Assembly: GCA_013822425.1 (NCBI GenBank)
Contig: PNKL01000006.1
Location: 21,675 to 85,674 of the forward strand
DNA from: Gemmatimonas sp.
Lineage (GTDB): Bacteria > Gemmatimonadota > Gemmatimonadetes > Gemmatimonadales > Gemmatimonadaceae
Length of the DNA stretch: 64,000 nucleotides
Direction of reading: 5' to 3'
Shown: positions 1 to 64,000 of the stretch, piece by piece
Layout: the number at the start of each line of letters is the position of its first letter
How positions within the stretch are numbered: the stretch's first letter is position 1
The notes under the pieces: generated by a model
Told to the model about the DNA's origin: nothing
Databases searched by the model: none
Seen by the model: only the letters and a program-made list of their open reading frames with translations
Program-made: the position numbers and the translations under genes

Positions 1-1167
1 TTGCATCGAGTCCAGGTAGGAAGAAGCCAATCGTGCCGGATCAATCGCCAGCCGCACCGCGGCTTCGGCCGCGCCCTGCCAGAGCCCCAGTTCGTAGTAT
101 TCGACAAGCGCGAGCGGATCCGCGTAGACGCCGGATCGATCGAGCAACGCATCCTTGAGCTCGGAGGAAAGGCCGACGGAGTCGAGGATATCGGACATTG
201 GAATCCGAAACACCGCGTCCATGAGCGAGAACAGTCCCAACAGGAACAGCGAGCCCTTGTCCAGCCTATTGGCCGGGGAAGCCATCGACTCGCAGAAACG
301 CGCCCGATGGACAGACCGCCCTATCAGTTCATTGGTTGGACCGCATGCCCCCGTGCGCGACGCCGCCGCGGCGAGGCCGAGCCAGCGCACGAGGTGTGTG
401 CGACCGACAAGGCGAAGCGCATGCGCAATGGACGTGATGCCAGGGCTGCCGAGGGCGGCCGAATTGACAATCCGGAGCAGTTGGTAGGTGATGCCCGGAT
501 CGGAGGAGATCGTAGCCTCCAGTTCTTGCTCCGGAGAATTCGGGTCGCGCGCCAGCGCAAGCAATCGAAGCGCCGTCATTGTCGACGCGGGGAGGGCGGT
601 GGCCGGCAGCGGTTCCGGGCGACTGAAATACGGTCCCTGAAACGTGTCGAATCCGGCGGTGAGGCAGCCCCGATACATCGCGGCGTCGAGGACGTAGTCG
701 GCCGCCACTTTCTTGCCCATCGCCTTGAGCGTCTTCAGCATCGGCGTCAGCGCGGGGATCGTCTGGCAACGAAGGTCAAGGCGGACCATGGACGCCGGCT
801 TGAGCAGCCGGTAGAGAGCTGCCTCGCTCTCCTCCGGAAGCGCGAAGTTGTCGAGGGCGACGCGAATGCCCTGCGCGGCGGTCTTCGTCACGGCCGCGAT
901 CACCTCGTCATCGATCGCGATATCCGCCGGCACGAGCACCGTCAGCACCGGGGCGTGCGTTGCCGTGAAGACCTCGTCAATGAGCTGCTCCCGCGTCGCC
1001 GGCACCCATGCGGTCAGGCCGGAGCGCAACAGCTCGAATGAGCCATTCAGGTAGCTGGCGACGAATGGATCGCTTCCGTCATCCGACGGCCGAAGGCGCA
1101 GCTCGTACGCCACGGCTCTGTCCGCGCGATCGAACACCGGCTGGCGCGTGACGCAGATGTCAGACAT
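1..1167 (-). CDS. EAL + HDOD domain protein (YuxH/COG3434 type) with degenerate EAL motifs; the 3' end runs off the left edge
   Basis: Not in the ORF track because there is no stop inside the window. The reverse-strand ATG at 1167 is in frame down to position 1 (389 codons). Translation: MSDICVTRQPVFDRADRAVAYELRLRP...ALDNFA...FQGPYFSRPE, followed by an HDOD-like stretch SSDPGITYQLLRIVNSAALG...HALRLVGRTHLVRWL. Paralogous to the gene at 50306..51577. Confidence 0.75.
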   Translation of the reverse strand, partial: MSDICVTRQPVFDRADRAVAYELRLRPSDDGSDPFVASYLNGSFELLRSGLTAWVPATREQLIDEVFTATHAPVLTVLVPADIAIDDEVIAAVTKTAAQGIRVALDNFALPEESEAALYRLLKPASMVRLDLRCQTIPALTPMLKTLKAMGKKVAADYVLDAAMYRGCLTAGFDTFQGPYFSRPEPLPATALPASTMTALRLLALARDPNSPEQELEATISSDPGITYQLLRIVNSAALGSPGITSIAHALRLVGRTHLVRWLGLAAAASRTGACGPTNELIGRSVHRARFCESMASPANRLDKGSLFLLGLFSLMDAVFRIPMSDILDSVGLSSELKDALLDRSGVYADPLALVEYYELGLWQGAAEAAVRLAIDPARLASSYLDSMQ

Positions 1168-1245
1168 GGCCGAATCGCCTTGGCGTGATGATCAAGAGCA
1201 TCGGCGGCACCCGCTGCGCCTGGTGCGCAATCTGCCCGCGTCTCC

Positions 1246-1944
1246 TCATGGCGTGGCCGTTGCGCTCAACGTCACCGGTGAAAGCGTGGATACCGTGACA
1301 ATCGCGCTGTTCGCCCCCGGCAGCAGTCCAACCGTCCACTTGACCGTCGCTTCGCCGAGCGAATTCGTGACGATGCTCTGCGGCGAGAACGCGCCACCAC
1401 CCGCCGTCACCTGAAAGGCCACGGGCACGCCGACCATCGCGACATTGCCGGCCGCCAGCACGCGAACGACGATGGCGTTCTGGAGCGCCAGCCCGACTTT
1501 CGCGGTCTGGTTGTTCCCCTGTGCAATGATGATCTCGGACGGTACGAGTCCGGTCGCGCGGATGGTCACGGGCTCAACGCCCGGCGCCGACGCGATCAGC
1601 GTCTGGTTGACCGCCCGCGGACCCAGCGTCCACTTGGCCTTCACTTCCCCTCGCGCATCGGTGGTGGCCGACGCCGGCGTGACGATGCCCCCACCTTCGC
1701 CGATGGCGAGCGTCACGGAGATGTCGGGCATGCCGAGCCCGCTCTTGTCAGTCACCCGGAGCACGATCGGCGTGGGAAGGTCCAGGCCGGCCTGCCCGGC
1801 TTGGGTGTTGCCTTGCACGATGGTGAGCGCGTCGGGCACCACGGGCGCCACGGGCAGCTCCTTCTTGCAGCCCGACAGGGCGAGCGTCGCGCTCGTGATG
1901 AGCATCACGCGGTGAACGAAGCGAAGCGCGGGCAGGGAATCCAT
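1246..1944 (-). CDS. Lipoprotein with two bacterial Ig-like (Big/invasin-type) repeats
   Basis: Signal peptide with lipobox LALSGC. Two internal ~90-aa repeats (IVQGNTQAGQAG... and IAQGNNQTAKVG...) have alternating beta-strand patterns. Confidence 0.7.
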   Translation of the reverse strand: MDSLPALRFVHRVMLITSATLALSGCKKELPVAPVVPDALTIVQGNTQAGQAGLDLPTPIVLRVTDKSGLGMPDISVTLAIGEGGGIVTPASATTDARGEVKAKWTLGPRAVNQTLIASAPGVEPVTIRATGLVPSEIIIAQGNNQTAKVGLALQNAIVVRVLAAGNVAMVGVPVAFQVTAGGGAFSPQSIVTNSLGEATVKWTVGLLPGANSAIVTVSTLSPVTLSATATP

Positions 1945-2000
1945 CGGAAAGTCTCGCCTCGTGCGGTACAGTCGTGAGCGCGCCGTCGCCGTGGAAGGCG

Positions 2001-2198
2001 CTAGATGCGGCCGAGCACTGCGGCTTCAGCGCCCTCGACAGCGGAGAGTTCCTCCGGGGTCATGGACGAGGGCTCGTCATCGCGAAGCAGCGAACCGACG
2101 GGCGTCGTCCGTCGACGCAACGCCCCGAGTTCACTCATGACCAGCCGCAGCACGGCCTCGGAGTTGTACAGCGCGTCCGCAGCACGTTGTCCGGACAT
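2001..2198 (-). CDS. Small hypothetical protein (65 aa) downstream of the cheY-like gene
   Basis: Internal ATG of the track ORF 2001..2243, chosen so it does not overlap the cheY-like stop. Third-position GC is high. No recognisable motif. Confidence 0.35.
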   Translation of the reverse strand: MSGQRAADALYNSEAVLRLVMSELGALRRRTTPVGSLLRDDEPSSMTPEELSAVEGAEAAVLGRI

Positions 2199-2202
2199 GG
2201 CA

Positions 2203-2592
2203 TCAACTCGCAACGGAAGGCGCGGGTGACAGCAACGCGTCAATCTTTTCCTTGAGAACGGCCGGCGTGAACGGTTTGACGATGTAGTAGTTCACCTCCG
2301 ACTCCAACGCGGTGATGATGTCCTCGCGCACCGAACGCGCCGTGACCATCAGGATCGGAAGCGCCTTGCCGCCTGGACGTGAGCGAATGGCCTTGGCAAG
2401 GTCGATCCCTCCCATGTTCGGCATGTTCCAGTCGGTGATGATGAACCCGATGGCGCCATTGGAGGCATCGAACTTGTCGAGTGCCTCCTTGCCGTCGCCG
2501 GCCTCGACGACATCCGTCACCCCGATGCGCTGCAAGGAGTTGACGACGATCCGCCGCATGGTTGCGGAATCATCCACCACGAGGTACTTCAT
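2203..2592 (-). CDS. Single-domain CheY-like response regulator
   Basis: MKYLVVDDSATMRR...ITDWNMPNMGG...MVTA...IVKPF. The receiver signature residues (DD, D, T, K) are all present. Confidence 0.9.
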   Translation of the reverse strand: MKYLVVDDSATMRRIVVNSLQRIGVTDVVEAGDGKEALDKFDASNGAIGFIITDWNMPNMGGIDLAKAIRSRPGGKALPILMVTARSVREDIITALESEVNYYIVKPFTPAVLKEKIDALLSPAPSVAS

Positions 2593-2624
2593 CGCCGCTG
2601 CCTCCGTTGGGAATGTGCCGGGAA

Positions 2625-2921
2625 CTACAGATCACCGCTCAGCAGGATGCGCCTGGCGACCGCGTCGATGACGTTGGCCTGATCATACGCTCCCTGCAGA
2701 ATGCGCTGACGCACCTCGTCAATCCGTTCCGGCGTCAGCGCCGCGCTGCGCGCCAGGGCGCGACCCTCCTGCGACACCTCCACGCCATCGCTCCGTGGCA
2801 CGGCCACGGAAGCCGCGGGCACGGATGCCCTCGGTGCGGAATCGGCTCGTCCGGCCTGCACCGGCGCCTTGCCCTCTGGAACACCTCGTACTCCACCAGC
2901 GACATCACCATTGATAGTCAT
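2625..2921 (-). CDS. flgM: Anti-sigma-28 factor FlgM
   Basis: 98 aa. The C-terminal ERIDEVRQRILQGAYDQANVIDAVARRIL is typical of the FlgM sigma-28-binding region. SD GAAGGAGG lies 9 nt upstream of the ATG. Confidence 0.8.
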   Translation of the reverse strand: MTINGDVAGGVRGVPEGKAPVQAGRADSAPRASVPAASVAVPRSDGVEVSQEGRALARSAALTPERIDEVRQRILQGAYDQANVIDAVARRILLSGDL

Positions 2922-2943
2922 AGGGTAGCGCCTCCTTCATGAA

Positions 2944-2971
2944 GAATCGGTTGCCGTGCGCCGAAACTTGA
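2944..2971 (-). promoter_or_regulatory. Sigma28 (FliA)-type promoter upstream of flgM
   Basis: The reverse strand reads TCAAGTTT-N12-ACCGATTC, against the consensus TAAAGTTT-N11-GCCGATAA. It lies 23 nt upstream of the flgM ATG. Confidence 0.45.
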
Positions 2972-2978
2972 GGGAGTG

Positions 2979-3317
2979 CTATCGCCGCACATCAAGTGTC
3001 GTCCCAGAGGGGGTCTTGCCGGGCACGGGCGTCGCCTGTGCACGACCCATCGCCTCCGCAGCGACTGCGGCCTGAAGCGCGGCGGCAGCCTCATTGCGCA
3101 GGCCGGCAAGGTGGGCTCGCGTGGTCGAGGCCGAGGCCGCATGCCGCTCGACGTCCGCCACGGCTCTGGCGAGCAGGTCGTCCACGTTCAACGAACCGTC
3201 CACCGGCTCCGGCGAGACCGCCGGAAGGGCGACGACGGCATCCGGGGGCGGCACACCGTCGAACGAAGCGCGAAGGAGCGCGGCCCAGTAATGCTGCGGG
3301 GGCGTCCGGCGGTCCAT
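2979..3317 (-). CDS. Hypothetical protein, Ala-rich and helical, upstream of flgM
   Basis: Track ORF 2979..3383, trimmed to the internal ATG (MDRRTPPQHYW...) that follows the upstream ORF stop by 8 nt. No family motif recognised. Confidence 0.45.
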   Translation of the reverse strand: MDRRTPPQHYWAALLRASFDGVPPPDAVVALPAVSPEPVDGSLNVDDLLARAVADVERHAASASTTRAHLAGLRNEAAAALQAAVAAEAMGRAQATPVPGKTPSGTTLDVRR

Positions 3318-3325
3318 GGGCGAGG

Positions 3326-3703
3326 TCACGGGAGTAGCCGCAGCCACGGCCACCCGGGCCCGTCGTAGTCCGCCGCGACGCACTCAACGATGTCCAGGTG
3401 CGTGGCCTCGATAGCGACCCGGCTGCGAGCCACCTCCAAACGGTTGAGCAACTCGCGGGCGAAGTCCGACATCATCGGATGCATGACCGCCGATTCCGGC
3501 GCGCAATCCGTGTCCAGGTCCGGCGGCACGACGTCGAGGTAGTCCGACGCGCTCCTGCCGACCGTCACGTCAAGCCCTTCGCGCTCGAACGGCTCGCCGT
3601 CGCCAGGCAAACCGGCTTGGGCAGGGACGACGGGCAACGGCAACCGCCGCCGCGCCGTTTCGCGCGGCACGAGGGCTACCGGGGGAGGATGCAGGTTCTT
3701 CAC
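3326..3703 (-). CDS. Hypothetical protein
   Basis: Track ORF 3326..3808, trimmed to GTG (VKNLHPPP...) so it stays clear of the flgL promoter region. High GC3 frame. The start is uncertain. Confidence 0.4.
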   Translation of the reverse strand: MKNLHPPPVALVPRETARRRLPLPVVPAQAGLPGDGEPFEREGLDVTVGRSASDYLDVVPPDLDTDCAPESAVMHPMMSDFARELLNRLEVARSRVAIEATHLDIVECVAADYDGPGWPWLRLLP

Positions 3704-3761
3704 GCCTTCTAGTGTCGGAACGACATGCCGGAGACTTGACGGGGGAAGTCGCCAACGGCTC

Positions 3762-3776
3762 TGGCACGGTTTCTGC
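3762..3776 (+). promoter_or_regulatory. Sigma54 -24/-12 promoter upstream of flgL
   Basis: TGGCACGGTTTCTGC has GG and GC at the consensus spacing (TGGCACG-N4-TTGC). It lies 47 nt upstream of the flgL ATG. Confidence 0.55.
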
Positions 3777-3822
3777 GACCATTCGGCCCGCAGGTGCTGG
3801 CGACCCATGCCGAGGGGATCAA

Positions 3823-4728
3823 ATGCGCATCACGAACAACCGGGCCACCCAGAACGCCATTGCCTCGATTGCGGCCGCCCGCGAACGCATGGACATCGCC
3901 CAGGCGAAGCTGACGTCGGGGCGGAAGGTCCAGTCGGCCTCGGAGGACCCTGCGGCGTCGACCAGCGTGATGCAGAATGACGCCCAACTCCGCGCCATCG
4001 ACCAGTATCAACGGAACGTCGGCGCGGCGAGCCAGCGCCTCGGGCTCGAAGAGGGCGCGCTCGACCAGCTGACGGCGCTGCTGGTTCGTGCCCGTGAAAT
4101 CAGCGTCTCCGAAGCCACGGACACCGCATCACCGGCCAGTCGGCGGGCGGCCGGCGCCGAAGTCAATCAGCTGCTTGCCCAGGCAGTCCAGTTGGCGAAC
4201 ACCAAGCGGGGTGATGAGTACCTCTTCGGGGGCACCACCTCGTTGACCGCGCCATACGCCGTCGGCGCCGGAGCGGCCGCATACACCTTCTCCGTGGCGA
4301 ATCCGGCGCCCACTGGGCCGCGTCAGATCGAAATCGGGGCTGGCACGCTGATCACGTCGAACCATGACGGCACGCAGGTCTTCGGCACGGCCGCCGGTGG
4401 CCCGCTCAAGGCACTCCAGGATCTTGCCGCGGCCCTGCAGACCGGGACAACCGCTGCGGTATCGAACCTCATGCCGACGTTCGTGACCGAGATCGCAAAT
4501 GTCCAGACGCTACTCGGGGAAACTGGGGCGCGTGCCAGCCAGCTTCAGATCACCGAGTCGAACCTCACGGCGCTCAAGAACCAGATCGTCGCGTTCAACT
4601 CTGATCTTCAGGATGTGGACATGGAAGCCGTCATTACCGAACTCGCGGGACGTCAGACGGCGTATCAGGCCGCGATGGCCGCAACGGCCCGGATGTCGTC
4701 GCTCTCGCTCGCGGACTACCTCCGATGA
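3823..4728 (+). CDS. flgL: Flagellar hook-associated protein 3 (hook-filament junction) FlgL
   Basis: MRITNNRATQNAIASI...LTSGRKVQSASEDPAAS is a flagellin-type N-terminus, with a C-terminal flagellin-like helix. ATG preceded by GAGGGG. The track ORF starts upstream at 3712. Confidence 0.85.
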   Translation: MRITNNRATQNAIASIAAARERMDIAQAKLTSGRKVQSASEDPAASTSVMQNDAQLRAIDQYQRNVGAASQRLGLEEGALDQLTALLVRAREISVSEATDTASPASRRAAGAEVNQLLAQAVQLANTKRGDEYLFGGTTSLTAPYAVGAGAAAYTFSVANPAPTGPRQIEIGAGTLITSNHDGTQVFGTAAGGPLKALQDLAAALQTGTTAAVSNLMPTFVTEIANVQTLLGETGARASQLQITESNLTALKNQIVAFNSDLQDVDMEAVITELAGRQTAYQAAMAATARMSSLSLADYLR

Positions 4729-5225
4729 CCGCGACGGCTGACCCGGCCGGCCTCCCGGCGGCCCTCTCCACGCCCCGGGGCGTGACCGTGACCAGTGACC
4801 TGCTTGGCACGCTGCATGTCACCGAAGACCAGGTAATCGTGTTCGAGGCCGGCATCGCCGGGTTCAGGCAGTGCACGCGGTGGATACTCATCGACGGTGA
4901 GCGGCAGGGGACAGCTTGGCTGCAATCAGTCGACCAGGGCTCCCTGGCGTTCCTGCTCGTCGACCCGTTCTCGTTCTTCGACGGCTATTCGGTGGATCTC
5001 TCGCCGCACGACGCCCGGCGGGTGCAGGCGGAGAACGCCGCGCAGCTCGCCGTGTTTGCCATCGTGACCATTCCTGCGAGGCGCACGGACGTCCCCACGG
5101 CCAACTTGCAGGGGCCGATCGTGATCAACGTGGCCCGGCGCCGCGCCGCCCAGATTGTGCTCAGCGACGGTCCGTGGGGTGTCCGCCAACCCTTCCAACT
5201 GCTCCCGCTCGAGACCGCCGACTGA
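4725..5225 (+). CDS. fliW: Flagellar assembly factor FliW (CsrA antagonist)
   Basis: ...VIVFEAGIAGF...LAFLLVDPFSFFDGY...PTANLQGPIVIN... aligns by eye with Bacillus FliW motifs (FP.GIPGF, LAF..V.PF.FF.DY, TANLQAPI.IN). Confidence 0.85.
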   Translation: MTATADPAGLPAALSTPRGVTVTSDLLGTLHVTEDQVIVFEAGIAGFRQCTRWILIDGERQGTAWLQSVDQGSLAFLLVDPFSFFDGYSVDLSPHDARRVQAENAAQLAVFAIVTIPARRTDVPTANLQGPIVINVARRRAAQIVLSDGPWGVRQPFQLLPLETAD

Positions 5226-5294
5226 GCAACCCAGCCCCCGTAAGGCCCTCATACCGGGAAGAACCTGCCGGGTATCCGGCGAAACATACCCCCG

Positions 5295-8200
5295 GTGCCG
5301 CGCTGCCAGGAGTGCGCCATTCTAATGAAAGTCAAGCAGAAGAAGCCCGAGACCGCGCGCGCCAGCGTGCCGGTGGTCAACGCCATTCCGGGCAAGGAGC
5401 GGTTCGACGCGGCCGTCCGCCTGCATCTTGCAGGCAATCACGACGCGGCGCTTGCGGCGTACGATGACGTGATTGCGCGGTGGCCCGCGTACGCGGAGGC
5501 GCACCACAACGCCGGCACGATTCGCGCGCAGCGTGGCGAGTTCGATCACGCGATCGCCCACCTGCGCCATGCGATTTCCCAGCGCGCCACCTACGCCGAG
5601 GCGCACCACAGCCTTGGCCTCACGCTGCACCTCGCCGGTTCGCTTCGCGAGGCGATCCCGTCGTTCCGCCGTGCGGTGGAACTCAACCCGGCGTCGCTCG
5701 ACTGGTGGACCGACCTGGCGATGGCGCTCACCGCGGAGGGTTTCGTTGCTGAGGGGCTGGCCGCGAACGACCGAGCGCTGGCGCTCGCCCCTGACAGTGC
5801 GCAGGCCCGGGCAAACCGTGCCGTTCCGCTCCGGGGACTCCAGCGGCTGCAGGAGGCGATCGAGGCATGCCGCGCATCCCTCGCCCTACGGCCCGATCAT
5901 GTGGCGACCCTGGTCAACCTCGGCATGATCCAGCGCGAGGCCGGCGATTTTGAGGGGGCCCGGCAGAGCCTTGACCGCGTACTGACGCTGGAACCCGGCC
6001 ACCACAAGGCCCGTGCGAACATCGTGGCGCTGCTGCTCCAGACCAACTGCCATGCGGAAGCCCGCGACATGGCGGATGCGCTCCTCGCGGAGTTTCCCGA
6101 ATCGACGGACGCCTGGTCGCTGCTCGGCGTCTGCGCCCAGGAGGCGGGGGAGTACGCCATTGCAGAGCAATGCCAGCGCGAGGCACTGGCCCGGTCGCCC
6201 GACGACGCCGTGGTGCAGTGGAACATCGCCCAGCTCACCCTGCTTCGTGGCGACTTCGAGGAGGGCTTCCGGCAGTTTGAGTCGCGCAAAAAGCTGGACA
6301 TCTTCATGCGCTACAACCACGACGCACCCGAGTGGGACGGTGCACCGCTCGACGGGCGCACGCTGCTGGTGCACACGGAGCAGGGGTTCGGCGATTCGAT
6401 CCAGTTTGTGCGCTACCTGCCGCTGCTCAAGGCGTATGGTGCTGGGCGCGTGATCCTGGACGAGTGTCCGCCCGAACTGGCCGCGCTGCTCCGATCGGCG
6501 CCCGGGGTCGACGAGCTGGTCGTACGTGGCGACCCGCCGCCGCCCTTCGACCTGCACACCTATCTCCTGAGTCTCCCGGGCCTGCTCGGCACGACGCTCG
6601 ACACCGTGCCGTGCGAGGTGCCCTATCTGGCCGCGCCTGATCGCCCGATCGCGGCGGCGATCCGCCAGCATGGCCATGGCCTGCGCGTCGGGCTGGTGTG
6701 GGGCGGCAATCCGGCACAGCATCGCGACCGGATGCGCTCCGTGGGTCTGGCGCCGCTGGCGCCGATCCTCGGCACACCGGGGGTAACGTTCTTCTCGCTG
6801 CAGAAGGGGGGGGCAGCGGAGCAGCTCGAGCGTGCCGGCGATTGCGGGATCGTCAACCTGGACCGCGCGCTCGGTGACTTCGCCGACACCGCCGCCGCCG
6901 TCGCCGCGCTGGACCTGGTGATCACGGTGGACACGTCCGTGGCCCACCTTGCCGGGGCGTTGGGACGGCCGGTGTGGGTGCTCCTGCCGCATGTCGCATG
7001 CTGGCGATACCTGCTGAATCGTGAGGACTCGGTCTGGTATCCCACGATGCGGATCTTCCGTCAGAATGCGCCGAACGCGTGGGGACCCCCCATTGAAGCC
7101 GCCGCCGGTGCGCTCGTCAGCGCGGTGCTCGACCGGACGATGCTCGCCACGCGCCTGAGGTCGCGAAACGACGCGGTGCCGCCGGCGCCGCGGAGCCGGT
7201 CCCCGCAGGCCGACCAGGCGCGCGTGCGCCCACATGACGTGAGGCGACGTCCCATCGAGATCGACTGGCCCATCGGACTCACGTCTGGCTGGGGGACGTA
7301 CGGCCTGCATCTCGCGCTGGCGCTGCGGCAGTCGGAACGTGCGTTTCCGGTGTTGGCGGCAGCGCCCACGCTGCAGGGTGCGAGTCCACTCGTCGAGCGC
7401 GCGGTGCAGGCGATGGTGCGCGCCCTGCCCGCCGAAGACGCCACCGACGCCATTCACCTCACGGCACTGGGCAACCATGTTCTTGGCGCGACCCCGGACG
7501 AGCAACCACGCCGCGGCCGCCGCGTCGGCGTGATCTTCTTCGAGGACACGTCATTCGACGAGTCGGCGCAGGCGCGCGCGCGCGCGTACGAAGTGCTGAT
7601 TGCCGGCTCGTCGTGGAACGCCGAGATGCTCAAGGATGCCGGGATTCGCAACGTACGGCTCGTCCTGCAGGGGATCGACCCGTCAATTTTCCATCCCGCG
7701 CCGCGCACGGGCATCTTCGGCGACCGCTTTCTGGTCTTCTCGGGCGGAAAGCTCGAGTTCCGCAAGGGGCAGGACATCGTGGTGGAGGCGTTTCGCCGCT
7801 TCCACGCCACGCACCCGGACGCGATGCTGGTGACCGCGTGGCACAATCACTGGCCCGAGACAATGGCTGGCATCGATGCGATGGGGTACGTGCGCGGCTT
7901 TCCGGCGGTGCGCGGCGGCCGCTGCGAGATCACGCCCTGGCTGGTGGCCAACGGCGTGGCGAAGGACGCCGTGCTTGACCTCGGGCTGCAGCCGCATGCC
8001 GTGCTGGCCCAGGTGCTGCGGGAGATGGACGTGGCCGTGTTCACGAACCGGAGCGAAGGGGGCACGAACCTCGTGGCGATGGAAGCGATGGCGTGCGGCG
8101 TGCCCACCATCCTGTCGGCAAACACGGGGCACCTGAACCTGATCGGCCGCGACACATGCTTCACGCTTGAGCGGCAGCCGCCGGTGTCGGTGACGACGCC

Positions 8201-8381
8201 GGCATTCCGCGGGACGGTGCTATGGGGCGAGTCCGACCCCGAGGAAGTGGTGGCGCAACTCGAGCGTGCGTACGACGACCGTGCGGAGGCCGCCCGGCGC
8301 GGCGCCGAGGGCGCCAGGCTCCTTGCGCAGCTCCCGTGGGCGGCCCAGGCCGCCGAACTTCTGCGGCAGCTCGATGTCTGA
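5295..8381 (+). CDS. Three-module protein: N-terminal TPR repeats + GT9 (heptosyltransferase)-like domain + C-terminal GT4/GT1-type glycosyltransferase
   Basis: TPR repeats at aa ~40-330 (repeated A..Y...I...P.YAEAH.NLG pattern). GT9-like at aa ~350-650 (HTEQGFGDSIQFVRYLPLL, DLVITVDTSVAHLAGALGRPVWVLLP). GT4 at aa ~690-1028 (GGKLEFRKGQD, NRSEGGTNLVAMEAMACGVPTI). The start may instead be the ATG at 5325 (MKVKQKKPE). Confidence 0.85.
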   Translation: MPRCQECAILMKVKQKKPETARASVPVVNAIPGKERFDAAVRLHLAGNHDAALAAYDDVIARWPAYAEAHHNAGTIRAQRGEFDHAIAHLRHAISQRATYAEAHHSLGLTLHLAGSLREAIPSFRRAVELNPASLDWWTDLAMALTAEGFVAEGLAANDRALALAPDSAQARANRAVPLRGLQRLQEAIEACRASLALRPDHVATLVNLGMIQREAGDFEGARQSLDRVLTLEPGHHKARANIVALLLQTNCHAEARDMADALLAEFPESTDAWSLLGVCAQEAGEYAIAEQCQREALARSPDDAVVQWNIAQLTLLRGDFEEGFRQFESRKKLDIFMRYNHDAPEWDGAPLDGRTLLVHTEQGFGDSIQFVRYLPLLKAYGAGRVILDECPPELAALLRSAPGVDELVVRGDPPPPFDLHTYLLSLPGLLGTTLDTVPCEVPYLAAPDRPIAAAIRQHGHGLRVGLVWGGNPAQHRDRMRSVGLAPLAPILGTPGVTFFSLQKGGAAEQLERAGDCGIVNLDRALGDFADTAAAVAALDLVITVDTSVAHLAGALGRPVWVLLPHVACWRYLLNREDSVWYPTMRIFRQNAPNAWGPPIEAAAGALVSAVLDRTMLATRLRSRNDAVPPAPRSRSPQADQARVRPHDVRRRPIEIDWPIGLTSGWGTYGLHLALALRQSERAFPVLAAAPTLQGASPLVERAVQAMVRALPAEDATDAIHLTALGNHVLGATPDEQPRRGRRVGVIFFEDTSFDESAQARARAYEVLIAGSSWNAEMLKDAGIRNVRLVLQGIDPSIFHPAPRTGIFGDRFLVFSGGKLEFRKGQDIVVEAFRRFHATHPDAMLVTAWHNHWPETMAGIDAMGYVRGFPAVRGGRCEITPWLVANGVAKDAVLDLGLQPHAVLAQVLREMDVAVFTNRSEGGTNLVAMEAMACGVPTILSANTGHLNLIGRDTCFTLERQPPVSVTTPAFRGTVLWGESDPEEVVAQLERAYDDRAEAARRGAEGARLLAQLPWAAQAAELLRQLDV

Positions 8382-9240
8382 GAGCGCCACCGTGCGCGAT
8401 TTGACGAGCCACCGTGAGCCGATGGCCCTGACCCTCACGACGCCACGCGGCGATGTCCACCGCCTCGTCTATGCCTTCGATCGCACCAGTCCGGTGCAGC
8501 ACGCCATGCGGACCCTGGTCGACGCGGGCGAGTTCTACGAACCGGAAACGACCATCCTGCTTGCCTCGGTGCTCAAGCCCGGCGACACGTTCGTGGACGT
8601 CGGCGCGCACGTGGGCTACTTCACGGTCCTCGCCGCCGCGCTCGTGGGTTCCGCCGGCCAGGTGGTGAGTTTCGAGCCCGAGCCCGGCAACTACGCGCAG
8701 CTGGTCGAGCACATCCGCCTGAACGGCTACTCACAGGTGCTGCCGATTCATTGTGCCGCGGGCGTCGTGGAGGGTGTGCGCGATCTGCACTGCAATGCGG
8801 ACAACGATGGCGGGCATGCCCTCTGGGACGTGCGGCGCCATCCGTACAACCAGCGTTCGCGTGCGGCCCCGCGCACGCATGCCGTCTTCGTGTCGACGCT
8901 CGACCGCGTGCTCGGGAACGTCGCGACCGGGCGCATCAAGGCCATCAAGATCGACGTCGAGGGCAACGAGCACGACGTGCTCCGGGGCGCCAGGCAGATG
9001 CTCGAGCGGCATTGCGTGCCCTTCGTGATCGCGGAGGTGAACCGCATGGGGCTCGAGCAGGCCGGGTCGAGTCAGGCCGCTCTTCGCGCGTTCATGACCA
9101 TGCTTGGCTACGAATGCTGGCTGCTGCAAACCGCCGAACCGCAGCTGGTGCGAGTCGAGGCCGGCCAGGAAGTCGTGACCACGGACGGTGACGGCGTGTT
9201 CAATCTGCTCTTTCGCCGCCCCGGGGCCGTCATCGGCTGA
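8374..9240 (+). CDS. FkbM-family SAM-dependent methyltransferase
   Basis: GDTFVDVGAHVGYFTVLAA...VVSFEPEP.NY..L...I..N...IKIDVEGNEHDVLRG. The ATG overlaps the upstream stop (ATGTCTGA), suggesting translational coupling to the TPR/GT gene. Confidence 0.85.
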   Translation: MSESATVRDLTSHREPMALTLTTPRGDVHRLVYAFDRTSPVQHAMRTLVDAGEFYEPETTILLASVLKPGDTFVDVGAHVGYFTVLAAALVGSAGQVVSFEPEPGNYAQLVEHIRLNGYSQVLPIHCAAGVVEGVRDLHCNADNDGGHALWDVRRHPYNQRSRAAPRTHAVFVSTLDRVLGNVATGRIKAIKIDVEGNEHDVLRGARQMLERHCVPFVIAEVNRMGLEQAGSSQAALRAFMTMLGYECWLLQTAEPQLVRVEAGQEVVTTDGDGVFNLLFRRPGAVIG

Positions 9241-9256
9241 TTCTTGCTTGCCCCGC

Positions 9257-9283
9257 TAAAGTCGGGAGCGGTCGGCTCGATAC
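9257..9283 (+). promoter_or_regulatory. Sigma28 (FliA)-type promoter of the flagellin gene
   Basis: TAAAGTCG-N11-CTCGATAC against the consensus TAAAGTTT-N11-GCCGATAA. It lies ~80 nt upstream of the fliC ATG. Confidence 0.6.
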
Positions 9284-9319
9284 TGAACTCTGAGCCAGCG
9301 ACACCAAGGCCGCTGGCCT

Positions 9320-9339
9320 CGGGGGAACGGAATCCTCCG
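9320..9339 (+). promoter_or_regulatory. Candidate CsrA-binding hairpin (GGA in loop) in the fliC 5' leader
   Basis: CGGGGG/AACGGAAT/CCTCCG forms a 6-bp stem (one G-U pair) with an 8-nt loop presenting ACGGA. A second GGA lies inside the SD AAGGAG at 9352-9357. Confidence 0.4.
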
Positions 9340-9363
9340 CGTACCACCACCAAGGAGCAGGTC

Positions 9364-10479
9364 ATGCGGATCAACACCAACGTGAGCGCCCTCGGAGCCG
9401 CTCGCAACCTCGGAACCGTGCAGAGCAGCATCGCAAAGTCGAGCGAGAAGCTGTCGTCCGGCTTCCGGATCAACCGTGCCTCCGACGACGCCGCCGGGCT
9501 TGGCGTCGCCAACACGTTCGCCAGCGACATTCGGGCGTACACGCAGGCGTCGTCCAACGCCGAGCAGGCGCAGGCGGTGTTCAACATCGCCGAAGGCGCC
9601 GCAGGATCGGTCGTGTCGCTGCTGCAGCGCATGAAGGAACTCGCGGTGCAGGCGGCGTCGGACACCGTCGACAGCAACGCCCGGGCCCGCGCGAACGACG
9701 AGTACGTCGCGCTCTACAACGAAATGGACCGGACGATCGACACGTCGAAGTTCCAGGGCAGCGTGATCATGGACGGTACGTTCGGCAAGACGGCCGGCGC
9801 GACGTCGGCGACGTTCGCGTCCGTCGGCATCTACTCCGTGACGCAGTCCTCGACGGCGACGGCCGGGACGTACACCCTGCAGTCGGCCAGTGCCACGCAG
9901 GTCAAGCTGATCAACGCCACGACGGCGCAGACGCTGACCGTGGGCCTCAGCGCCGGCACCAACAACTCGCTGAACTTCTCGGTCTTCGGCATCACGGTGA
10001 ACACCGACAACGCGATCGCCATCGGCAATACGCAGCAGCTGACCGCGACGATTACGGCCGGCGCAGCCACTGGCAACGGCACGTTCCAGGTGGGTGCGTC
10101 GGGTTCGGGCGCGAGCGACACCATCGTCACCACCGCCTCGGACTTCGACCTGGCGACCTCGCAGGGCCTCGTCGCCGCGACCAGCGTGACCACGCTCGCC
10201 AATGCGTCCGCGGCCATCACCGTGCTGGACACGGCCATCAACACGTCGAGCAGCGTGCTTGGCAAGATCGGCGCCTACCAGAGCCGGGTCGGCTCGGCGC
10301 TCAACAACCTGAAGACGCTCATCCAGAACTACCAGGCGGCCGAGAGCGTGATCCGCGACGTCGACATGGCAACGGAAATGGTGAAGTTCTCGAAGAACCA
10401 GGTCCTTGCGCAGGCCGGCACGGCGGTGCTCGCGCAGGCGAACCAGGCAGGCCAGGGCATCCTGCAGTTGTTCCGGTAG
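9364..10479 (+). CDS. fliC: Flagellin
   Basis: MRINTNVSALGAARNLG...LSSGFRINRASDDAAGL..., C-terminal ...LAQANQAGQGILQLFR, and a Thr/Ser/Ala-rich central region. SD AAGGAG 6 nt upstream. The track ORF starts upstream at 9244. Confidence 0.95.
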   Translation: MRINTNVSALGAARNLGTVQSSIAKSSEKLSSGFRINRASDDAAGLGVANTFASDIRAYTQASSNAEQAQAVFNIAEGAAGSVVSLLQRMKELAVQAASDTVDSNARARANDEYVALYNEMDRTIDTSKFQGSVIMDGTFGKTAGATSATFASVGIYSVTQSSTATAGTYTLQSASATQVKLINATTAQTLTVGLSAGTNNSLNFSVFGITVNTDNAIAIGNTQQLTATITAGAATGNGTFQVGASGSGASDTIVTTASDFDLATSQGLVAATSVTTLANASAAITVLDTAINTSSSVLGKIGAYQSRVGSALNNLKTLIQNYQAAESVIRDVDMATEMVKFSKNQVLAQAGTAVLAQANQAGQGILQLFR

Positions 10480-10512
10480 TTGATGGGTTGGTGAGATCGT
10501 TGTTTCCGACGA

Positions 10513-10538
10513 CCCCGGAGCCGGCATCGGCTCCGGGG
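10513..10538 (+). terminator. GC-rich hairpin between fliC and fliD (terminator or attenuator; no U-tract)
   Basis: CCCCGGAGCCG-gcat-CGGCTCCGGGG, a perfect 11-bp stem, 34 nt after the fliC stop. Confidence 0.45.
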
Positions 10539-10572
10539 CGTCGGCATGGCGGGACAACCAGGGAGGGGCGGC

Positions 10573-13260
10573 GTGACGGGTCCAATCGGTACGATCAGCG
10601 GCCTGAGCAGCGGCATCCAGTGGCGCGACCTGATCGACCAGATCATGAACGCCGAACGGGCACGCACGCTCGACCCGGTCACGGCGCGCCAGGCCCAGCT
10701 GAACAGGCAGTCGGCGGCCTGGACGACCTTCCGTGGCCTGGCGGACAAGGTGCGCACCACGGCGGCGGCGCTGCGCGAGCAGACGTCGTTCGATGCGCTG
10801 TCCGCCTCGGCCACGCGGAGCGGCACGACCAGCCGGGATCTCGTGTCGGCCACGGCGGCCACCGGAGCGTCTCCCGGCTCCTACGGCGTGGAAGTGCTGG
10901 CTGTCGCGCGCGCCGAGAAGCTGGGCGGCTACTTCGTATCCGACAGCTCAGCCGCGCTGGGCATCAGCGGCTCGTTCGCGCTGAACGGCGTTTCGATCAC
11001 CATCGCCGCCGGCGACTCGCTGGTGGGCGTCCGTGACAAGATCAATGCCGCAAACACCGGGGCCGCCGCCAGCGGCGTCAGCGCCTCGATCATCTCGACG
11101 GCGGCCGGTGCGCATATCGTGCTCGCCAGCAGCGCCACGGGCGCGGCCGGCATTGACACGGTGGACGGCTCGACCGGCACGCTGCAGGCGCTCGGGTTCA
11201 TCGACGCGACCACCACGGCGAACATCGCCGCGTCGGGCGCCACGCAAACGAACCGCATGGCGAGTGCGACGGTCGCGATCGGGGCATCCCTCGGGCTCAC
11301 GATGCCGGCCGCCACGAGCATCAAGGTCGGCGGCGCGGTCGTTGCGGTCGACCTGTCGGTCGATTCGCTCACGACCATCGCCAACAAGATCAATACGGCG
11401 ACGGGCAACGCCACGGCAGCCAACGTGCAGTCGGAGACGATTGGCGGGAAGACCTCGTACCGGCTCGTCACGAATGCTACGGTTGCGACCGACGCCAGCA
11501 TCAACGCGGTTGACAGCGCGCGCGCCCTGGCGGTGCTTGGCTTCACCACGCCAGGGCACGCCGGTGTCACGCAGGTCCTCAAGAGCGCCAACACCTTTGT
11601 GGACGGCGGGACAGCGCTCAATGCGACCGGCGCGGCCCTGCTCACCGCACTCCAGACGAACGGCCAGTTGCTGGGCATCACGGCGACCGACACGGTCACG
11701 ATCACGGGCACCCGCGGCGACGGAACAACATTCACGGGGACTGTGGCGGTTGGTGCCGGCACCACGCTGCAGAACCTGGTTGACGCGGTGACTGCGGCCG
11801 GCGCCGGTGCCCGCGCGGCCACGGCTTCGCTGTCGGGCGGCCGCATCGTGCTGACCGACGGGACCAGTGGCGATTCGCAGCTCGCGCTGTCGCTGACCGT
11901 CACCAAGGCAGGCGGTGCGACCACGAGCCTCGGCGCATTCGCCACGGGGAACGGTGGCACCACGGGCGTCAGTCGCCAGCTGGCGGCCGGCATGGATGCC
12001 CAACTTCGCGTCGACGGTCAACTCGTGACGCGGGCATCGAATACGGTGTCCGATGCCATTGCGGGCGTCACGCTGAACGTGCTGGCCGCCGAACCGGGCA
12101 CGTCGGTCAACCTCTCGCTGGTCCGGGACGCCAACGTCATCGTACAGAAGGTCCAGGACTTCGTGGCCGCGTACAACGGCGTCAAGCAGTTCGTGGCGAC
12201 CTACACCGGCGAGTCGGGAACGTTTGCGCGCAATGGCGCCCTCAGGGCCATGAGTGCGGCGCTCACCAGCGGACTCCTGGGCAGCGTCACGGGCCTCACG
12301 GGCACCTTTACGACCGCTGCGGCCGCTGGCCTGCAGCACGACAAGGCGGGCACGCTCTCGCTGGACGTGACGAAGTTCGCCGGCTTCCTGCAGACGGACT
12401 TCGCCGGCGTGAAGAAAATATTCTCGATGACCGGCACGCCGAGTGACTCGGAGGTGATGTTCATCACCGCGAGCGCTGCCGCGAAGCCGACGACGTCGCC
12501 CTATGCGGTGACGATCACGCAGGCGGCGACACAGGCGGCGGTCACCGGAGCGATCTGGGCGACGTACGCCACGGCCGGGGCACCCGACACCATGACGGTG
12601 ACCGATGCGTCAACCGGGGCAGTGGGCGCCATCACGCTCGCCAATGGCGACGCGATCGCCACCACGGTGCAGAAGCTCAACTCGCTGTTCGCGACGACGA
12701 AGATGCAGCTGACGGCGACGGTGACCGGCGACAGCCGGGTGAAGATCACGGGGACGGGCTATGGCACGGGTGCCGGATTTACCGTGGCGTACACGCCCGG
12801 CGCCGGCGGCGACGGTACGGCAGCGCTCGGCATCTCCGCGCAGAGCTACACGGGCCTCGACGTCGCAGGGACGATCAACGGGGTAGCCGCGACCGGACTC
12901 GGCCAGTCGCTCACCGGCGCCGCAGGCGACGCCAGTGCCGGCATCGTGCTCCGGTACACGGGCACGACGGCGCGCGCCGCCGGCACGATTGCGTTGTCGG
13001 TCGGCGTTGGCGGTGCCCTCACCAGCGTGGCGACGGGCATTGCGGACGCGCTCACCGGCACCGCCACGCGTGCCGCCACCGACGCCACGGAGCAGGCCGT
13101 CAACCTGCGGGAACGCATTGCCGGGCTCCAGCGCCGCCTCGACATGCGGCGCGCCGCGCTTACCGCGCAGTTCCTGGCCATGGAATCGGCGCTCGCCAAG
13201 GCGCAGGCCGTGGGCGGCGCGCTCACGGCGCAGATCAACGGGCTTCAGAGAGACAAATGA
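10573..13260 (+). CDS. fliD: Filament cap protein FliD (HAP2), unusually long (~895 aa)
   Basis: N-terminus ..GTISGLSSGIQWRDLIDQIMNAERA... and C-terminus ...RIAGLQRRLDMRRAALTAQFLAMESALAKAQ... are the FliD N and C regions. GTG at 10573 follows GGGAGGGG. An alternative in-frame ATG lies at 10546. Confidence 0.85.
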   Translation: MTGPIGTISGLSSGIQWRDLIDQIMNAERARTLDPVTARQAQLNRQSAAWTTFRGLADKVRTTAAALREQTSFDALSASATRSGTTSRDLVSATAATGASPGSYGVEVLAVARAEKLGGYFVSDSSAALGISGSFALNGVSITIAAGDSLVGVRDKINAANTGAAASGVSASIISTAAGAHIVLASSATGAAGIDTVDGSTGTLQALGFIDATTTANIAASGATQTNRMASATVAIGASLGLTMPAATSIKVGGAVVAVDLSVDSLTTIANKINTATGNATAANVQSETIGGKTSYRLVTNATVATDASINAVDSARALAVLGFTTPGHAGVTQVLKSANTFVDGGTALNATGAALLTALQTNGQLLGITATDTVTITGTRGDGTTFTGTVAVGAGTTLQNLVDAVTAAGAGARAATASLSGGRIVLTDGTSGDSQLALSLTVTKAGGATTSLGAFATGNGGTTGVSRQLAAGMDAQLRVDGQLVTRASNTVSDAIAGVTLNVLAAEPGTSVNLSLVRDANVIVQKVQDFVAAYNGVKQFVATYTGESGTFARNGALRAMSAALTSGLLGSVTGLTGTFTTAAAAGLQHDKAGTLSLDVTKFAGFLQTDFAGVKKIFSMTGTPSDSEVMFITASAAAKPTTSPYAVTITQAATQAAVTGAIWATYATAGAPDTMTVTDASTGAVGAITLANGDAIATTVQKLNSLFATTKMQLTATVTGDSRVKITGTGYGTGAGFTVAYTPGAGGDGTAALGISAQSYTGLDVAGTINGVAATGLGQSLTGAAGDASAGIVLRYTGTTARAAGTIALSVGVGGALTSVATGIADALTGTATRAATDATEQAVNLRERIAGLQRRLDMRRAALTAQFLAMESALAKAQAVGGALTAQINGLQRDK

Positions 13261-13312
13261 CGGGACGATACTGGGAGCAGACCAACCACCTGCACCCCGG
13301 GGAGTACCTCGC

Positions 13313-13717
13313 GTGACCGTTTCCTATTCTGCGCGCGCGTATCGTGAAGCGGACGTCCTGGCCGCGTCACCCAGCCGTCTCGTGGTCATCACGTATGACG
13401 GCATGATCTCGTCTCTCCTGCGGGCGCGGGCCGGCATCGTGGCCGGCAATCTCGAGGTCACGCTGCCCGCCCTCGACAAGGCACGGGCGTTCGTGGCTGA
13501 ACTGCTGGCGGCCCTGGACCGCGGAAAGGGCGGTGAACTGGCCGGCAACCTGGCCAGCATCTACGTGTTCGTGCTCGTCGAATTGCAGACGATGACGAAG
13601 AGCCGCAACGTCCAGCGACTTGACACGCTCATCGAACTGATGCGGGAGCTGCGCGAGGCCTTCGCCACGATCGCGGAAGACGCGGCGAAGGAACCCTCGC
13701 GCAGCGCCGTCGCGTGA
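13313..13717 (+). CDS. fliS: Flagellin-specific chaperone FliS
   Basis: VSYSARAYREADVLAASPSRLVVITYDGMISSL...LASIYVFVLVEL... GTG start preceded by GGGGAG. The track ORF 12935..13717 has a spurious N-terminal extension. Confidence 0.85.
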   Translation: MTVSYSARAYREADVLAASPSRLVVITYDGMISSLLRARAGIVAGNLEVTLPALDKARAFVAELLAALDRGKGGELAGNLASIYVFVLVELQTMTKSRNVQRLDTLIELMRELREAFATIAEDAAKEPSRSAVA

Positions 13718-14079
13718 TCTGCAGCCCGAAGGACGCCATCGACCGGCTTGGCGACCTGGCCAGCCTCTTCGAGCACGCCCGGCAGCATGCACAAAGCGAC
13801 TCCGTCGCGCTGTCGGAGATGCTCGACCAGGCGCAACGCATGCTTGAGGACATCGCCCCGGCCGCGGCCGCCGCACGCAACACGCCGCACGAGGCGGCGG
13901 TGCTGCAGGCCGCGCTGCGGGCGAAGGACAGCCACTCGGCGCTCGTCGGCGAGATCGGTTTCGGGGTGGCCAAGCTTGCCGGTGAACTCCGGCAACTGAC
14001 CGCCGGGGCGCAGGCCACCGACCGCTACCTGCCGGCGGCGACGGGCGTGCAGGTACGACCCATGAATCGGGTCGGCTGA
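13714..14079 (+). CDS. Hypothetical helical protein in the fliT position (fliD-fliS-X)
   Basis: GTGA overlap with the fliS stop. 121 aa, helical, Ala/Gln/Leu-rich. Any FliT-like role is inferred from position only. Confidence 0.5.
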   Translation: MICSPKDAIDRLGDLASLFEHARQHAQSDSVALSEMLDQAQRMLEDIAPAAAAARNTPHEAAVLQAALRAKDSHSALVGEIGFGVAKLAGELRQLTAGAQATDRYLPAATGVQVRPMNRVG

Positions 14080-14120
14080 GGATCGCCGGGGCGCCGCCGT
14101 CCCACCGGCCCGGCTGGATA

Positions 14121-15110
14121 TCACGCCGCCGCGATTGCCCGCTGCCGCCGCCGGTACTTCTTCTTCGCGCGAGCGACCGCGTCCGCCGCACCGGCACGGA
14201 ACGCCGCCGGCGAGAAACGCGTCATCGCCGTGTGACGCGCGGCATCTCCCATGGTGCGGGCCAGCGTGGCGTCAGCGAGCAACGCCTCGGCATACGCCCG
14301 GGCGTCGCCCGGCGAGGCGGCCAGAAACCCGTCGACGCCGTGCGTGAGTGGTGAGGTGGGGTGGGCATTCGACACCACCGGCAGCCCGGCCGCCATGGCC
14401 TCCACCATCGCCATGTTGTAGCCGTCCTCGAAGTGCGGATCAGCGGTGTGGACGAAAAAGCGGTGTTCCGCGAAGTGGCGCTTGAGTTCGTCCCAGTCGC
14501 GGGCGGGCTCGATTCCCATGTCCGGGTTTCTTCCCACAATCGTGACCGGAAGGGCGGCGAACGCTTCTTCATGGAACGACCAGTTGAGGAAGACCCGCTT
14601 TGCGCTGATATCGTTGGCAACGCGCAGCCCGGCGGCTCGCGTCTGCCGTGGGGTGAGGTAGTCCGACGGATCCGCGCTGAACAGCAAAGGCCGGCCGTTC
14701 ACTCCCCATGACGCTCCCTTGGCGTTCGAAACCGCAACCGCGTGCGCGCCGATCATGCCGAGGTAGGCGCGCAAACGGTCAATCATGTCCTGCCGGTCAA
14801 ACGTCGCGCCCTGCTGTGCCATACGCCCGTCGAGCACGTCGTGCACGATAAGCAGGTGGGGTGCCGCGATCGGCGCCGTGTCAAGCAGGTCAGTGATGTT
14901 GTGGCAGACGACCGCATCCCACGTTGACCCCGGAAGTGCAAGTGCATCAAACAGTTGGAGCGTTTGCGCACGAGGTGGCAACGGCCGCATCCGCGTGTCC
15001 CATCCAGCGACGGCCCGACCCGGCAAATCGACGACAATGTCGAGGTCGGCATCGAGGAGGCGGAGCTGGTAGATCCAGGCTTCATGGCAGTTGAGGACAA
15101 GCAGGCGCAT
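14121..15110 (-). CDS. GT4/GT1-family glycosyltransferase
   Basis: The C-terminal FFVHTADPHFEDGYNMAMVEAMAAGLPVVSNAHPTSPLTHGVDGFL is the GT-B E-x7-E region. The start was chosen at MRLLVLNCHEAW. The track ORF extends to 15305, across the neighbouring gene start. Confidence 0.75.
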   Translation of the reverse strand: MRLLVLNCHEAWIYQLRLLDADLDIVVDLPGRAVAGWDTRMRPLPPRAQTLQLFDALALPGSTWDAVVCHNITDLLDTAPIAAPHLLIVHDVLDGRMAQQGATFDRQDMIDRLRAYLGMIGAHAVAVSNAKGASWGVNGRPLLFSADPSDYLTPRQTRAAGLRVANDISAKRVFLNWSFHEEAFAALPVTIVGRNPDMGIEPARDWDELKRHFAEHRFFVHTADPHFEDGYNMAMVEAMAAGLPVVSNAHPTSPLTHGVDGFLAASPGDARAYAEALLADATLARTMGDAARHTAMTRFSPAAFRAGAADAVARAKKKYRRRQRAIAAA

Positions 15111-15141
15111 GGGTTTTCGTCGGAACTTGCATGGAATTGGA

Positions 15142-15162
15142 GCCCGGCAACTGTTGCCGGGC
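15142..15162. promoter_or_regulatory. Perfect palindrome in a divergent intergenic region (candidate operator)
   Basis: GCCCGGCAA-ctg-TTGCCGGGC, located between the GT4 gene start (15110) and the sigma54-activator gene start (15241). Confidence 0.3.
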
Positions 15163-15240
15163 ACGATTCTGGCATCCATACTCCATGTGCAAGCTCCGGA
15201 CCCGCAACCTGAAATCAGCCCCGTATCCTTCCGCTGAGCC

Positions 15241-16812
15241 ATGGCCTCGATTCTGTACGTTGACGACGATGCATCGATTGGGCTGATCATAGAAGACACG
15301 CTCACGCGCGCCGGGCATCAGTCCGTGGGGGCGCGAAGCGTTCCCGAGGCCCTGCAGGTGCTGGCTCGTGGTGGGGTGGACCTGATCATCTCGGACTACC
15401 GCATGCCTGGACTGACGGGACTCGAGTTCATGAGCATCCTGGCCAACGACGGGTGCGATGTCCCGGTGATCATGCTCACCGGCTATGCGAGCATCGAACA
15501 CGCGGTGGCCAGCATCAAGGCCGGCGCCATCGACTACATCGCCAAGCCGATCCGGCCGCAGCAGCTGGAACTGGCTGTCGACCAGGCGCTGGAGTACGTC
15601 CGGCTCCGCCGCGAGAACGAGGATCTTCGCCGCGAAGTGATGGAGTTCCGCAGCGAACGGCAGATCATCGGCGAGTCGACGGCAATGCGCCGGGTCCTCC
15701 AGACGGTGTCGATGGCCGCCCCCACACGGGCCACGGTTCTGCTGCAGGGGGAAAGCGGCACTGGCAAGGAACTGTTTGCGCGTGCCCTGCACAACCAGAG
15801 CGACCGGCGCGACAAGCCGTTCATTCAGCTCAATTGCGCGGCGCTGCCGGAGGGGCTTATCGAAAGTGCCCTCTTCGGCCACGAGCGGGGCGCCTTCACG
15901 GGAGCGGTGAAGCGGGTCGAGGGGGCGTTCGAACGCGCCCACGGGGGCACCCTCCTGCTCGACGAAGTCAGCGAAATGCGCCTGGACCTCCAGGCCAAGC
16001 TGCTCCGGGTACTGCAGGAACAGGAGTTCGATCGTGTTGGCGGGACGACACCGGTGCGCGTCGACGTGCGGATCATCGCGACGACCAATCGGGATCTCGC
16101 GAGCGACGTGGAGGCAGGAACGTTTCGGCGCGACCTCTACTACAGACTGGGCGTGATCCCCATCTGTATTCCGCCGCTCCGCGAGCGAGCGGACGACATT
16201 GCCGTCCTTGCCCAGCGCTTCGCCATCAAATTCGGGACCGAGCTTGGCAAGGAGGTCCAGGGATTGGCGCCGGCGGCGATCGAGCTGCTGCAATCGCAGT
16301 CGTGGCCGGGCAATGTGCGCGAGTTGCAGCACGCGGTCGAACGCGCGGTGATCTTCTCGAATCAGCCGATCATCCCGGCCTACGCCTTTGAGACGGCGCG
16401 GTACGGGCTCACGCCGGCATCCGGCGTCGGCGCCGTTCCGGCAATCGCGACGGGGCGGCCCACGCCGCCCGCAGTGATCTCGTTCCAGCCGCCGCTTCCG
16501 CTGCTTGGGTCAGGGGAGGCGGCGGAGGAGGCACCGTTCGATAAAGCAGTCGTTCGATACTCGTCCACCGACTTGCCGGCGACGCCGTTCGCGCCGGATG
16601 CGCCAACCCCGTACAGCCAGCCGAGAAACGCGCCGGCCAGCGGGGCGGGAGCGCAATCGGAGCTGGTGCTGACCACCTTCAGCGTGGCGGACGCGGAGAG
16701 CCTGCTCATCGCGCGCGCTCTGCAGGCAGCCGGCGGCAACCGCACGCGCGCGGCCGGCCTCCTGGGCATCAGTGTGCGCACCCTGCGCAACAAACTCAAC
16801 TCGCCGGGCTAG
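15241..16812 (+). CDS. NtrC-family sigma54-dependent response regulator (FleR/FlrC-like flagellar activator candidate)
   Basis: REC domain (VDDD...SDYRMPGLTG...AKP). AAA+ sigma54-interaction domain (GESGTGKE, ERGAFTGAV = GAFTGA loop). A ~100-aa Pro/Ala-rich linker. C-terminal Fis-type HTH (AAGLLGISVRTLRNKL). Confidence 0.9.
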   Translation: MASILYVDDDASIGLIIEDTLTRAGHQSVGARSVPEALQVLARGGVDLIISDYRMPGLTGLEFMSILANDGCDVPVIMLTGYASIEHAVASIKAGAIDYIAKPIRPQQLELAVDQALEYVRLRRENEDLRREVMEFRSERQIIGESTAMRRVLQTVSMAAPTRATVLLQGESGTGKELFARALHNQSDRRDKPFIQLNCAALPEGLIESALFGHERGAFTGAVKRVEGAFERAHGGTLLLDEVSEMRLDLQAKLLRVLQEQEFDRVGGTTPVRVDVRIIATTNRDLASDVEAGTFRRDLYYRLGVIPICIPPLRERADDIAVLAQRFAIKFGTELGKEVQGLAPAAIELLQSQSWPGNVRELQHAVERAVIFSNQPIIPAYAFETARYGLTPASGVGAVPAIATGRPTPPAVISFQPPLPLLGSGEAAEEAPFDKAVVRYSSTDLPATPFAPDAPTPYSQPRNAPASGAGAQSELVLTTFSVADAESLLIARALQAAGGNRTRAAGLLGISVRTLRNKLNSPG

Positions 16813-16858
16813 CGCCGAAGCCGCGATCGGTTCCTGACCACCCCAACGCGTCCATTCC

Positions 16859-17476
16859 GTGTCCTCTGTCACCAACCAGCGTCACTCCGCAGGGAATTCG
16901 CCCGCATGGGTCCCATCGCGCGAGGCGCTCCCCGCCCTGCTCAACGCCCGGGGCCTCCTTGGCATCGGAGTCGAGGTGGGTGTCAAGCAGGGGTTGTTTT
17001 CGGAACACCTCCTGACGCACTGGCTGGGCCGTCAGCTCATCTCCATCGACCCGTGGGCCGAAGATGACGCCGTGGCCTACGTGGACATTGCGAATGTGCC
17101 GCAACCGCAGCATGAGGCCTACTTCGCGGAAACGAGGGAACGGCTGGCGCCATTCGGGTCGCGCAGCTCGATATGGCGCATGACGTCCGCCGAGGGAACG
17201 GCGCAGGTCGAAGATGCGACGCTGGACTTCGCATACATCGATGCCCGGCATGACTTCGCTTCGGTCATGGAGGACTGCGCCCTCTGGCTGCCGAAGATGC
17301 GTCCTGGCGGCATTCTGGCCGGCCACGACTACATTGACGGCGAATTCCCAGCCGGCGTCTTTGGCGTCAAGAGCGCCGTCGACAAGTTCTTTGCCGAACG
17401 CGGCATCCAGGTGCATCACACGCTCTTCGACCGGCCATGGCTGTCGTGGCTGACGGTGATTCCACCGGCGGACTGA
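16859..17476 (+). CDS. Class I SAM-dependent methyltransferase (TylF/CmcI-like small MTase)
   Basis: GIGVEVGVKQGLFSEHLL (motif I), FAYIDARHDF, MRPGGILAGHDY. Confidence 0.75.
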   Translation: MSSVTNQRHSAGNSPAWVPSREALPALLNARGLLGIGVEVGVKQGLFSEHLLTHWLGRQLISIDPWAEDDAVAYVDIANVPQPQHEAYFAETRERLAPFGSRSSIWRMTSAEGTAQVEDATLDFAYIDARHDFASVMEDCALWLPKMRPGGILAGHDYIDGEFPAGVFGVKSAVDKFFAERGIQVHHTLFDRPWLSWLTVIPPAD

Positions 17477-17561
17477 CCGTCGCCCAGTTGATCATGGCCG
17501 CATTTGCCGCGTGATTCGGCGCGGACCAGGCGACCACAGCATCAGGGCAATACGACCCGCC

Positions 17562-17588
17562 GGCAGGCGGCATGAGTTGCCGCCTGCC
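17562..17588 (+). terminator. Hairpin downstream of the methyltransferase gene (no U-tract)
   Basis: GGCAGGCGGCA-tgagt-TGCCGCCTGCC, a perfect 11-bp stem, 86 nt after the stop at 17476. Confidence 0.45.
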
Positions 17589-17623
17589 CCACCTCCCGCG
17601 CGCAGAACGTTGCTTCCGGCAGA

Positions 17624-17665
17624 TTAGTCTCGTGTCGACTAACTCGTTCTGCCACATCGACTAAC
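17624..17665 (+). promoter_or_regulatory. Repeated motif upstream of the flgB sigma54 promoter (candidate enhancer/UAS)
   Basis: TCGACTAAC occurs twice (17635-17643 and 17657-17665), 22 bp apart. TTAGTC (17624-17629) forms an inverted repeat with the first GACTAA. The motif lies 41-82 bp upstream of the -24 element. Confidence 0.3.
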
Positions 17666-17705
17666 GACGTGTGGAACATCGCGGACGCCACCCCGGCGCA
17701 AATCG

Positions 17706-17720
17706 TGGCATTGTCGTTGC
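17706..17720 (+). promoter_or_regulatory. Sigma54 -24/-12 promoter upstream of flgB
   Basis: TGGCATTGTCGTTGC, i.e. TGGCA(T)-N5-TTGC at exact consensus spacing, 35 nt upstream of the flgB ATG. Confidence 0.55.
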
Positions 17721-17754
17721 GTTAGTACATCGCGGAACGCTTCCCCAGCTCCGC

Positions 17755-18072
17755 ATGCCGATGAACTTCATCAATCGCACGACCTCAGCCGCCCAACTGA
17801 AATCCAGCCTCGACATCAGCATCCAGCGCACGCGGGCAATCGCGGACCGTATCGCGCGCGCGTCGTTCGGTGTCCCCGCGGGTGACCCCGCGGGCCAACC
17901 GGTGTTCTCGATTCCCGGCGCAGGAGACGCCGCCGCTGCACGCAGCGACGGCCCCGTGGACCTGGAGAGCGAGATGGTGAGCCTGGCGGACGAACAGCTT
18001 CGCTACGAAGTGGCGGCCAAGCTGCTCGAGAAGACGTATGCCGGACTGCGGGCCGCCCTACAGGAGCGATAG
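17755..18072 (+). CDS. flgB: Proximal rod protein FlgB (divergent N-terminus)
   Basis: It sits directly before flgC. The C-terminal DLESEMVSLADEQLRYEVAAKLLEKTY is FlgB-like. The usual N-terminal NIAN..TPG motif is not evident. The track ORF 17671 start would include the promoter. Confidence 0.6.
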   Translation: MPMNFINRTTSAAQLKSSLDISIQRTRAIADRIARASFGVPAGDPAGQPVFSIPGAGDAAAARSDGPVDLESEMVSLADEQLRYEVAAKLLEKTYAGLRAALQER

Positions 18073-18074
18073 AC

Positions 18075-18506
18075 ATGACCTCTCCAATCGGTTCACTCGA
18101 GCCACAGCCCACGGAGCGGCGGCTCTTCAAGACCCTCGGAATCGCCGCGAGCGGGCTCACGGCGCAGCGACTGCGCATGGACACGATCGCCCTGAACCTT
18201 GCCAACGCGGAAACCACGCGCACCGAAGCCGGTGGTCCCTATCGGCGTCGAGTGGTCGAAATGGAAGCCGGCGACGCACCGGGCAGCGGCGTTCAGGTGA
18301 CTGGCATTGCCGAGGACCCCTCCGAGGGGCCGGTCGTGTACGAGCCGGGACACCCGGACGCGAATGCGGACGGCTACGTGCGCTACCCGAACGTCCGCAT
18401 CACCGATGAGATGATGGACCTGATGGATGCGCGCCACCTCTTCGAGGCGAACGTGACGGTGTTCCAGGCGGCGAAAGCCATGCTGCGCCGCGCCATCGAC
18501 ATCTAG
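18075..18506 (+). CDS. flgC: Proximal rod protein FlgC
   Basis: ...GIAASGLTAQRLRMDTIALNLANAETTRT...GYVRYPNVRITDEMMDLMDARHLFEANVTVFQAAKAM. Confidence 0.9.
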   Translation: MTSPIGSLEPQPTERRLFKTLGIAASGLTAQRLRMDTIALNLANAETTRTEAGGPYRRRVVEMEAGDAPGSGVQVTGIAEDPSEGPVVYEPGHPDANADGYVRYPNVRITDEMMDLMDARHLFEANVTVFQAAKAMLRRAIDI

Positions 18507-18517
18507 AGGACATCCGC

Positions 18518-18880
18518 ATGAACATTCCCGTCGTCCGACCCCCGCTGGGTGATCTTCTCGCAACGCGCGAGCAGCCCGCCACTCGTCCTGCCGATTCGCA
18601 GCCGGCGCCACGCGGGCTGTCGGTGCATGGTGGCGTCGCGCCAGCGTCGGGCGCGCTGGTCGCATCCACCGCCCCGTCGCGAACCGGGTCGGGCCTGCCC
18701 GTGCAGGCGCCGACCGGAACTGATCCGGCGCTCTGGAGCATCCTCACCGCCGAGGAGCGCACCTTCTTCGCGCGCCAGGCCACGTCGGGGCCACTGACGT
18801 ACTTCAAGGTGATGATGCCGGACAGCACCTCGCCCGGCATGGCGGCGTCGCGCGGCCGTCGCATCGACGTGCGGGCCTGA
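18518..18880 (+). CDS. Hypothetical 120-aa protein inserted between flgC and fliE
   Basis: ATG preceded by AGAGGA. High GC3 frame. Pro/Ala/Ser-rich N-terminal half, then LWSILTAEERTFFARQATSGPLTYF. No family recognised. Confidence 0.55.
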   Translation: MNIPVVRPPLGDLLATREQPATRPADSQPAPRGLSVHGGVAPASGALVASTAPSRTGSGLPVQAPTGTDPALWSILTAEERTFFARQATSGPLTYFKVMMPDSTSPGMAASRGRRIDVRA

Positions 18881-18882
18881 CC

Positions 18883-19230
18883 GTGAGCGATCCCATCGGT
18901 GCGGCCGCGGGCCGCTTGAACGCCGCGCTCACGGCCATCCGTGACCAGGATGGCGACACGCGGGTGCGCCAGGTGCCGGTCTTCCCGACTGGTGCGGACG
19001 GAGCCGGCGGCGGGTCGTTTGGGGACTCGCTGACGCGCGCACTCAATGACGTGTCGGCGCGACAGGACACCGCCGCCGGCACCCTCGGCGCGTTCCTGCG
19101 TGGCGACAACGTCGAGTTGCACCAGGTGATGGCGGCGACGGCGGAGGCGCAGATATCCCTGCAGCTGCTCATCGAGGTTCGCAACAAGTTCGCCGAAGCC
19201 TACCGGACGCTCTCGACCATGCAGGGCTAG
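18883..19230 (+). CDS. fliE: Rod/MS-ring adaptor FliE
   Basis: ...SFGDSLTRALNDVSARQDTA...VELHQVMAATAEAQISLQLLIEVRNKFAEAYRTL. GTG start. Confidence 0.85.
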   Translation: MSDPIGAAAGRLNAALTAIRDQDGDTRVRQVPVFPTGADGAGGGSFGDSLTRALNDVSARQDTAAGTLGAFLRGDNVELHQVMAATAEAQISLQLLIEVRNKFAEAYRTLSTMQG

Positions 19231-19235
19231 GGAAT

Positions 19236-20780
19236 ATGCTCAACGATCTGCTCGATCGAATTGGTGGCCTGCGCCGCATACTCATTGGCGGCGTGGGCCT
19301 TGGCGTGGCCATACTCATTCTCGTCAGCTCCCGCATGGCGTCGGCGCCGGTCTGGGTGCCGGCCATCACCAACGTGCCGCTGCAAAGCGCGTCGGACCTC
19401 ACGACTCGCCTGGAGCGGGCGGGCATTCGGTTCAAGCTGGCTCGTGGCGGTGCGGAGATCTTGGTTGCGGAGCCAGACGTCGCGCGTGCGCGCGTGACCC
19501 TGGCCAAGGACGGGCTTCCCGGTGGGAGCCGCCCCGGCTTCGAACTGTTCGACCGCCCGTCCTGGGGATGGAACGATTTCACGCAGCGGGTGAACTTCCG
19601 TCGCGCAATCGAGGGAGAGCTCGAGCGCACGATCGGCGGAATGAGCGGCGTCGAACGGGCCGAGGTGCACCTGGCCATGGCCGAGCAGACCGCATTTCGC
19701 CGTCCGGACGACCCGCCGGTGACGGCCTCGGTACTGCTGGCGCTGAAGCAAGGCGGGGCTCCCAGTCCGGATATCGTTCGCGGCATCGGACAGCTGGTCT
19801 CGGCCAGCGTGGAAGGGCTCGCGCCAAAACACGTGAGCATCCATGACGAGACCGGGCGTCAGTGGTCCGAACCGAGCGACGATGCCTCGGGAGTGGGCCT
19901 CAGCAGTCGGCAGCTGCGCATGCAGCAGGACGTGGAGCGGTACCTCGCCAGGAAGGCCGAGGAACTCGTGACGCAGATGGTCGGCGCCAGCAACGCGCGC
20001 GTGCAGGTCGCGGCGAGCATCAACTTCGACAAGGTCGAGCGCACGACGCAGTCGGTGGACCCGGAAAAGCAGGCGCTCTCGTCCGAACAGAAGGCGGAGA
20101 TTACGCCAGGCGCCCAGGGAGGCGCGGCGTCCACGAATGTCACGGCGAGCTACGACAACTCCAGAAGCACGGAGGTGTTCTCCGGCGCCATCGGCAGCAT
20201 CCGGCGACTCACAGTGGCGGTGCTCGTGAACCAGGCGCGCGTGCCGTCCTCCGATCCCGCCGACACGCTGCCCCGGTTTGCGCCGCGCACGGCGGCGGAA
20301 TTGGCGCAGATCGAGGCGCTGGTGCGCACCGCCGTGGGGATTGATACCACGCGTGGCGATGCCGTGTCCGTCGTGAGCTTGCCGTTCGAGATTCCGCGGG
20401 TGACCCGCGAACCGGCGGCACCGCCAACCCTGGGCGAGCGGGTGCAGGAGCTCCAGCGTCCGGTCCTGACCGGCGTCGGGTTGATACTCGCGTTCGCCCT
20501 TGCCCTGCTGGCGATCCGTGCGATGCGCGCCATGCCGCGACCGCAGGCGACGCTCGCGCTGGCCGGCGGCTCGGCGGGCGCGCCGCACACGGCCGCGCAC
20601 GAGTTCCCCGCGCAGCTGAGTCATCGCGCGCCGGCGGCGCACATCCCTGCCACCCCGCCTCCGCCGCGCTACAACTTCCGCCCGGCGGACACGCAGGTGC
20701 GCGACAAGGTCATCACGACCGTGGATGAGAACCCGGACAACGCCGCACGTCTCGTGAAGGCCTGGATCAAGGAGGGCTGA
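19236..20780 (+). CDS. fliF: MS-ring protein FliF
   Basis: N-terminal TM segment, then ...RLERAGIRFKL...AEILV...ARARVTLAKDGLP...GFELFD...FTQRVNFRRAIEGELERTI, and a second TM segment near the C-terminus. Confidence 0.9.
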   Translation: MLNDLLDRIGGLRRILIGGVGLGVAILILVSSRMASAPVWVPAITNVPLQSASDLTTRLERAGIRFKLARGGAEILVAEPDVARARVTLAKDGLPGGSRPGFELFDRPSWGWNDFTQRVNFRRAIEGELERTIGGMSGVERAEVHLAMAEQTAFRRPDDPPVTASVLLALKQGGAPSPDIVRGIGQLVSASVEGLAPKHVSIHDETGRQWSEPSDDASGVGLSSRQLRMQQDVERYLARKAEELVTQMVGASNARVQVAASINFDKVERTTQSVDPEKQALSSEQKAEITPGAQGGAASTNVTASYDNSRSTEVFSGAIGSIRRLTVAVLVNQARVPSSDPADTLPRFAPRTAAELAQIEALVRTAVGIDTTRGDAVSVVSLPFEIPRVTREPAAPPTLGERVQELQRPVLTGVGLILAFALALLAIRAMRAMPRPQATLALAGGSAGAPHTAAHEFPAQLSHRAPAAHIPATPPPPRYNFRPADTQVRDKVITTVDENPDNAARLVKAWIKEG

Positions 20781-20781
20781 C

Positions 20782-21822
20782 GTGGCGCCGTCCACTGCGC
20801 TCGCACGGATCCGCGAGGAGCCGGAATTCAACGGACGCCAGAAGGCGGCCATCCTGTGCATGGCCCTCGGAGCCGAGCACGCCGCCAAGATCACGCAGCG
20901 CCTCTCGAACGACGAAGCGGAGCTGATCACGTTCGAGATCGCGAGGATGGAGCGCATCGCGCCCGACCGCGCCGAGAGCGTGCTACTCGAGTGGATCGAA
21001 TCGACGGTCGCGTCGGAGGCACTCGCGACCGGCGGCGTCGACTACGCGCGCGATATCCTGGAGAAGGCGTTCAACGTCCAGAAAGCGCAGGGCATTCTCA
21101 AGCGCGTGGTCAGCCAGCTTGCCGACACCACCGGACTGCGCCGCCTGCGCAACGCCGACCCGCAGCAGATCGCGAACTTGCTGCGCAACGAGCATCCGCA
21201 GACGGTCGCGCTGATTCTCGCCCATCTGCCGTTCCCCCACGCAGCGGCCGTTCTCAAGGACACGGATCCGGTGGCGAGCGGCGAGATCGCCTTCCGCATG
21301 GCGCGCATGGAGAAGGTGTCGCCCGACATGCTGCTGCTGATCGAGAAGTCGCTTGGCGCCGACACTGAATTGGACTTCCAGCAGGGACTGGCGCACGCCG
21401 GCGGTCCCGCTGCCGTGGCGGCGATGCTCAACCTCCTCCAGGGTGCGCTCGAGAAGCAGATTCTCGAAAAGGTCGCCGAAATGGACCCCGCGCTGTCGGA
21501 GCAGATCAAGAACCTGATGTTCGTATTCGAGGACCTGCGCGGCGTCGGCGACCGGGAAATCCAGCGCCTGCTGCGGGAGATCGAGACCAAGACGCTCGCT
21601 CTCGCGCTCAAGGGCGCAAGCGCGGAAGTGCGCGAGCGCATCATGTCGCAGATGTCACAGCGCGCAGTAGCATCGCTGACGGACGAGATGGAGATGCTGG
21701 GCCCCACCCGAATGAAGGATGTCGAGACGGCGCAGGCCCAGATCGTGGCACAGGCGCGCGCGCTCGAGGATGCGGGCGAGATCGTGCTCAACGCAGCGGG
21801 CGATGATATCGTCGTCGGCTAG
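20782..21822 (+). CDS. fliG: Rotor/switch protein FliG
   Basis: FNGRQKAAILCMALGAEHAAKI...EIARM...MFVFEDL...REIQRLLREI...ALALKGA...V..RI..MS.RA. Confidence 0.95.
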   Translation: MAPSTALARIREEPEFNGRQKAAILCMALGAEHAAKITQRLSNDEAELITFEIARMERIAPDRAESVLLEWIESTVASEALATGGVDYARDILEKAFNVQKAQGILKRVVSQLADTTGLRRLRNADPQQIANLLRNEHPQTVALILAHLPFPHAAAVLKDTDPVASGEIAFRMARMEKVSPDMLLLIEKSLGADTELDFQQGLAHAGGPAAVAAMLNLLQGALEKQILEKVAEMDPALSEQIKNLMFVFEDLRGVGDREIQRLLREIETKTLALALKGASAEVRERIMSQMSQRAVASLTDEMEMLGPTRMKDVETAQAQIVAQARALEDAGEIVLNAAGDDIVVG

Positions 21823-21829
21823 GGGTGCC

Positions 21830-22429
21830 ATGGCGCCCGACGGCGACACCCCGGCGCGCGCCGATGCCTGGCGCCCGGCTGACCTGGCGTTCGTGCCCCC
21901 GCCGGGACGTGCGTCCGGCGCGCCCGACCCCGTCACCGATGCCTACACGCTCGGATTCGAGGAAGGGTTTCATGAGGGCGAGATGGCCGAGCAGGCCCGG
22001 CTGCAGGCGGCGCGGCGCGCGGCCGAGGAAGCGCTCGATGTCATCCGGGTGAACGAGGAGCGGTGGAGTGACTCGATCTCCGAGAACATCGTTGCTCTTG
22101 CCGTCGCCGTGGCGCGCCACGTCGTGGACCGGGAGCTGGCGCTCGATCCAGGCATTGTGGAACACATCGTCTCGAAGGCGATTGCGGCGTTCCCGATCGA
22201 CCAGCCGGTGCGGGTCCGCGTGAACCCGAACGACCTCGCGGTGTTGGATGCCGCCGGCCTGACCGCGGGTGATGGCCTGGACGCGGAGCAGCGGCCAGCG
22301 CACTGGATCGCCGACGCCCAGATCAACACAGGCGGATGCGTGGTTGAGGGGCGCGACCGCATCGTGGACGGCCGCGTCGACACTGCCCTCGAACGTGTCT
22401 ACCGTCGACTGGCCCATCAACATGCCTAG
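21830..22429 (+). CDS. fliH: Export ATPase regulator FliH
   Basis: GFEEGFHEGEMAEQARLQAARRAAEE...IVALAVAVARHVVDRELALDP...GGCVVEGRDRIVDGRVDTALERV. The internal ATG was chosen; the track ORF overlaps the fliG 3' end. Confidence 0.8.
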   Translation: MAPDGDTPARADAWRPADLAFVPPPGRASGAPDPVTDAYTLGFEEGFHEGEMAEQARLQAARRAAEEALDVIRVNEERWSDSISENIVALAVAVARHVVDRELALDPGIVEHIVSKAIAAFPIDQPVRVRVNPNDLAVLDAAGLTAGDGLDAEQRPAHWIADAQINTGGCVVEGRDRIVDGRVDTALERVYRRLAHQHA

Positions 22430-23756
22430 CGTGTTCGAACGAAAGATCGCCCAGATGCCGCGCTTGCCGCGGTACGGCCGCGTCGTGCGCATCACGGGGC
22501 TTGTGGTCGAGGTGGTCGGCATCAACGTCGGACTCGGCGAATTGTGCCGCGTGTCGTCGCTTGCCGACTCGCACTCGGCCCTTGGCGAGGTGTGCGGCTT
22601 CCACGAACGCGGCATCCTGCTGATGGCACTCGGGGAGCTTGAGGGGATTCACCCGGGAGCCATGGTGGTGCCCCTTGGGCGCACGTCGAGCGTCGATGTG
22701 GGGCCCGCCCTCCTCGGCCGCATACTCAACGGACTTGGCGAGCCGATCGACGGCGGTCCGCGGATCGCGTATACGGACCGCATGCCGCTCGCGGCCGAGC
22801 CGCCGAATCCGTTGCACCGTCAGGTGATCTCGCGGCCGCTGGAGACCGGAGTGCGCGTGATCGATGGGCTGCTGACGATTGGCCGGGGCCAGCGCATTGG
22901 CATCTTCGCCGGTTCCGGCGTCGGCAAGAGCACCGTGCTCGGCATGATCGCGCGCCATGCGGTGGCCGACGTCAACGTGATCGCCCTCCTGGGGGAGCGC
23001 GGCCGCGAGGTCAGAGACTTCATTACCAATTCACTGGGGCCCGAGGGCCTGGCGCGGTCGGTGGTCGTGGTCGCCACCGGCGATCAGTCGGCGGTCGTGC
23101 GTGCCCGCGGCGCGCTGGTGGCGACGGCGATTGCCGAGTATTTCCGCGATCAGGGCAAGCAGGTCGTACTCATGATGGACTCCATCACGCGCGTGGCGAT
23201 GGCGTGGCGTGAGATCGGCCTCGCGGTGGGCGAACCGCCAACGACCAAGGGCTATCCGCCCTCCGTGTTCGCGGCACTGCCCCGCCTGCTCGAACGCGCG
23301 GGCAACGGGATGGGCGGTGGCATCACCGGGCTCTACACCGTGCTGGTGGACGGCGACGATTTCAATGAACCCGTGGCCGACGCCGCGCGCTCGACGCTCG
23401 ACGGCCATATCGTGCTCACGCGCAAGCTCGCCAGCGCCGGCCACTATCCGTCGGTGGACATCCTGGAGAGCCGGAGCCGGGTGAAGGACCACGTGACAAG
23501 CGTCGCCGAGCAGCATGCCGCGCTGCGCGTGCTCCAGTGCGAGGCCAGCTTTCGGGAGAAGGAAGACCTCGTGCTCGTCGGCGCGTACCAATCCGGCACC
23601 GACCCGGTGCTGGATGCGGCGATCCGCCTGCGCGACCCCATCCGTGACTTCCTGCAACAGGACGCCAAGGAAGCCACACCCTATGCCGCCACGCAGCGGC
23701 AGCTCGCCGAATTGGCGTCGCGGATCGACGCGGCCGTTGGCCGGAGGGTCGCATGA
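22422..23756 (+). CDS. fliI: Flagellar type III export ATPase FliI
   Basis: Walker A GSGVGKST, Walker B VVLMMDSITR, and ...GSITGLYTVLVDGDD... The ATG overlaps the fliH stop (ATGCCTAG). Confidence 0.95.
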   Translation: MPSVFERKIAQMPRLPRYGRVVRITGLVVEVVGINVGLGELCRVSSLADSHSALGEVCGFHERGILLMALGELEGIHPGAMVVPLGRTSSVDVGPALLGRILNGLGEPIDGGPRIAYTDRMPLAAEPPNPLHRQVISRPLETGVRVIDGLLTIGRGQRIGIFAGSGVGKSTVLGMIARHAVADVNVIALLGERGREVRDFITNSLGPEGLARSVVVVATGDQSAVVRARGALVATAIAEYFRDQGKQVVLMMDSITRVAMAWREIGLAVGEPPTTKGYPPSVFAALPRLLERAGNGMGGGITGLYTVLVDGDDFNEPVADAARSTLDGHIVLTRKLASAGHYPSVDILESRSRVKDHVTSVAEQHAALRVLQCEASFREKEDLVLVGAYQSGTDPVLDAAIRLRDPIRDFLQQDAKEATPYAATQRQLAELASRIDAAVGRRVA

Positions 23757-24226
23757 GCACCGGACGCTTCACCTTCCGCCTGCAACGGTTGCTGGCGCTC
23801 CGCCAGATGGCCGAGAACGCCGCCTCCGTCACGCTGGGCTCGGCCCGGGCCGCAGCCAGCGCGATCCATGCCACCCAGACCGCGCTCTCCGCCCGTCGCG
23901 CCGTCGCGCGGGACACCGTATTTCCGTCGGCTGGCGCCACGCGCGGCGTGGCCGAGCTGACGCGCGCCGCGCTCCTCGTGGAGCGAATTGACGGGCACGT
24001 CGTGGAGGCCGACAAGGCGGCGCGTGGTGCGGACGAGCGGGTGCGCGACTCGCTGGCGCGCCTCGGTGAGCGTGTGCAGGCACGGCGCATGCTTGAACGG
24101 CTGCGCGAGCGCCACTTGGCGGAATGGACCCTCGGCGTCGAACGGCATGAACGTGAGGTCATGGACAGCCTGGCGCGCAGGCCGTCAGCTCCCGGCAGTG
24201 AGACGACCACCCCTACCAACGGCTGA
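23753..24226 (+). CDS. fliJ: Export chaperone / ATPase stalk FliJ
   Basis: RFTFRLQRLLALRQMAENAA... is a coiled-coil of 157 aa. ATGA overlap with fliI. Canonical position. Confidence 0.7.
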   Translation: MSTGRFTFRLQRLLALRQMAENAASVTLGSARAAASAIHATQTALSARRAVARDTVFPSAGATRGVAELTRAALLVERIDGHVVEADKAARGADERVRDSLARLGERVQARRMLERLRERHLAEWTLGVERHEREVMDSLARRPSAPGSETTTPTNG

Positions 24227-24229
24227 ACC

Positions 24230-24964
24230 ATGCTGCGCATAGTCCTGCCCCTGCTCGTCGCCTTCGTCATCGCCGCCGGAGGTGCATCGGGCATCTACGT
24301 ACTCCAGGCCGGGAAGGCCGTGGTGGTCGCGCCGGACTCCAGCGCCATCGTCGCAGACGACAGCAGCGACGCGCCGGGCGCAAGCGATGCGCCCGAGCCC
24401 AGTGGGTCCCCGGCGCCGTCACCGCCGCCCACCGCGTCCGTCGACCCGTCGGCGATGCCCTCGGCGATGCCGTCGGCCACGCGTCCGATGCCTGCGGTGG
24501 CTCCAGCAGCGCTGGCAGTTTCGGCAGCGCCGCCAGCTTCGGCGGCTGCAGCGGCTGCAGCGGCTGCAACGGCTGCAGCGGCTCCAGCGGCTAAAGCGGC
24601 TAAAGCGCCTCCAGCGTCGGCGACCGCGGCCGCTCCTGGGCCGCGTGCCGTGCGGACAACAGGTGCGACGTCCGTGAACGCGGCAGCGGAAACAGCTTCC
24701 TCGACGACCGCAGCTTCGCCGCCCGGAACCCGCATGATCTCCTCGCCCGGCGTGTTCATTGGCGGTCGCATTTCGAAAATCTTCACGGCAATGCCGGCCA
24801 AGCAGGCGGCCAAGGTGCTGGAGCAGATGGCGGATGCGGATGTTGTGGTGATCCTCGGCAGCGTCACCGACCGCAAGGCCGCCGAGATCCTGTCATTGCT
24901 GCCCCCGCAGCGGGCGGCGACCGTCAGCAAGTCGGTGCTGACGAACAAGGGGAGCGACAAATGA
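24230..24964 (+). CDS. MotE / MgtE-N-like flagellar protein with a long Ala/Pro-rich linker
   Basis: N-terminal TM segment and a low-complexity AAAAATAAAAPAAKAAKAPP stretch. The C-terminal ISKIFTAMPAKQAAKVLEQMADADVVVILGSVTDRKAAEILSLLPPQRAATV is an MgtE intracellular N-domain-like motif. Confidence 0.65.
   Translation: MLRIVLPLLVAFVIAAGGASGIYVLQAGKAVVVAPDSSAIVADDSSDAPGASDAPEPSGSPAPSPPPTASVDPSAMPSAMPSATRPMPAVAPAALAVSAAPPASAAAAAAAAATAAAAPAAKAAKAPPASATAAAPGPRAVRTTGATSVNAAAETASSTTAASPPGTRMISSPGVFIGGRISKIFTAMPAKQAAKVLEQMADADVVVILGSVTDRKAAEILSLLPPQRAATVSKSVLTNKGSDK
24542..24613 (+). repeat. In-frame 9-bp tandem repeat (~8 units, GCGGCTGCA and variants)
   Basis: Read directly: gcggctgca x3, acggctgca, gcggctcca, gcggctaaa x2, gcgcctcca. 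It encodes an (A-A-A/P/K)n tract. Confidence 0.9.
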
Positions 24965-26844
24965 CACCGCTCACGTCGATCGTTGCGCCTGCACAGGCCG
25001 CGTCGCCGTTTGCCACGCCTGGCGAGGCGGAGCAGACGCCCGCGTTGACCGCCACGCAGCAGGGGGCGTTCGCCCGCGAGTTCTCGCGGGCGCAGTCACT
25101 GGCGCGCCCGGAAGCGCCGACCGCGTCGGCGACGGAGGAGGCGGCGACGACGGATGAGTCAGGCGATGCCGCAAGCGACCTGGTGCAACGCGCTGACGCG
25201 GGCTCTGAGCGCGGGCCGATTCAGGCGCTTCGCGAGTTGCTGCAGCGCGTGGCGGACGATTCCGCTCGCTTTCAGGACGGGGCCGAAGCCGAGCCTGCGG
25301 CGTGGGCGGATGCGGCGACTGATGCGGCGACCGATGCGGCGACCAAGGCGGCGACCAAGGCGGCGCGAGAGCCGGCCGATGCCGAAGATATCGCGGCCGA
25401 CCGGGCGAGCGCGGAGGGGGCGCTCCCTGCGTGGGACCGACGGGAAGCGGCGCGTCTCGCTTGGGAAGCGGGGCCTGTGGCGCCGCCGGCCGACCCGAGC
25501 GTCGTGATACGCGACCTCGGCGCATTGCAGCCGGAGTTTCGGGAGAAGGTGGAGCGCGTGGTGGCCCGGATGCAGGAAGAGCACGGACTGGATGTCTCGG
25601 TGGCCGAAACCTGGCGAGGCCAGCCACGGCAGGAGCACCTCTACGAACAGGGACGCGCCCGCGCCGGGGCGGTGGTCACATGGACCCGGAATTCGCGCCA
25701 CACGGAAGGACGCGCGGCAGACCTCGTCGTGAACGGACCGGCGAGCGCCGACGGCTATCGCCTCCTTGGCCAAGTGGCTCGGCAGGAAGGGTTGAAGACC
25801 CTGGGCCCTCGCGACCCCGGACACGTGGAACTTGCAGCCGCGTCGCCTGACGGTCCGAGCGCACTGCCTGGCGCTCCCAAGGTGATGGAGCTGGGAATCG
25901 CCGGGGCTGCCACGCCTCCGGGTGCTGCGGCCGTCGCCCCGGTCGCGTCCGTGGCATCGGTAGCGACTGTCGCTGCGGTCGCGAGCGTCGCGGAAGTCGC
26001 CCCGATCGCCCCGGTCGCTCCGGCTCCTCTGGGCATCCGGTCGGCGGTCGGCGCGCCGGACAGCGACGCGCGGTCGTCGAGCCGCATTCGCCGGCCCTCC
26101 GACGGGCCATCCGTTCCACAGGAGCGTGGGGCGGCGGTCACCGCGGATGCCCCGCCTGCGGCGCACCACCGCGACACGCCGCCCGCATCGGGTGGCGCTC
26201 CGGAGACTTCGGCGCGCACGGGACGCTGGTTCCGTGAAGACCGTCGTCCCACGCCACTCACCCGAGAGGCGGCAGAGATTGCCTCTGGAGGTTCGCCATC
26301 TTCCGCCCGGACGGCCTATGCAGCCGCCACGCCTACCCCGTGGCCCGTTTCAACGGCGCCTGCCGCTGGCGGACCGCTTGGCATCGATACCACGGCACGG
26401 ATCGCACAGGTCGTCGGACTCCAGGATGCACGCAGCGCGCTGCCGGTGTCGCACATGATGCTGCACCTCGACACGCCGGATGGCGGCGTGGATCGCGTGC
26501 GGGTCGCGCTTCGAGGGGCGCGCGTCGGCGCCACGATCGAACTCCACGACGGGGCGTCGGCGGCCGGACTGTCGCGACGGCTGCCGGAACTGATCACCGC
26601 GCTCGAAGCGCGCGGTCTCGAGTCCGGCCAACTGCGAGTGCAGCCCGCGACTGGGCACGATGGCACCACCCTGATGGACCTGGTCCGGGCAACCGTCGGC
26701 GACGCCTCGGCGGCCCGTGGCACGCTTTTCGCTAGTAGTGAAAGCCAGTTCTCACGATCACGCGACAATGAGCCGGGTGGGCACACCCAGCAGGAGTCGC
26801 CTCGACACCGCTCCCGCCGGGAGCAGAAGGACCCGACCCGATGA
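24961..26844 (+). CDS. fliK: Hook-length control protein FliK with an embedded M15/VanY-type (LAS) zinc peptidase domain
   Basis: It occupies the canonical slot between fliJ/motE-like and flgD-flgE. The C-terminal MLHLDTPDGGVDRVRVALRGARVGATIELHD...LPELITALEARGLESGQLRV is a FliK C-domain (Flg_hook) pattern. The middle region carries the SRHTEGRAAD and DPGH peptidase signatures. Confidence 0.75.
   Translation: MTPLTSIVAPAQAASPFATPGEAEQTPALTATQQGAFAREFSRAQSLARPEAPTASATEEAATTDESGDAASDLVQRADAGSERGPIQALRELLQRVADDSARFQDGAEAEPAAWADAATDAATDAATKAATKAAREPADAEDIAADRASAEGALPAWDRREAARLAWEAGPVAPPADPSVVIRDLGALQPEFREKVERVVARMQEEHGLDVSVAETWRGQPRQEHLYEQGRARAGAVVTWTRNSRHTEGRAADLVVNGPASADGYRLLGQVARQEGLKTLGPRDPGHVELAAASPDGPSALPGAPKVMELGIAGAATPPGAAAVAPVASVASVATVAAVASVAEVAPIAPVAPAPLGIRSAVGAPDSDARSSSRIRRPSDGPSVPQERGAAVTADAPPAAHHRDTPPASGGAPETSARTGRWFREDRRPTPLTREAAEIASGGSPSSARTAYAAATPTPWPVSTAPAAGGPLGIDTTARIAQVVGLQDARSALPVSHMMLHLDTPDGGVDRVRVALRGARVGATIELHDGASAAGLSRRLPELITALEARGLESGQLRVQPATGHDGTTLMDLVRATVGDASAARGTLFASSESQFSRSRDNEPGGHTQQESPRHRSRREQKDPTR
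25309..25368 (+). repeat. In-frame 12-bp tandem repeat (5 units) in the fliK N-terminal region
   Basis: gatgcggcgact, gatgcggcgacc x2, aaggcggcgacc, aaggcggcgcga. It encodes DAAT-DAAT-DAAT-KAAT-KAAR. Confidence 0.9.
25501..25833 (+). other. M15/VanY-like LAS metallopeptidase domain inside fliK (aa ~181-291)
   Basis: ETWRGQPRQEHLYEQGR (R..Q..L...G), SRHTEGRAAD (SxHxxGxAxD) and PRDPGHVEL (DxxH). These are the H/D/H zinc-ligand signature of D-Ala-D-Ala carboxypeptidase and endolysin-type peptidases. Confidence 0.7.
25933..26022 (+). repeat. Degenerate in-frame 9-bp repeat (10 units, GTCGCnnnn) in the fliK central region
   Basis: gtcgccccg gtcgcgtcc gtggcatcg gtagcgact gtcgctgcg gtcgcgagc gtcgcggaa gtcgccccg atcgccccg gtcgctccg. 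It encodes (V-A-x)10. Confidence 0.85.
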
Positions 26845-27518
26845 CTGCATCGATTGCCGCGCCGGCCGCATCTGCCGCCACCAGCGGATACCTCCCGACT
26901 TCGGGAACCGCCGCCTTGGGCGGCGCGATGGGAAAGGATGCGTTCATGAGACTGCTGATCACGCAAATGACGAATCAGAACCCGCTCAATCCGCAGGATG
27001 GCACCCAGATGGCATCGCAGCTCGCGCAGTTTTCGGCGCTCGAGCAGATGACGAACATGAATGCGACCCTCCGGGACCAGGCCGCCGCAAACGCGGCGCT
27101 CGCTGGCGCGGTGAACAACGCGTCGGCCATGACCCTGCTCGGCAGGGAGGTGACGGTGGCCAGCGACCAGATCGCCGGCGGCGCGACAGGCACGACGTCG
27201 GTTGCAGCCGAGATAGGGACCGGAGGAGGGAATCTCACGGTGCGCATCGTGGACGCGAACGGTGCGACGTTGACGACAAAACTCGTCGGCCGGGTTGGCA
27301 GTGGCCGCACGGACGTTGCCATCGGCGACCTCACGAGCAAGCTCCCCGCCGGCACGTATCAGGTGGTGTTCGACCTCGCCGCGGGCACGGCCGGGGTGAC
27401 GCATCCAACACCGCTCGTCACGGCGACGGTGGATGGCGTTCGTTTCGGCCCGAACGGAGTCGACATCACCAGCGGATCTCTCTCGTTCCCCATCGGCTCC
27501 ATCGTCTCCGTCCGCTAA
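26841..27518 (+). CDS. flgD: Hook capping/scaffold protein FlgD
   Basis: ...MGKDAFMRLLITQMTNQNPLNPQDGTQMASQLAQFSALEQMTNMN... ATGA overlap with fliK. Confidence 0.9.
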   Translation: MTASIAAPAASAATSGYLPTSGTAALGGAMGKDAFMRLLITQMTNQNPLNPQDGTQMASQLAQFSALEQMTNMNATLRDQAAANAALAGAVNNASAMTLLGREVTVASDQIAGGATGTTSVAAEIGTGGGNLTVRIVDANGATLTTKLVGRVGSGRTDVAIGDLTSKLPAGTYQVVFDLAAGTAGVTHPTPLVTATVDGVRFGPNGVDITSGSLSFPIGSIVSVR

Positions 27519-27552
27519 GCGACGGCCACCAGATTCCCCAGGAGTAGACACC

Positions 27553-28884
27553 ATGCTGCGTTCACTGTTCGCTGGCGTTTCCGGCCTCCGAAATCACCAG
27601 ATTCGAATGGACGTCATCGGCAACAACATCTCCAACGTGAACACCGTCGCGTTCAAGTCCGGGCGCGTCACATTCAAGGAGGGCTTTGCGCAGTTGCTGC
27701 AGGGAGGCAGTCGTCCACCGGGAAACCAGGGCGGCATCAACCCGATCCAGGTTGGCCTGGGCATGCAGATCGGCTCCGTCGACACGCTGATGTCGCAGGG
27801 CAACCTCGAGACGACCGGGCTCAGCACGGACGTGGCCATCCAGGGCGGGTCGTTCTTCGTTGCTCGCAAGGGCGGACAGAGCTATTACACGCGCTCCGGC
27901 AACTTCCAGGTGGACGCGCAGGGCCAGCTCGTGTCGCCGACGAATGGCTTCATCGTGCAGGGCCGGACCGCCGTAAACGGCGTCCTGCAGAACTCCATCA
28001 CCGACATCGTGCTGCCCTTCGGCCAGAAGACGGCCGCCCAGCCGACGACCTCAATGAAGCTGGCCGGCAACGTGGACTCGTCAGCGCCGATCTTCGATAC
28101 GGCCGACCCGGACGGTGCGGGGCCCGGAGTCGCGGGCTTCAATGCGGACACACGGGGCCTCACCGCCAACAAGGACGCGTGGACGTCGACGGCCATCACG
28201 ACCTACGATTCGCTTGGCAACAAGTACGACCTGAAGATCTTCCTCTACAAGTCGGCCGCGAATACGTGGAACTGGGAGGTGGATCCCCAGAGCCTCGTCG
28301 CAGCCGGTGTTCCCGCCAGCGGGGCCGGCGCGCCGACCGGCAGCGGCACATTCACGTTTGGCACCGACGGCACGCTCAGTTCGTCGGCGATCCAGACGAT
28401 CTCGTTCACCCCGCCCGGCGCCTCGACGGTGAGCATCGGCATCGACCCCGGCACCGGCGTGAACGGGCTGACGCAGTTCGCATCGACCAGCACGGCGGTC
28501 TTCCGGGACCAGAATGGCTATACCTCCGGCACGCTGCAGAACTTCTCCATTGACCGCACGGGCGTCATCACGGGGGCGTTCACCAATGGTGTCAACGTCA
28601 CGCTTGCGCAGATCGTCCTGGCCGATTTCAACAACGCCGCCGGCTTGCTGCGCATCGGCGACAACATGTACCAGGAGTCGGGCAACTCCGGCGGCGCGGT
28701 GCTCGGCTACGCGCTGGCGGGCAGCCAGTCGACGCTCACCAGCGGCGCCCTGGAAATGTCGAACGTCGATCTCGCGTCGGAGTTCACGGCGATGATCGTG
28801 GCGCAGCGCGGCTTCCAGGCCAACAGCAAGGTGATCACCACCAGTGACGAGATGCTGCAGGAACTGGTGTCGCTGAAGCGGTAG
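27553..28884 (+). CDS. flgE: Flagellar hook protein FlgE
   Basis: MLRSLFAGVSGLRNHQIRMDVIGNNISNVNTVAFK... and the C-terminal ...GALEMSNVDLASEFTAMIVAQRGFQANSKVITTSDEMLQELVSLKR. Confidence 0.95.
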   Translation: MLRSLFAGVSGLRNHQIRMDVIGNNISNVNTVAFKSGRVTFKEGFAQLLQGGSRPPGNQGGINPIQVGLGMQIGSVDTLMSQGNLETTGLSTDVAIQGGSFFVARKGGQSYYTRSGNFQVDAQGQLVSPTNGFIVQGRTAVNGVLQNSITDIVLPFGQKTAAQPTTSMKLAGNVDSSAPIFDTADPDGAGPGVAGFNADTRGLTANKDAWTSTAITTYDSLGNKYDLKIFLYKSAANTWNWEVDPQSLVAAGVPASGAGAPTGSGTFTFGTDGTLSSSAIQTISFTPPGASTVSIGIDPGTGVNGLTQFASTSTAVFRDQNGYTSGTLQNFSIDRTGVITGAFTNGVNVTLAQIVLADFNNAAGLLRIGDNMYQESGNSGGAVLGYALAGSQSTLTSGALEMSNVDLASEFTAMIVAQRGFQANSKVITTSDEMLQELVSLKR

Positions 28885-28910
28885 CGCGCCACGCGTGGCT
28901 GGAGGGCGAG

Positions 28911-28943
28911 GCGGAGAGCCGGTCCTGCGGACCGGCTCTCCGC
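28911..28943 (+). terminator. Strong hairpin after flgE (terminator, attenuator or mRNA stabiliser)
   Basis: GCGGAGAGCCGGTCC-tgc-GGACCGGCTCTCCGC, a perfect 15-bp stem, 27 nt after the flgE stop. No U-tract. Confidence 0.55.
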
Positions 28944-28981
28944 AATTCGGCGAGAGAGCGGCAGGTTCTGCCGTGCATGTC

Positions 28982-28997
28982 TGGCACGAGGCCTGCA
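28982..28997 (+). promoter_or_regulatory. Sigma54 -24/-12 promoter upstream of fliL
   Basis: TGGCACGAGGCCTGCA, with GG and GC at consensus spacing, 47 nt upstream of the fliL ATG and just after the flgE hairpin. Confidence 0.55.
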
Positions 28998-29043
28998 ATA
29001 GGGAGGGAGGAGCAGCCGCAGCTCACCCACGCAGCCCTCGAAC

Positions 29044-29580
29044 ATGACCGACGACGGCACGCCCGAAGCAGAAGACGCCGAACCCACCGCGCCAACGGCA
29101 CGACGGTCCTACGTGACCGCGGTCGTCATCGCGATCGGGCTGCTCGGTGGCGGCGCGTTCGGGACGCTGCTTGGAGGGCCGCTTCTGGCGCACCGCTTCG
29201 CGAAGACGGCAAGCGCTGCCTCCGTGCCGCCTGCGGAGGAACCGTCCGGCAAGGCGGCCGCCGGGCAGGCGGCCGTCCCTCAGGCGGACGTGCTTGTGGA
29301 CAACCTCGTCCTCAATCCAGCTGGCTCCGGCGGCCTGCGTTTTCTGCTCGTCACGGTCGGCCTTCGGCTGTCGAGCAGCGACAACGCACTCCTGATCAAG
29401 TCGCGCGACGCCGAAGTACGCGACCTGATCCTCCGTGTGCTCGGGAACAAGCGCGTCGACGAGCTGGCCGACATCGGGATGCGCGACGCGCTGAAGCGGG
29501 AGATCCAGACGGCCCTTGACGTGCTGCTCGGCGTTCGCGGGGTCAAGGGCGTGTATTTCCCGCAGTTCGTTCTCCAATAA
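29044..29580 (+). CDS. fliL: Basal-body-associated protein FliL
   Basis: Single TM segment, then ...LVLNPAGSGGLRFLLVTVGLRL...RDAEVRDLILRVLGNKRVDELADIGMRDALKREI...VKGVYFPQFVLQ. Confidence 0.85.
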   Translation: MTDDGTPEAEDAEPTAPTARRSYVTAVVIAIGLLGGGAFGTLLGGPLLAHRFAKTASAASVPPAEEPSGKAAAGQAAVPQADVLVDNLVLNPAGSGGLRFLLVTVGLRLSSSDNALLIKSRDAEVRDLILRVLGNKRVDELADIGMRDALKREIQTALDVLLGVRGVKGVYFPQFVLQ

Positions 29581-29636
29581 CCCTCGCACCCTCCACGTCG
29601 CCTCGTCCACTGATTCGCGCACCGACACGCCACCCC

Positions 29637-30650
29637 ATGAGCACCGAAACGCTTTCCCAGTACGATATCGACCGGATGCTCGGCGGCGTTGCGCCGTCGG
29701 CGGAGACGGTGGCGGCGGCAGCAACGGCCGGAGCGGACGCGGACGTCCAGGTCTACGACTTTCGCCGCCCGCATCGCGTGTCGAAGGAACGCCTGCGGAC
29801 GCTCGAGGCAATGTATGAACGCCTGGCCAAGTCGCTCGAGGCGTGGCTGATCAACCGGGTAAGGCGGCAGGTCACCCTCCGCATGCTGAGCGTCGAGCAG
29901 TTCAGTTTCGGCGAATTCACGCTCTCGCTGCCGACGCCGTGCGCCTCATACGGGTTCGACATTCGCAACGCGCGCGGCCGCAAGGGCGTGATCGACGTCG
30001 GACACGAGTTCGCCTATTTCATCGTCGACCGGCTGTTCGGCGGAAGCAGCAAGCAGCCGATCAGCCTGGACCGTGGATTGACGCCGATCGAGCGCCTTGC
30101 CGTGCGCGTCGTGGTCGAGCGACTCGCGACGCTCATCGAGGAAGTCTGGCATGACCACGTGCCGCTCGACCTTGAGCTGACGACCTTCGAGTCCTTTCCC
30201 GAGATGATCCTGGCGGCAAACCAGGACGACCCGGTGCTCGTGGCCAACATCGAGGCGTCGGTCGAGGACCAGTCGTCGCTCATCGTCATCTGCCTGCCAT
30301 TCAGCGTTCTCGAGGCGTTTTTCTCGTCCGCGGACCGGCGGCGCGTGGTGGAGGTCGTGACCACGGAGCAGGAGCGGCGCCTGGCAAGGGAGACCGTCGA
30401 AGGGTCCTTGCGCAAGACGCATGTGGACGTCGCGGCCCAACTGCCCGCGTTCCGCGTGCCCATGCGCCATCTCCTCGGGCTCCCGGTCGGGGCCGTGCTC
30501 GCCACGGGACTGCCGACCGACACCTCGCTCGACCTCTACATCAACGGCACGCCGCGCTATCGCGTCACGCCCGGCCGCATCGGCCAGCAGCTCGCCGTTC
30601 GCGTGCTCGACGCCCACGAGTCCGGGCTAGCCACCGCGCCCCTTCCCTGA
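29637..30650 (+). CDS. fliM: Switch protein FliM
   Basis: N-terminal LSQYDIDRML (the LSQxEIDxLL CheY-P-binding motif), followed by the FliM middle and C-terminal SpoA-like regions. Confidence 0.9.
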   Translation: MSTETLSQYDIDRMLGGVAPSAETVAAAATAGADADVQVYDFRRPHRVSKERLRTLEAMYERLAKSLEAWLINRVRRQVTLRMLSVEQFSFGEFTLSLPTPCASYGFDIRNARGRKGVIDVGHEFAYFIVDRLFGGSSKQPISLDRGLTPIERLAVRVVVERLATLIEEVWHDHVPLDLELTTFESFPEMILAANQDDPVLVANIEASVEDQSSLIVICLPFSVLEAFFSSADRRRVVEVVTTEQERRLARETVEGSLRKTHVDVAAQLPAFRVPMRHLLGLPVGAVLATGLPTDTSLDLYINGTPRYRVTPGRIGQQLAVRVLDAHESGLATAPLP

Positions 30651-30661
30651 GTGCAAATCGA

Positions 30662-31012
30662 ATGACCGACACCACCCTGCCATCATCAGGCGAGAACGCC
30701 GCCGCACCGGCCAGCTACCCCGAACTCGCGTCGGTCGGGGCCATGCCCTCGGAGGTCTCGCTGTCGATGCTGCTCGACCTGCCCCTGCCGGTGTCGATCG
30801 AGCTGGGGCGCACCCGCATGACGGTTCAGGAGATTCTCCGGCTCGGGCGCGGCTCGGTGGTCCAGCTGGAGCGCATGGCGGGTGAACCGATTGACATCTA
30901 CGTGGGCGATCGACGCTTCGCCGAGGGCGAAGTGGTCGTCATCAACGAGCACTTCGGCATCCGCGTCACGCGCATCATCTCGCCGATCACCGCGGCGGAG
31001 ATCGCGTCGTGA
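30662..31012 (+). CDS. fliN: Switch protein FliN
   Basis: LLDLPLPVSIELGRTRMTVQEILRLGRGSVVQLERMAGEPIDIYVGDRRFAEGEVVVINEHFGIRVTRI (SpoA domain). Confidence 0.9.
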   Translation: MTDTTLPSSGENAAAPASYPELASVGAMPSEVSLSMLLDLPLPVSIELGRTRMTVQEILRLGRGSVVQLERMAGEPIDIYVGDRRFAEGEVVVINEHFGIRVTRIISPITAAEIAS

Positions 31013-31034
31013 CACACCCGGCGGGGTCTCCCTC

Positions 31035-32240
31035 GTGACGCTCGGATCGTTCCTTGGAGTGCTCGGCACGCTGGGGCTGGTGCTGGGACTCCTGCTGCTC
31101 ACCCTCAAGCTGATCAGGCGCTATCTGCCGCACGCCGGCGGCACCGGCACCCAGGTGGGCATCGAGGTGGTGCAGCGCGTGGCCTTGGGCCCGCGCCAGG
31201 GTATCGCCGTGGTGCGCATCGGCGAGCAGCAGGTGGCGGTATCCGTCGGCGACGGCGGCGTGCATTTCATTGCCCACATCAACCCCCCGGACGATGACGC
31301 GCCGGCCGCAGCGCCCGCGCCGGCGGACCACGGCGTCGCCGCGTTGCCTGACTCCGGCCACTCCAGGTTCCATCGTCTGCTCGACGTTGCCATGCGCCTT
31401 TCCGTGGGGATCGGCCTGCTGTTCGCGGCAGGCTCGGTGAACCCGGCGGTCGCGCAGGCACCGCCACGGTCGGCGGCGACGGCGAGTCCGGCGGCTGCGG
31501 CGCGGCCGGCAGTCCCCGCGACCGCCGCACCGATCGCCCGAACGGACACCATGCTGACCCGGCTTGCCCCGCGCCTCGACCTTCGGGTCGGCAATGAGCA
31601 GGCCGGCGGCCTCCGCCTGTCGGGAACCGTGGGCATCGTGGTGATGATGGGCCTGCTGACGATGCTGCCCATGCTCGTGCTGATGATGACAGGCTTCACG
31701 CGCATCCTCATCGTGCTGCACTTCCTGCGGCAGGCGATCGGTGCGCAGAGCACACCGCCGGCCCAGCTTGTCGCCGGCCTCGCCCTGCTCCTCACGGGCT
31801 TCGTGATGGCGCCGACGCTGCGCGAGGTGAATCGCACGGCGCTCGAGCCCTGGATGGATGGCAGGATCGAGCAGGCGCAGATGCTCTCCCTTGGCGTGCA
31901 GCCGTTTCGGGCGTTCATGCTGCGACAGACGCGCACGCAGGACCTCGCGATGTCCATGAAACTGAGCCGGCTCGCGCCCGTCGCGCGCGCCGAGGACGTG
32001 CCGCTCGTCGTGCTCGTCACCGCGTTCGTCACCAGCGAGCTGCGCGTGGCGTTCCAGATGGGCTTCGCGCTCTTTCTCCCGTTCATCGTCATTGATGTCG
32101 TCGTCGCCTCGGTGCTGATGTCGATGGGCATGCTGATGCTGCCGCCGGCGATGATCTCGCTCCCGTTCAAGCTGCTGCTGTTCGTGCTGGTCGACGGGTG
32201 GGCGCTCCTCACCCAGAGCCTGATCCAGAGCTTCCGCTGA
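31035..32240 (+). CDS. fliP: FliO and FliP encoded in one uninterrupted reading frame (FliO module ~31035-31391, FliP module from ATG 31392)
   Basis: FliO part: a TM segment plus IEVVQRVALGPRQGIAVVRIGEQQVAVSVGDGGV. There is no in-frame stop before MRLSVGIGLLFAAGSVNPAVAQA (a FliP-type signal peptide). The FliP core follows: ...MTGFTRILIVLHFLRQAIG...FKLLLFVLVDGW. Confidence 0.85.
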   Translation: MTLGSFLGVLGTLGLVLGLLLLTLKLIRRYLPHAGGTGTQVGIEVVQRVALGPRQGIAVVRIGEQQVAVSVGDGGVHFIAHINPPDDDAPAAAPAPADHGVAALPDSGHSRFHRLLDVAMRLSVGIGLLFAAGSVNPAVAQAPPRSAATASPAAAARPAVPATAAPIARTDTMLTRLAPRLDLRVGNEQAGGLRLSGTVGIVVMMGLLTMLPMLVLMMTGFTRILIVLHFLRQAIGAQSTPPAQLVAGLALLLTGFVMAPTLREVNRTALEPWMDGRIEQAQMLSLGVQPFRAFMLRQTRTQDLAMSMKLSRLAPVARAEDVPLVVLVTAFVTSELRVAFQMGFALFLPFIVIDVVVASVLMSMGMLMLPPAMISLPFKLLLFVLVDGWALLTQSLIQSFR

Positions 32241-32509
32241 TGTCCGACACGCTGATCGTCGACCTCGCCCGCAACGCCATGCTGATGGCCCTTGGCCTGG
32301 CCGCGCCGATGCTGTTCGTGGCGCTCGGGATCGGGCTGCTCGTCAGCCTCGTGCAGGCCGTCACGCAGATCCAGGAGCAGACGCTCGCGTTCGTGCCGAA
32401 GCTCATCGCGGTGGCGATGGTGTTTCTGGTCGGGCTTCCGTGGATGACGCAGGTGGCGATGAAGTACACCACCGAGCTGATTCGCAGCCTTCCGGGGCTC
32501 GCGTCCTGA
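32240..32509 (+). CDS. fliQ: Export gate protein FliQ
   Basis: ...LMALGLAAPMLFVALGIGLLVSLVQAVTQIQEQTLAFVPKL... TGATG overlap with fliP. Confidence 0.9.
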   Translation: MSDTLIVDLARNAMLMALGLAAPMLFVALGIGLLVSLVQAVTQIQEQTLAFVPKLIAVAMVFLVGLPWMTQVAMKYTTELIRSLPGLAS

Positions 32510-33315
32510 TGATCCAGCCGACGTTCGACCCGCTTGCACCGGGCTCTGCCGTCACGCTCGCATTGCTGGGCGCGCGCGTCGGCGGCGTGCTGCTGATCGC
32601 CCCGGTGTTCTCCGCCACGGTGGTGCCACGAGCCGTGAAGGTGGGGGTGCTCGTGGTGCTGACGGTGCTGCTCCAACCCGCGGCCCTCGCGAGCGTGCGG
32701 AACGTCCCGCAAATCACCCCCGCCACCCTGCTCTCCGAGACCGTCATTGGCCTGGCGATCGGGCTGGGCGCGGCCATCGTGGTGGCCGCCGCAGAAGCGG
32801 CGGGCGATGTGATGGCGATCCAGATCGGGTTGAGCGGCGCCGCCATTCTCGACCCGCTCGATTCGTCGCAGACGCCGGTGCTCGGCAGCTTCTCGCGCCT
32901 GTTCGCGATCGCGATTCTGCTGTCCCTCAACCTCCTCCCCGTGATGCTGGGCGCCATCGCCGACAGCGCGCAGGCGTTTCCGGTGGGCAGCCCCGTATCG
33001 CTGGCCAACGGCGTTGGAGTGATGGTGCAGACCGGCAGCGCACTGTTCATTCTCGGCGCCCGCTTCGCCGCGCCGGTGATCGCCGCCGTGCTCATTGCGA
33101 ACGTCGCCATGGCCGTCCTTGGGCGCGCCGCCCCGCAGATCAACGTCCTGGCCGTGGCGTTTCCCGTGCAGATCTTGCTCGGGCTCCTCACGCTCGCCGC
33201 CGCGATCCCCGCCATGGGACACCTGATGGGTGGCTGGGCCGCGATCAGCGACGGCATGCTGGGTCAGGTCGTGCGCGCGCTCGCGCCGGCCGGCGCGCCC
33301 CTTGGTGTGCGGTAG
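32509..33315 (+). CDS. fliR: Export gate protein FliR
   Basis: A polytopic membrane protein: ...GARVGGVLLIAPVFS...AAEAAGDVMAIQIGLSGA... TGATG overlap with fliQ. Confidence 0.9.
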   Translation: MIQPTFDPLAPGSAVTLALLGARVGGVLLIAPVFSATVVPRAVKVGVLVVLTVLLQPAALASVRNVPQITPATLLSETVIGLAIGLGAAIVVAAAEAAGDVMAIQIGLSGAAILDPLDSSQTPVLGSFSRLFAIAILLSLNLLPVMLGAIADSAQAFPVGSPVSLANGVGVMVQTGSALFILGARFAAPVIAAVLIANVAMAVLGRAAPQINVLAVAFPVQILLGLLTLAAAIPAMGHLMGGWAAISDGMLGQVVRALAPAGAPLGVR

Positions 33316-33326
33316 GAGCGGGAACC

Positions 33327-34424
33327 ATGGCCGAAAGCGCGCAGGAACGCACCGAAGCGCCGACCCCAAAGCGCCGGCAGGAAGCCAGGGACGAAGGACG
33401 TGTGCCGCACTCCGTCGAATTCGGCACGGCCGTGCTGTTCCTGGGCGCCGCCGCCGTGGTCAACGTGGCCGCACCAGCCGCCAGTGCGCGCATCATGGAC
33501 CTGTTCGGCAACGGGCTTCGGCACATCGGCGATGCCGGCGGCTCCGCCGAAGCCGCGATCATGCGGCTGCAGGTGACCGGTCGCGACGTGCTCGGGGTCA
33601 TCGTCATGCTCACCGGCGGGCTGGCGGCGGCCGCGCTTGGCGCGGGCGCGCTGCAGGGCCGCGGCGTGCTCACGATGAAGCCACTCATGCCGGACTGGTC
33701 GCGCATCAACCCCGTCTCCAACGCTGCCCGCCTCATCGGCGTGCGGGCGGTGGCCGACCTCGTCAAGTCGCTGCTGAAGGTGCTGATCGTGGGCTGGGCG
33801 GTCTGGCGCGCGCTGTCCCTTGCCTGGCCCGACGTCATCGACCTTGCGGGTCGGGGACCGGGCAGCCTGCTCGAGGCCATGCGGCACTACTCGGTGAAAC
33901 TGCTCGTCACCGCCGGCGGTGTCTTCCTGGTGCTCGCCGCCGCCGACTATGCGTACCAGCTCTGGGAGTTCCAGAAGAGCCTGCGGATGAGCAAGGAGGA
34001 CGTGCGCCAGGAGCTCAAGCAGCAGGATGGCGATCCGCTCCTCAAGGCCCGCATGCGGTCGGCGGCCCGGTCGCGCGTGCGCCGCCAGATGTTCCAGGAC
34101 GTCGCGAAGGCCGATGTGGTGGTCGTGAACCCGACGCATATCGCGGTCGCGCTGCGGTACGATCCCGACAGGGCGCCAGCCCCGATCGTGCTCGCGATGG
34201 GGCAGCGGCGCATCGCCGAACGCATCAAGGCGCTCGCGCACCAGCACGGCGTCCCCGTGATCGAGAACCGTCCGCTTGCCCGGGCGCTGCTCGCGTCGGC
34301 GCGGGTGGGCTCGATCATCCCGGCCGCGCTGTACGCCGCCGTCGCCGAGGTGCTCGCGTTCATCGTGCGGCAGCGCGCGCTGGTCGGCCAGTGGCCACGC
34401 TGGATGGAGAGAGCAACCGCATGA
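33327..34424 (+). CDS. flhB: Export switch protein FlhB
   Basis: MAESAQERTEAPTPKRRQEARDEGRVP.S.E..., and the NPTH autocleavage site (VVVNPTHIAVAL). Confidence 0.95.
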   Translation: MAESAQERTEAPTPKRRQEARDEGRVPHSVEFGTAVLFLGAAAVVNVAAPAASARIMDLFGNGLRHIGDAGGSAEAAIMRLQVTGRDVLGVIVMLTGGLAAAALGAGALQGRGVLTMKPLMPDWSRINPVSNAARLIGVRAVADLVKSLLKVLIVGWAVWRALSLAWPDVIDLAGRGPGSLLEAMRHYSVKLLVTAGGVFLVLAAADYAYQLWEFQKSLRMSKEDVRQELKQQDGDPLLKARMRSAARSRVRRQMFQDVAKADVVVVNPTHIAVALRYDPDRAPAPIVLAMGQRRIAERIKALAHQHGVPVIENRPLARALLASARVGSIIPAALYAAVAEVLAFIVRQRALVGQWPRWMERATA

Positions 34425-36502
34425 GCGCCTTGTCTGCCCGCGCCCCGGCGTCGCGCGATGGCCGCCTTGCCGAAATGGCCGTCGCCGTCGCGATTGTCTT
34501 CGTCATCGCGCTTCTCGTCGTGCCGTTGCCGGCCTTCCTGCTCGACCTGTTCATCTCGCTCTCCATCGGCGTCTCGCTCGTCGTGCTCCTCGCGGCGCTG
34601 TACACCTCCGATCCGCTCGACTTCAGTTCGTTCCCGTCGCTGCTGCTGCTGCTGACGCTGTTCCGGCTGGCGCTGAACGTGAGTTCGACGCGCCTCATCC
34701 TGTCGGAGGGGCATGCCGGCGAGGTGATCCAGGCCTTCGGGCAGTTCGTCATCGGCGGCAACTACGCGGTTGGCCTGGTGCTGTTTCTGATCCTCGTTGG
34801 CATCAACTTCATCGTGATCACGAAAGGCGCGGGCCGCGTCGCCGAGGTGGCGGCGCGATTCACGCTCGACGCGATGCCGGGCAAGCAGATGGCGATCGAC
34901 GCGGATCTCGGGGCCGGGCTGATTGACGAGGCCACGGCCCGCCAGCGCCGCACCGCGATCAGCCGCCAGGCGGACTTCTACGGTGCGATGGACGGCGCCT
35001 CGAAGTTCGTGAAGGGCGACGCCGTGGCCGGGCTGCTCATCACCGGCATCAACATCATCGGGGGCATCTTCATCGGCGTCGTGCAGCGGGGACTGCCGCT
35101 GGCACAGGCCGCGTCAACCTACACGGTGCTGACCGTGGGCGAGGGGCTGGTGGCGCAGATTCCGGCGCTCATCGTCTCCACCGCTGCCGGTCTCATGGTG
35201 ACTCACGTCGCCGGGGGCGAGCGGCTCGGCTCGGTCCTCACTGAACAGCTCAGCGCGCAGCCGCGGTCGCTCTACATCGCCGGCGGTGTCCTTGGCACGT
35301 TCGCCCTCGTGCCGGGGCTCCCCTCGCTGCCATTCCTGCTGCTCGGTGCCGGCCTCGCCGGCCTGGCGCGCGTCTCCGCCGTCCTGCATGAACGCCGCGA
35401 CGCTGCAGCGCTGCTCGCGGAACCCGAGCCGAGCCATGTGGCGTCGCCGCCGAACCCGATGCTCGACCTCCTCCAGCTCGATCCCATCGAGATCGAAGTC
35501 GGGTATGCGCTGATTCCGCTCGTGGAACAGGGGCAGGGCGGCGACCTCCTCGACCGGATCGGGCTCCTGCGCAAGCAGGCCGCGCTCGAGTTCGGGATTC
35601 TCATTCCCGCCATCCGGCTGCGCGACGACATTCGCCTGCCGGCCAGCGAATACGTCATCAAGCTCCGCGGATCGGAGGTGGCCCGCGCCAACGTGATGCC
35701 GCGCCACCTCCTGGCGCTCGACACCGGCGGCGTGCTGCAGCCGATCGACGGGGTTGAAGCCGCCGACCCGAGTTTCGGCATGCCGGCGCGCTGGATCGCC
35801 CCGGCGCGCCGCGCCGAAGCCGAAGCGGTTGGCTACGTCGTCGTGGAGCCGGCGACGATGATCGCCACGCACCTGATGGAGACGCTCAAGGCCAACGCCG
35901 CCGAGCTGCTCGGTCGCCAGGACGTGCAGGAGATGGTGGACACCATCAAGCGAACGCATCCGGTGCTGGTGGACGAGATCATCCCGGCACGCATCTCGCT
36001 CGGCACCCTGCACCGTGTGCTGCAGCGTCTGCTGCGCGAACGCGTCCCGATTCGCGATCTCGTGACCATTCTCGAAGCGCTTGGCGATGCCGCCGACCAG
36101 GTGAAGGATCCGGAGCAGTTGACGGAGCACGCGCGCCGCGCTCTTGGCCACGTCATCGCACACGGCTTCACCGACGAACACGGGACGCTGCGCGGCATCA
36201 CGATCGGCGCGCGGCTCGAGGCGTCGCTCATGGGGCTGTTCGCGCCCCGTGCCGCGTCTCCCGGAACCGGTCTCATGACGCCCGATCTGCTCGCCGGGCT
36301 CCTCCGCGAGCTGCAGTCGCTGTCCACCGGCTCGGTGGATGCGCGCCCCGTGCCCCTGATCGTGCCGCCGGGTCTCCGCATCGGCATTCGACGCCTGGTC
36401 GAACCGGTCCTGCCGACGCTTCCGGTGCTTTCGCTCGCTGAACTGCCTCCGTTTGTGAACCTCAACGCCATCGCCACCTGGGAGATGCAACATGCGGCTT
36501 GA
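34421..36502 (+). CDS. flhA: Export gate protein FlhA
   Basis: ...FPSLLLLLTLFRLALNVSSTRLIL..G.AG.VI.AFG.FV..GN...G...F.IL..INF.VITKGAGR.AEV.ARFTLDAMPGKQMAIDADL... ATGA overlap with flhB. The track ORF 33230..36502 has a spurious 397-codon 5' extension. Confidence 0.95.
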   Translation: MSALSARAPASRDGRLAEMAVAVAIVFVIALLVVPLPAFLLDLFISLSIGVSLVVLLAALYTSDPLDFSSFPSLLLLLTLFRLALNVSSTRLILSEGHAGEVIQAFGQFVIGGNYAVGLVLFLILVGINFIVITKGAGRVAEVAARFTLDAMPGKQMAIDADLGAGLIDEATARQRRTAISRQADFYGAMDGASKFVKGDAVAGLLITGINIIGGIFIGVVQRGLPLAQAASTYTVLTVGEGLVAQIPALIVSTAAGLMVTHVAGGERLGSVLTEQLSAQPRSLYIAGGVLGTFALVPGLPSLPFLLLGAGLAGLARVSAVLHERRDAAALLAEPEPSHVASPPNPMLDLLQLDPIEIEVGYALIPLVEQGQGGDLLDRIGLLRKQAALEFGILIPAIRLRDDIRLPASEYVIKLRGSEVARANVMPRHLLALDTGGVLQPIDGVEAADPSFGMPARWIAPARRAEAEAVGYVVVEPATMIATHLMETLKANAAELLGRQDVQEMVDTIKRTHPVLVDEIIPARISLGTLHRVLQRLLRERVPIRDLVTILEALGDAADQVKDPEQLTEHARRALGHVIAHGFTDEHGTLRGITIGARLEASLMGLFAPRAASPGTGLMTPDLLAGLLRELQSLSTGSVDARPVPLIVPPGLRIGIRRLVEPVLPTLPVLSLAELPPFVNLNAIATWEMQHAA

Positions 36503-37319
36503 AGCCTTTCGCGGCCGGGACCTCGCAACGGTGTTCATGGAAGCCCGTTGCTCACTCGGCGATGACGCGATGATCCTGCATTCACGCACCGTGACCGATG
36601 GTGCGCGGCCGATGATCGAGGTGTTTGCGGCGGCGCCGAACGAGATCAGGCGCTTCCACCAGTTGCTCGCTCCCGAGCCGCCCGCCATCGCCAGCCGCCT
36701 GGCGGGGCGCGAGGGGGGGTCGTCCCAGTTCATGCTCGCGCTCGTGGGTCCCACCGGCGCCGGCAAGACCACCACGGCGGCAAAGTTGGCCGTGCATGCG
36801 GAAGCCTTCGGAGCCCGCTGCGTGGGGTTCCTCGCCCTCGACACCTATCGCGCCGGTGCGGTCGAGCAGTTGCAGGGGTACGCGGACGCCGCCGACCTGC
36901 CGCTCGAGGTCGTCTATGACGCCTCCGGCATTGCCGCCGCGCGCAAGCGGCTGTCCTCGTGCGATGTGGTCATCATCGACACGCCAGGCCGGGGACCGCG
37001 CGGCGCCGACCCGATCTGGCGCTGGGTCCTGCGCTCGATGCAACCCACCGAGACGCACCTGGTCGTTCCCGCGACGATGCGCGTCGACCTGGCCGCAGCG
37101 CTCACTCGCGAGTACTCCGCGGCCGGCGCCACGCATGCGATCCTCACCAAGCTCGACGAAGTACCGAACGACGCCATCGTCGCGCAACTCGCGGGACAGC
37201 TCGCACTTCCGATGCGCTGGGTCACCGATGGGCAGAACATCCCGGCCGACCTGCGCATCGCCGGCCCGCTGCTGGCCGAGACACTCGACGTCGCGCCACG
37301 TCAGATGGTGTTTGCGTGA
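36492..37319 (+). CDS. flhF: SRP-type GTPase FlhF
   Basis: G1 LVGPTGAGKTTT, G3 DTPGR, G4 TKLDE. This is a short form (275 aa). Confidence 0.85.
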   Translation: MRLEAFRGRDLATVFMEARCSLGDDAMILHSRTVTDGARPMIEVFAAAPNEIRRFHQLLAPEPPAIASRLAGREGGSSQFMLALVGPTGAGKTTTAAKLAVHAEAFGARCVGFLALDTYRAGAVEQLQGYADAADLPLEVVYDASGIAAARKRLSSCDVVIIDTPGRGPRGADPIWRWVLRSMQPTETHLVVPATMRVDLAAALTREYSAAGATHAILTKLDEVPNDAIVAQLAGQLALPMRWVTDGQNIPADLRIAGPLLAETLDVAPRQMVFA

Positions 37320-38197
37320 GCGCGCGGGCGAGCACGCAAATGGAGGGGCTGCGCCACTTTGTCGCCGCCACCGGCCGAGGGCACTGGCGCGCGAACGACG
37401 ATCGCGTCGTGGTCGTCGGCAGTGGCAAGGGCGGCAGCGGCACTTCCACGGTCGCGGCCCTGCTCGGCATTGCCTGCGCGGCCGAGGGGGACCACACGCT
37501 CCTGATCGACGGCGACGAACTCGTCGGCACACAGCACCGCCTGCTTGCCTTCGATGCGCCCCACGGCCTGGGCGACCTCTACAGCGGCACCCTCACCCCA
37601 GCCGACTGCGTCCACGATTTCGGCGACGGACTTTCGCTACTTCCTGGTGGCCCAGGCCCTAATGCCTGGGGCGCTCGTCACACGCACGTGCTCTCCGCCG
37701 GCGAACGGCGCGCGCTCTTCCGGCGGGTGTCACAACTGCATGGGGACTACGATGTCGTGATCGTGGACGCCGGTTCTCGGCTGGACAACGTGCTTACGGC
37801 GGGGGCGGCGGGCGCGCGTCGCTTCATTGTGGTGGGCGGGGACGGAACGGTCGCCATCGCGGCCAGTTACGCGCTGGTCAAGGCCATCCACCAGAAGTGG
37901 CCCAGCACGCCGGTGGACGTCATCGTGAACCGCGAGGACGACTGGCGTGGCCGGCACGTCTTCGATCAGCTCCAGGACGGAAGTTCGCGGTTTCTCGGGC
38001 GCAGCCTGGAGTACGCCGGCACGATTCCCGAGGATGGCAGTCTCCACGCGGCCGCTCTCAGCGGCCAGTCACTCAAGCTCATTGCCGACCACACCGTCGC
38101 CGGTCAGGCTGCCAGCGTGCTGGCACGGCGCTTGCTCCTACTGCTGGAGGACGGCGCAGACCCGACGGTCGCGCATGCCGGGCCCCACAGGAGATGA
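37316..38197 (+). CDS. flhG: MinD/ParA-type ATPase FlhG (FleN/YlxH) with a non-canonical P-loop
   Basis: VVVVGSGKGGSGTSTVAALLG (deviant Walker A with Thr in place of the second Lys), DVVIVDAG (Walker B-like). GTGA overlap with the flhF stop. Alternative ATG at 37340. Confidence 0.8.
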   Translation: MSARASTQMEGLRHFVAATGRGHWRANDDRVVVVGSGKGGSGTSTVAALLGIACAAEGDHTLLIDGDELVGTQHRLLAFDAPHGLGDLYSGTLTPADCVHDFGDGLSLLPGGPGPNAWGARHTHVLSAGERRALFRRVSQLHGDYDVVIVDAGSRLDNVLTAGAAGARRFIVVGGDGTVAIAASYALVKAIHQKWPSTPVDVIVNREDDWRGRHVFDQLQDGSSRFLGRSLEYAGTIPEDGSLHAAALSGQSLKLIADHTVAGQAASVLARRLLLLLEDGADPTVAHAGPHRR

Positions 38198-38204
38198 TAA
38201 CCCC

Positions 38205-38960
38205 ATGAACAGCAAGGCACTCTGGACCCGCTACTTCAATGGCGACGCCGATGCGCGGCAGGAGTTGCTCACCGAACAACTCGCGCTCGTGCACTTTGTT
38301 GCCGGTCAGGTCGCCAGGGGACTCGGCGTCGATGTGGAATTCGACGAGCTGGTAAGCGCGGGCACCATCGGACTCATCAGCGCACTCGAGAACTTCGAGC
38401 CCGAGCGGGGGCTGGCGTTCAGCACATTTGCCACGCCTCGCATTCGAGGCGCCATCCTCGACGAATTGCGGCGCCAGGACCATGTGCCCCGTTCAGTCCG
38501 GCGGAAGGCGAGGGCCATCGCCGGCGCGCGCGAGGACCTCGCGCGCACCATCGCGGGACCGCCGTCCGACCGGGCCATCGCCGAGCACCTCGGGGTTGAC
38601 TTGCCGACGCTCTGGGACTGGCAGGCGGACGTCGAGCATGCGGTGCGTGTTCCGCTCGACGACGACGGGACGGACCACGATGGTGCGCCCAGTCCCGCCA
38701 TGCCGCTTACGAGCGGCACCGAAGATGAGGTCGAGGAGCGCCTGACCGGCGCCCAGGAGGCGCACCACCTCCGCGAGGCGCTGGCGAACATGAAGGAACA
38801 GGAACGTGTCGTCCTGTCGCTCTACTACTTCGAGGACCTCAAGCTGCACGAGATCGCCACCATCCTCGAACTGACGGAATCGCGAGTGTCGCAGATCCGT
38901 TCCAAGGCGCTCGCCAACCTGCGCAAGGTGCTTGCGCCACTTCGGAGGCATGTCGCATGA
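38205..38960 (+). CDS. fliA: Flagellar sigma factor FliA (sigma-28)
   Basis: Region 2 DELVSAGTIGLISALENFEPERGLAFSTFATPRIRGAILDELRRQD. Region 4 EQERVVLSLYYFEDLKLHEIATILELTESRVSQIRSKALANLR. Confidence 0.9.
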   Translation: MNSKALWTRYFNGDADARQELLTEQLALVHFVAGQVARGLGVDVEFDELVSAGTIGLISALENFEPERGLAFSTFATPRIRGAILDELRRQDHVPRSVRRKARAIAGAREDLARTIAGPPSDRAIAEHLGVDLPTLWDWQADVEHAVRVPLDDDGTDHDGAPSPAMPLTSGTEDEVEERLTGAQEAHHLREALANMKEQERVVLSLYYFEDLKLHEIATILELTESRVSQIRSKALANLRKVLAPLRRHVA

Positions 38961-39337
38961 CATCCACTGCACTGACGGTGTTGTTGAGCCTCGCGACGGT
39001 CATTCTCGGTGTCGTCTGCGCCACTTACGCAGCGCAGGTGTGCCGCGGGGCACACGAGGTCGCGCGATCGATGGGGAAGCGCGGCACTGACATCCGGCAG
39101 ATCGTTCGCCGCACGAAGCTGCCGCAGGACGTGGTGTCGATGCTCCTCGCCAGACCCGCAGCCTCACGGCAGAACGTGCCAGCCTCGGCAGGAACTGCCC
39201 GACGGGCCGCAGCGGGACGCGGTCGAAGGCCCGCGACGCAGACCCCGTCCCTTCGCAGGACCGCCCCGGCCAAGGGGACATCCCGGGCACGCGAGGCGAC
39301 CGGTGCGCTGCGTGGCACGGACGTTGCGGTTGCATAG
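38957..39337 (+). CDS. Hypothetical membrane-anchored basic protein, translationally coupled to fliA
   Basis: ATGA overlap with the fliA stop. N-terminal TM segment (ALTVLLSLATVILGVVCATYAA), then an Arg-rich tail. No family recognised. Confidence 0.5.
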   Translation: MTSTALTVLLSLATVILGVVCATYAAQVCRGAHEVARSMGKRGTDIRQIVRRTKLPQDVVSMLLARPAASRQNVPASAGTARRAAAGRGRRPATQTPSLRRTAPAKGTSRAREATGALRGTDVAVA

Positions 39338-39378
39338 CACCAGTTGAGGCGGGAAGTCCCACCACAGGGAGGCGGCAG

Positions 39379-40113
39379 ATGGGGGCATTGATCCGGACGG
39401 GGGGACTCGAGGCCGCAGCTGCCGCGCTCCGCTACTGGGAGCAACGTCAGGAGGTGCTCGCGAACAACCTCGCGAACGTCAGCACCGATGGCTTCAAGGG
39501 TGAGCGTGCCTTCGCGCAGTTGCTGGGCGATGGCCGCACCCCAACGATCGGCACGGTGACCGATTTCACGAGCGGCCCGATGGCCGAGACCGGTGCCCCG
39601 CTTGACCTCGCCGTCGGTCGAGACGGCTTCTTCGTGGTGCAGACGCCAGCGGGTGAGCGGCTGAGCCGCGGCGGCGCGCTCCACCTCGACACACGGGGCC
39701 AGCTCGTGGACCAGTCAGGCAATGTCGTCCTCGGCGAAGCCGACCCCAAGGGTGGATCCCAAGGGCCAGTCGTCCTGCCCGCGCACGTCGGTTCCGTGGT
39801 GATTGACGAAGCCGGCGCCGTCGTGGCCGACGGACGGCAGGTCGCGCGGCTGCGGCTCGAGACCGTGCCGACCGGCAGCCGCCTGCAGCACGAAGCGGGC
39901 GGGCTCTTCGCCGCCCCCGGACCGCTGGTGCGCGTCGAGCTTGCGCAACGCACCATCCGCCAGGGTGTCCGCGAACAGAGCAATGTCAGCACGGTGCCGG
40001 CGCTGGTCGACATGATCGCCGTGCAACGCGCCTACTCCAGCGTGCAGAAGGTGCTCACCGCCATCGACTCGGCGCGCGGCATGGCGGTGACCGAACTCGG
40101 CAAGCCTGCCTGA
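39379..40113 (+). CDS. flgF: Proximal rod protein FlgF
   Basis: ...QEVLANNLANVSTDGFKGERAF... and the C-terminal ...ALVDMIAVQRAYSSVQKVLTAIDS. Confidence 0.85.
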   Translation: MGALIRTGGLEAAAAALRYWEQRQEVLANNLANVSTDGFKGERAFAQLLGDGRTPTIGTVTDFTSGPMAETGAPLDLAVGRDGFFVVQTPAGERLSRGGALHLDTRGQLVDQSGNVVLGEADPKGGSQGPVVLPAHVGSVVIDEAGAVVADGRQVARLRLETVPTGSRLQHEAGGLFAAPGPLVRVELAQRTIRQGVREQSNVSTVPALVDMIAVQRAYSSVQKVLTAIDSARGMAVTELGKPA

Positions 40114-40145
40114 CCCACCGGCCCACCGCACCTCCGGAGCATTCC

Positions 40146-40937
40146 ATGAATCCCGCCCTTCGTACCGCCGCCACCGGCATGGCCGCACAGCAGACGCGAA
40201 CCGAGGTCATCGCGAACAACCTCGCCAACGTCAATACCACCGGATTCAAGCGCAGCCGCGCCGACTTCGTCGACCTGCTCTACCAGACCGTGCAGGGCGC
40301 GCAGACGGTCGGCACCGCCGACGCCACCACGGTGCCCTCGATCCAGGTCGGCCGCGGGACGCGACTGTCCGGCATCACCCGATTGCACTCGCAGGGCGCG
40401 CTGGAACAGACGCAACGCCCGCTCGACCTGGCCATCGACGGCGACGGGTTCTTTCAGGTGCAGCTCGCCAATGGCCAGTTGGCCTACACGCGCGACGGGT
40501 CGTTCCAGATTTCCGACCAGGGGACGATCGTCACGAGCGAGGGCCTCACGGTGCTGCCGGGCATCAAGGTGCCGGCCGACATCGCCGGGGTCTCGATCTC
40601 GGCCAACGGCATTGTCTCGGGATCCTCTTCGGCCAGCACCGGCCAGACGACGGAACTCGGGCGCATCGAACTGGCCCGCTTTGCCAACCCAGCGGGTCTC
40701 CAGGCGGTGGGGCAGAACCTCTATGTCGCGACCCCCGCCAGCGGCGACGCCGCCACGGGGTTCCCGCAGGATGACGGAATGGGGCGCCTGCAGCAGGGTT
40801 ACCTGGAGAGCAGCAATGTCGAAATTGTCCAGGAGATGGTCGACATGATCACGGCGATGCGTGCCTACGAGATCAACTCGAAGGCCATCAAGAACAGCGA
40901 GTCGATGGCCGACATCGCGAACAACCTGGTGCGGTAA
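40146..40937 (+). CDS. flgG: Distal rod protein FlgG
   Basis: MNPALRTAATGMAAQQTRTEVIANNLANVNTTGFKRSRADF... and ...LESSNVEIVQEMVDMITAMRAYEINSKAIKN. Confidence 0.95.
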   Translation: MNPALRTAATGMAAQQTRTEVIANNLANVNTTGFKRSRADFVDLLYQTVQGAQTVGTADATTVPSIQVGRGTRLSGITRLHSQGALEQTQRPLDLAIDGDGFFQVQLANGQLAYTRDGSFQISDQGTIVTSEGLTVLPGIKVPADIAGVSISANGIVSGSSSASTGQTTELGRIELARFANPAGLQAVGQNLYVATPASGDAATGFPQDDGMGRLQQGYLESSNVEIVQEMVDMITAMRAYEINSKAIKNSESMADIANNLVR

Positions 40938-40939
40938 CC

Positions 40940-41380
40940 GTGACGGCGCATGCGATTGGCCTCTGCTGGCTCCTCCTCCTCGCAACGGCCGTTCCGTCGG
41001 CACACGCGCAAGCGAGCGCGGCGACCGGCACGTCCGCCGCACCGCAGGCGACGCGCGACCTGGGGCGGGGGCATGTGCTGGCAGCCTCCGACATCAGGGC
41101 CGATGCTCCCGACCCGCAGGGCCCGCAATTGGTCGGATGGATCACTCGCCGAGTGGTCCGGGCCGGCGAGCCGCTTCGCGCGCCTGCCATTGCGCCGGCG
41201 CCGCTCGTGCGCGCCGGCACCCCAGTCACCGTGCAGTTCGTGACGGCCGGCCTGACGGTCGCGCGAGAAGGCACGGCACTGACGACGGGCGCCTTCGGCG
41301 ACCGCGTGCACATCCGGCTCGACGAACACCGGTCGCTCGACGGCGTGGTCGCCGGTCCTTCCATGGTACGCATCCCATGA
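40940..41380 (+). CDS. flgA: P-ring assembly chaperone FlgA
   Basis: Signal peptide, then the SAF-like G..L...D......V.AG.PL and the C-terminal VRAGTPVTVQF...GLTV...G.AL..GA.GDRV.I pattern. Confidence 0.8.
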   Translation: MTAHAIGLCWLLLLATAVPSAHAQASAATGTSAAPQATRDLGRGHVLAASDIRADAPDPQGPQLVGWITRRVVRAGEPLRAPAIAPAPLVRAGTPVTVQFVTAGLTVAREGTALTTGAFGDRVHIRLDEHRSLDGVVAGPSMVRIP

Positions 41381-42078
41381 GAACAGGTTCTCTCGCCGCT
41401 CGGCAGCCCGTGCTCGGCCGCAAGACGGCGTGCAGCGTGCGCGCGTGCGCGTGGGCGGCGCTGGCGGTGTCCCTCCACGCGCCGGCGGTCATGGCCCAGG
41501 GACGCGGCGGGAGAGCCGCTGCCGCCTCGGTGGCAGACTCGCTGTCGCTGACCCCGCAGGGCCGCCAGTCGTGGACTTCGGACAAGATGCGCTTCCAGAT
41601 CGGCGACATCGTGACGATCGTCATCAGCGAACGCACGCTGGCGTCGGCCAGGCTCACGGACAACAGCTCCGACGCGCGCCAGAAACAGATGGGGCTGGAC
41701 ATTGAACCGCCCGCAGGCCCGACCGGCCCGTCGAAGAGCATCGCGGCGACGGTGGACGTCAGCAGCGCAGGCGACTCCCGCAAGCGGGGCCAGGTCATGC
41801 GCCAGAACGACTTCCAGTCGCTCGTGAGCGCGAGGGTCGTCGCGATATCGCCCGGGGGGATGTTGAGAATTCGCGGTCACAAGCTCGTCAATGTCGACAA
41901 GAACCAGCAGGACGTCGTGATCAGCGGATGGGTTCGGCCCCAGGACATTGCCGTCGGCGACAACACGGTCGAATCGGCGCGCCTCGCCGATGCCGAAATC
42001 CAGTACGCGCAGAAGGGGGCCCTCGGGCGTCCGCGTGCCGGCATCATCTCCCGCCTGCTTGGTGCGCTGTGGCCATGA
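41377..42078 (+). CDS. flgH: L-ring protein FlgH
   Basis: ...FQIGDIVTIVISERT.AS...DFQSLVSARVVAISPGGMLRIRGHKLVNVDKNQQDVVISGWVRPQDI..DNTV.S.RLADAEI.Y. ATGA overlap with flgA. Confidence 0.85.
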   Translation: MRTGSLAARQPVLGRKTACSVRACAWAALAVSLHAPAVMAQGRGGRAAAASVADSLSLTPQGRQSWTSDKMRFQIGDIVTIVISERTLASARLTDNSSDARQKQMGLDIEPPAGPTGPSKSIAATVDVSSAGDSRKRGQVMRQNDFQSLVSARVVAISPGGMLRIRGHKLVNVDKNQQDVVISGWVRPQDIAVGDNTVESARLADAEIQYAQKGALGRPRAGIISRLLGALWP

Positions 42079-43124
42079 CACGTCTCGGCGCCCGCGCGGC
42101 GCTCTCGCTGGTGTCGCTGCTCGCGATCGGCACGTCGCGCGCTCCGGCGCAGGATGCCCGGATACGCGACCTCGTGCTGACGGACGCGGCCCCGGCGACG
42201 CGGCTCATGGGCTTCGGCCTCGTGACCGGCCTCAACGGCACGGGCGACCGGGTCGCCGGCGCGTACGGGTCTCGTCACACCGTGCAATCCATCGTCAACT
42301 TGCTGCGCCGGTTCGACGTCGAAGTGCCGGCTGAAGTGCTGCGCACGCGCAACGTGGCGGCGGTGCTGGTCACCGCCGAGGTCTCGCCCTACCTCCGCCC
42401 TGGCGGACGGTTCGACGTGCACGTCTCCTCGCTGGGGGACGCGCAGTCGCTCGGCGGCGGGGTTCTCTGGATGACGCCACTCGTAGCCGAGGCTGGCGGC
42501 AAGTCGTTCGCCGCCGCGCAGGGCGCATTGCTTGGGGATGCGACCGACCGGCGGCGTTCCGGGCTTCCCCAGGGCCGCACCGCCGGGCGCATTCCGGACG
42601 GTGGTGTCCTGGAGGCGGAGTTGGCACGCCCGGCCGCCACGCTCGCCACCAAGCTCCTGCTTCGCGAACCCGACACGCAGACGGCGACGCGCATCGCCGA
42701 AGCCATCGACTCGGCGTTCGGCGGTCCCGGGAATGCGACCGTCGAGGATCCCGGCTCGATCACGCTCACGCTCAAGGACACCTCGACGAGCTTCCTTCGC
42801 GCACTTGCCAAGGTGCGCGAGCTGCGGATTCGCACGAGCCGCGCGGCGCGCATCGTCATCGACAGCCGTGACGGCACCATCGTCGCGGGCGGTGACCTGC
42901 TGGTCGGCGAGGCGGTCGTGAGCCATGGCGGCATCACGCTCAGCATCGGTGCGAGCGCCGACTCGGCCACGACGCCGGGCGACGTGCGTGTCGCCACCGG
43001 CACGAGCGTGCAGCGCGTGGCGTCCGCCCTCCATACCATGCGTGCGACACCTTCCGTGATCGCCGCCATCTTTGACGCCCTTCGCAACGTCGGCGCGCTT
43101 TCCGCCGAGGTGGTGGCACGATGA
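42075..43124 (+). CDS. flgI: P-ring protein FlgI
   Basis: Signal peptide, then ARIRDL......LMGFGLVTGLNGTGD...HTVQSIVNLLRRFDVEV......RNVAAVLVTAE. Confidence 0.95.
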   Translation: MTRLGARAALSLVSLLAIGTSRAPAQDARIRDLVLTDAAPATRLMGFGLVTGLNGTGDRVAGAYGSRHTVQSIVNLLRRFDVEVPAEVLRTRNVAAVLVTAEVSPYLRPGGRFDVHVSSLGDAQSLGGGVLWMTPLVAEAGGKSFAAAQGALLGDATDRRRSGLPQGRTAGRIPDGGVLEAELARPAATLATKLLLREPDTQTATRIAEAIDSAFGGPGNATVEDPGSITLTLKDTSTSFLRALAKVRELRIRTSRAARIVIDSRDGTIVAGGDLLVGEAVVSHGGITLSIGASADSATTPGDVRVATGTSVQRVASALHTMRATPSVIAAIFDALRNVGALSAEVVAR

Positions 43125-43435
43125 CCCTGGTCCCCACGGTATCACAGCGTTCAGCTCCCGGTGCAATGCGGGCCGGGGCACCGGACGCCGATCCGTCCAA
43201 TCGTCTCCGGGTGACCGCCGCGCGGCTCGAAGGAGTGTTCGTCGAGCAGCTGTTCAAGGCGATGCGCGAGACCGTTCCGCAGGAGGGAGTGTTCCACAGC
43301 GGCGGCGAAGAGATGTTCACGTCCCTGCTCGACCAGGAACTTGCCGGTCGCGCACCCGAGCAATGGCAGGACTCGCTCGGACAGGCCATCATGCGCGCGC
43401 TGCAGCCAGCGGGCGCACCGCCGGAGCCCCGCTGA
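43121..43435 (+). CDS. flgJ: Rod-binding FlgJ (N-terminal domain only, 104 aa; no hydrolase domain)
   Basis: AARLEGVFVEQLFKAMRETVP...GGEEMFTSLLDQELAGRAPEQ...LGQAIMRAL is the rod-binding motif. The ORF ends immediately afterwards. Confidence 0.8.
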   Translation: MTLVPTVSQRSAPGAMRAGAPDADPSNRLRVTAARLEGVFVEQLFKAMRETVPQEGVFHSGGEEMFTSLLDQELAGRAPEQWQDSLGQAIMRALQPAGAPPEPR

Positions 43436-44013
43436 TGTCCTCCACACCGATCCTCGGGCAGGGGCCGACCGACCAGCATCCGACCGACGAGCAGCCGACC
43501 GGCCCGACGGCGCATCCTCCGCGCCTTGCCGACCGGCTCGCCGAGACCCTTCGGTCCGAGGCCGCGCTGCTCACGGAGCTGTCCGCCACCATGAAGCACC
43601 AGCGCGACGCCGTGGCGAGTGACGATCTCGACGGCATCGATGAGTCAGTCTTCGCGACGCACCGGGTGCTGACGACGCTCGGCGAGACGCGCCGTCGTCG
43701 TCGCCTGCTGGCCGAGCTGCTGGGCGAACACGGCGACCTCAGCCTGACCGCGCTCGAGCGTTACTTCCACGGCGCACCGCCCGCAAACGTGCGGGCGGCC
43801 ACCGACGAGCTGTCGGAAGCGGCGCGCAACCTCCAGCGGCAGGTGGACCTGAACCGCCGGGTGCTGCGCCGGGCCATCGAAGCCAGCGACGCCTACGTGC
43901 GGTCGCTCTGCCACCTGCCACTGTCGGCGCCGGTCGGATATCCCGACGGCACGCAGACGACCGACAAGGGACTCGGCGGCCTCGGCGGAGCCATCGTGGA
44001 CCGGAGAATCTGA
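43435..44013 (+). CDS. flgN: FlgN-like chaperone for hook-associated proteins
   Basis: Helical 192 aa: LAETLRSEAALLTELSATMKHQRDAVASDDLDGIDESV...ELSEAARNLQRQVDLNRRVLRRAIEAS. It sits immediately upstream of flgK. TGATG overlap with flgJ. Confidence 0.6.
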   Translation: MSSTPILGQGPTDQHPTDEQPTGPTAHPPRLADRLAETLRSEAALLTELSATMKHQRDAVASDDLDGIDESVFATHRVLTTLGETRRRRRLLAELLGEHGDLSLTALERYFHGAPPANVRAATDELSEAARNLQRQVDLNRRVLRRAIEASDAYVRSLCHLPLSAPVGYPDGTQTTDKGLGGLGGAIVDRRI

Positions 44014-45425
44014 TGCCGTCTCTCGAAGGCCTGCTCAGCATCGCCCGCACCGCCATCGTCAGCCAGCGGGCGGCCATGAACGTCGCCGGCCAGAACATCG
44101 CCAATGCCGAGACGGAGGGCTACACGCGGCAGCGCGTGCAGCTGACGGCGACCACGCCGGAACGCAACGCGCTGGGCATATTCGGGACCGGCGTGGCCGT
44201 CACCACGGTGCTCCGGCAGCGCGAGGCGTTGCTTGATCAGCAGGTCCGCCAGCAGTCGGCTCCCGCCGCGGGATTTGCGGCGCGCAGCGCCCTGCTCGGC
44301 ACCATTGAAGGCATCTTCGGCGAGCCCTCGTCGAACGGCCTCGCCAATGCGCTGGATGCGTTCTGGAACTCGTGGAGCGATCTCGCGACGGATCCCTCCA
44401 GCAGCACGGCCAAGATCGTCGTTCGGCAGAATGGCGCGGCGGTTGCGGCGACATTCAACCGCTACGCAAACCAGCTCGCCGACCTCGACACCCGCACGCG
44501 CTCCGGCATCGCCGGCATGATCGACAGCGTAAATGGCCTGGCGCGCCAGATCGCGGCGGTCAATGCCGAGATCCTGCCCGCCGAGGCCGGTGGAGGCATG
44601 GCGAACGACCTGCGCGACGCACGCGACCGGCTCATCGACCAACTCGGCCAGTTGGTGCCGGTGACTGTCATTGATCGGGCCAACGGCGGCAACCAGGTGA
44701 TGCTCGGCGGCATGCCACTGGTCGACGGGTCCAGCGCGAGATCGCTCGTCCTCGGCAGTGGCGTGCCGTTGACGGTCTCCCTGACCGGGGACGGCGATAT
44801 GCTGCGCTCGCTGGGCGGCGCACTCGGGGCGACGCTCGATGTCGTGAACACCGACCTGGCGACGGTCCGGGCCGGCCTCGACGCACTCGCGTCGGCGCTC
44901 ATCGTCGAGGTCAACGCGCTGCATGCGACGGGGTGGTCGCCGCCGTCAGGCGGCGCCGGCAACTGGAATCCGGCGACGCCTCCGACGGGAAGCGGCATCG
45001 TGTTCTTCGACGCTGCCCCCGTGAACGCCACCGCCCGCACGATCCGCCTGTCGGCGCCCGTGGCGGCGAATGCAGCGGCCGTCGCCGCCGGCAGCGTGCG
45101 TGATGCCCCGGGCGACAATTCGGTCGCGCTCGCGCTCGCCGCGCTCCGCGACGCCGCTGCCTCCGCCCCGGGGTCCTCCTTTGGTGCCGGCTACCGGTCG
45201 CTCGTGGCCTCGGTGGCCAGCGGGACCGCGGCGGCACGGGATTCGGCCGACGTCTACCGCACGCTCGCCCAGCAGGCCACCGAGCGACGCCAGGCGGCGG
45301 GAGGCGTGAGCATCGACGAGGAGCTTGTCTCGCTGATGAGCCACCAGATGGCGTACGCGGCGGCGTCCAAGATCGTGCAGGCGGTCGACGAGATGATGCA
45401 GACGCTGCTCGAACTCAAGCGGTAG
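44013..45425 (+). CDS. flgK: Hook-associated protein 1 FlgK
   Basis: ...LSIARTAIVSQRAAMNVAGQNIANAETEGYTRQRV... and the C-terminal ...GVSIDEELVSLMSHQMAYAAASKIVQAVDEMMQTLLELKR. Confidence 0.9.
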   Translation: MPSLEGLLSIARTAIVSQRAAMNVAGQNIANAETEGYTRQRVQLTATTPERNALGIFGTGVAVTTVLRQREALLDQQVRQQSAPAAGFAARSALLGTIEGIFGEPSSNGLANALDAFWNSWSDLATDPSSSTAKIVVRQNGAAVAATFNRYANQLADLDTRTRSGIAGMIDSVNGLARQIAAVNAEILPAEAGGGMANDLRDARDRLIDQLGQLVPVTVIDRANGGNQVMLGGMPLVDGSSARSLVLGSGVPLTVSLTGDGDMLRSLGGALGATLDVVNTDLATVRAGLDALASALIVEVNALHATGWSPPSGGAGNWNPATPPTGSGIVFFDAAPVNATARTIRLSAPVAANAAAVAAGSVRDAPGDNSVALALAALRDAAASAPGSSFGAGYRSLVASVASGTAAARDSADVYRTLAQQATERRQAAGGVSIDEELVSLMSHQMAYAAASKIVQAVDEMMQTLLELKR

Positions 45426-45445
45426 GCGGCGTTCATGCCACGCGT

Positions 45446-45691
45446 ATGCTGATCCTCGGCCGCAAGGCAGGCGAGGCAATCCTCATTGACGGGGGCGTGC
45501 GCATCGTCGTCTTGAGCGTCGACCGCAAGGGGGTCCGACTCGGCATCGAAGCCCCGTCCGATGTGCGAATCGTCCGTGACGAGATCGTCGGTGAGGTCGC
45601 GGACGAGAATCGGCGGGCAACAGCCACTGGCCGGGAGTGGCTCAGCGCCGTTCCGGTGAGGGCGCGCGGGGGGGCCGCAGGTGCTGCGTGA
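45446..45691 (+). CDS. csrA: Carbon storage regulator / translational repressor CsrA
   Basis: MLILGRKAGEAILIDGGVRIVVLSVDRKGVRLGIEAPSDVRIVRDEI is near-consensus CsrA, with a ~30-aa C-terminal extension. Confidence 0.9.
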   Translation: MLILGRKAGEAILIDGGVRIVVLSVDRKGVRLGIEAPSDVRIVRDEIVGEVADENRRATATGREWLSAVPVRARGGAAGAA

Positions 45692-45703
45692 GGGACCCGG
45701 GCC

Positions 45704-46444
45704 TCACGTGTGCTTGAGCGTACGCGCGCGCGCGAGTGTCCGCAGGCGCATCTCAAGCCGCAGCGCCCCGTCGGAGGTTCGTGACTCCGCCACGCTGACG
45801 GCCGCCCCCCGCGTCAGCCAGCCGATGGCCGCCAGCTCGGGCACGCCTCCGTTCGGGTCGTCTTCGGGCAGCGCCCAGGCCGGGGTCCGCGTCTCGACCA
45901 CGATCGAGACCAACGCCGCATCGTGCGCGTAACTCAGGTGCAGCCCGCCGGCGCGGGTGCCGCCATCGATGCGAACCGCCGCCGCGCTGATCAGAAGGGC
46001 CAGGGCATGGACGAACGCCGATGGTACGAGAAGCACGGGAGGCGTGTCCGCGTCCCCCGACACCGTACAGGTCACCTCGCGGACGAGCGGATGGTGCGCG
46101 AACAGGGCCAGCGCGTCGGAGACCGCATCGGGCACCAGGATCGGCTCGGCCTGGGCCGCATCGTGGCGTTCCAGCAGCCGGTACAGGCGCAGCAGGTCAT
46201 CGAGCTTGGCCATCTCGGCGGTGAGCTCCTCCACCTCGGCGGCATTCATCTGCCACCCTTCTCGCAGCAGCGAGATGATGGCAAGCCCCGACACCCGGTT
46301 GCTCAGCGCATGGTTGAGCCCGCACAGCAAGGCATCGGCCGTGCGCAGCCACGCCTCCACCGCCTGCACCGTCGGCACCGGTGTGGTTCCGAGAGGTTCG
46401 TCCACGCTTACTCCATGATCGGACGTCTTATCGAGTTTCCGCAT
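45704..46444 (-). CDS. Histidine-kinase-like cytoplasmic protein (DHp-like H-box; ATP-binding boxes not evident)
   Basis: LLCGLNHALSNRVSGLAIISLL is H-box-like. It is followed by a ~130-aa alpha/beta region with no clear N/G1/G2 boxes. No TM segment or sensor domain. Confidence 0.5.
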   Translation of the reverse strand: MRKLDKTSDHGVSVDEPLGTTPVPTVQAVEAWLRTADALLCGLNHALSNRVSGLAIISLLREGWQMNAAEVEELTAEMAKLDDLLRLYRLLERHDAAQAEPILVPDAVSDALALFAHHPLVREVTCTVSGDADTPPVLLVPSAFVHALALLISAAAVRIDGGTRAGGLHLSYAHDAALVSIVVETRTPAWALPEDDPNGGVPELAAIGWLTRGAAVSVAESRTSDGALRLEMRLRTLARARTLKHT

Positions 46445-46457
46445 CCGGACCCGATAC
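46431..46457 (+). promoter_or_regulatory. Sigma28-type promoter upstream of motA
   Basis: TCGAGTTT-N11-CCCGATAC, 49 nt upstream of the motA GTG. It overlaps the start of the divergent HK-like gene. Confidence 0.5.
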
Positions 46458-46505
46458 TTGTGACACGCACAGACCTCGTCTCACTCCAGTATCGGACGTC
46501 GCGCC

Positions 46506-47363
46506 GTGTTCCTGATCCTCGGATTCATAATAGTGTTCGGGAGCATCGTTGGTGGCTATCTCATGCACCACGGGCAGATAGCGGTACTGCTCCAATGGAA
46601 CGAATTCCTGATACTCGGTGGTGCCGGCATCGGTTCGATGATGATCGGCAACCCGCCGGGGACGCTGAAGCGCGTCGTGCGCCAGGTGCTCGACCTGCTC
46701 AAGCCCAATGTCTTCACCGAGCACGCGTATGCCGAACTGCTTCAGGTACTGTACGCCGTGTTTCAGACCGCTCGCCGGGACGGGCTGATGGGGCTCGAGG
46801 CGCACGTCGAGGAGCCCGCCTCCAGCACGCTCTTCCAGCGCTTCCCGATCTTCACGGGACACGCACCGGCGGTAGCCCTGCTCTGCGACACCGTCAAGGT
46901 GCTGCTGGCCGGTACGGTGGACGATCATCACCTCGCCGAAATTCTCGACACGGATCTCGACCAGCAGCATCACGAGGCGATGGCCGGCCCCACTGCGATC
47001 AGCAAGACGGGTGATGCGATGCCGGGATTCGGCATCGTGGCCGCCGTACTGGGCGTCATCATCACCATGGGATCGATTGGCGGGGCGGCGAGCGTCGTGG
47101 GCGAGAAGATTGCCGCGGCGCTCGTCGGTACGTTCCTGGGCATCCTGCTCGCCTACGGCGTGTTTGGGCCCGTGGCCCAGGCCATCGAGGGGCGGATCGC
47201 GTCGGAGCGCGCCTACATGCTGTGCATCAGGACGGCACTCCTCGCGTTTGCACGCGGCGACTCTCCAATGTCCGCCGTGGAATTTGCGCGACGCAACATC
47301 GAACCGGCGGAGCGGCCGTCCTTCGCGGCGCTCGAAGCGCTTGTTCGCAACAAGGCGGCCTGA
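46506..47363 (+). CDS. motA: Stator protein MotA
   Basis: MFLILGFIIVFGSIVGGYLMHHG... has four TM segments, plus ...GDAMPGFGIVAAVLGVIITMG...ALVGTFLGILLAYG. Confidence 0.9.
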   Translation: MFLILGFIIVFGSIVGGYLMHHGQIAVLLQWNEFLILGGAGIGSMMIGNPPGTLKRVVRQVLDLLKPNVFTEHAYAELLQVLYAVFQTARRDGLMGLEAHVEEPASSTLFQRFPIFTGHAPAVALLCDTVKVLLAGTVDDHHLAEILDTDLDQQHHEAMAGPTAISKTGDAMPGFGIVAAVLGVIITMGSIGGAASVVGEKIAAALVGTFLGILLAYGVFGPVAQAIEGRIASERAYMLCIRTALLAFARGDSPMSAVEFARRNIEPAERPSFAALEALVRNKAA

Positions 47364-48197
47364 GTGGCGAAGGACGACACGCGCCCGATCATCCTCAAGC
47401 GGCGGAAGAAGGCTGCGCACCAGCACCACGGCGGCTCGTGGAAAGTGGCGTACGCCGACTTCGTCACGGCGATGATGGCCTTCTTCATGGTCATGTGGAT
47501 TCTCGGCATGGACGAGAACACGCGCAAGGCCGTCGAGGGGTACTTTACGGATCCGACCGGCTTCAAGAAGGGGTACGGCGCGGGGCAGAGTCCCGTCGCC
47601 ATCGGATCGACTCCCCTGCAGATGAAGGAGGACCAGATCCGCATCATCATCCGCGGCGCCGAAAAGAAGGCGTTCTCGGATGCCGCCGGCCGCATCAAGC
47701 ACGGGCTCGAGAGCCAGCGCACCCAGCTCGGCAGCGCGAAGTTCGAGGTCACGGTCACCGAGGAGGGGCTTCGCGTCGAGCTCATCGAGGGCGCGGCGGA
47801 GGGCCAGTTCTTCGAGTCCGGGTCCGCCACGGTCACGCCGGTGGCGCGCCTCGGGCTGACGATCATCGCACACGAACTCGCCGGCCTGCGGAATCCCGTC
47901 GTCGTGGAGGGGCATACGGATGCCGCGCCCTACCCCGGTGGAGTCGTCTATACGAACTGGGAACTCTCCGCCGACCGGGCCAATGCGGCCCGCCGGGTAC
48001 TGGAGGAGACGGGCCTGCAGGCCGGCCGGGTCGCGGAGGTGCGCGGGTACGCCGACACGCAGCTCCGTCGCCCCGAAGCGCCGATGGCGGCCGAGAATCG
48101 CCGAATCTCGCTGCTGCTCCCGTTCAGCCGGGCCCCGGAGTCCAAGTCGGCGCCTGCAGACTCGAACCGCACCGTCGCCGTGAGCAAGTCACCCTGA
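47364..48197 (+). CDS. motB: Stator protein MotB (OmpA-like C-terminal domain)
   Basis: HHGGSWKVAYADFVTAMMAFFMVMW (TM segment with the conserved Asp). OmpA-like ...VVVEGHTDA.P.......NWELSADRANAARRVL. Confidence 0.9.
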   Translation: MAKDDTRPIILKRRKKAAHQHHGGSWKVAYADFVTAMMAFFMVMWILGMDENTRKAVEGYFTDPTGFKKGYGAGQSPVAIGSTPLQMKEDQIRIIIRGAEKKAFSDAAGRIKHGLESQRTQLGSAKFEVTVTEEGLRVELIEGAAEGQFFESGSATVTPVARLGLTIIAHELAGLRNPVVVEGHTDAAPYPGGVVYTNWELSADRANAARRVLEETGLQAGRVAEVRGYADTQLRRPEAPMAAENRRISLLLPFSRAPESKSAPADSNRTVAVSKSP

Positions 48198-48199
48198 TG

Positions 48200-48222
48200 A
48201 CCCGCCCGCCTGCACGGGCGGT
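48200..48222. terminator. Short hairpin between the convergent motB and REC-REC-CheX genes
   Basis: A-CCGCCCG-cctgca-CGGGCGG-T, an 8-bp stem immediately after the motB stop. Confidence 0.3.
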
Positions 48223-48293
48223 GAGAACGCCGCATGACGCACTGCCGCGCCGGCGTCCCCTCCTCGACGATTGCGAGCGCTCGCGGGGACTTG

Positions 48294-49664
48294 CTAGAGC
48301 GCGAGTTGCCGCAGCGCCAGGTCAGCCGAGCCACTCTCCACGATCAGGGATGTGACGCGCTCCGGCGCCGCGCCCAGAGCGCTGACCGTCCACAGCCTCT
48401 CCGGAACCGGATCGCGATCGCCGAACGCGAGGCGGACGCAGAAGTCGCCGACATCCGGCGCGTGAAAGAAACGCTCCGCGACGCCGTGGTCCGTATCGTC
48501 CGGCCATTGCGCCCGCACGGTCGACGGAAGCGCGTTGCTGGCCTTGAAGCCCGACGCGCTCAGATTCAGCATGATCCGGCCAGCAACGGTATTGGTCAAT
48601 TCGCCAAGCACGTCGTCGCCGCCGTTCTCGAAATCCGTTGGTTCACCAAGGATGCGGGACGCGAGCTGTGACGATACCGCCGCATCGCAGTACACCTCGA
48701 TGAACAACGGCACGTCGACGTCGGTGATCGCCAACCGCAGACGGGCGACCACTGGATTCTTTCCGCGAATCACCTCCGATCGCCGTACCTCCTTCGCCTC
48801 GTGCCCAAGCATGACCCCCAGCGACTCCTCCATGGCGGATGACAACCAGGATGGCACTTCGGTGTGCAGCGATCGCTCGAGTCGTTCGAAGGTCGTGAGC
48901 GTCTTGAGCACATGCCGGTTGATCTGCGCCGTGAAGAGCGCGGGGACGAAGGAGCGCCGGAGCACCGCGTCGAAGTCCCGGACGGCGACCGTCGGTTCCG
49001 GCGCCTCGCTCGCCAGCAGGAGAATCTCGGGTGGTGGCACGTGCGCCGCCGCTGCCAGGCTTCTGATGACTCGGGTCATCCCGGATGCCTTGATCATCGA
49101 CAGGTTGTCGGAGCAGATGACCGTACGGGGCTTCGGCTCGACGTCGGCGTAGGCGATCGCCGCTTCCATGCCATTGGTCGCCGTGATCACATCGAAGGTG
49201 CGTTCGAGAATCTGGCCCGCAAAGGCGAGAAAGTGCGGATCGCTGTCCGCCAGGAGCAGTCTGCTGCGGATCTCGAGGTTCGTGCGCGATCGCGTGGACG
49301 CATGTCGCGTGCGCAGCCAATTCACGCGATCGAAGAGATCCTTCGGGCGCGCGGGCTTCAGCAGGAAATCACTGACGCCGAGCCCGGACAGCCGCGCGAG
49401 ATCGCCGCGATGCGTCGTGGCCGCGACGCACATGATGGGCAGGGATGCCTTGGCCGGCATATCGCGCACCGCCTCGATGAGCCCCAGTCCGTCGAGTACC
49501 GGAAGATCGAGCTCGGTGATCATCAGGTCGATGTCTTCGGATGCAATCAGGCGCAGTGCGTCGAGTCCGTTGACCGCGTACACGACGTGCGACACCAGTT
49601 TCCCCAGTACGCGGGTGAACATGAGTCGATTGGCATACGTCGGATCGGCGATGAGCAATCTCAT
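48294..49664 (-). CDS. Three-domain protein: REC (Glu at the phospho-acceptor position) + REC + CheX/CheC-type phosphatase domain
   Basis: REC1: MRLLIADP...IDLMITELDLPVLDG...LLKP. REC2: RLLLADSD...VICSD... C-terminus: ...DVLGELTNTVAGR... (the E-x-x-N CheX motif). The track ORF uses a TTG at 49682. Confidence 0.75.
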   Translation of the reverse strand: MRLLIADPTYANRLMFTRVLGKLVSHVVYAVNGLDALRLIASEDIDLMITELDLPVLDGLGLIEAVRDMPAKASLPIMCVAATTHRGDLARLSGLGVSDFLLKPARPKDLFDRVNWLRTRHASTRSRTNLEIRSRLLLADSDPHFLAFAGQILERTFDVITATNGMEAAIAYADVEPKPRTVICSDNLSMIKASGMTRVIRSLAAAAHVPPPEILLLASEAPEPTVAVRDFDAVLRRSFVPALFTAQINRHVLKTLTTFERLERSLHTEVPSWLSSAMEESLGVMLGHEAKEVRRSEVIRGKNPVVARLRLAITDVDVPLFIEVYCDAAVSSQLASRILGEPTDFENGGDDVLGELTNTVAGRIMLNLSASGFKASNALPSTVRAQWPDDTDHGVAERFFHAPDVGDFCVRLAFGDRDPVPERLWTVSALGAAPERVTSLIVESGSADLALRQLAL

Positions 49665-49800
49665 GGCCAGAAGTATCGGCAACGGACGGTCCCGTCCGTA
49701 GTTGCAACCTCATGTGGTTACGTGGCGTAACAGCAGAGGAGCCCCTTCCCCCCGACCGCCGGGACGTATGACCGAGCCTGCTCGCACCAGCGCGGCGGGT

Positions 49801-50202
49801 TCACTGACTCAGGGCCGATGCGATGGCGGAGCCGAGCGCCTTGCTGGTGAAAGGCTTGCGCACGAACGCCCGGATGTTGGCCGATGGCGACTCGGCGTCG
49901 TCAATTCGGGAATACCCGGAAACCAGGATGATGGGCAGGTCGGGACGGAGTGCGGTGATCGCGCGCGCCAATTCGATGCCGCCCATTCCGGGCATGCTGT
50001 GGTCGGTGACAACGATGGCGAACCGGCTTGCATCGGCTTGCACGGCAGCGAGGGCGTCGAGGCCGCAACTGAGCGCCATCACCGTGAAGCCGTGCGACGT
50101 GAGCAGCCTGGATACCACCGTGCACACCAGGCTGTCGTCCTCGACCAGCAGGGCGAGACGCGCGGGCTGATCCACCAGTAGGGTCGGTTCGTGCAGTGCC
50201 AT
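49801..50202 (-). CDS. Single-domain response regulator
   Basis: LALLVEDDSLV...AIVVTDHSMPGMGG...ILVSGY...FVRKPF. Confidence 0.9.
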   Translation of the reverse strand: MALHEPTLLVDQPARLALLVEDDSLVCTVVSRLLTSHGFTVMALSCGLDALAAVQADASRFAIVVTDHSMPGMGGIELARAITALRPDLPIILVSGYSRIDDAESPSANIRAFVRKPFTSKALGSAIASALSQ

Positions 50203-50305
50203 GTTCCGTAGCGATGGTCCAAGACGAGTTGCGGGGAGCAGCGGAATCTACTCCACGTTGCCGCCAGGCGCGCGTCGCCCGTTGCAGGCGGGATTGCCCG
50301 CCGGG

Positions 50306-51577
50306 CTAGTGATGCACCATCAGGTCCCGTGCCCACGCACTGGCCTCGGCATAGCATGGGGCGAGGTGATCGACGAGTTCCAGCCGGCTGCCCAGCTCGA
50401 TGGCCGTGTCCCACTGCCCGCGGGAGTAGCTCGTCGCCAGTGCGAGAATCGGCGCGTGCGGCCCCGTGCCGGTCAGCAGCGCCGCCTCCACGTCCCCGGA
50501 CACGCGCACCTGCTCCACCAGCGCGACCATGGGGACACCGAGGATGGCGTCAAAGGTCGACAGCAGGCCGGTCAGGAAGAGCGACCCGCTCGTCCCCTGC
50601 CGCCCGGCCTTCTCGGCGAGGACCTCGCAGAACCGCCCGCGTTCGATGGCCGTCAGCAACAGCTCCCGGCTCACGTCGTCTCCCCGGGGCGCTGACGTCG
50701 CGAAGAGGAGGGCGAGCCACCGGTAGAGGGGCTGCCGCCCGATCAGGCGGATGGCATGATGGAGGGACTCGATGCCGTTTCCCCCGCTGGCGGCGGAGTT
50801 CACGATCTTCAGCAGCTTGAGGCTCAGCCCGGGATCGGCGCGAAAGCCCCGCTCGATGTCGCTGTCCCGGGAGTTGGGGTCGCGCGTCACGTGCATCAGA
50901 CGCGCGATGGCCGCCATCTGCCCCGGCAGGTCCTTGCGGGACACCGTTTCCGGGCGGCTGAAATAGTGCCCCTGGAAGAGTGAGAACCCGAGGCTTCGGC
51001 ACAGCCCGTACATCGCCTTGTCCTCGACCTTCTCCGCCAGCAGCCGCACCGGGAGTCCCACCAGCCGGGCGACGCTCTCGCGAACCTGAGGCTCCGTTTC
51101 ACCCAGCACGCTGAGCTTGACGACCTGTGCCTGCCGCACGATGGGATCGTACTGCTGGAGGTTCGCGACGAAGTCATCGAGGGCCAGGGTAAAGCCCCGC
51201 GCGCGCAATTCGCGGCAGGCCGTCGTCGTCTCCTCATCGCACGGCACCGTCTCGAGCAGCTCGATCACGTAGTCGCGCGGATTGAGCAGGTCGAAATCAT
51301 GCCGGAGCAGCGACTCTCGTCCGAAGTTCACCCAGGCCTGCGTGCCGCCGGTCAGCGGCTGCAGCCAGACTCCGAGCAGGCTGTTCACCATGATGCTGCC
51401 GGTCATCACCGACGGGTCGTTCTCGCCGGCGCCGCCGGCGGCCAGGCTGGGGCGATACAGCAATTCGTACCCGACCAGCCGCCGGTCCCGGTCGAAGATC
51501 GGTTGGCGCGCGACGTAGACGTCGCTCACCTCAGTGGTCAGGGCGTCGGCCCCGGCGTGGTCGGCAATGGTGGACAC
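50306..51577 (-). CDS. EAL + HDOD domain protein; the catalytic EAL motif set appears intact
   Basis: VYVARQPIFDRDRRLVGYELLYRP, VIELLETV, LALDDFV, VVKLSV, LLAEKVED, FQGHYFSRPE, then HDOD (FRADPGLSLKLLKIVNSAASG...HAIRLIGRQPLYRWL). The start is uncertain: GTG at 51577 was chosen, while the track ORF runs to 51790. Confidence 0.8.
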   Translation of the reverse strand: MSTIADHAGADALTTEVSDVYVARQPIFDRDRRLVGYELLYRPSLAAGGAGENDPSVMTGSIMVNSLLGVWLQPLTGGTQAWVNFGRESLLRHDFDLLNPRDYVIELLETVPCDEETTTACRELRARGFTLALDDFVANLQQYDPIVRQAQVVKLSVLGETEPQVRESVARLVGLPVRLLAEKVEDKAMYGLCRSLGFSLFQGHYFSRPETVSRKDLPGQMAAIARLMHVTRDPNSRDSDIERGFRADPGLSLKLLKIVNSAASGGNGIESLHHAIRLIGRQPLYRWLALLFATSAPRGDDVSRELLLTAIERGRFCEVLAEKAGRQGTSGSLFLTGLLSTFDAILGVPMVALVEQVRVSGDVEAALLTGTGPHAPILALATSYSRGQWDTAIELGSRLELVDHLAPCYAEASAWARDLMVHH

Positions 51578-51813
51578 GGTGGGAGTATCGACCCCCTCTA
51601 CGGCCTTCTTGACCCGACGCCATCCTGACCCGGCGCACCGGCAACTTCGCCCGTCGGCAATTATCTCCGGGCAACGCGGCCTGCCGACACCTGCTGAAGG
51701 GTGCCGTTCAAGAAATCCGGGTGGCAGCCGACACTTTCGGAGTGTCCACTCAAAGGTTCCGTGCCGTTGAGCCGGGCAGTTCGCCACCAAAGACGTTCAC
51801 TCTGGGAACTGTC

Positions 51814-54015
51814 ATGATTAAGTCACTGGAAACCGACGACATCGTAAGGGAGTTCCTGGTCGAGAGCTATGAAGGGATCGACCAGCTCGATCGTGATCTC
51901 GTGATGCTCGAGCACTCGCAGTCCGACGTCGAGCTGCTGGCGCGCATCTTCCGCTGCGTGCACACGGTGAAGGGGACGTGCGGCTTTCTCGGCTTCTCCA
52001 AACTCGAGTCGGTCACGCATGTGGGCGAGAACCTGCTCTCCAAGCTGCGCGACGGTGCGCTGGCGGTGACGCCGGAACTCACGACCACTCTGCTGGCCCT
52101 GGTGGATGCCATTCGACAGATGCTGGGCAACATCGAGGCGACCGGCATGGAGGGAGACGCCGATTACGGAAGCCTGATTGCAGCGCTGACGCGGCTTCAA
52201 GAGGACAAGGCCGCGCCGCCAACCTCCCCAACCATGGCGGCCGGCACGCCCGTGGTCGAGCCTGCGGCGGCGCTGGTAGCCGCCAGCGAGACCCTGGACA
52301 TCCAGGCCGATGGGAAGACTGGTCAAGTCACGGACAGCAGCATCCGGGTGGATGTCGGCCTGCTGGACAAGCTCATGACGGTGGTGGGCGAGCTGGTGCT
52401 CGCACGCAACCAGATCATGCAGCATGCCTCGGTCGCACCCCGGTCGGCGTCGCTCGCCGCCGCGTCGCAGCGCCTCAATCTCCTGACGACCGAGCTGCAG
52501 GAAGGCGTCATGAAGACCCGGATGCAGCCCATCGGCAACATCTGGAGCAAGTTCCCGCGCGTGGTGCGGGACTTGAGCTTCGCCTGCAACAAGCAGATCC
52601 GTCTTGAGATGGAGGGGCGAGAGACCGAGCTCGACAAGACGATCATCGAAGCCATCAAGGACCCGCTTATGCACATCGTGCGGAATTCCGTTGATCACGG
52701 CATCGAGGCAGCCCCGGATCGCATGGCGAAGGGCAAGCCGGCCGAGGGGCGGCTGCTGCTGCGCGCCTTCCATGAGGGCGGGCAGGTCAACATCGAGATC
52801 TCCGACGATGGCCGCGGCCTCGACCCGGAGCAGCTGAAGCAGAAGGCGGTGGAGAAGGGATTGATCTCGGCCGACCAGGCCGCGCGCCTGAGCGACCGCG
52901 AGGCGCTCAACCTCATCTTCGTCGCCGGCTTCTCCACCGCCGCCGCCGTGACCAACATCTCGGGACGCGGCGTCGGCATGGACGTCGTGAAGACCAACAT
53001 CGAAAAGATCGGTGGCGTGGTGGACCTGCAGAGCACGCTGGGAGCGGGCACCACGCTCAAGATCAAGATCCCGCTGACGCTTGCCATCATTCCTGCGCTG
53101 ATCATCACCTGCGCTGAAGGCCGCTACGCCATCCCGCAGGTGAACCTGGTCGAACTGGTGCGACGCGAGTCGCGCGATGGAGGCCATGGGGTGGAGCGGA
53201 TTCACGGAGCGCCGGTCTACCGCCTGCGCGGGAACCTGCTGCCCCTCGTATTCCTGCGCGACGAACTCGGAGCAACCGGCGCCGCGCAAGACGTCGATGA
53301 CGAACTCCTGAACATCGTCGTGCTGCAGGCCGACGGGCGCACCTTCGGGCTTGTCGTCGGCGACATCAATGACACCGAGGAAATCGTCGTCAAGCCGCTC
53401 AGCAAGCAGCTGCAGGGGGTGTCGGCATTCTCCGGCGCCACCATCATGGGTGACGGACGTGTGGCGCTGATCCTCGATACACTGGGGCTGGCCCAGCGCG
53501 CCAATGTCATCTCCGCGGAGCGCGAGCGCACCGTGGTTGACGCCGGCGTGGCGGCGCGCGACCACCACCGGGCACGCCAGACGCTGCTGGTCTGCGGCAC
53601 GGGGGAAGGCCGGCGTGCGGCGATTCCCCTCTCCAGCGTGGCGCGGCTCGAGGAGTTCCAGCGCAGCCGGGTGGAGTGGGCCGGGCACTACGAGGCCGTG
53701 CAGTATCGCGGCCAGATCCTCCCGCTGCTCCAGCTCTCCTCGCTGCTCGGCTTCGGCGCCTCGCAGACGCCCGGAGTCACGGTGTCGGTGGTCGTCTACG
53801 GCGAGGAAGGACATCGGGTCGGCCTCGTGGTCGACCAGATTCTCGACATCGTCGAGGAGACCGTCGCCATCGAGCACACGGCGGCCCGCGAGGGCGTGCT
53901 GGGGTCCGCTGTGGTGCAGAAGCGCGTCACGGACGTACTCGACATCGCCGCCATCGTCCGGAATGCGGCGCCTTGGCTGTTGGAAGCCTCCCCCGAGCAT
54001 GAGGTCGCGGCCTGA
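51814..54015 (+). CDS. cheA: Chemotaxis histidine kinase CheA with two C-terminal CheW-like domains
   Basis: Hpt ([16 protein letters not shown]), dimerisation region, HATPase ([28 protein letters not shown]). Two CheW-like modules follow ([13 protein letters not shown]... and [16 protein letters not shown]...). Confidence 0.95.
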
Positions 54016-54017
54016 TC

Positions 54018-54455
54018 ATGTCCACGCTCCAGCAGTATTGCACCTTCACGCTCGACGGCTTCCTGGTGGGCGTCGAGGTCTCCCGGGTGCAGGAGATCAT
54101 CCGGTATCACGAAATGACGCCGGTGCCGCTGGCGCATCGCGTGGTCCGCGGACTCATCAACCTGCGGGGCCAGATCGTCACCGCGCTGGACCTCCGCCGA
54201 CGCCTCGACCTTCCCGAACGCGCCGCCGGTGCGTTCCCCACCAACGTCGTGGTGCGCACCGAGGATGGCGCGGTGAGCTTCCTCGTCGACGAGATCGGGG
54301 ACGTGGTGGAGGTGGACGACTCGTCGTTCGAGCGGCCGCCCGAGACGCTGCGTGGTGTGGCCCGGCAACTGATCACCGGGGCGCACAAGCTGAGCGACCG
54401 GCTGCTGCTCGTGCTCGATGCCGAGCGTGCGGCCGGCCTTCGCGACGAGGGATGA
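54018..54455 (+). CDS. cheW: Coupling protein CheW
   Basis: [58 protein letters not shown]. Confidence 0.9.
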
Positions 54456-54610
54456 GGCATCGGCCGGACGTCTCCGATGCAACGGTTCCTGGCCGCATCA
54501 CGCCGCATGTGGCTCACGCAGGAGCGCAGCATGTTCAACGACGATCGGGCTCGAGAGCTTCGGGCTCTCAACAGATCTCCGCAGCGCAGTCCCAAACGAG
54601 AGAGGAGAAC

Positions 54611-56362
54611 ATGACCATGTTCAAGAACCTGAAGGTCGCCCCGAAGCTCATTGGGGGATTCGTCGCCGTGGCGGTGATCGCGTTGGCCATCGGATTCGTC
54701 GGGATGAAGGGCCTGAGCTCGATGGATGCCCAGCTCCACGAGGTCAGCGTGGTGCGGCTGCCGAGCGTCGCCGCGCTCGAGGAGCTCGCTGCAGCGCAGA
54801 GCGAAGTGGCCAGCGCCAACCGCGTGCTGCTCAACCCGCGCATGTCGGCCAGGGCGCTGCGCGAGGCCCAGTATGACGTGATCATGGCCGAGTACGCTTC
54901 AATGGACTCTGCGTGGAGCATCTACGAGCCGCTCCCGCAGTCGGCCAAGGGGGCCGCAATGTGGAAGGAGTTCGTGCCGCTCTTCAAGGACTGGAAGTCG
55001 AAGGCCGTTGCCTTCCTCTCGGTCATCCGGCAGAAGGATGACCTGCTCGCCGCCGGTGCGAGCCCGAGCGATCGCCGCATCGCCCAGATCGAAAACGAGG
55101 CGCTCGCTGCCGCGCCTGCCCTCGTGGCGGCGCAGGCCGCGTCGCGCAAGCTGCTCCGGGACCTCATCGAGGAGAACGTGTTCTTGGCCGAGGCGGCGAG
55201 GAAGGCGAGCACAGTGGCGCTCAAGCGCGCGAACATGCTCATGACGGGCTCCATGATCATCGGCACCATTCTCGCCTTGGTGCTGGGCGTGCTGATCGCC
55301 CGCTCGATTGCCCGTCCCCTGGGCGAGGCCGTCGCCGCGCTCGGTCGTGTGGCCGAGGGTGACCTGACGCCGCGCCTGAAGGTGAACTCGCAAGACGAGA
55401 TCGGCCATATGGCCGTGGCGCTGAACACGGCGCTCGACAGCCTGAACTCGAGCATGGCGCAGATTGGCCAGAACGCGCACTCCCTGGCCGGCTCGGCGGA
55501 AGAGCTCTCCGCGGTCAGCCAGCAGATGGGCAGCAACGCCAACGAGACGTCGGCCCAGGCGGGCGTGGTGTCCGCGGCGGCTGAACAGGTGAGCAAGAAC
55601 GTGCAGACGGTGGCGACGGGCACCGAGGAGATGAGCGCCAGCATCCGTGAGATCGCCAAGAATGCCACCGACGCGGCCAAGGTGGCCAACTCGGCGGTGA
55701 CCGTGGCCGAGTCGACCAACGCGAGCATCGCCAAGCTGGGCGAGAGCAGCGCCGAGATCGGCAATGTCGTCAAGGTCATCACGTCCATCGCGCAGCAGAC
55801 CAACCTGCTGGCGCTGAACGCGACCATCGAGGCGGCGCGCGCCGGTGAGGCCGGCAAGGGCTTCGCCGTGGTGGCCAACGAGGTGAAGGAGCTGGCCAAG
55901 GAGACGGCCAAGGCCACCGAGGACATCAGCCAGAAGATCGAGGTGATTCAGGGCGATACCCGCGCGGCGATCGAGGCGATTGCCCAGATCTCCGGGATCA
56001 TTGCCCAGATCAACGACGCGCAGAACACGATCGCGAGTGCCGTGGAAGAGCAGACGGCCACGACGAACGAAATGGCGCGCAACGTGGAAGAGGCGGCGAA
56101 GGGGAGCTCGGAGATCGCCCAGAACATCACGGGCGTGGCCCAGGCCGCCGAGAGCACGTCGAGCGGCGCCGGCGACACGCTGACCGCCGCGGGCGAGTTG
56201 GCCCGCATGGCGGCCGAGCTGCAGGAGGTCGTCTCGCGCTTCAAGTACGAGGGGGACGGTGGCGCGTCGCAGGTGCGGTCGCCGTCGGCCGAAGTGCGCA
56301 CGCTGGCGGTGGTGGGCAAGCGCCCGCAGGCCTCCGGCGGGCGTGGACGGGCCGCCGCGTAG
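54611..56362 (+). CDS. Methyl-accepting chemotaxis protein (four-helix-bundle sensor, HAMP, signalling domain)
   Basis: [17 protein letters not shown] (4HB_MCP-type N-terminus), two TM segments, HAMP ([22 protein letters not shown]). The conserved hairpin tip is [47 protein letters not shown]. No C-terminal NWETF-type pentapeptide. Confidence 0.9.
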
Positions 56363-56454
56363 CCTGGGCGGGAGCCCGGTAGGAAGGGGGCCTCCGTGCC
56401 TCCCCCCACCGGGCGCCTGCGTGCCCTCCGCATTCCCCCAACGCGAATTGTCGC

Positions 56455-56847
56455 ATGCAACCACCGACCGGCCAGGAAGATGTCCGCAAGTCGAGTCGCG
56501 TCCCCCTGGCGCTCAGTGCCGATGTGCGCATTGACGGCGTGGTGCGCCGCTTCGCGGTGATCAATCTCAGCCTTGGGGGCGTTGCCGTGGCCACGGACGA
56601 ATCGCTCCCGCCGGGAGCGGCCTGTCATGTGGCGCTGTTGCTCGACGGCGGCGAGGAATCCGTGACGTGCGAGCTGGAGGGCGTGGTGGTGCGCACCTGT
56701 GCCGGCGAGGCCGGCATTGCCTTTTCCGAAGTCGCGGGCCTCGAGAGTCTCGAACACCTGCATAACCTGCTGCTCTACAACGCGAGCGACCCGGAGCGCA
56801 TGGTCCGAGAGTTTGAGAACTTTCTCGGACTGCGACGCAAGGATTGA
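56455..56847 (+). CDS. Single-domain PilZ protein (canonical c-di-GMP-binding motifs)
   Basis: RKSSR (RxxxR) and NLSLGG ((D/N)xSxxG) are at the expected spacing. 130 aa. Confidence 0.8.
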   Translation: MQPPTGQEDVRKSSRVPLALSADVRIDGVVRRFAVINLSLGGVAVATDESLPPGAACHVALLLDGGEESVTCELEGVVVRTCAGEAGIAFSEVAGLESLEHLHNLLLYNASDPERMVREFENFLGLRRKD

Positions 56848-56882
56848 GGGACCATGGAGCATTCTGCGGAAGGAGGCACCCG

Positions 56883-57254
56883 ATGCGCGCGTTGATCGTC
56901 GATGATTCCCGGGCCGTTCGATCCGTGATCGGGCGGAGCGTGCGGGAACTTGGCTTTGCGGCCTTCGAAGCGGGCAACGGCCGCGATGCGCTGCAGGTGC
57001 TGGCGACCGAGGGCGCCATGGAACTGGCGCTCGTGGACTGGAACATGCCGGAGATGAGCGGCTACGACTTCGTCTGCGCGGTGCGCGCCAATGCCGCCCA
57101 TAGCGCCATGCGCATCATCATGGTGACTTCCGAAAGCGAAATGCAGCGGGTGGTGTCGGCGCTGGAGGCCGGCGCCAACGAGTACCTGATGAAGCCGTTC
57201 ACCGTGGACGCATTGCGCGACAAGCTGGTGCTCACCGGCGTCCTCGACAACTGA
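56883..57254 (+). CDS. cheY: Chemotaxis response regulator CheY
   Basis: MRALIVDDSRAVR...LALVDWNMPEMSG...IMVTSE...YLMKPF. SD AGGAGG 6 nt upstream. Confidence 0.9.
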   Translation: MRALIVDDSRAVRSVIGRSVRELGFAAFEAGNGRDALQVLATEGAMELALVDWNMPEMSGYDFVCAVRANAAHSAMRIIMVTSESEMQRVVSALEAGANEYLMKPFTVDALRDKLVLTGVLDN

Positions 57255-57256
57255 CC

Positions 57257-58405
57257 ATGGCGCGCATCCGGGTGCTTGTGGTGGACGACGCCGTGGTCGT
57301 CCGCAAGATCGTCACCGACGCGCTGGCGTCCGATCCCGACATCGAGGTCGTGGGCGCGGCGGCGAACGGGCGCATTGCGCTCGCCAAGCTCGTGCAGGTC
57401 AATCCCGACGTCGTGACGATGGACATCGAGATGCCCGAAATGAACGGGCTCGACGCGCTGCGCGAACTGCGCAAGACGCATCCCGTGCTACCGGTCATCA
57501 TGTTCAGCACGCTGACCGAGCGGGGTGGCTCCGCGACGCTGGAGGCGCTGGCGCTGGGTGCCACCGACTACGTGACCAAGCCGGCCAACGTGGGGAGCGT
57601 GGCCGCGGCGCAGCAGCGGATCCGCGACGAGCTGATTCCCAAGATCAAGGCACTGTGCGGGCGGCGCGTGGGGCTGGTGCTGCCCAGGCTGGTGGCCACG
57701 GGTACTCCGGTCACGCTGGCGAGTGCGCGGGCCGCACGCGCCGCGGTCCGCCCGATCGCACCGCCGGACCAGCGCATCGACATCGTGGCCATCGGGGTCT
57801 CGACCGGTGGGCCGAACGCCCTGGCGACCATCCTGCCGAAGCTGCCGAGGGACTTCCCGGTGCCGATCGTGATCGTGCAGCACATGCCGCCGGTGTTCAC
57901 GAGGCTGCTCGCCGACCGCCTGCGCACATCGTCGCAGCTTGACGTGCGAGAAGGGGTCGTGGGGGGGGTGGTGGAACCGGGGCGCGTCTGGATCGCACCC
58001 GGCGACCGCCACATGCTCGTGAAGCAGGGGCGCGATGGCATCACGCTGGCCCTCAACCAGAATCCTCCGGAGAACTCCTGCCGGCCTTCGGTCGATCCGT
58101 TGTTCCGGTCCGTCGGCGAGGTCTACGGGGCGCGGGTGTTGGGCGTGATCCTCACCGGCATGGGACAGGACGGCTTGCGTGGCAGTGAGGAACTCACGGA
58201 CCTGGGCGCGTGCGTCATCGCCCAGGACCAGGCGACGTCCGTGGTCTGGGGCATGCCGGGTTTCGTGGCGAACGCCGGATTGGCGGAGCGCCTGGTTCCG
58301 CTGGAGGAGGTTGCAGGCGAGCTTGTTCGCCGCGGCATGAAGGGTCGCCGCGGCACGTCGTCGCCGACCACTTGGCCCGCGACCTTGTCGCCGTCCGGAG
58401 CATAA
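57257..58405 (+). CDS. cheB: Methylesterase CheB (REC + esterase)
   Basis: IRVLVVDDAVVVR...VVTMDIEMPEMNG..., and an esterase domain (IVAIGVSTGGP, IVQHMP, GMGQDG). Confidence 0.95.
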   Translation: MARIRVLVVDDAVVVRKIVTDALASDPDIEVVGAAANGRIALAKLVQVNPDVVTMDIEMPEMNGLDALRELRKTHPVLPVIMFSTLTERGGSATLEALALGATDYVTKPANVGSVAAAQQRIRDELIPKIKALCGRRVGLVLPRLVATGTPVTLASARAARAAVRPIAPPDQRIDIVAIGVSTGGPNALATILPKLPRDFPVPIVIVQHMPPVFTRLLADRLRTSSQLDVREGVVGGVVEPGRVWIAPGDRHMLVKQGRDGITLALNQNPPENSCRPSVDPLFRSVGEVYGARVLGVILTGMGQDGLRGSEELTDLGACVIAQDQATSVVWGMPGFVANAGLAERLVPLEEVAGELVRRGMKGRRGTSSPTTWPATLSPSGA

Positions 58406-58414
58406 GGTCGTCTC

Positions 58415-59239
58415 ATGCCCATTTCTCCCACCGACTTCGACTTCGTGCGCGCCATGGTGCGCAAGGAATCGGCCATCGCGCTCGATCCAGGCAAGGAATA
58501 CCTGGTGGAGTCGCGCCTCACCACACTGGCGCGCCAGTTGGGGCTGGTAACCGCGGATCAGTTGATTGAAGAAGTGCGACGGAAGCCGGACAACGGCCTT
58601 CGCTACAAGATCGTCGAGGCCATGACGACGAACGAGACCTCGTTCTTCCGCGACGTGGCCCCGTTCGATGCGCTCCGCGAGCACGTGCTCCCGGACCTGA
58701 TTGCCCGTCGCGCCGCGCAGAACTCCCTGCGCATCTGGTGCGGCGCCGCATCCACGGGCCAGGAACCATACAGCCTGGCGATGCTCATCCGCGAGCACTT
58801 CCCGGCGCTGGCGTCGTGGCGCGTGGAGATCGTGGCGACGGACATCTCGCGCGAGGTGCTGGACCGCGCGCGCACCGGCCGCTACAGCCAGCTCGAGGTG
58901 AATCGCGGACTGCCGGCGTCAATGCTCGTCAAGTACTTCGAGAAGGAAGGGATTGCCTGGCGGGTGAAGGCTCCGCTGCGCGACATGGTCACGTTCCGGG
59001 AGATGAACCTCATCGGCAGTTGGACGGGCGTGGACAACGCCGACATCGTCATGATGCGCAATGTGCTCATCTACTTCGACGTGACCATCAAGAAGCAGAT
59101 CCTCGCCAACGTCCGCCGGGTCCTGCGCGCCGACGGGTACTTCATGCTTGGGAGCGCCGAGTCGACGATGAACATCGACGACAAGTACACGCGCGTACCT
59201 GTCGGACGGACGAGTTGCTACCAGCCCCTCGGGCTTTGA
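58415..59239 (+). CDS. cheR: MCP methyltransferase CheR
   Basis: ...TTNETSFFRD..PF..L......LRIWCGAASTGQEPYSLAML...ATDIS...L..A..G.Y...E..RGLP...FR.MNL...DIVMMRNVLIYFD. Confidence 0.95.
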   Translation: MPISPTDFDFVRAMVRKESAIALDPGKEYLVESRLTTLARQLGLVTADQLIEEVRRKPDNGLRYKIVEAMTTNETSFFRDVAPFDALREHVLPDLIARRAAQNSLRIWCGAASTGQEPYSLAMLIREHFPALASWRVEIVATDISREVLDRARTGRYSQLEVNRGLPASMLVKYFEKEGIAWRVKAPLRDMVTFREMNLIGSWTGVDNADIVMMRNVLIYFDVTIKKQILANVRRVLRADGYFMLGSAESTMNIDDKYTRVPVGRTSCYQPLGL

Positions 59240-59249
59240 GGAGTCAGCC

Positions 59250-59702
59250 ATGAAAGCGCTGCAGGAGGTTCTTGAGCCCACGATCATCGACATCTGGTCG
59301 TCCTTGTTTTCGCTCGAGGCAGTTGCCGAACCGACGGCGGACCTGACGGCGACCTATGTCGGATGCGTGCATCTCGCCGGTGTGGTTTCCGGTACGATCG
59401 TGGTCCAGTGCGATGCGTCGCTGGCTCGCCTGGTGGCGGCCCGCATGTTCGACGTGGCCCAGGACGAGGCGAGCGAAGACGACATCCGCGATGCGATCGG
59501 GGAAATCGCCAACATCGCCGCGGGGAACCTGAAGGCCGCGCTGTCGACACGGACCACCGTGTCGCTGCCGCTGGTGGTCCATGGTAGCGACTTCGGCACG
59601 CACCTGCCCAACAGCCGGCTGGTGGCCAGCCGCACGTTCTCCTGCGGGAACGATCGTTTCAGTGTGAGCGTGTACGAGCATGTTCCGCCGTCGAGCGGAT
59701 AA
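59250..59702 (+). CDS. cheX: CheX-type CheY-P phosphatase (CheC/CheX/FliY family)
   Basis: 150 aa. ...DAIGEIANIAAGNLKA... carries the E-x-x-N active-site motif. Domain size and position match stand-alone CheX. Confidence 0.8.
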   Translation: MKALQEVLEPTIIDIWSSLFSLEAVAEPTADLTATYVGCVHLAGVVSGTIVVQCDASLARLVAARMFDVAQDEASEDDIRDAIGEIANIAAGNLKAALSTRTTVSLPLVVHGSDFGTHLPNSRLVASRTFSCGNDRFSVSVYEHVPPSSG

Positions 59703-59926
59703 TGGACGAGGTGCTCGCTGGCGTGAATGGCAAGCTCCAGGGTACGCAAGGCGCGCTATTGGCGTCGTTCATCGTGAAGGTCTGAGGTGGTCGCCGCCGG
59801 CCGGAGCGTGCAGCCACTGCGCGCTCCCGCGCGCCTAACCCCCGCACTGGCGCGCCCGCGCCCGTTCTGCCCGACCGACGGCCGGGGCGAGCCCGGATAG
59901 TCGAACGGCAGCGGGCTACCACAGCC

Positions 59927-60517
59927 TCAGGACGCAGCGGAGAAGATGTTGTCGGCCATCGACTGTCGTTCCGCGGCGTGCTTGATCGTGGCACCGGGGG
60001 CGAAGGTCGCGTCGCTCGTCCGCGCAACCGACGCCTCCGGCATGGCCGCTGCCGTTCCGAGGTGCGCCGGATCCAGGGCTCTCGCCAGGTCCGCCATGCG
60101 CTGCTCCACCTCATCGAGGATGCTCGACGCGTACCGCAGTTGCTGCGTGGTGATGTCCTGAAACTGGAGGCAGGAAATGGACTGAAACAGCTCGTCACGC
60201 AGCCTGTTCCTGATTTCTGCCCCTGCCGCGCCCCTGGCCGGATCAAGCGCATCCAACTCGTCAACCATCGCCGTCGCCCGATCGAGCGAATCGAGGATTC
60301 CCGTGGCGGCAACCTCCGTAGCCGACGACACCTCGAGCAGCTTGGCCGACGTGTGCTGGAGTTTCTGCACGGCGGCGTGGTCCAGCGCGTCGCGACTCGC
60401 GCGAAGGCTGCGCAGGACGATCTGGATCTCGGCGTACGCCCGCAGCAGCACCGCCGGCAATTGCATCACCGCGGCGCCCGAAGGCGAACGGTTGTCGATC
60501 AAGGCATCGTCGCTCAT
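59927..60517 (-). CDS. CheZ-like phosphatase
   Basis: A helical-hairpin protein. SCLQFQDITTQQLRYA matches the CheZ catalytic FQD(L/I)TxQ motif (Asp and Gln). SD GAGGAG 6 nt upstream of the chosen ATG. The track ORF extends to 60580. Confidence 0.65.
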   Translation of the reverse strand: MSDDALIDNRSPSGAAVMQLPAVLLRAYAEIQIVLRSLRASRDALDHAAVQKLQHTSAKLLEVSSATEVAATGILDSLDRATAMVDELDALDPARGAAGAEIRNRLRDELFQSISCLQFQDITTQQLRYASSILDEVEQRMADLARALDPAHLGTAAAMPEASVARTSDATFAPGATIKHAAERQSMADNIFSAAS

Positions 60518-60586
60518 GGCAACTCCTCGCCGTTCGCCGGCGCACAAGGCTGGGTGTCCCGCGCGCCGGCGGGTCCACATGACCTA

Positions 60587-60613
60587 ATCATCGGCTCTCC
60601 ACACGCGCGCTTG
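60587..60613 (-). promoter_or_regulatory. Sigma28-type promoter upstream of the cheZ-like gene
   Basis: The reverse strand reads TCAAGCGC-N11-GCCGATGA (-10 matches 7/8). It overlaps the palindrome CGCGCGC-ttga-GCGCGCG (60603-60620), which could terminate the upstream LPP20 gene. Confidence 0.45.
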
Positions 60614-60629
60614 AGCGCGCGGCGGACAC

Positions 60630-61208
60630 TCACGGCCGGCGTCCCGCTCGCGCCGCGTCGAGCTGCTCCACTTCCGCGTTGAGTTCCTTGAACGCCTCGG
60701 TCGCGCGGAGACGGGTGTACAGCTGTTCGCGGGCCTTGATCTGCTCCACGAGCTTCCGGTTGGCTTCGCCGACGGGCAGTTGCATCAGCACCCACGCCCG
60801 GTAGACGCCGCCGTCAATCTGGAACTTCTGGTCTCGGGCGTGACTGCCGACAAGCACCTGGCTGACCACGGCCTTGTATGTCTGCTCGTATTCATCCAGC
60901 AGCTGTGCGTCAGCCGCCACGCCGGTCTCCTCGACAAACCGCCGGGTCAGCGACCCGTACTTCACCTCGAGCTGGCTGGCGAGCCCGCTGCGCGCCTCCG
61001 CCTGCGCGCGATTGATGGCCACCTGCACGTCGTGCGAGGTGGCCGTTGCCGGCTGGTACAGGTGCTCCTTGTCGGCGGCCGGCGGCTTCTTGTACCAGCC
61101 CGGCATGCCGCGCAGCGTCGCCCGGGACGCCGTCGTCCCGTCCGTCGCGCTGCGTCCGCCACACGCTGCCGCCAGGCCCGCCAGTGCCACGATCACGATT
61201 ATCCGCAT
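60630..61208 (-). CDS. LPP20-family (FlgP-like) lipoprotein
   Basis: Lipobox LAAACG, then ...ATATSHDVQVAINRAQAEARSGLASQLEVKY...YKAVVSQVLVGSHARDQKF..., the LPP20 pattern, with a C-terminal coiled-coil. Confidence 0.7.
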   Translation of the reverse strand: MRIIVIVALAGLAAACGGRSATDGTTASRATLRGMPGWYKKPPAADKEHLYQPATATSHDVQVAINRAQAEARSGLASQLEVKYGSLTRRFVEETGVAADAQLLDEYEQTYKAVVSQVLVGSHARDQKFQIDGGVYRAWVLMQLPVGEANRKLVEQIKAREQLYTRLRATEAFKELNAEVEQLDAARAGRRP

Positions 61209-61238
61209 TGGTCTCCTCCAGGTTATAGCATCGGCCGC

Positions 61239-62117
61239 TCACCGAGCGCGCCGTACCTCGACGGGCACCTGTGCGACCGCCCGTTCGCTGCGTGGGATCG
61301 CCACGAGCCATGCATTGAAGTCGCCGAGCGTGAGGACGCCGGTGTCACGCGCGGTGCCCTCTCCCAGCACCGCCCCCAGCGGTACCGGGTGCCTGGTGGC
61401 GATGACCGCGAGCAGTTCCGTCCGCTGGGCAACCCCGTCGGGCAGCGATACGCGGAATCGCAGGCCGCTGCCACGGAGGGTGGCATCCGGTATCTCGCGG
61501 GCCACGAATGCGGTGGCCCGTACCTCCGGCATCAGGACGTTCGGCGCCAGCACGTAGACCGAGTCATGGACGATGCTCACAATCGTGAGGGTCGCGGCCA
61601 TCGTGCTCGTCACGCGGAGCACCACCTCGTCGTTCTCCGACGGCGCCGTGCCGCGCACCGCAAACCGGTCGGCGTTGGTTGCCAGCGTGACGGCGAACCC
61701 GGGATCCGCCGTGCCGCGCTCGCGCTGCACCAGCACGCGAAGGCTCAGGTCGTAGTAGACCTGCGTTCCGATCGCGCGCACCTTGGCCGTGCGCCATCCC
61801 TCGCGCACCACCTGCCACGCCAGAGCGCGGCCCGCGGCGTCAACGCGCACCGCCTCGACGTAGCGATCCACCACCCGGCCTGCCGAGTCCGAGCGCACGG
61901 CAACGCTGCTCCCCTGCACCGTCACGCCCGCCACCCGACGCACCGCCTCGGCCAGCGCGCCGTAGAGCGCGTCGCGCTTGGTGTCCTCGGCGGAACGCCC
62001 ACCGGCCAGCAGGGCACGCGACTCCACCTCCACCCACTCGCTCCCCTGCGCCCCGCTCGTCCTCGCCGGCGCGAGGACGAGTACGATAACGAGCAATCCG
62101 CGTCGTACGGGGCTCAT
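61239..62117 (-). CDS. Secreted two-domain protein: LPP20/FlgT-N-like module + DUF4384-like beta domain
   Basis: Signal peptide MSPVRRGLLVIVLVLAPARTSGAQG. Then EDTKRDALYGALAEAVRRVAGVTVQGSSV... Then FAVTLATNADRFAVRG...VVLRVTSTMAATLTIVSIVHDSVYVLAPN, a DUF4384-like pattern. ATGA overlap with the caspase gene stop. The track ORF extension to 62327 is rejected. Confidence 0.6.
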   Translation of the reverse strand: MSPVRRGLLVIVLVLAPARTSGAQGSEWVEVESRALLAGGRSAEDTKRDALYGALAEAVRRVAGVTVQGSSVAVRSDSAGRVVDRYVEAVRVDAAGRALAWQVVREGWRTAKVRAIGTQVYYDLSLRVLVQRERGTADPGFAVTLATNADRFAVRGTAPSENDEVVLRVTSTMAATLTIVSIVHDSVYVLAPNVLMPEVRATAFVAREIPDATLRGSGLRFRVSLPDGVAQRTELLAVIATRHPVPLGAVLGEGTARDTGVLTLGDFNAWLVAIPRSERAVAQVPVEVRRAR

Positions 62118-64000
62118 CGGAGCCGCACCACGGCCAACGCCTTGTCGCGAGCGACCACTTGCGGTGTCTGCTCGCGATCGAACCCCGCCGCGGATTGCGC
62201 CACGCGGCCACGCACGAAGCGGTCGAGCTCGCCCACGCGAATCACGCCGTCGGTGTCGGCGTCGGCGTCGCCGCGCAGCCCCTTCAGCAACCAGTAGGTG
62301 AACACGCCATGCTGCTGGGCGGGCCACGCGTTCGCGACCTGCTCGCCGGTCGCGGCACTGAATACGGCCATCGTGGCGCTGCGGAGCGCCGGGTGTTCGA
62401 GGCTCACCACCACGCCGCGGGCGCCGGCGAGGAGTGCGGCACCCTCGCGCGTGCTGCCGCTGAAGCAGGCGTCAATGAAGACCACGACGGAACGCGCCTT
62501 CAGCGCGGCCAGCCGACTGTACAGTTCGGTGAGCGCAAGCCCCGTCTGCGCCGGGTAGTCCGGGTCGGCGTCGTTGGGCAACAGATAGGCCGACTTCGTG
62601 CGGAGGTCGGTCTGGCCGTGCCCCGCCCAGTACACGACCAGATCGGTTTCCGCCGTCACGCGCCGCGAGAGCCATCCGTCATCCGCGAACAGCTTCCGCA
62701 GCTCCCCACCGGTCACTTCGTCGTCGGTCCGGAAGTAGAGCCGTGAGGGATCGTCGCCGATGCCGAAGACTCGCTGCGCGTATTCCCGGAACACGGCCGC
62801 GTCGTGACGGGCGAAGGCGGCGGCCGGCAATCGTCCGTAGCGTTCCACGCCGAGCACGACCGCCACCGCCTGCGGGCGCGCCGGTGCCGCGGCGATGCCG
62901 GTGTCGACATCAACCACCAGCGCCGCCGGCGACGCGCGCAGCGCGGTATCGCGGCCCCGCACCCGGAGCGCCGGCAACGAGGCGACCGGTTGGTCGAGCG
63001 CAAGGGGGAGCGTGAACACGGTATCGAAGCGGGGGCGAGCCTCGCGCACGTCGAGCGTGACCGGGAAGGCGGTGGCGCCGGCACCGGTGAAGGCGCTGAA
63101 GGGCACATCACGTGATTCGCCGGCTTCCAGGTCGCCGAGCACCACCGTGCGCGCCGACTCGGGCGTGAACTGCACATCGGGGCCGCCAGCGATGAACACG
63201 CGCACGCCTCGTGCGGGCCCGACGCCGTGGTTGCCGATGCGCGCGGCAACGTCGACGATTTCGCGTGGTTCGATACGCCGGTTGCCGGACTGGTCGCGTA
63301 CCCCGATGCCTTCGAGCACCAGTGCGGGAGGACGCAGCGCACGCGTACGCACCACCAGACGCGGCGCGTTCGTTGCGGGGCGGCCCGACCGGTCGCTCGC
63401 CCGCACCTGAATGGCGACGGCGCCGTCGGGAAGCCGATCCGACGTCGCCAGGTCGACGCGCAGGGTGACGCCTCGACCGGGGAGAATCGAATCAGCGTGT
63501 CCGCCACTTCCCACATCAATGCCCGGCGTCGGCCGCTCAATGGTTGCTCCTGCTGTCACCCCGTACGCAACGCCGGGACCGTCATTCCACACGGTAATGT
63601 CCAGTCCGGCGCGCGACTCGGCGTCCATGACGGCGTCTCCTTCCGCGCGCGCGCCCGCCAAAGCGACCCGCACCGCCAGTGAGGGCAGGGCGACCCGCGC
63701 AGGCCCGGTATGATCCGGCACCAGCGGCGAGCCTCCGGGTCTGCTCCGCAGGTCGCTGGGCGCGCTCGCGTTGGGCCGCTCAGGGTCCGGCCGGGTGCGC
63801 AACGCACCGCGTGGGTCCAGCCACGACAGGACGCGCCCATCCCGGCTGGAAACGCTGACGAGCGATGGGCCAAAACGCAGCACGACGGCACCGGAGGCTG
63901 GGCGGGGCTCCACCGCTGTCGGCGTCCCATGCAGACGCAGCACATCGTCGCGACTCGAGCCGGAGGTGAAGGTGCCCTCGCTCGTCGTGTCGCTGCCGGG
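62114..64000 (-). CDS. Caspase-family (peptidase C14) protein with N-terminal Ig/CARDB-like domains; the 5' end lies beyond the right edge
   Basis: Catalytic dyad contexts VVYWAGHGQ (His) and VVFIDACFSG (Cys). Two CARDB-like segments (DITVWNDGPGVAYGV and VAARIGNHGVGPARGV). C-terminal DADTDGVIRVGELDRF (a Ca-binding-like loop). The frame stays open upstream of the track start (63943) to position 64000. Confidence 0.8.
   Translation of the reverse strand, partial: PGSDTTSEGTFTSGSSRDDVLRLHGTPTAVEPRPASGAVVLRFGPSLVSVSSRDGRVLSWLDPRGALRTRPDPERPNASAPSDLRSRPGGSPLVPDHTGPARVALPSLAVRVALAGARAEGDAVMDAESRAGLDITVWNDGPGVAYGVTAGATIERPTPGIDVGSGGHADSILPGRGVTLRVDLATSDRLPDGAVAIQVRASDRSGRPATNAPRLVVRTRALRPPALVLEGIGVRDQSGNRRIEPREIVDVAARIGNHGVGPARGVRVFIAGGPDVQFTPESARTVVLGDLEAGESRDVPFSAFTGAGATAFPVTLDVREARPRFDTVFTLPLALDQPVASLPALRVRGRDTALRASPAALVVDVDTGIAAAPARPQAVAVVLGVERYGRLPAAAFARHDAAVFREYAQRVFGIGDDPSRLYFRTDDEVTGGELRKLFADDGWLSRRVTAETDLVVYWAGHGQTDLRTKSAYLLPNDADPDYPAQTGLALTELYSRLAALKARSVVVFIDACFSGSTREGAALLAGARGVVVSLEHPALRSATMAVFSAATGEQVANAWPAQQHGVFTYWLLKGLRGDADADTDGVIRVGELDRFVRGRVAQSAAGFDREQTPQVVARDKALAVVRLR

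Follow-up and report, generated by a model that had tools for sequence, protein, structure and literature searches.

A gene lying between fliW and the flagellin gene fliC of a Gemmatimonas sp. is rather likely to encode an FlmG-type flagellin O-glycosyltransferase that acts in the cytoplasm and has acquired a second catalytic module. The predicted protein joins a TPR module, a GT9-like GT-B module, and a GT4 GT-B module in a single polypeptide (Table 1), an architecture proposed in an earlier note and borne out here by Pfam, AF2, and Foldseek. The same note had suggested a candidate flagellin O-glycosylation machine, which is supported by homology to FlmG, by synteny at nine of nine loci, and by invariant catalytic motifs in both GT modules. 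Because a FlmG relative sits upstream of a flagellin gene, carries a second GT module, and usually has a methyltransferase partner, the flagellar filament probably carries a short sugar chain that may be methylated. All positions refer to the window, the whole stretch of 64,000 nucleotides that was analyzed.

Table 1. Features of the flagellar cluster around the three-module gene (positions within the window).
Feature	Position	Strand	Size or residues	Basis and remarks
flgL, hook-filament junction protein	3712-4728	+		TIGR02550 FlgL 189.7 bits
fliW, flagellin-binding assembly factor and CsrA antagonist	4725-5225	+		PF02623 117 bits
Three-module gene, TPR - GT9-like GT-B - GT4 GT-B	5325-8381	+	1018 aa	FlmG homologue with C-terminal extension
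TPR module	5391-6206	+	aa 23-294	Pfam TPR_1/2/8/16 and others; predicted flagellin-binding part
Capping repeat and GT9-like GT-B module	6207-7160	+	aa 295-612	
Arg/Pro/Ser-rich linker	7161-7241	+	aa 613-639	Low predicted confidence
GT4 module	7242-8378	+	aa 640-1018	PF00534, AF2, Foldseek
FkbM-family SAM methyltransferase	8374-9240	+	288 aa	PF05050, TIGR01444
Sigma-28-like promoter	9257-9282	+		TAAAGTCG-N11-CTCGATA; upstream of fliC
fliC 5'UTR	9319-9363	+		GGA-containing hairpin (GGGGGAACGGAATCCTCC) and GGA-containing Shine-Dalgarno (AAGGAGCAGGTC)
fliC, flagellin	9364-10479	+	371 aa	Flagellin_N and Flagellin_C; presumed acceptor
fliD, filament cap	10546-13260	+	904 aa	FliD_N and FliD_C
fliS, flagellin chaperone	13319-13717	+		Start approximate; PF02561 82.5 bits, ORF 12935-13717, match from aa 134
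Stand-alone GT4 glycosyltransferase	14121-15110	-	~329 aa	PF13692, PF00534
Methyltransf_24-family SAM methyltransferase	16859-17476	+		PF13578 61.9 bits; after sigma-54 activator gene

The open reading frame first described at 5295-8381 on the forward strand exists, but its length of 1028 aa was counted from a GTG at 5295. The ATG at 5325 is the likelier start and gives an N-terminus reading MKVKQKK... The two GT modules had also been described as two different GT folds. Both adopt the GT-B fold, and it is the family, not the fold, that differs. By analogy, the GT9-like module would be an inverting enzyme and the GT4 module a retaining one. The linker that joins them falls below a pLDDT of 50 at model residues 328-339 (AF2).

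FlmG of Caulobacter crescentus/vibrioides and Brevundimonas is a flagellin O-glycosyltransferase composed of a TPR and a GT-B domain (PMC7591256; bioRxiv 10.1101/2022.03.25.485807). It is both required and sufficient for the glycosylation of flagellin; in BACTH assays its TPR domain binds flagellins, and its GT9-like module modifies flagellin directly on its own (PMC7591256). The resemblance to FlmG, offered earlier as an analogy, is real homology. Residues 156-586 are colinear with the TPR and GT-B domains of the Caulobacter vibrioides OR37 orthologue, the FlmG reference retrieved via published primers (26% identity, E 3e-26), and the GT9-like module alone matches the FlmG C-terminal domain with 29% identity over 277 aa (E 9e-21). 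Both proteins have an N-terminal TPR domain of ~300 aa followed by a GT-B domain of ~290 aa, share the N-lobe motif TEQG[FL]GD and the entry motif W-x-G-x-x-L-x-G-[KR], and belong to flagellar gene sets. The roughly eight TPR-like repeats noted before resolve into eight TPRs in exact 34-aa register plus a capping repeat, and the module aligns colinearly with the TPR region of FlmG. Unlike the two-domain FlmG, the Gemmatimonadota protein has a GT4 module of 380 aa as a third module after the linker, and its gene lies directly between fliW and fliC in a window without Pse/Leg genes.

Structural evidence identifies the GT9-like module as closest to GT9. Its PF01075 match reaches 20.3 bits against a Pfam cutoff of 22 and covers only residues 519-550 (32 aa); many of its homologues have precomputed PF01075 matches. 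A sequence comparison of the module with the PDB returned no match. The AF2 model of residues 300-645 (pLDDT 88.7) finds its best Foldseek matches among GT9 structures (3tov, 1psw, 2gt1, and 2h1h; E 7e-9 to 6e-6), with WaaF, WaaC, and TibC among the best and OGT-type structures ranked below GT9. In common with WaaC and WaaF (PDB 2h1h, 1psw), the module has an N-lobe G-D motif and the C-lobe motif D-[TS]-x-x-x-H-[LV]-[AT]-x-A-L. It differs from these enzymes and from 3tov in its low identity to them (12-14%), its subthreshold PF01075 score, and its fusion to TPRs, and because of this fusion it is probably protein-directed. The two motifs quoted in the earlier note are present and invariant among homologues as EQGxGD and VDTxxxHLA. 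The former lies within TEQGFGD and includes the candidate catalytic Asp357, and the C-lobe motif reads VDTSVAHLAGALGRP (Asp536, His541). TibC and AAH (PDB 4rap, 4rb4), GT9-like GT-B enzymes that O-glycosylate protein Ser in the cytoplasm, are significant fold matches as well (E 5e-5). They differ in lacking TPRs, in forming iron-containing dodecamers, and in acting on autotransporter passenger domains, and no sequence similarity between them and the GT9-like module was detectable.

The C-lobe motif also bears on the donor sugar. Since the heptosyltransferase motif is present in its canonical form (VDTSVAHL, compared with VDTGLSHL in WaaC), whereas FlmG has FSNATINL, the donor suggested by sequence may not be a nonulosonic acid. 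It seems unlikely that the enzyme works just as FlmG does, with CMP-activated pseudaminic or legionaminic acid transferred to flagellin by the GT9-like module, and GT4 and FkbM confined to decorating that sugar or acting elsewhere. Homology to FlmG speaks for it, as does the use of Pse or Leg by the characterised FlmG enzymes. However, the donor site shares the canonical GT9 motif VDTSVAHLAGALG with WaaC and WaaF, whereas Caulobacter FlmG reads FSNATINLAGACG, in which Ser replaces Asp and Asn replaces His. The 64-kb flagellar window also contains no Pse, Leg, or NeuB-type genes, although these could sit elsewhere in the genome. The reported absence of nucleotide-sugar biosynthesis genes holds for the ~50 window ORFs scanned, which are flagellar, related to chemotaxis, or without assignment; gmhA, hldE, gmhB, and hldD are likewise absent from the window. 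No window protein scanned matched MAF_flag10 or the GT-A central domain of Maf flagellin glycosyltransferases in Pfam.

The GT4 assignment is supported by PF00534, at 42.9 bits against a Pfam cutoff of 26.4, and by a fold that matches retaining GT4 structures. The AF2 model (pLDDT 93.6) aligns in Foldseek with 3oy2, HepE, MshA, PimA, BshA, and SenB at TM 0.6-0.7. Its motifs are GGKLEFRKGQD and E911-x8-E920 (SEGGTNLVAMEA). The usual GT4 motif is E-x7-E; the spacing here is one residue longer, and the two Glu residues, like the GGTNL between them, are invariant in 47 sequences. The invariant catalytic motifs of the module are GGKLExRKGQD and EGGTNLxAME. The GT4 add-on occurs in only 51 of the 120 best homologues and is conserved in the orthologues. 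The fold matches further include SdgB (7ec6), a GT4-type protein O-glycosyltransferase. Enzymes of this type initiate on Ser/Thr, and sequence does not fix the order in which the two modules act. Even so, it is quite unlikely that GT4 initiates and the GT9-like module extends, or that the two work independently to place different monosaccharides on different sites. The GT9-like module of FlmG suffices for direct flagellin modification (PMC7591256), and GT4 behaves as an optional C-terminal addition.

Gene order also speaks for flagellin as the substrate. The arrangement flgL-fliW-[TPR-GT9like-GT4]-fliC-fliD-fliS is kept in all nine Gemmatimonadota loci at 43-77% identity. The check proposed earlier, whether relatives keep the three-module architecture beside flagellin genes, gave the same result at each locus: the gene lies between fliW and fliC, with fliW directly upstream, and it abuts or overlaps fliW in L003, L005, and L027. 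In the window, fliC is the only flagellin gene, as had been stated, and tblastn found no second one. Its central region was correctly described as Thr/Ser-rich, with 32% Ser+Thr at residues 141-285 compared to 15-18% in the termini, and the central domain contains 27-34% in nine of nine orthologues. Many flagellins are Ser/Thr-rich in the central domain, whether they carry glycans or not. The sigma28 promoter recognized ahead of fliC (TAAAG-N16-CGATA at 9257) is the sole such site in the window. A sigma-28-like site precedes fliC in five of the six loci examined, the window included; L003 has a TCAAG variant.

The downstream gene belongs to the FkbM family by both PF05050 (73 bits, cutoff 22.7) and TIGR01444 (93.8, cutoff 37.7), and, as first noted, its ATG overlaps the stop of the three-module gene, read directly as ATGTCTGA at 8374-8381. 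Orthologues with 49-77% identity are found in six other loci. The gene is directly downstream in five of nine loci and nearby on the other strand in two, and the remaining two have none within 10 kb; the orthologues lie within the flagellar cluster in seven of nine. Coupling of FkbM to the three-module gene is frequent, not universal. The genes in the earlier inventory are all confirmed, but it overlooked the stand-alone GT4 and Methyltransf_24 genes, two more candidate glycan-modifying genes. The stand-alone GT4, which is no close paralogue of the fused one, has 79% identity to its L025 orthologue, which begins MRLLVLNCHE, and occupies the same position in L002, L004, L025, and L026. The Methyltransf_24 gene also occurs in L001, in L025, and beside a Geobacter TPR-GT9-like gene.

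Comparable gene sets have been predicted as flagellin glycosylation islands in Enterobacteriaceae and Geobacillus, where TPR/SPINDLY-type (GT41) GTs are fused to methyltransferase domains and accompanied by FkbM genes (PMC4875605, PMC5109656). FkbM methyltransferases have already been reported from such predicted islands (PMC4875605). As in the Gemmatimonadota cluster, a repeat-containing GT-B flagellin GT and methyltransferases, including FkbM, lie beside flagellin genes. However, the GTs of these islands belong to GT41/COG3914 or GT2 and have a methyltransferase as fusion partner, whereas here a GT9-like module is fused to GT4 and FkbM is a separate, overlapping gene. A literature search found no paper on the biochemistry or mass spectrometry of any Gemmatimonadota flagellin.

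In the proposed mechanism, the eight-repeat TPR module would bind newly made flagellin, and the GT9-like module would attach the first sugar to Ser/Thr in the exposed central part of that flagellin. The tethered GT4 module would then add a second sugar, and the FkbM enzyme, translationally coupled here, would O-methylate the glycan. The stand-alone GT4 and the Methyltransf_24 enzyme may elaborate it further. That flagellin is the acceptor is our inference, and so are which module acts first, what is methylated, and which sugars are donated. Points against this mechanism are the absence of donor-sugar genes among the window ORFs scanned, the size and spread of the GT9-like family, the two loci lacking FkbM within 10 kb, the E-x8-E spacing in GT4, and the frequency of Ser/Thr-rich central domains among flagellins in general.

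Relatives of the GT9-like module extend well beyond flagella. The family comprises ~40,000 clusters at 50% identity, with one to six copies of the module per protein and protein lengths up to ~3,100 aa. Relatives are also found in non-flagellated cyanobacteria and beside a type I secretion system, so the presence of the module does not by itself point to flagellin. GmaR in Listeria is bifunctional and sets a precedent for a regulator or chaperone. Nevertheless, an acceptor other than flagellin (FliD, hook proteins, or a glycolipid), or a mainly TPR-based, GmaR-like regulator or chaperone of flagellin, is very unlikely: such relatives without any flagellar context, the unusually long FliD, and the FliW/CsrA regulatory neighbourhood fit it, but the strict position upstream of fliC in all nine loci and the homology to a proven flagellin GT oppose it, and the conserved catalytic motifs argue against a purely regulatory role.

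The FlmG-type enzyme also points to the multi-module TPR-GT9-like proteins, a very large family. A bolder proposal, itself improbable at present, is that TPR-linked GT9-like modules form the catalytic core of a very large and hardly studied class of protein O-glycosyltransferases acting in the cytoplasm, with FlmG as a divergent member specialised for nonulosonic acids. The Gemmatimonadota enzyme would then be a minimal 'assembly line', in which the GT9 module puts heptose or another NDP-sugar on flagellin as TibC and AAH do on autotransporters, GT4 extends it, and FkbM caps it by O-methylation. If so, one substrate-docked polypeptide would yield a defined methylated di- or oligosaccharide. 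FlmG has so far been studied in Caulobacterales, as an enzyme with two domains that transfers a single sugar. A natural FlmG-GT4 fusion encoded next to its substrate would offer a compact system in which to study the coupling of TPR acceptor docking to sequential sugar transfers, donor-specificity divergence (the canonical GT9 motifs found here are altered in FlmG), and the capping of flagellin glycans by methylation. It would also open a first way into flagellin modification in the Gemmatimonadota, a phylum abundant in soil.

Two smaller observations concern the neighbouring genes. The true start of flgL is probably ~37 codons downstream of the listed ORF start; FlgL orthologues are 293-327 aa long. 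The GGA elements of the fliC 5'UTR are candidate CsrA sites by sequence, and the hairpin is kept across the loci aligned by eye.

The gene between fliW and fliC encodes a predicted FlmG-type glycosyltransferase (GT) of new architecture, which is not classed as a FlmG orthologue. Its ORF is real, and counted from the first in-frame ATG at 5325 (MKVKQKK...) the product has 1018 aa instead of the 1028 aa first assigned to it. Strong Pfam matches to TPRs cover aa ~30-300. Cut into 34-aa blocks from aa 23, the N-terminus shows eight repeats in perfect register, in line with the approximately eight read earlier, and a capping repeat ending GDFEEGFRQFESRK. The GT4 domain is borne out by Glycos_transf_1 (aa 886-942; 42.9 bits vs a cutoff of 26.4), whereas the Glyco_transf_9 match is sub-threshold (aa 519-550; 20.3 bits vs 22). 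The ORF that follows is an FkbM methyltransferase (PF05050, 73 bits; TIGR01444, 93.8 bits). The two genes overlap as described: the fkbM ATG lies within ATGTCTGA, whose TGA is the stop of the three-module gene. The G+C content of the window is 66-71%.

Features of the flagellar cluster and of the compared loci, with their positions
Feature	Sequence	Positions	Strand	Remark
flgL	window	3712-4728		flanking gene
fliW	window	4725-5225		flanking gene
TPR - GT9-like - GT4 ORF	window	5295-8381	+	
fkbM start codon	window	8374		
sigma-28-like site	window	9257		TAAAG-N16-CGATA
fliC 5'UTR	window	9319-9363	+	GGA elements
fliC	window	9364-10479		flanking gene
fliD	window	10546-13260		flanking gene
fliS-adjacent ORF	window	13714-14079	+	
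stand-alone GT4 gene	window	14121-15110	-	after fliS and a 121-aa ORF
Methyltransf_24 gene	window	16859-17476	+	after a sigma-54 activator gene
csrA-like gene	window	45446-45691	+	after flgK, far from fliW
flmG orthologue	L010, Caulobacter vibrioides OR37	1796-3592	-	598 aa
three-module orthologue, two gene calls	L004, Gemmatimonadota	10001-13055		754 + 282 aa
P0062, homologue with insert	L005, Gemmatimonadota	10001-13645		insert at aa ~590-850
TPR - GT9-like protein, three modules	L024, Chthonobacter albigriseus	4576-16130		1700 aa

Searched on its own against PDB sequences, the middle module (aa ~315-612) gave no match, even at E up to 10, so folds were compared instead. The AF2 model of this module (aa 300-645, 42 homologues; mean pLDDT 88.7) has GT9 structures as its best PDB matches throughout: 3tov (E 7e-9), WaaF (1psw), WaaC (2gt1, 2h1h), and TibC (4rap, 4rb4), the last a protein O-heptosyltransferase. 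GT41 OGT homologues rank after GT9. The model of the C-terminal module (aa 636-1018; pLDDT 93.6) matches retaining GT4 enzymes at TM 0.6-0.7, including 3oy2, HepE, MshA, PimA, BshA, and SenB. Because the models match GT9 and GT4 structures, respectively, both catalytic modules are predicted to be GT-B. The two different GT folds proposed in the earlier note are therefore better described as two families of one fold. Four motifs of catalytic type are invariant in 42-47 homologues: E-Q-G-x-G-D (including Asp357), V-D-T-x-x-x-H-L-A (Asp536 and His541), G-G-K-L-E-x-R-K-G-Q-D, and E-G-G-T-N-L-x-A-M-E. By fold and motifs the middle module is GT9-like, as first read, though it stays under the Pfam GT9 threshold. 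The Glu pair of the GT4 module has x8 spacing vs the usual x7.

FlmG is the closest known system. It has 596 aa, with a TPR domain (aa 1-313) that binds flagellins in BACTH assays and a GT-B domain (aa 309-596), and it is necessary and sufficient for Pse modification of flagellin (PMC7591256). A reference sequence was retrieved with the flmG primers from the PMC7591256 supplement, converted into a codon-degenerate pattern of the W-S-G-Q-D-L-R-G-K site. The exact 23-nt primer was absent from the genome contigs searched; the degenerate pattern led to the orthologue of C. vibrioides OR37. By BLASTP, residues 156-586 of the window protein match residues 157-580 of OR37 FlmG (26% identity, E 3e-26), colinear through TPR and GT-B, and the GT module alone still gives 29% identity over 277 aa (E 9e-21). 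The earlier analogy with FlmG thus extends to homology. The N-terminal 60% of the protein is accordingly homologous to FlmG, with the GT4 module as an addition. A flmG-like ORF in a MAG labelled Bradyrhizobium sp. (L016) shares length (605 aa) and N-lobe and C-lobe stretches with that of OR37, so this contig is probably mis-binned.

The window protein is like FlmG in its TPR and GT-B homology. Unlike FlmG, it departs from the two-domain architecture, and its donor-site motif differs. Aligned with MAFFT, the C-lobe motif is VDTSVAHLAGALGRP in the window protein, VDTGLSHLTAALDRP in WaaC, NDSGLMHVAAALNRP in WaaF, and FSNATINLAGACGAA in FlmG. The canonical motif is kept in other TPR-linked relatives from Casimicrobiaceae. 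In WaaC, its Asp is a heptose contact. Together, the canonical motif and this contact point tentatively to a donor other than the CMP-nonulosonate of FlmG. Pfam scans of the window ORFs, several of which lack any match, found no gene of a nucleotide-sugar pathway, in keeping with the initial reading.

The genomic setting is flagellar. The most similar proteins are from MAGs of Gemmatimonadaceae and Gemmatimonadetes, with one Logan assembly 93% identical and named MAGs reaching 77-78%. Nine loci were compared, the window and eight relatives (43-77% identity), and all nine have the order flgL-fliW-[TPR-GT9like-GT4]-...-fliC-fliD-fliS; orthologues away from flagellar genes were not seen among them. 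In three of them (L003, L005, and L027), the GT gene touches fliW or overlaps it. Coupling to FkbM is common across the loci but not constant. The methyltransferase gene is immediately downstream in 5/9 loci (window, L004, L005, L025, L026). In two others (L003, L027), true orthologues (49-51% identity) lie ~3.4-4.3 kb upstream on the opposite strand, and in L001 and L002 gene tables and tblastn place none within 10 kb. In L004, the GT orthologue appears as two gene calls that overlap in different frames, with the break falling within its GT4 domain. For these reasons a naturally split fusion was rejected; the most likely cause is a frameshift or an error in the assembly, failing which the gene would be a pseudogene. 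P0062 and similar Gemmatimonadota variants of 1200-1300 aa carry a roughly 260-aa insert between the GT9-like and GT4 modules. The insert has no Pfam match and resembles FkbM motif I only faintly (LQPGDALVDAAPGLG; E 0.002 over 32 aa). A degenerate methyltransferase-like domain is possible.

Several features of the window itself stood as first read. No second flagellin was found by tblastn with FliC. Ser and Thr make up 32% of the flagellin central domain vs 15-18% of the termini. The sigma-28-like site before fliC has no second copy in the window, and 5/6 loci examined (the window counted) carry one ahead of fliC. A scan of 2500-10700 for sigma-70 promoters and terminators gave nothing exceeding shuffled expectation. 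Besides the glycan candidates, window ORFs with a Pfam match are flagellar, chemotaxis, or signalling genes, except for an Ig-like Big_1 protein, an LPP20-type lipoprotein, and a caspase-domain protein at the window edges.

On balance, we favor, with moderate confidence, an enzyme that glycosylates flagellin and in which both GT modules are active. By analogy with FlmG, the TPR module would dock flagellin and the GT9-like module would directly glycosylate its Ser/Thr residues. The architecture suggests that the GT4 module puts a second sugar onto the first. FkbM family members have known O-methyltransferase roles, and FkbM may O-methylate the glycan. FkbM genes are also reported in predicted flagellin glycosylation islands (PMC4875605). 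In Enterobacteriaceae and Geobacillus, both FkbM genes in flagellin islands and fusions of TPR-type or SPINDLY-type flagellin GTs with methyltransferase domains have been predicted, so the general theme of a repeat-type flagellin GT with a methyltransferase is already known. Literature searches found nothing on flagellin glycosylation in Gemmatimonadota (Gemmatimonas) or on a FlmG-GT4 fusion, and nothing relevant linking glycosyltransferase family 9, flagellin, and tetratricopeptide.

The GT9-like module occurs far more widely. Alone, it matches 40,441 clusters (50% identity) by HMMER at E <= 1e-3 and 18,471 at E <= 1e-30; the best matches contain as many as 6 matched stretches, and their proteins reach 3,140 aa. 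Among the best 120 homologues, it occurs 1-4 times per protein with TPR blocks between, and 51, cyanobacterial proteins included, end in the same GT4 module. Tandem TPR-GT units (2-6) are seen in Geobacter, Pirellulales, Ramlibacter, cyanobacteria, and others. No characterised member of this TPR-linked family was found besides FlmG. Contexts outside Gemmatimonadota differ, so the module is a GT unit of general use, probably directed at proteins. For example, a four-module Geobacter protein adjoins flaF, a Methyltransf_24 gene, another methyltransferase, and GT genes, and a cyanobacterial relative has no flagellar context. Around the Chthonobacter albigriseus protein lie a second TPR protein, a GT4 gene, an ABC exporter of the C39-peptidase type, and a protein resembling AprE/HlyD; these type I secretion genes hint that relatives glycosylate type I secretion substrates. 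The predicted flagellin assignment in the window rests on synteny and FlmG homology, not on the GT9-like module alone.

Two cluster genes missing from the earlier listing probably belong to the same glycan pathway as additional components. The stand-alone GT4 gene holds the same position in L002, L004, L025, and L026, and the Methyltransf_24 gene does so in L001 and L025. The former was rejected as a paralogue of the fused GT4, since only a 23-aa motif matches. PDB sequence searches with the FkbM and Methyltransf_24 proteins gave generic matches or none. An ORF of 118-139 aa overlapping or close behind the fliS stop is conserved in 9/9 loci; it has no Pfam family and only a faint Flagellin_N-like match (E 0.08), and could encode a flagellar chaperone or regulator not yet characterised. 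Additionally, the csrA-like product is 37% identical to E. coli CsrA (E 1.6e-9), and the fliC 5'UTR contains a conserved hairpin with GGA and a Shine-Dalgarno that also includes GGA. These elements suggest that FliW, CsrA, and flagellin act as a partner switch, and the glycosyltransferase gene stands as an insert between the fliW and fliC genes.

Follow-up and report, generated by a model that had tools for sequence, protein, structure and literature searches.

A FliK hook-length ruler of Gemmatimonadota with an internal M15/LAS-type peptidase domain

The flagellar hook-length ruler FliK of Gemmatimonadota contains an M15 peptidase, placed after the putative export region at the N terminus and ahead of the disordered linker that presumably serves as the ruler. 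Judged from sequence comparison, this M15-FliK fusion is conserved throughout the phylum. As the preliminary description of this DNA had believed, the fusion appears to be undescribed: our literature searches found neither a report of it nor one of a ruler with an enzymatic domain, and to our knowledge no described ruler carries one. As a principle, a peptidase on a flagellar export substrate is already known; the new elements are the carrier, FliK, and the enzyme family, M15. On balance, we lean towards the view that Gemmatimonadota FliK is a ruler and switch protein with an intact M15 peptidase, which is exported by the type III system and opens the cell wall for the rod.

The fliK gene was found in a 64-kb flagellar and chemotaxis region (hereafter, the window), where it fills position X in the order fliI-fliJ-MgtE_N gene-X-flgD-flgE-fliL-fliM (Table 1). 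Its ATG overlaps the stop codon of the upstream gene (ATGA, 24961-24964), and its TGA overlaps the ATG of flgD (26841-26844). The coordinates, length and neighbours of this ORF were as previously described. When the window was scanned in all six frames, it was the sole match to the family profiles of the FliK C-domain and the M15 domain. Its position and the C-terminal T3S4 domain, together with a putative export-type motif at the N terminus, identify the gene product as a FliK orthologue.

Table 1. Features of the fliK locus and of flgJ in window coordinates.
Feature	Position	Strand	Remarks
fliI	22269-23756		Upstream neighbour of the fliK slot
fliJ	23753-24226		Between fliI and the MgtE_N/FlbB-like gene
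MgtE_N/FlbB-like gene	24230..24964	+	Directly upstream of fliK; "motE-like" in the preliminary description
fliK orthologue with embedded M15 peptidase	24961..26844	+	627 aa; translationally coupled to both neighbours
N-terminal export region (putative), aa 1-47	24961..25101	+	Small hydrophobic extreme N terminus, predicted helix 31-47, no Cys
F37-A-R-E-F41, F-x-x-x-hydrophobic motif	25069..25083	+	At the gate-recognition-motif position of early flagellar substrates
M15/LAS zinc peptidase domain, aa 181-292	25501..25836	+	Profile, fold and motif matches
S245-x-H247-x-x-G250-x-A252-x-D254	25699..25722	+	Predicted first two zinc ligands; aligns to Ply500 SNHNYGVAVD
D285-P-G-H288	25813..25824	+	Presumed catalytic Asp and third zinc ligand; invariant in alignment A1
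Ala/Pro/Val-rich disordered linker, aa 297-475	25849..26385	+	Presumed ruler segment; pLDDT mostly <50
(Val-Ala-x)n triplet repeat	25927..26023	+	Immediately after the peptidase domain; tandem repeats, period 18 and 9 nt
FliK T3S4 (substrate-specificity switch) domain, aa 477-565	26389..26655	+	Pfam, AF2, Foldseek
Basic C-terminal tail (…PRHRSRREQKDPTR)	26794..26841	+	Consensus R-x-R-S-R-R-E-Q conserved in A1
flgD, hook cap gene	26841..27518	+	Start overlaps fliK stop
flgE	ends 28884		Followed by fliL and fliM
flgJ, rod-binding (scaffold) domain only	43121..43435	+	104 aa

A FliK domain had been proposed for the C-terminal end of the protein, and both profile and fold comparisons bear this out. 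The Pfam model Flg_hook (PF02120) matched aa 495-565 with E = 1.4e-4 and 22.1 bits, under the gathering score of 29.8, and the isolated C-domain reached 6e-6, also under the gathering score. Among family members, 17 of 19 matched the same model, the best at 5e-11. AF2 predicted a confident H-EEE-HH-E domain for aa 477-565 (pLDDT >90), for which Foldseek retrieved the C-domain of Salmonella FliK (2rrl, E = 1.1e-3, prob 1.0) and the PscP switch domain (5cuk, 9.8e-3). The pLDDT is below 50 over most of aa 1-175 and 297-475. The linker varies in length from 92 to 313 aa across the loci (median 134), and a VAxVAx block is found throughout our alignment of 37 homologues (A1).

The assignment of aa ~181-292 to the M15/LAS peptidases is far beyond chance. 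A single-sequence phmmer search against the PDB found Ply500 (3.5e-5), LysB4 (2.4e-4) and the Streptomyces Zn DD-peptidase (2e-3), and the family profile matched Ply500 with E = 1.6e-12 and LysB4 with 1e-11. PHROG endolysin families were matched by all 24 members searched (best 2e-19); the phage matches among those listed were all endolysins, most of them annotated as L-alanyl-D-glutamate endopeptidases. The AF2 model of the domain (pLDDT 88.4) gave 2vo9 as the best Foldseek match (E = 1.7e-7, TM 0.66), followed by LysECD7, LysB4, ChiX, VanXY, LdcB and VanY. The top ranks contained LAS/M15 folds only, with L-Ala-D-Glu endopeptidases uppermost. The fold comparison that had been suggested as a check of the peptidase region thus returned M15/LAS enzymes. 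These nearest relatives suggest that L-Ala-D-Glu is the bond most likely to be cleaved.

The full LAS/M15 signature that had been read from the sequence is present and near-invariant in A1. In the substrate-binding motif R219..R223-Q224..L227..Q230-G231-R232, the residues R219, R223-Q224 and Q230-G-R232 are invariant. H247 is also invariant, and D254 is kept in 36 of the 37 sequences; the Ply500 motif to which this segment aligns carries the zinc ligands of that enzyme. The PGH of the query, including H288, falls on the PGH of the Streptomyces Zn DD-peptidase (1lbu), and in all but two of the best 80 loci a D-x-x-H follows 29-33 residues (mostly 31) past D254. For the window sequence, none of the Pfam M15 models reached its curated threshold (VanY, 18.7 bits where 25 are needed), and the M15 domain went wholly unnoticed when the entire 627-aa protein was scanned with Pfam. 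Within the family, Peptidase_M15_3 matched 16 and VanY 13 of 24 members, with E no better than 3e-5. These sub-threshold scores indicate a divergent subfamily overlooked by routine annotation. The carboxypeptidases VanY, LdcB and VanXY have the same fold as the FliK M15 domain, which counts against a firm assignment of the bond.

A relative is encoded in at least 431 species-representative genomes, and the M15 profile hits 455 clusters (50% identity) at E<=1e-30. We compared the loci of the best 80 of these relatives (at least 431), as the preliminary description had recommended for orthologous fliK genes. All 80 belong to Gemmatimonadota and cover both classes, Gemmatimonadia and Longimicrobiia, and every one has the synteny fliI-fliJ-MgtE_N-[M15..FliK-C]-flgD-flgE. 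The insertion recurred in each of the 72 uncut ORFs, with M15 and FliK-C in a single reading frame. The H/D/H zinc ligands are kept in 79 of the 80 loci; in the remaining one (L052), Gln replaces the first zinc-binding His. The mean pairwise identity is 58% for the M15 block but drops to 40% in FliK-C and 27% in the linkers, which makes the M15 block, by this measure, the most constrained part of the protein. Both domains were present in 171 of the 187 proteins retrieved from the database, the remainder being short fragments.

The N-terminal 47 residues of FliK may be likened to the export signals of early flagellar subunits, in which the gate-recognition motif lies at positions 36-40 of FlgD and 39-43 of FlgE (PMC8983047). 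F37 is nearly invariant in A1, and 32 of the 33 full-length homologues have F-x3-[LFMIV] among their first 90 residues, mostly at positions 31-46. The agreement of F37-x-x-x-F41 with the gate-recognition motif of early substrates is at the motif level only. No Sec-type signal is evident in the FliK-M15 protein, and there is not a single cysteine in 3,124 M15-domain residues of the family. A cysteine-free M15 domain combined with the F-x-x-x-hydrophobic motif appears, from these sequence features, compatible with type III export.

In beta- and gamma-proteobacteria, the C-terminal muramidase of FlgJ opens the peptidoglycan for the rod. The FlgJ encoded in the window matched only models of the rod-binding domain or of the N-terminal part of FlgJ, and its homologues were, in 120 of 120 cases among the matches listed, proteins of 96-157 aa with PF10135 only. 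The claim that this FlgJ has no hydrolase domain therefore holds. Unlike in FlgJ-type muramidases, which combine a rod-binding domain with GH73, the enzyme domain is found here in FliK and is not a GH73 domain. Apart from FliK, we detected no protein with a wall hydrolase domain among the annotated ORFs of the window, and the ORFs scanned with Pfam yielded no SLT, GH73, M23 or amidase domain. A housekeeping or recruited lytic transglycosylase, similar to SltF or PleA, may be encoded outside the window. Species with single-domain FlgJ reportedly recruit such separate lytic enzymes, SltF in Rhodobacter and PleA in Caulobacter. The situation here is similar in that a single-domain FlgJ needs an outside source of wall opening, whereas SltF and PleA are free-standing enzymes rather than domains of a type III substrate and cleave glycan strands.

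We infer that the flagellar type III system exports the FliK peptidase and that the enzyme opens the peptidoglycan for the rod. With no evident Sec-type signal, the flagellar export apparatus would be its only route to the periplasm. This apparatus would thread early substrates unfolded and N terminus first, so that the first ~300 residues of FliK would emerge first at the growing rod tip, in the periplasm. There, the M15 domain would fold, bind zinc and cut the stem peptides of peptidoglycan, most likely at L-Ala-D-Glu, and the local removal of cross-links would open a gap through which the rod, and later the P ring and hook, could pass. At that time, the long linker and the T3S4 domain would not yet have left the channel and cytoplasm and would hold the enzyme on site. 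Copies exported later, in hook growth, would act as the ruler, with the T3S4 domain flipping FlhB. The FliK enzyme would thereby supply the wall opening that dual-domain FlgJ gives in beta- and gamma-proteobacteria. However, in the classical model FliK acts in hook growth, when its N terminus emerges beyond the outer membrane, away from peptidoglycan. Only rod-stage copies could then reach the wall, which counts against the proposed role. To state that FliK replaces an essential function might also be too strong, because recent work shows that Salmonella benefits from dedicated peptidoglycan hydrolysis without strictly needing it and that Bacillus can do without it (PMC13584718).

One could go further and imagine an "enzyme on a leash", in which the N-terminal half is passed out through the nascent rod and the M15 domain folds and drills through the peptidoglycan at the rod tip while tethered by the linker and T3S4 domain, which are in the channel and at the export gate, and the same molecule later measures the hook. 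We regard this extension as tentative and rather unlikely. At the hook stage, the folded knob outside the cap would alter the tensioning or retention of the ruler. If true, such a FliK would be a catalytic ruler, the first of its kind, and would show directly that export and activity of rulers precede hook assembly.

Several other explanations have to be weighed against wall opening for the rod. The peptidase could be active on peptidoglycan but serve a later step, trimming the wall near the basal body for seating of the P ring, anchoring of the stator (MotB) or assembly of a periplasmic scaffold, for example. The domain and active-site evidence applies equally to this possibility, and among the products of the cluster are FlgI, FlgH and a MotB that has an OmpA-type wall-binding domain. 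In model organisms, FliK is exported chiefly in connection with hook assembly. The rod can also penetrate the wall without a dedicated hydrolase (PMC13584718). However, FliK exits beyond the outer membrane once the hook grows, so that access to the wall means export at the rod stage, and we found no sequence feature specific to the P-ring or stator steps. We consider a later step improbable, although it is the first alternative that we would entertain. A mainly mechanical role seems slightly less probable still. In this case, the M15 domain would be a stopper or ratchet against back-sliding, or a peptidoglycan anchor providing a length reference, with cleavage being incidental. The location of the domain inside the ruler part, between the export region and the linker, would suit such a role, as would its constant size next to a linker ranging from 92 to 313 aa. 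Hedgehog proteins, which are among the fold matches, have LAS domains with intact zinc sites that bind or signal. Yet a pure stopper would need neither an invariant catalytic Asp nor zinc ligands and the R..RQ..QGR motif, as retained in 79 of 80 genomes, and the closest relatives are all active lysins.

The proximity of the domain to phage endolysins, which lyse from without or within, raises the question of whether FliK also serves as a bacteriolytic enzyme, which would leave through the hook, much as other non-flagellar cargo uses flagellar export, and attack the walls of neighbours from the medium. FliK is indeed released into the medium in model species. However, few FliK molecules are exported per flagellum, the AF2 model contains no cell-wall-binding or targeting domain, and no apparent immunity gene adjoins fliK. 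Throughout the phylum, the fusion is strictly coupled to a FlgJ that lacks a hydrolase domain, which better fits a role in assembly, and we give bacteriolysis little credence. Finally, the fusion itself could be an artefact of assembly, frameshift or gene calling in which fliK was merged with a separate M15 gene; the window belongs to a metagenome-assembled genome, and its own 627-aa product gave no exact match in the protein search. We rejected this explanation as next to impossible because the 72 uncut ORFs are independent, come from different assemblies and all show one frame, the same domain order and the same genomic position, and because the database proteins repeat the two-domain architecture.

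How the flagellum passes the wall in bacteria with a hydrolase-less FlgJ, and whether any dedicated enzyme is needed, is under active re-examination (PMC13584718). If FliK opens the wall for the rod, Gemmatimonadota would offer a phylum-wide natural experiment, in which the length ruler has taken over the wall-cutting enzyme from the rod cap and an L,D-type peptidase stands in place of a glycosidase. A foldable 112-residue domain in the measuring part also constrains models of the ruler with respect to its travel through the channel, the timing of its export and the segment that measures length. Salmonella FliK and YscP/PscP share the C-terminal T3S4 fold and the long disordered stretch before it. 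Further likenesses are the slot ahead of flgD-flgE, at the motif level an F-x-x-x-hydrophobic sequence around residue 37, and the absence of cysteines from the M15 domain. In contrast to them, the ruler described here has a folded zinc peptidase inside, and 476 residues precede its T3S4 domain, compared with 267 in Salmonella FliK (PMC6972891).

Classes of FlgJ fused to a glucosaminidase or to a C-terminal peptidase domain are mentioned in PMC13584718 (citing Nambu 2006). The fused FlgJ proteins likewise place a wall hydrolase on an early flagellar export substrate, which is thus carried to the rod tip, and the peptidase type indicates that a peptidase can be used in place of a glycosidase. 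However, the carrier here is FliK instead of the rod cap, and its M15 (LAS) enzyme domain is located internally instead of forming a C-terminal GH73 or peptidase module. The best matches in both sequence and fold are the L-alanoyl-D-glutamate endopeptidases of the Ply500, LysB4 and CwlK type and the T5, RB49 and LysECD7 endolysins. FliK M15 has in common with the Ply500 group the motifs ...R-x-x-x-x-Q-x-x-L-Y-x-Q-G-R-T-x-P-G-x-(I/V)-V-T... and S-x-H-x-x-G-x-A-x-D, and the family also has the D-x-x-H that aligns to 1lbu. Unlike the Ply500 group, FliK M15 is shorter, with 31 instead of roughly 43 residues from the second ligand to D-x-x-H, lacks a cell-wall-binding domain, is embedded in a flagellar protein and falls under the Pfam thresholds. 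The top fold match of the full-length FliK model was ChiX of Serratia marcescens (5opz), an M15 L-Ala-D-Glu endopeptidase on which chitinase secretion depends and which helps a secretion process across the wall. ChiX acts as a free enzyme together with a holin-like partner and, in contrast to FliK, does not belong to any flagellar or type III substrate. As a compact, cysteine-free M15 lysin that is apparently compatible with type III export, the FliK domain could interest engineers of flagellar enzyme secretion.

Domain identification by family profiles, PDB and PHROG comparisons and structure followed weak Pfam results for the central segment of the 627-aa ORF, which the preliminary description had read as a FliK protein with an internal M15/VanY-type peptidase domain. 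The M15 domain went undetected in full-length Pfam and NCBIfam scans, and the excised segment alone gave weak VanY and M15_3 matches, with no Pfam M15 model reaching its curated threshold. Precomputed annotation of these proteins therefore shows only PF02120 or nothing, and the domain represents a divergent M15 subfamily. By phmmer, the excised segment matched the L-Ala-D-Glu peptidase Ply500 (3.5e-5) as well as LysB4 and a Streptomyces zinc DD-peptidase; in the alignments, H247 and D254 fall within SxHxxGxAxD and H288 within PGH. A profile built from 24 family members retrieved Ply500 (1.6e-12) and LysB4 (1e-11) from the PDB and extended across the entire LAS superfamily, taking in T5/RB49-type endopeptidases, LdcB, VanXY and Hedgehog N-domains. 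AF2 modelled the domain with a mean pLDDT of 88.4; in the PDB the model is closest in fold to Ply500, LysECD7, LysB4 and ChiX, with VanXY, LdcB and VanY ranking next. All 24 members matched PHROG endolysin families (best 2e-19), and the tblastn matches listed from phage genomes were exclusively endolysin genes at 32-48% identity, with L-alanyl-D-glutamate endopeptidase or CwlK as the usual annotation. The zinc ligands, catalytic motif and fold are thus those of M15 enzymes at scores below the curated Pfam threshold, and the internal domain is, as predicted from profiles and modelled fold, an M15/LAS peptidase, whose probable bond specificity we take from these relatives.

The FliK half of the earlier claim was likewise upheld. 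Pfam Flg_hook scored 22 bits against aa 495-565, under the curated 29.8, and matched 17 of the 19 aligned homologous C-terminal blocks (best 5e-11). AF2 predicted a confident alpha/beta domain at aa 477-565, and in a Foldseek search with the full-length model the peptidase match was followed directly by Salmonella FliK-C, a solution structure (2rrl; E=1.1e-3, probability 1.0), and by the substrate-switch domain of PscP (5cuk). The link to FliK-C and PscP needed this fold comparison, since searching PDB sequences with a C-terminal-block profile yielded nothing but spurious matches to de novo proteins. Scanning the window in all six frames with family profiles revealed neither a second fliK nor a second M15 copy. 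Gene position, C-terminal domain and disorder are all those of FliK, and the C-terminal domain of the ORF is, by profile and predicted fold, that of FliK. Close to the N terminus of family members lies an almost invariant Phe with Leu or Phe four residues on, here F37-A-R-E-F41; this is a motif-level match in position to the gate-recognition motifs of FlgD (36-40) and FlgE (39-43) (PMC8983047). Cysteine is nearly absent from the family (5 in 23,913 residues) and entirely so from the peptidase domain.

Pfam and NCBIfam scans of the ORFs identified the whole 64-kb window as a flagellar and chemotaxis supercluster. It opens with two flagellin genes, fliW, glycosyltransferase/methyltransferase genes and fliD, followed by a sigma-54 activator gene, flgC, fliE, fliF, fliG, fliH, fliI, fliJ, an MgtE_N/FlbB-like gene and the fliK-M15 ORF. 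After this ORF come flgD, flgE, fliL, fliM, fliN, fliO/P, fliQ, fliR, flhB, flhA, flhF, flhG and fliA, then flgF, flgG, flgH, flgI, flgJ, flgN, flgK, motA and motB, and finally cheA, cheW, cheY, cheB, cheR and cheX. The fliK-M15 start codon shares bases with the stop of the upstream gene in an ATGA overlap, with a purine-rich stretch ~10 nt upstream, and the flgD start overlaps the stop of the ORF, indicating that fliK-M15 belongs to a translationally coupled operon. The protein search found no identical database entry for this FliK, the best match being ~50% identical overall. The FlgJ encoded on this contig does have an identical entry, a hypothetical protein; in the source annotation, fliK-M15 may be a pseudogene or may be missing from the gene calls.

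Coordinates of fliK-M15 and other features of the window
Feature	Position	Strand	Length	Remark
Flagellin gene	3712-4728			
TPR + glycosyltransferase protein	5295-8381		1028 aa	
FkbM-type methyltransferase	8266-9240			
Flagellin gene	9244-10479			
fliD	10546-13260		904 aa	unusually long
fliK-M15 ORF	24961-26844	+	627 aa	
DAAT/KAAT repeat	25309-25365			aa ~117-135 of FliK; 12-nt tandem repeat, 4.8 copies
(Val-Ala-x)n repeat	25927-26023			aa ~323-357 of FliK
FliO/FliP ORF	30882-32240		452 aa	FliO match aa 77-171, FliP match aa 255-447
flgH ORF	40861-42078		405 aa	L-ring family match at aa 234-405 only
flgJ	43121-43435	+	104 aa	rod-binding scaffold match only
LPP20-like lipoprotein	60630-61208	-		edge of chemotaxis cluster
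Caspase-like Peptidase_C14 protein	62114-63943	-	609 aa	edge of chemotaxis cluster

The same architecture recurs widely. With each species represented by a single genome, a scan for the M15 motifs found relatives in at least 431 genomes, and we inspected the best 80 loci, which span Longimicrobium, Longimicrobiales and Gemmatimonas. The records NZ_CP050872, OZ257156 and OZ252109 are among the loci. All carry Gemmatimonadota or unassigned labels save one (contig CALQGY020000005.1), a typical Gemmatimonadota fliK-M15 flagellar cluster in a MAG labelled Candidatus Kuenenia stuttgartiensis, which is probably a mis-binned contig. The M15 insertion, for which a survey of orthologues had been proposed, sits between the MgtE_N gene and flgD-flgE in every one of these 80 loci. 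By a strict pattern the three motifs are intact in 78; one exception (L024) merely has D-P-D-H. The other (L052, contig CANHTA010000021.1) reads S-A-Q-T-R-G-E-A-V-D, the sole locus among the 80 with Gln for the first zinc-binding His; either a sequencing error or natural loss of activity could account for this. In a representative library of 1.84 billion proteins, 455 clusters matched the domain profile at E<=1e-30, of which the best 150 were inspected; both domains occur in 171 of the 187 proteins retrieved, the other 16 being short fragments. The best-scoring representative (P0053, 648 aa) has a partial M15 match at aa 170-206 upstream of a complete domain at aa 392-506, which suggests a partial internal duplication; FliK-C was not detected in this sequence, which may be cut. 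An artefactual fusion was rejected as having a negligible probability, since M15 and FliK-C share one reading frame in all 72 ORFs uncut by a contig end, in the same synteny and with both domains in most retrieved proteins. Over 60 loci, pairs of sequences share on average 58% identity in M15, 40% in FliK-C and 27% in the N-terminal region and linker. With M15 the most conserved block and its catalytic motifs intact, selection acts on the enzyme, including its catalytic residues.

As previously claimed, FlgJ lacks a hydrolase domain, and the same holds for all 120 homologues among the matches listed, which are 96-157 aa long with a rod-binding domain only. No SLT, GH73, M23 or amidase domain was found in the window ORFs scanned with Pfam. 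No Sec-type signal is evident in the FliK-M15 protein, leaving the flagellar type III apparatus as the sole plausible route from the cytoplasm, and early substrates would enter it N-terminus first and unfolded. The parts are ordered as export region (residues 1-~50), disordered segment, M15 (181-292), linker (92-313 residues), T3S4 domain and basic tail, so that the enzyme would exit the channel before the switch domain has left the cell. During rod assembly this exit would lie in the periplasm, at the wall, where M15, once folded, could cleave stem peptides and make a gap locally; during hook assembly the protein would serve as ruler. We lean towards this reading, in which FliK-M15 is exported by the type III apparatus, opens the wall at the rod stage and later acts as ruler.

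Other roles for the domain seem less probable. The peptidase might remodel the wall at a later step, which we consider unlikely. Hydrolase activity of FlgJ enhances assembly in Salmonella and is not required for it, and Bacillus needs no such activity for flagellar assembly (PMC13584718), which argues against assuming that the FliK-M15 enzyme is essential. It is quite unlikely that the conserved M15 domain is mainly a mechanical stopper or anchor, and that FliK-M15, with its endolysin-like domain, is a secreted lysin is improbable. FliK-M15 is neither a FlgJ-type muramidase nor an SltF/PleA-type transglycosylase. Delivery of a wall hydrolase on a flagellar export substrate is already known; the carrier, FliK, and the enzyme family, M15, are new here. 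Full-text literature searches found no paper tying FliK or hook-length control to an M15/VanY peptidase and nothing relevant on FliK or hook-length control with Gemmatimonadota flagella. Automated names in public records vary between 'FliK' and 'M15 family metallopeptidase'.

Two repeats lie within FliK. Directly after the peptidase domain, a (Val-Ala-x)n triplet repeat forms a phylum-wide three-residue hydrophobic period inside the ruler protein; it is kept throughout an alignment of 37 homologues (columns ~900-945), where x is usually one of Arg, Gln, Glu, Ser and Thr, and has no confident AF2 structure. This segment has the highest 19-residue Kyte-Doolittle window of the protein (1.97 at residue 323), and a membrane helix was rejected because x is mostly Arg, Gln or Glu in the homologues. 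In the disordered N-terminal part, the DAAT/KAAT repeat may contribute to variation in ruler length. Elsewhere, the flagellin genes flank fliW and the TPR/glycosyltransferase and FkbM-type methyltransferase genes, and the region 3712-10479 looks like a flagellin glycosylation/modification island. The ORF matching both FliO and FliP is either a fusion or two same-frame genes without an intervening stop. Pfam matches nothing in the first 230 residues of the FlgH ORF; this N-terminal extension may be specific to the lineage, unless translation truly begins further downstream.
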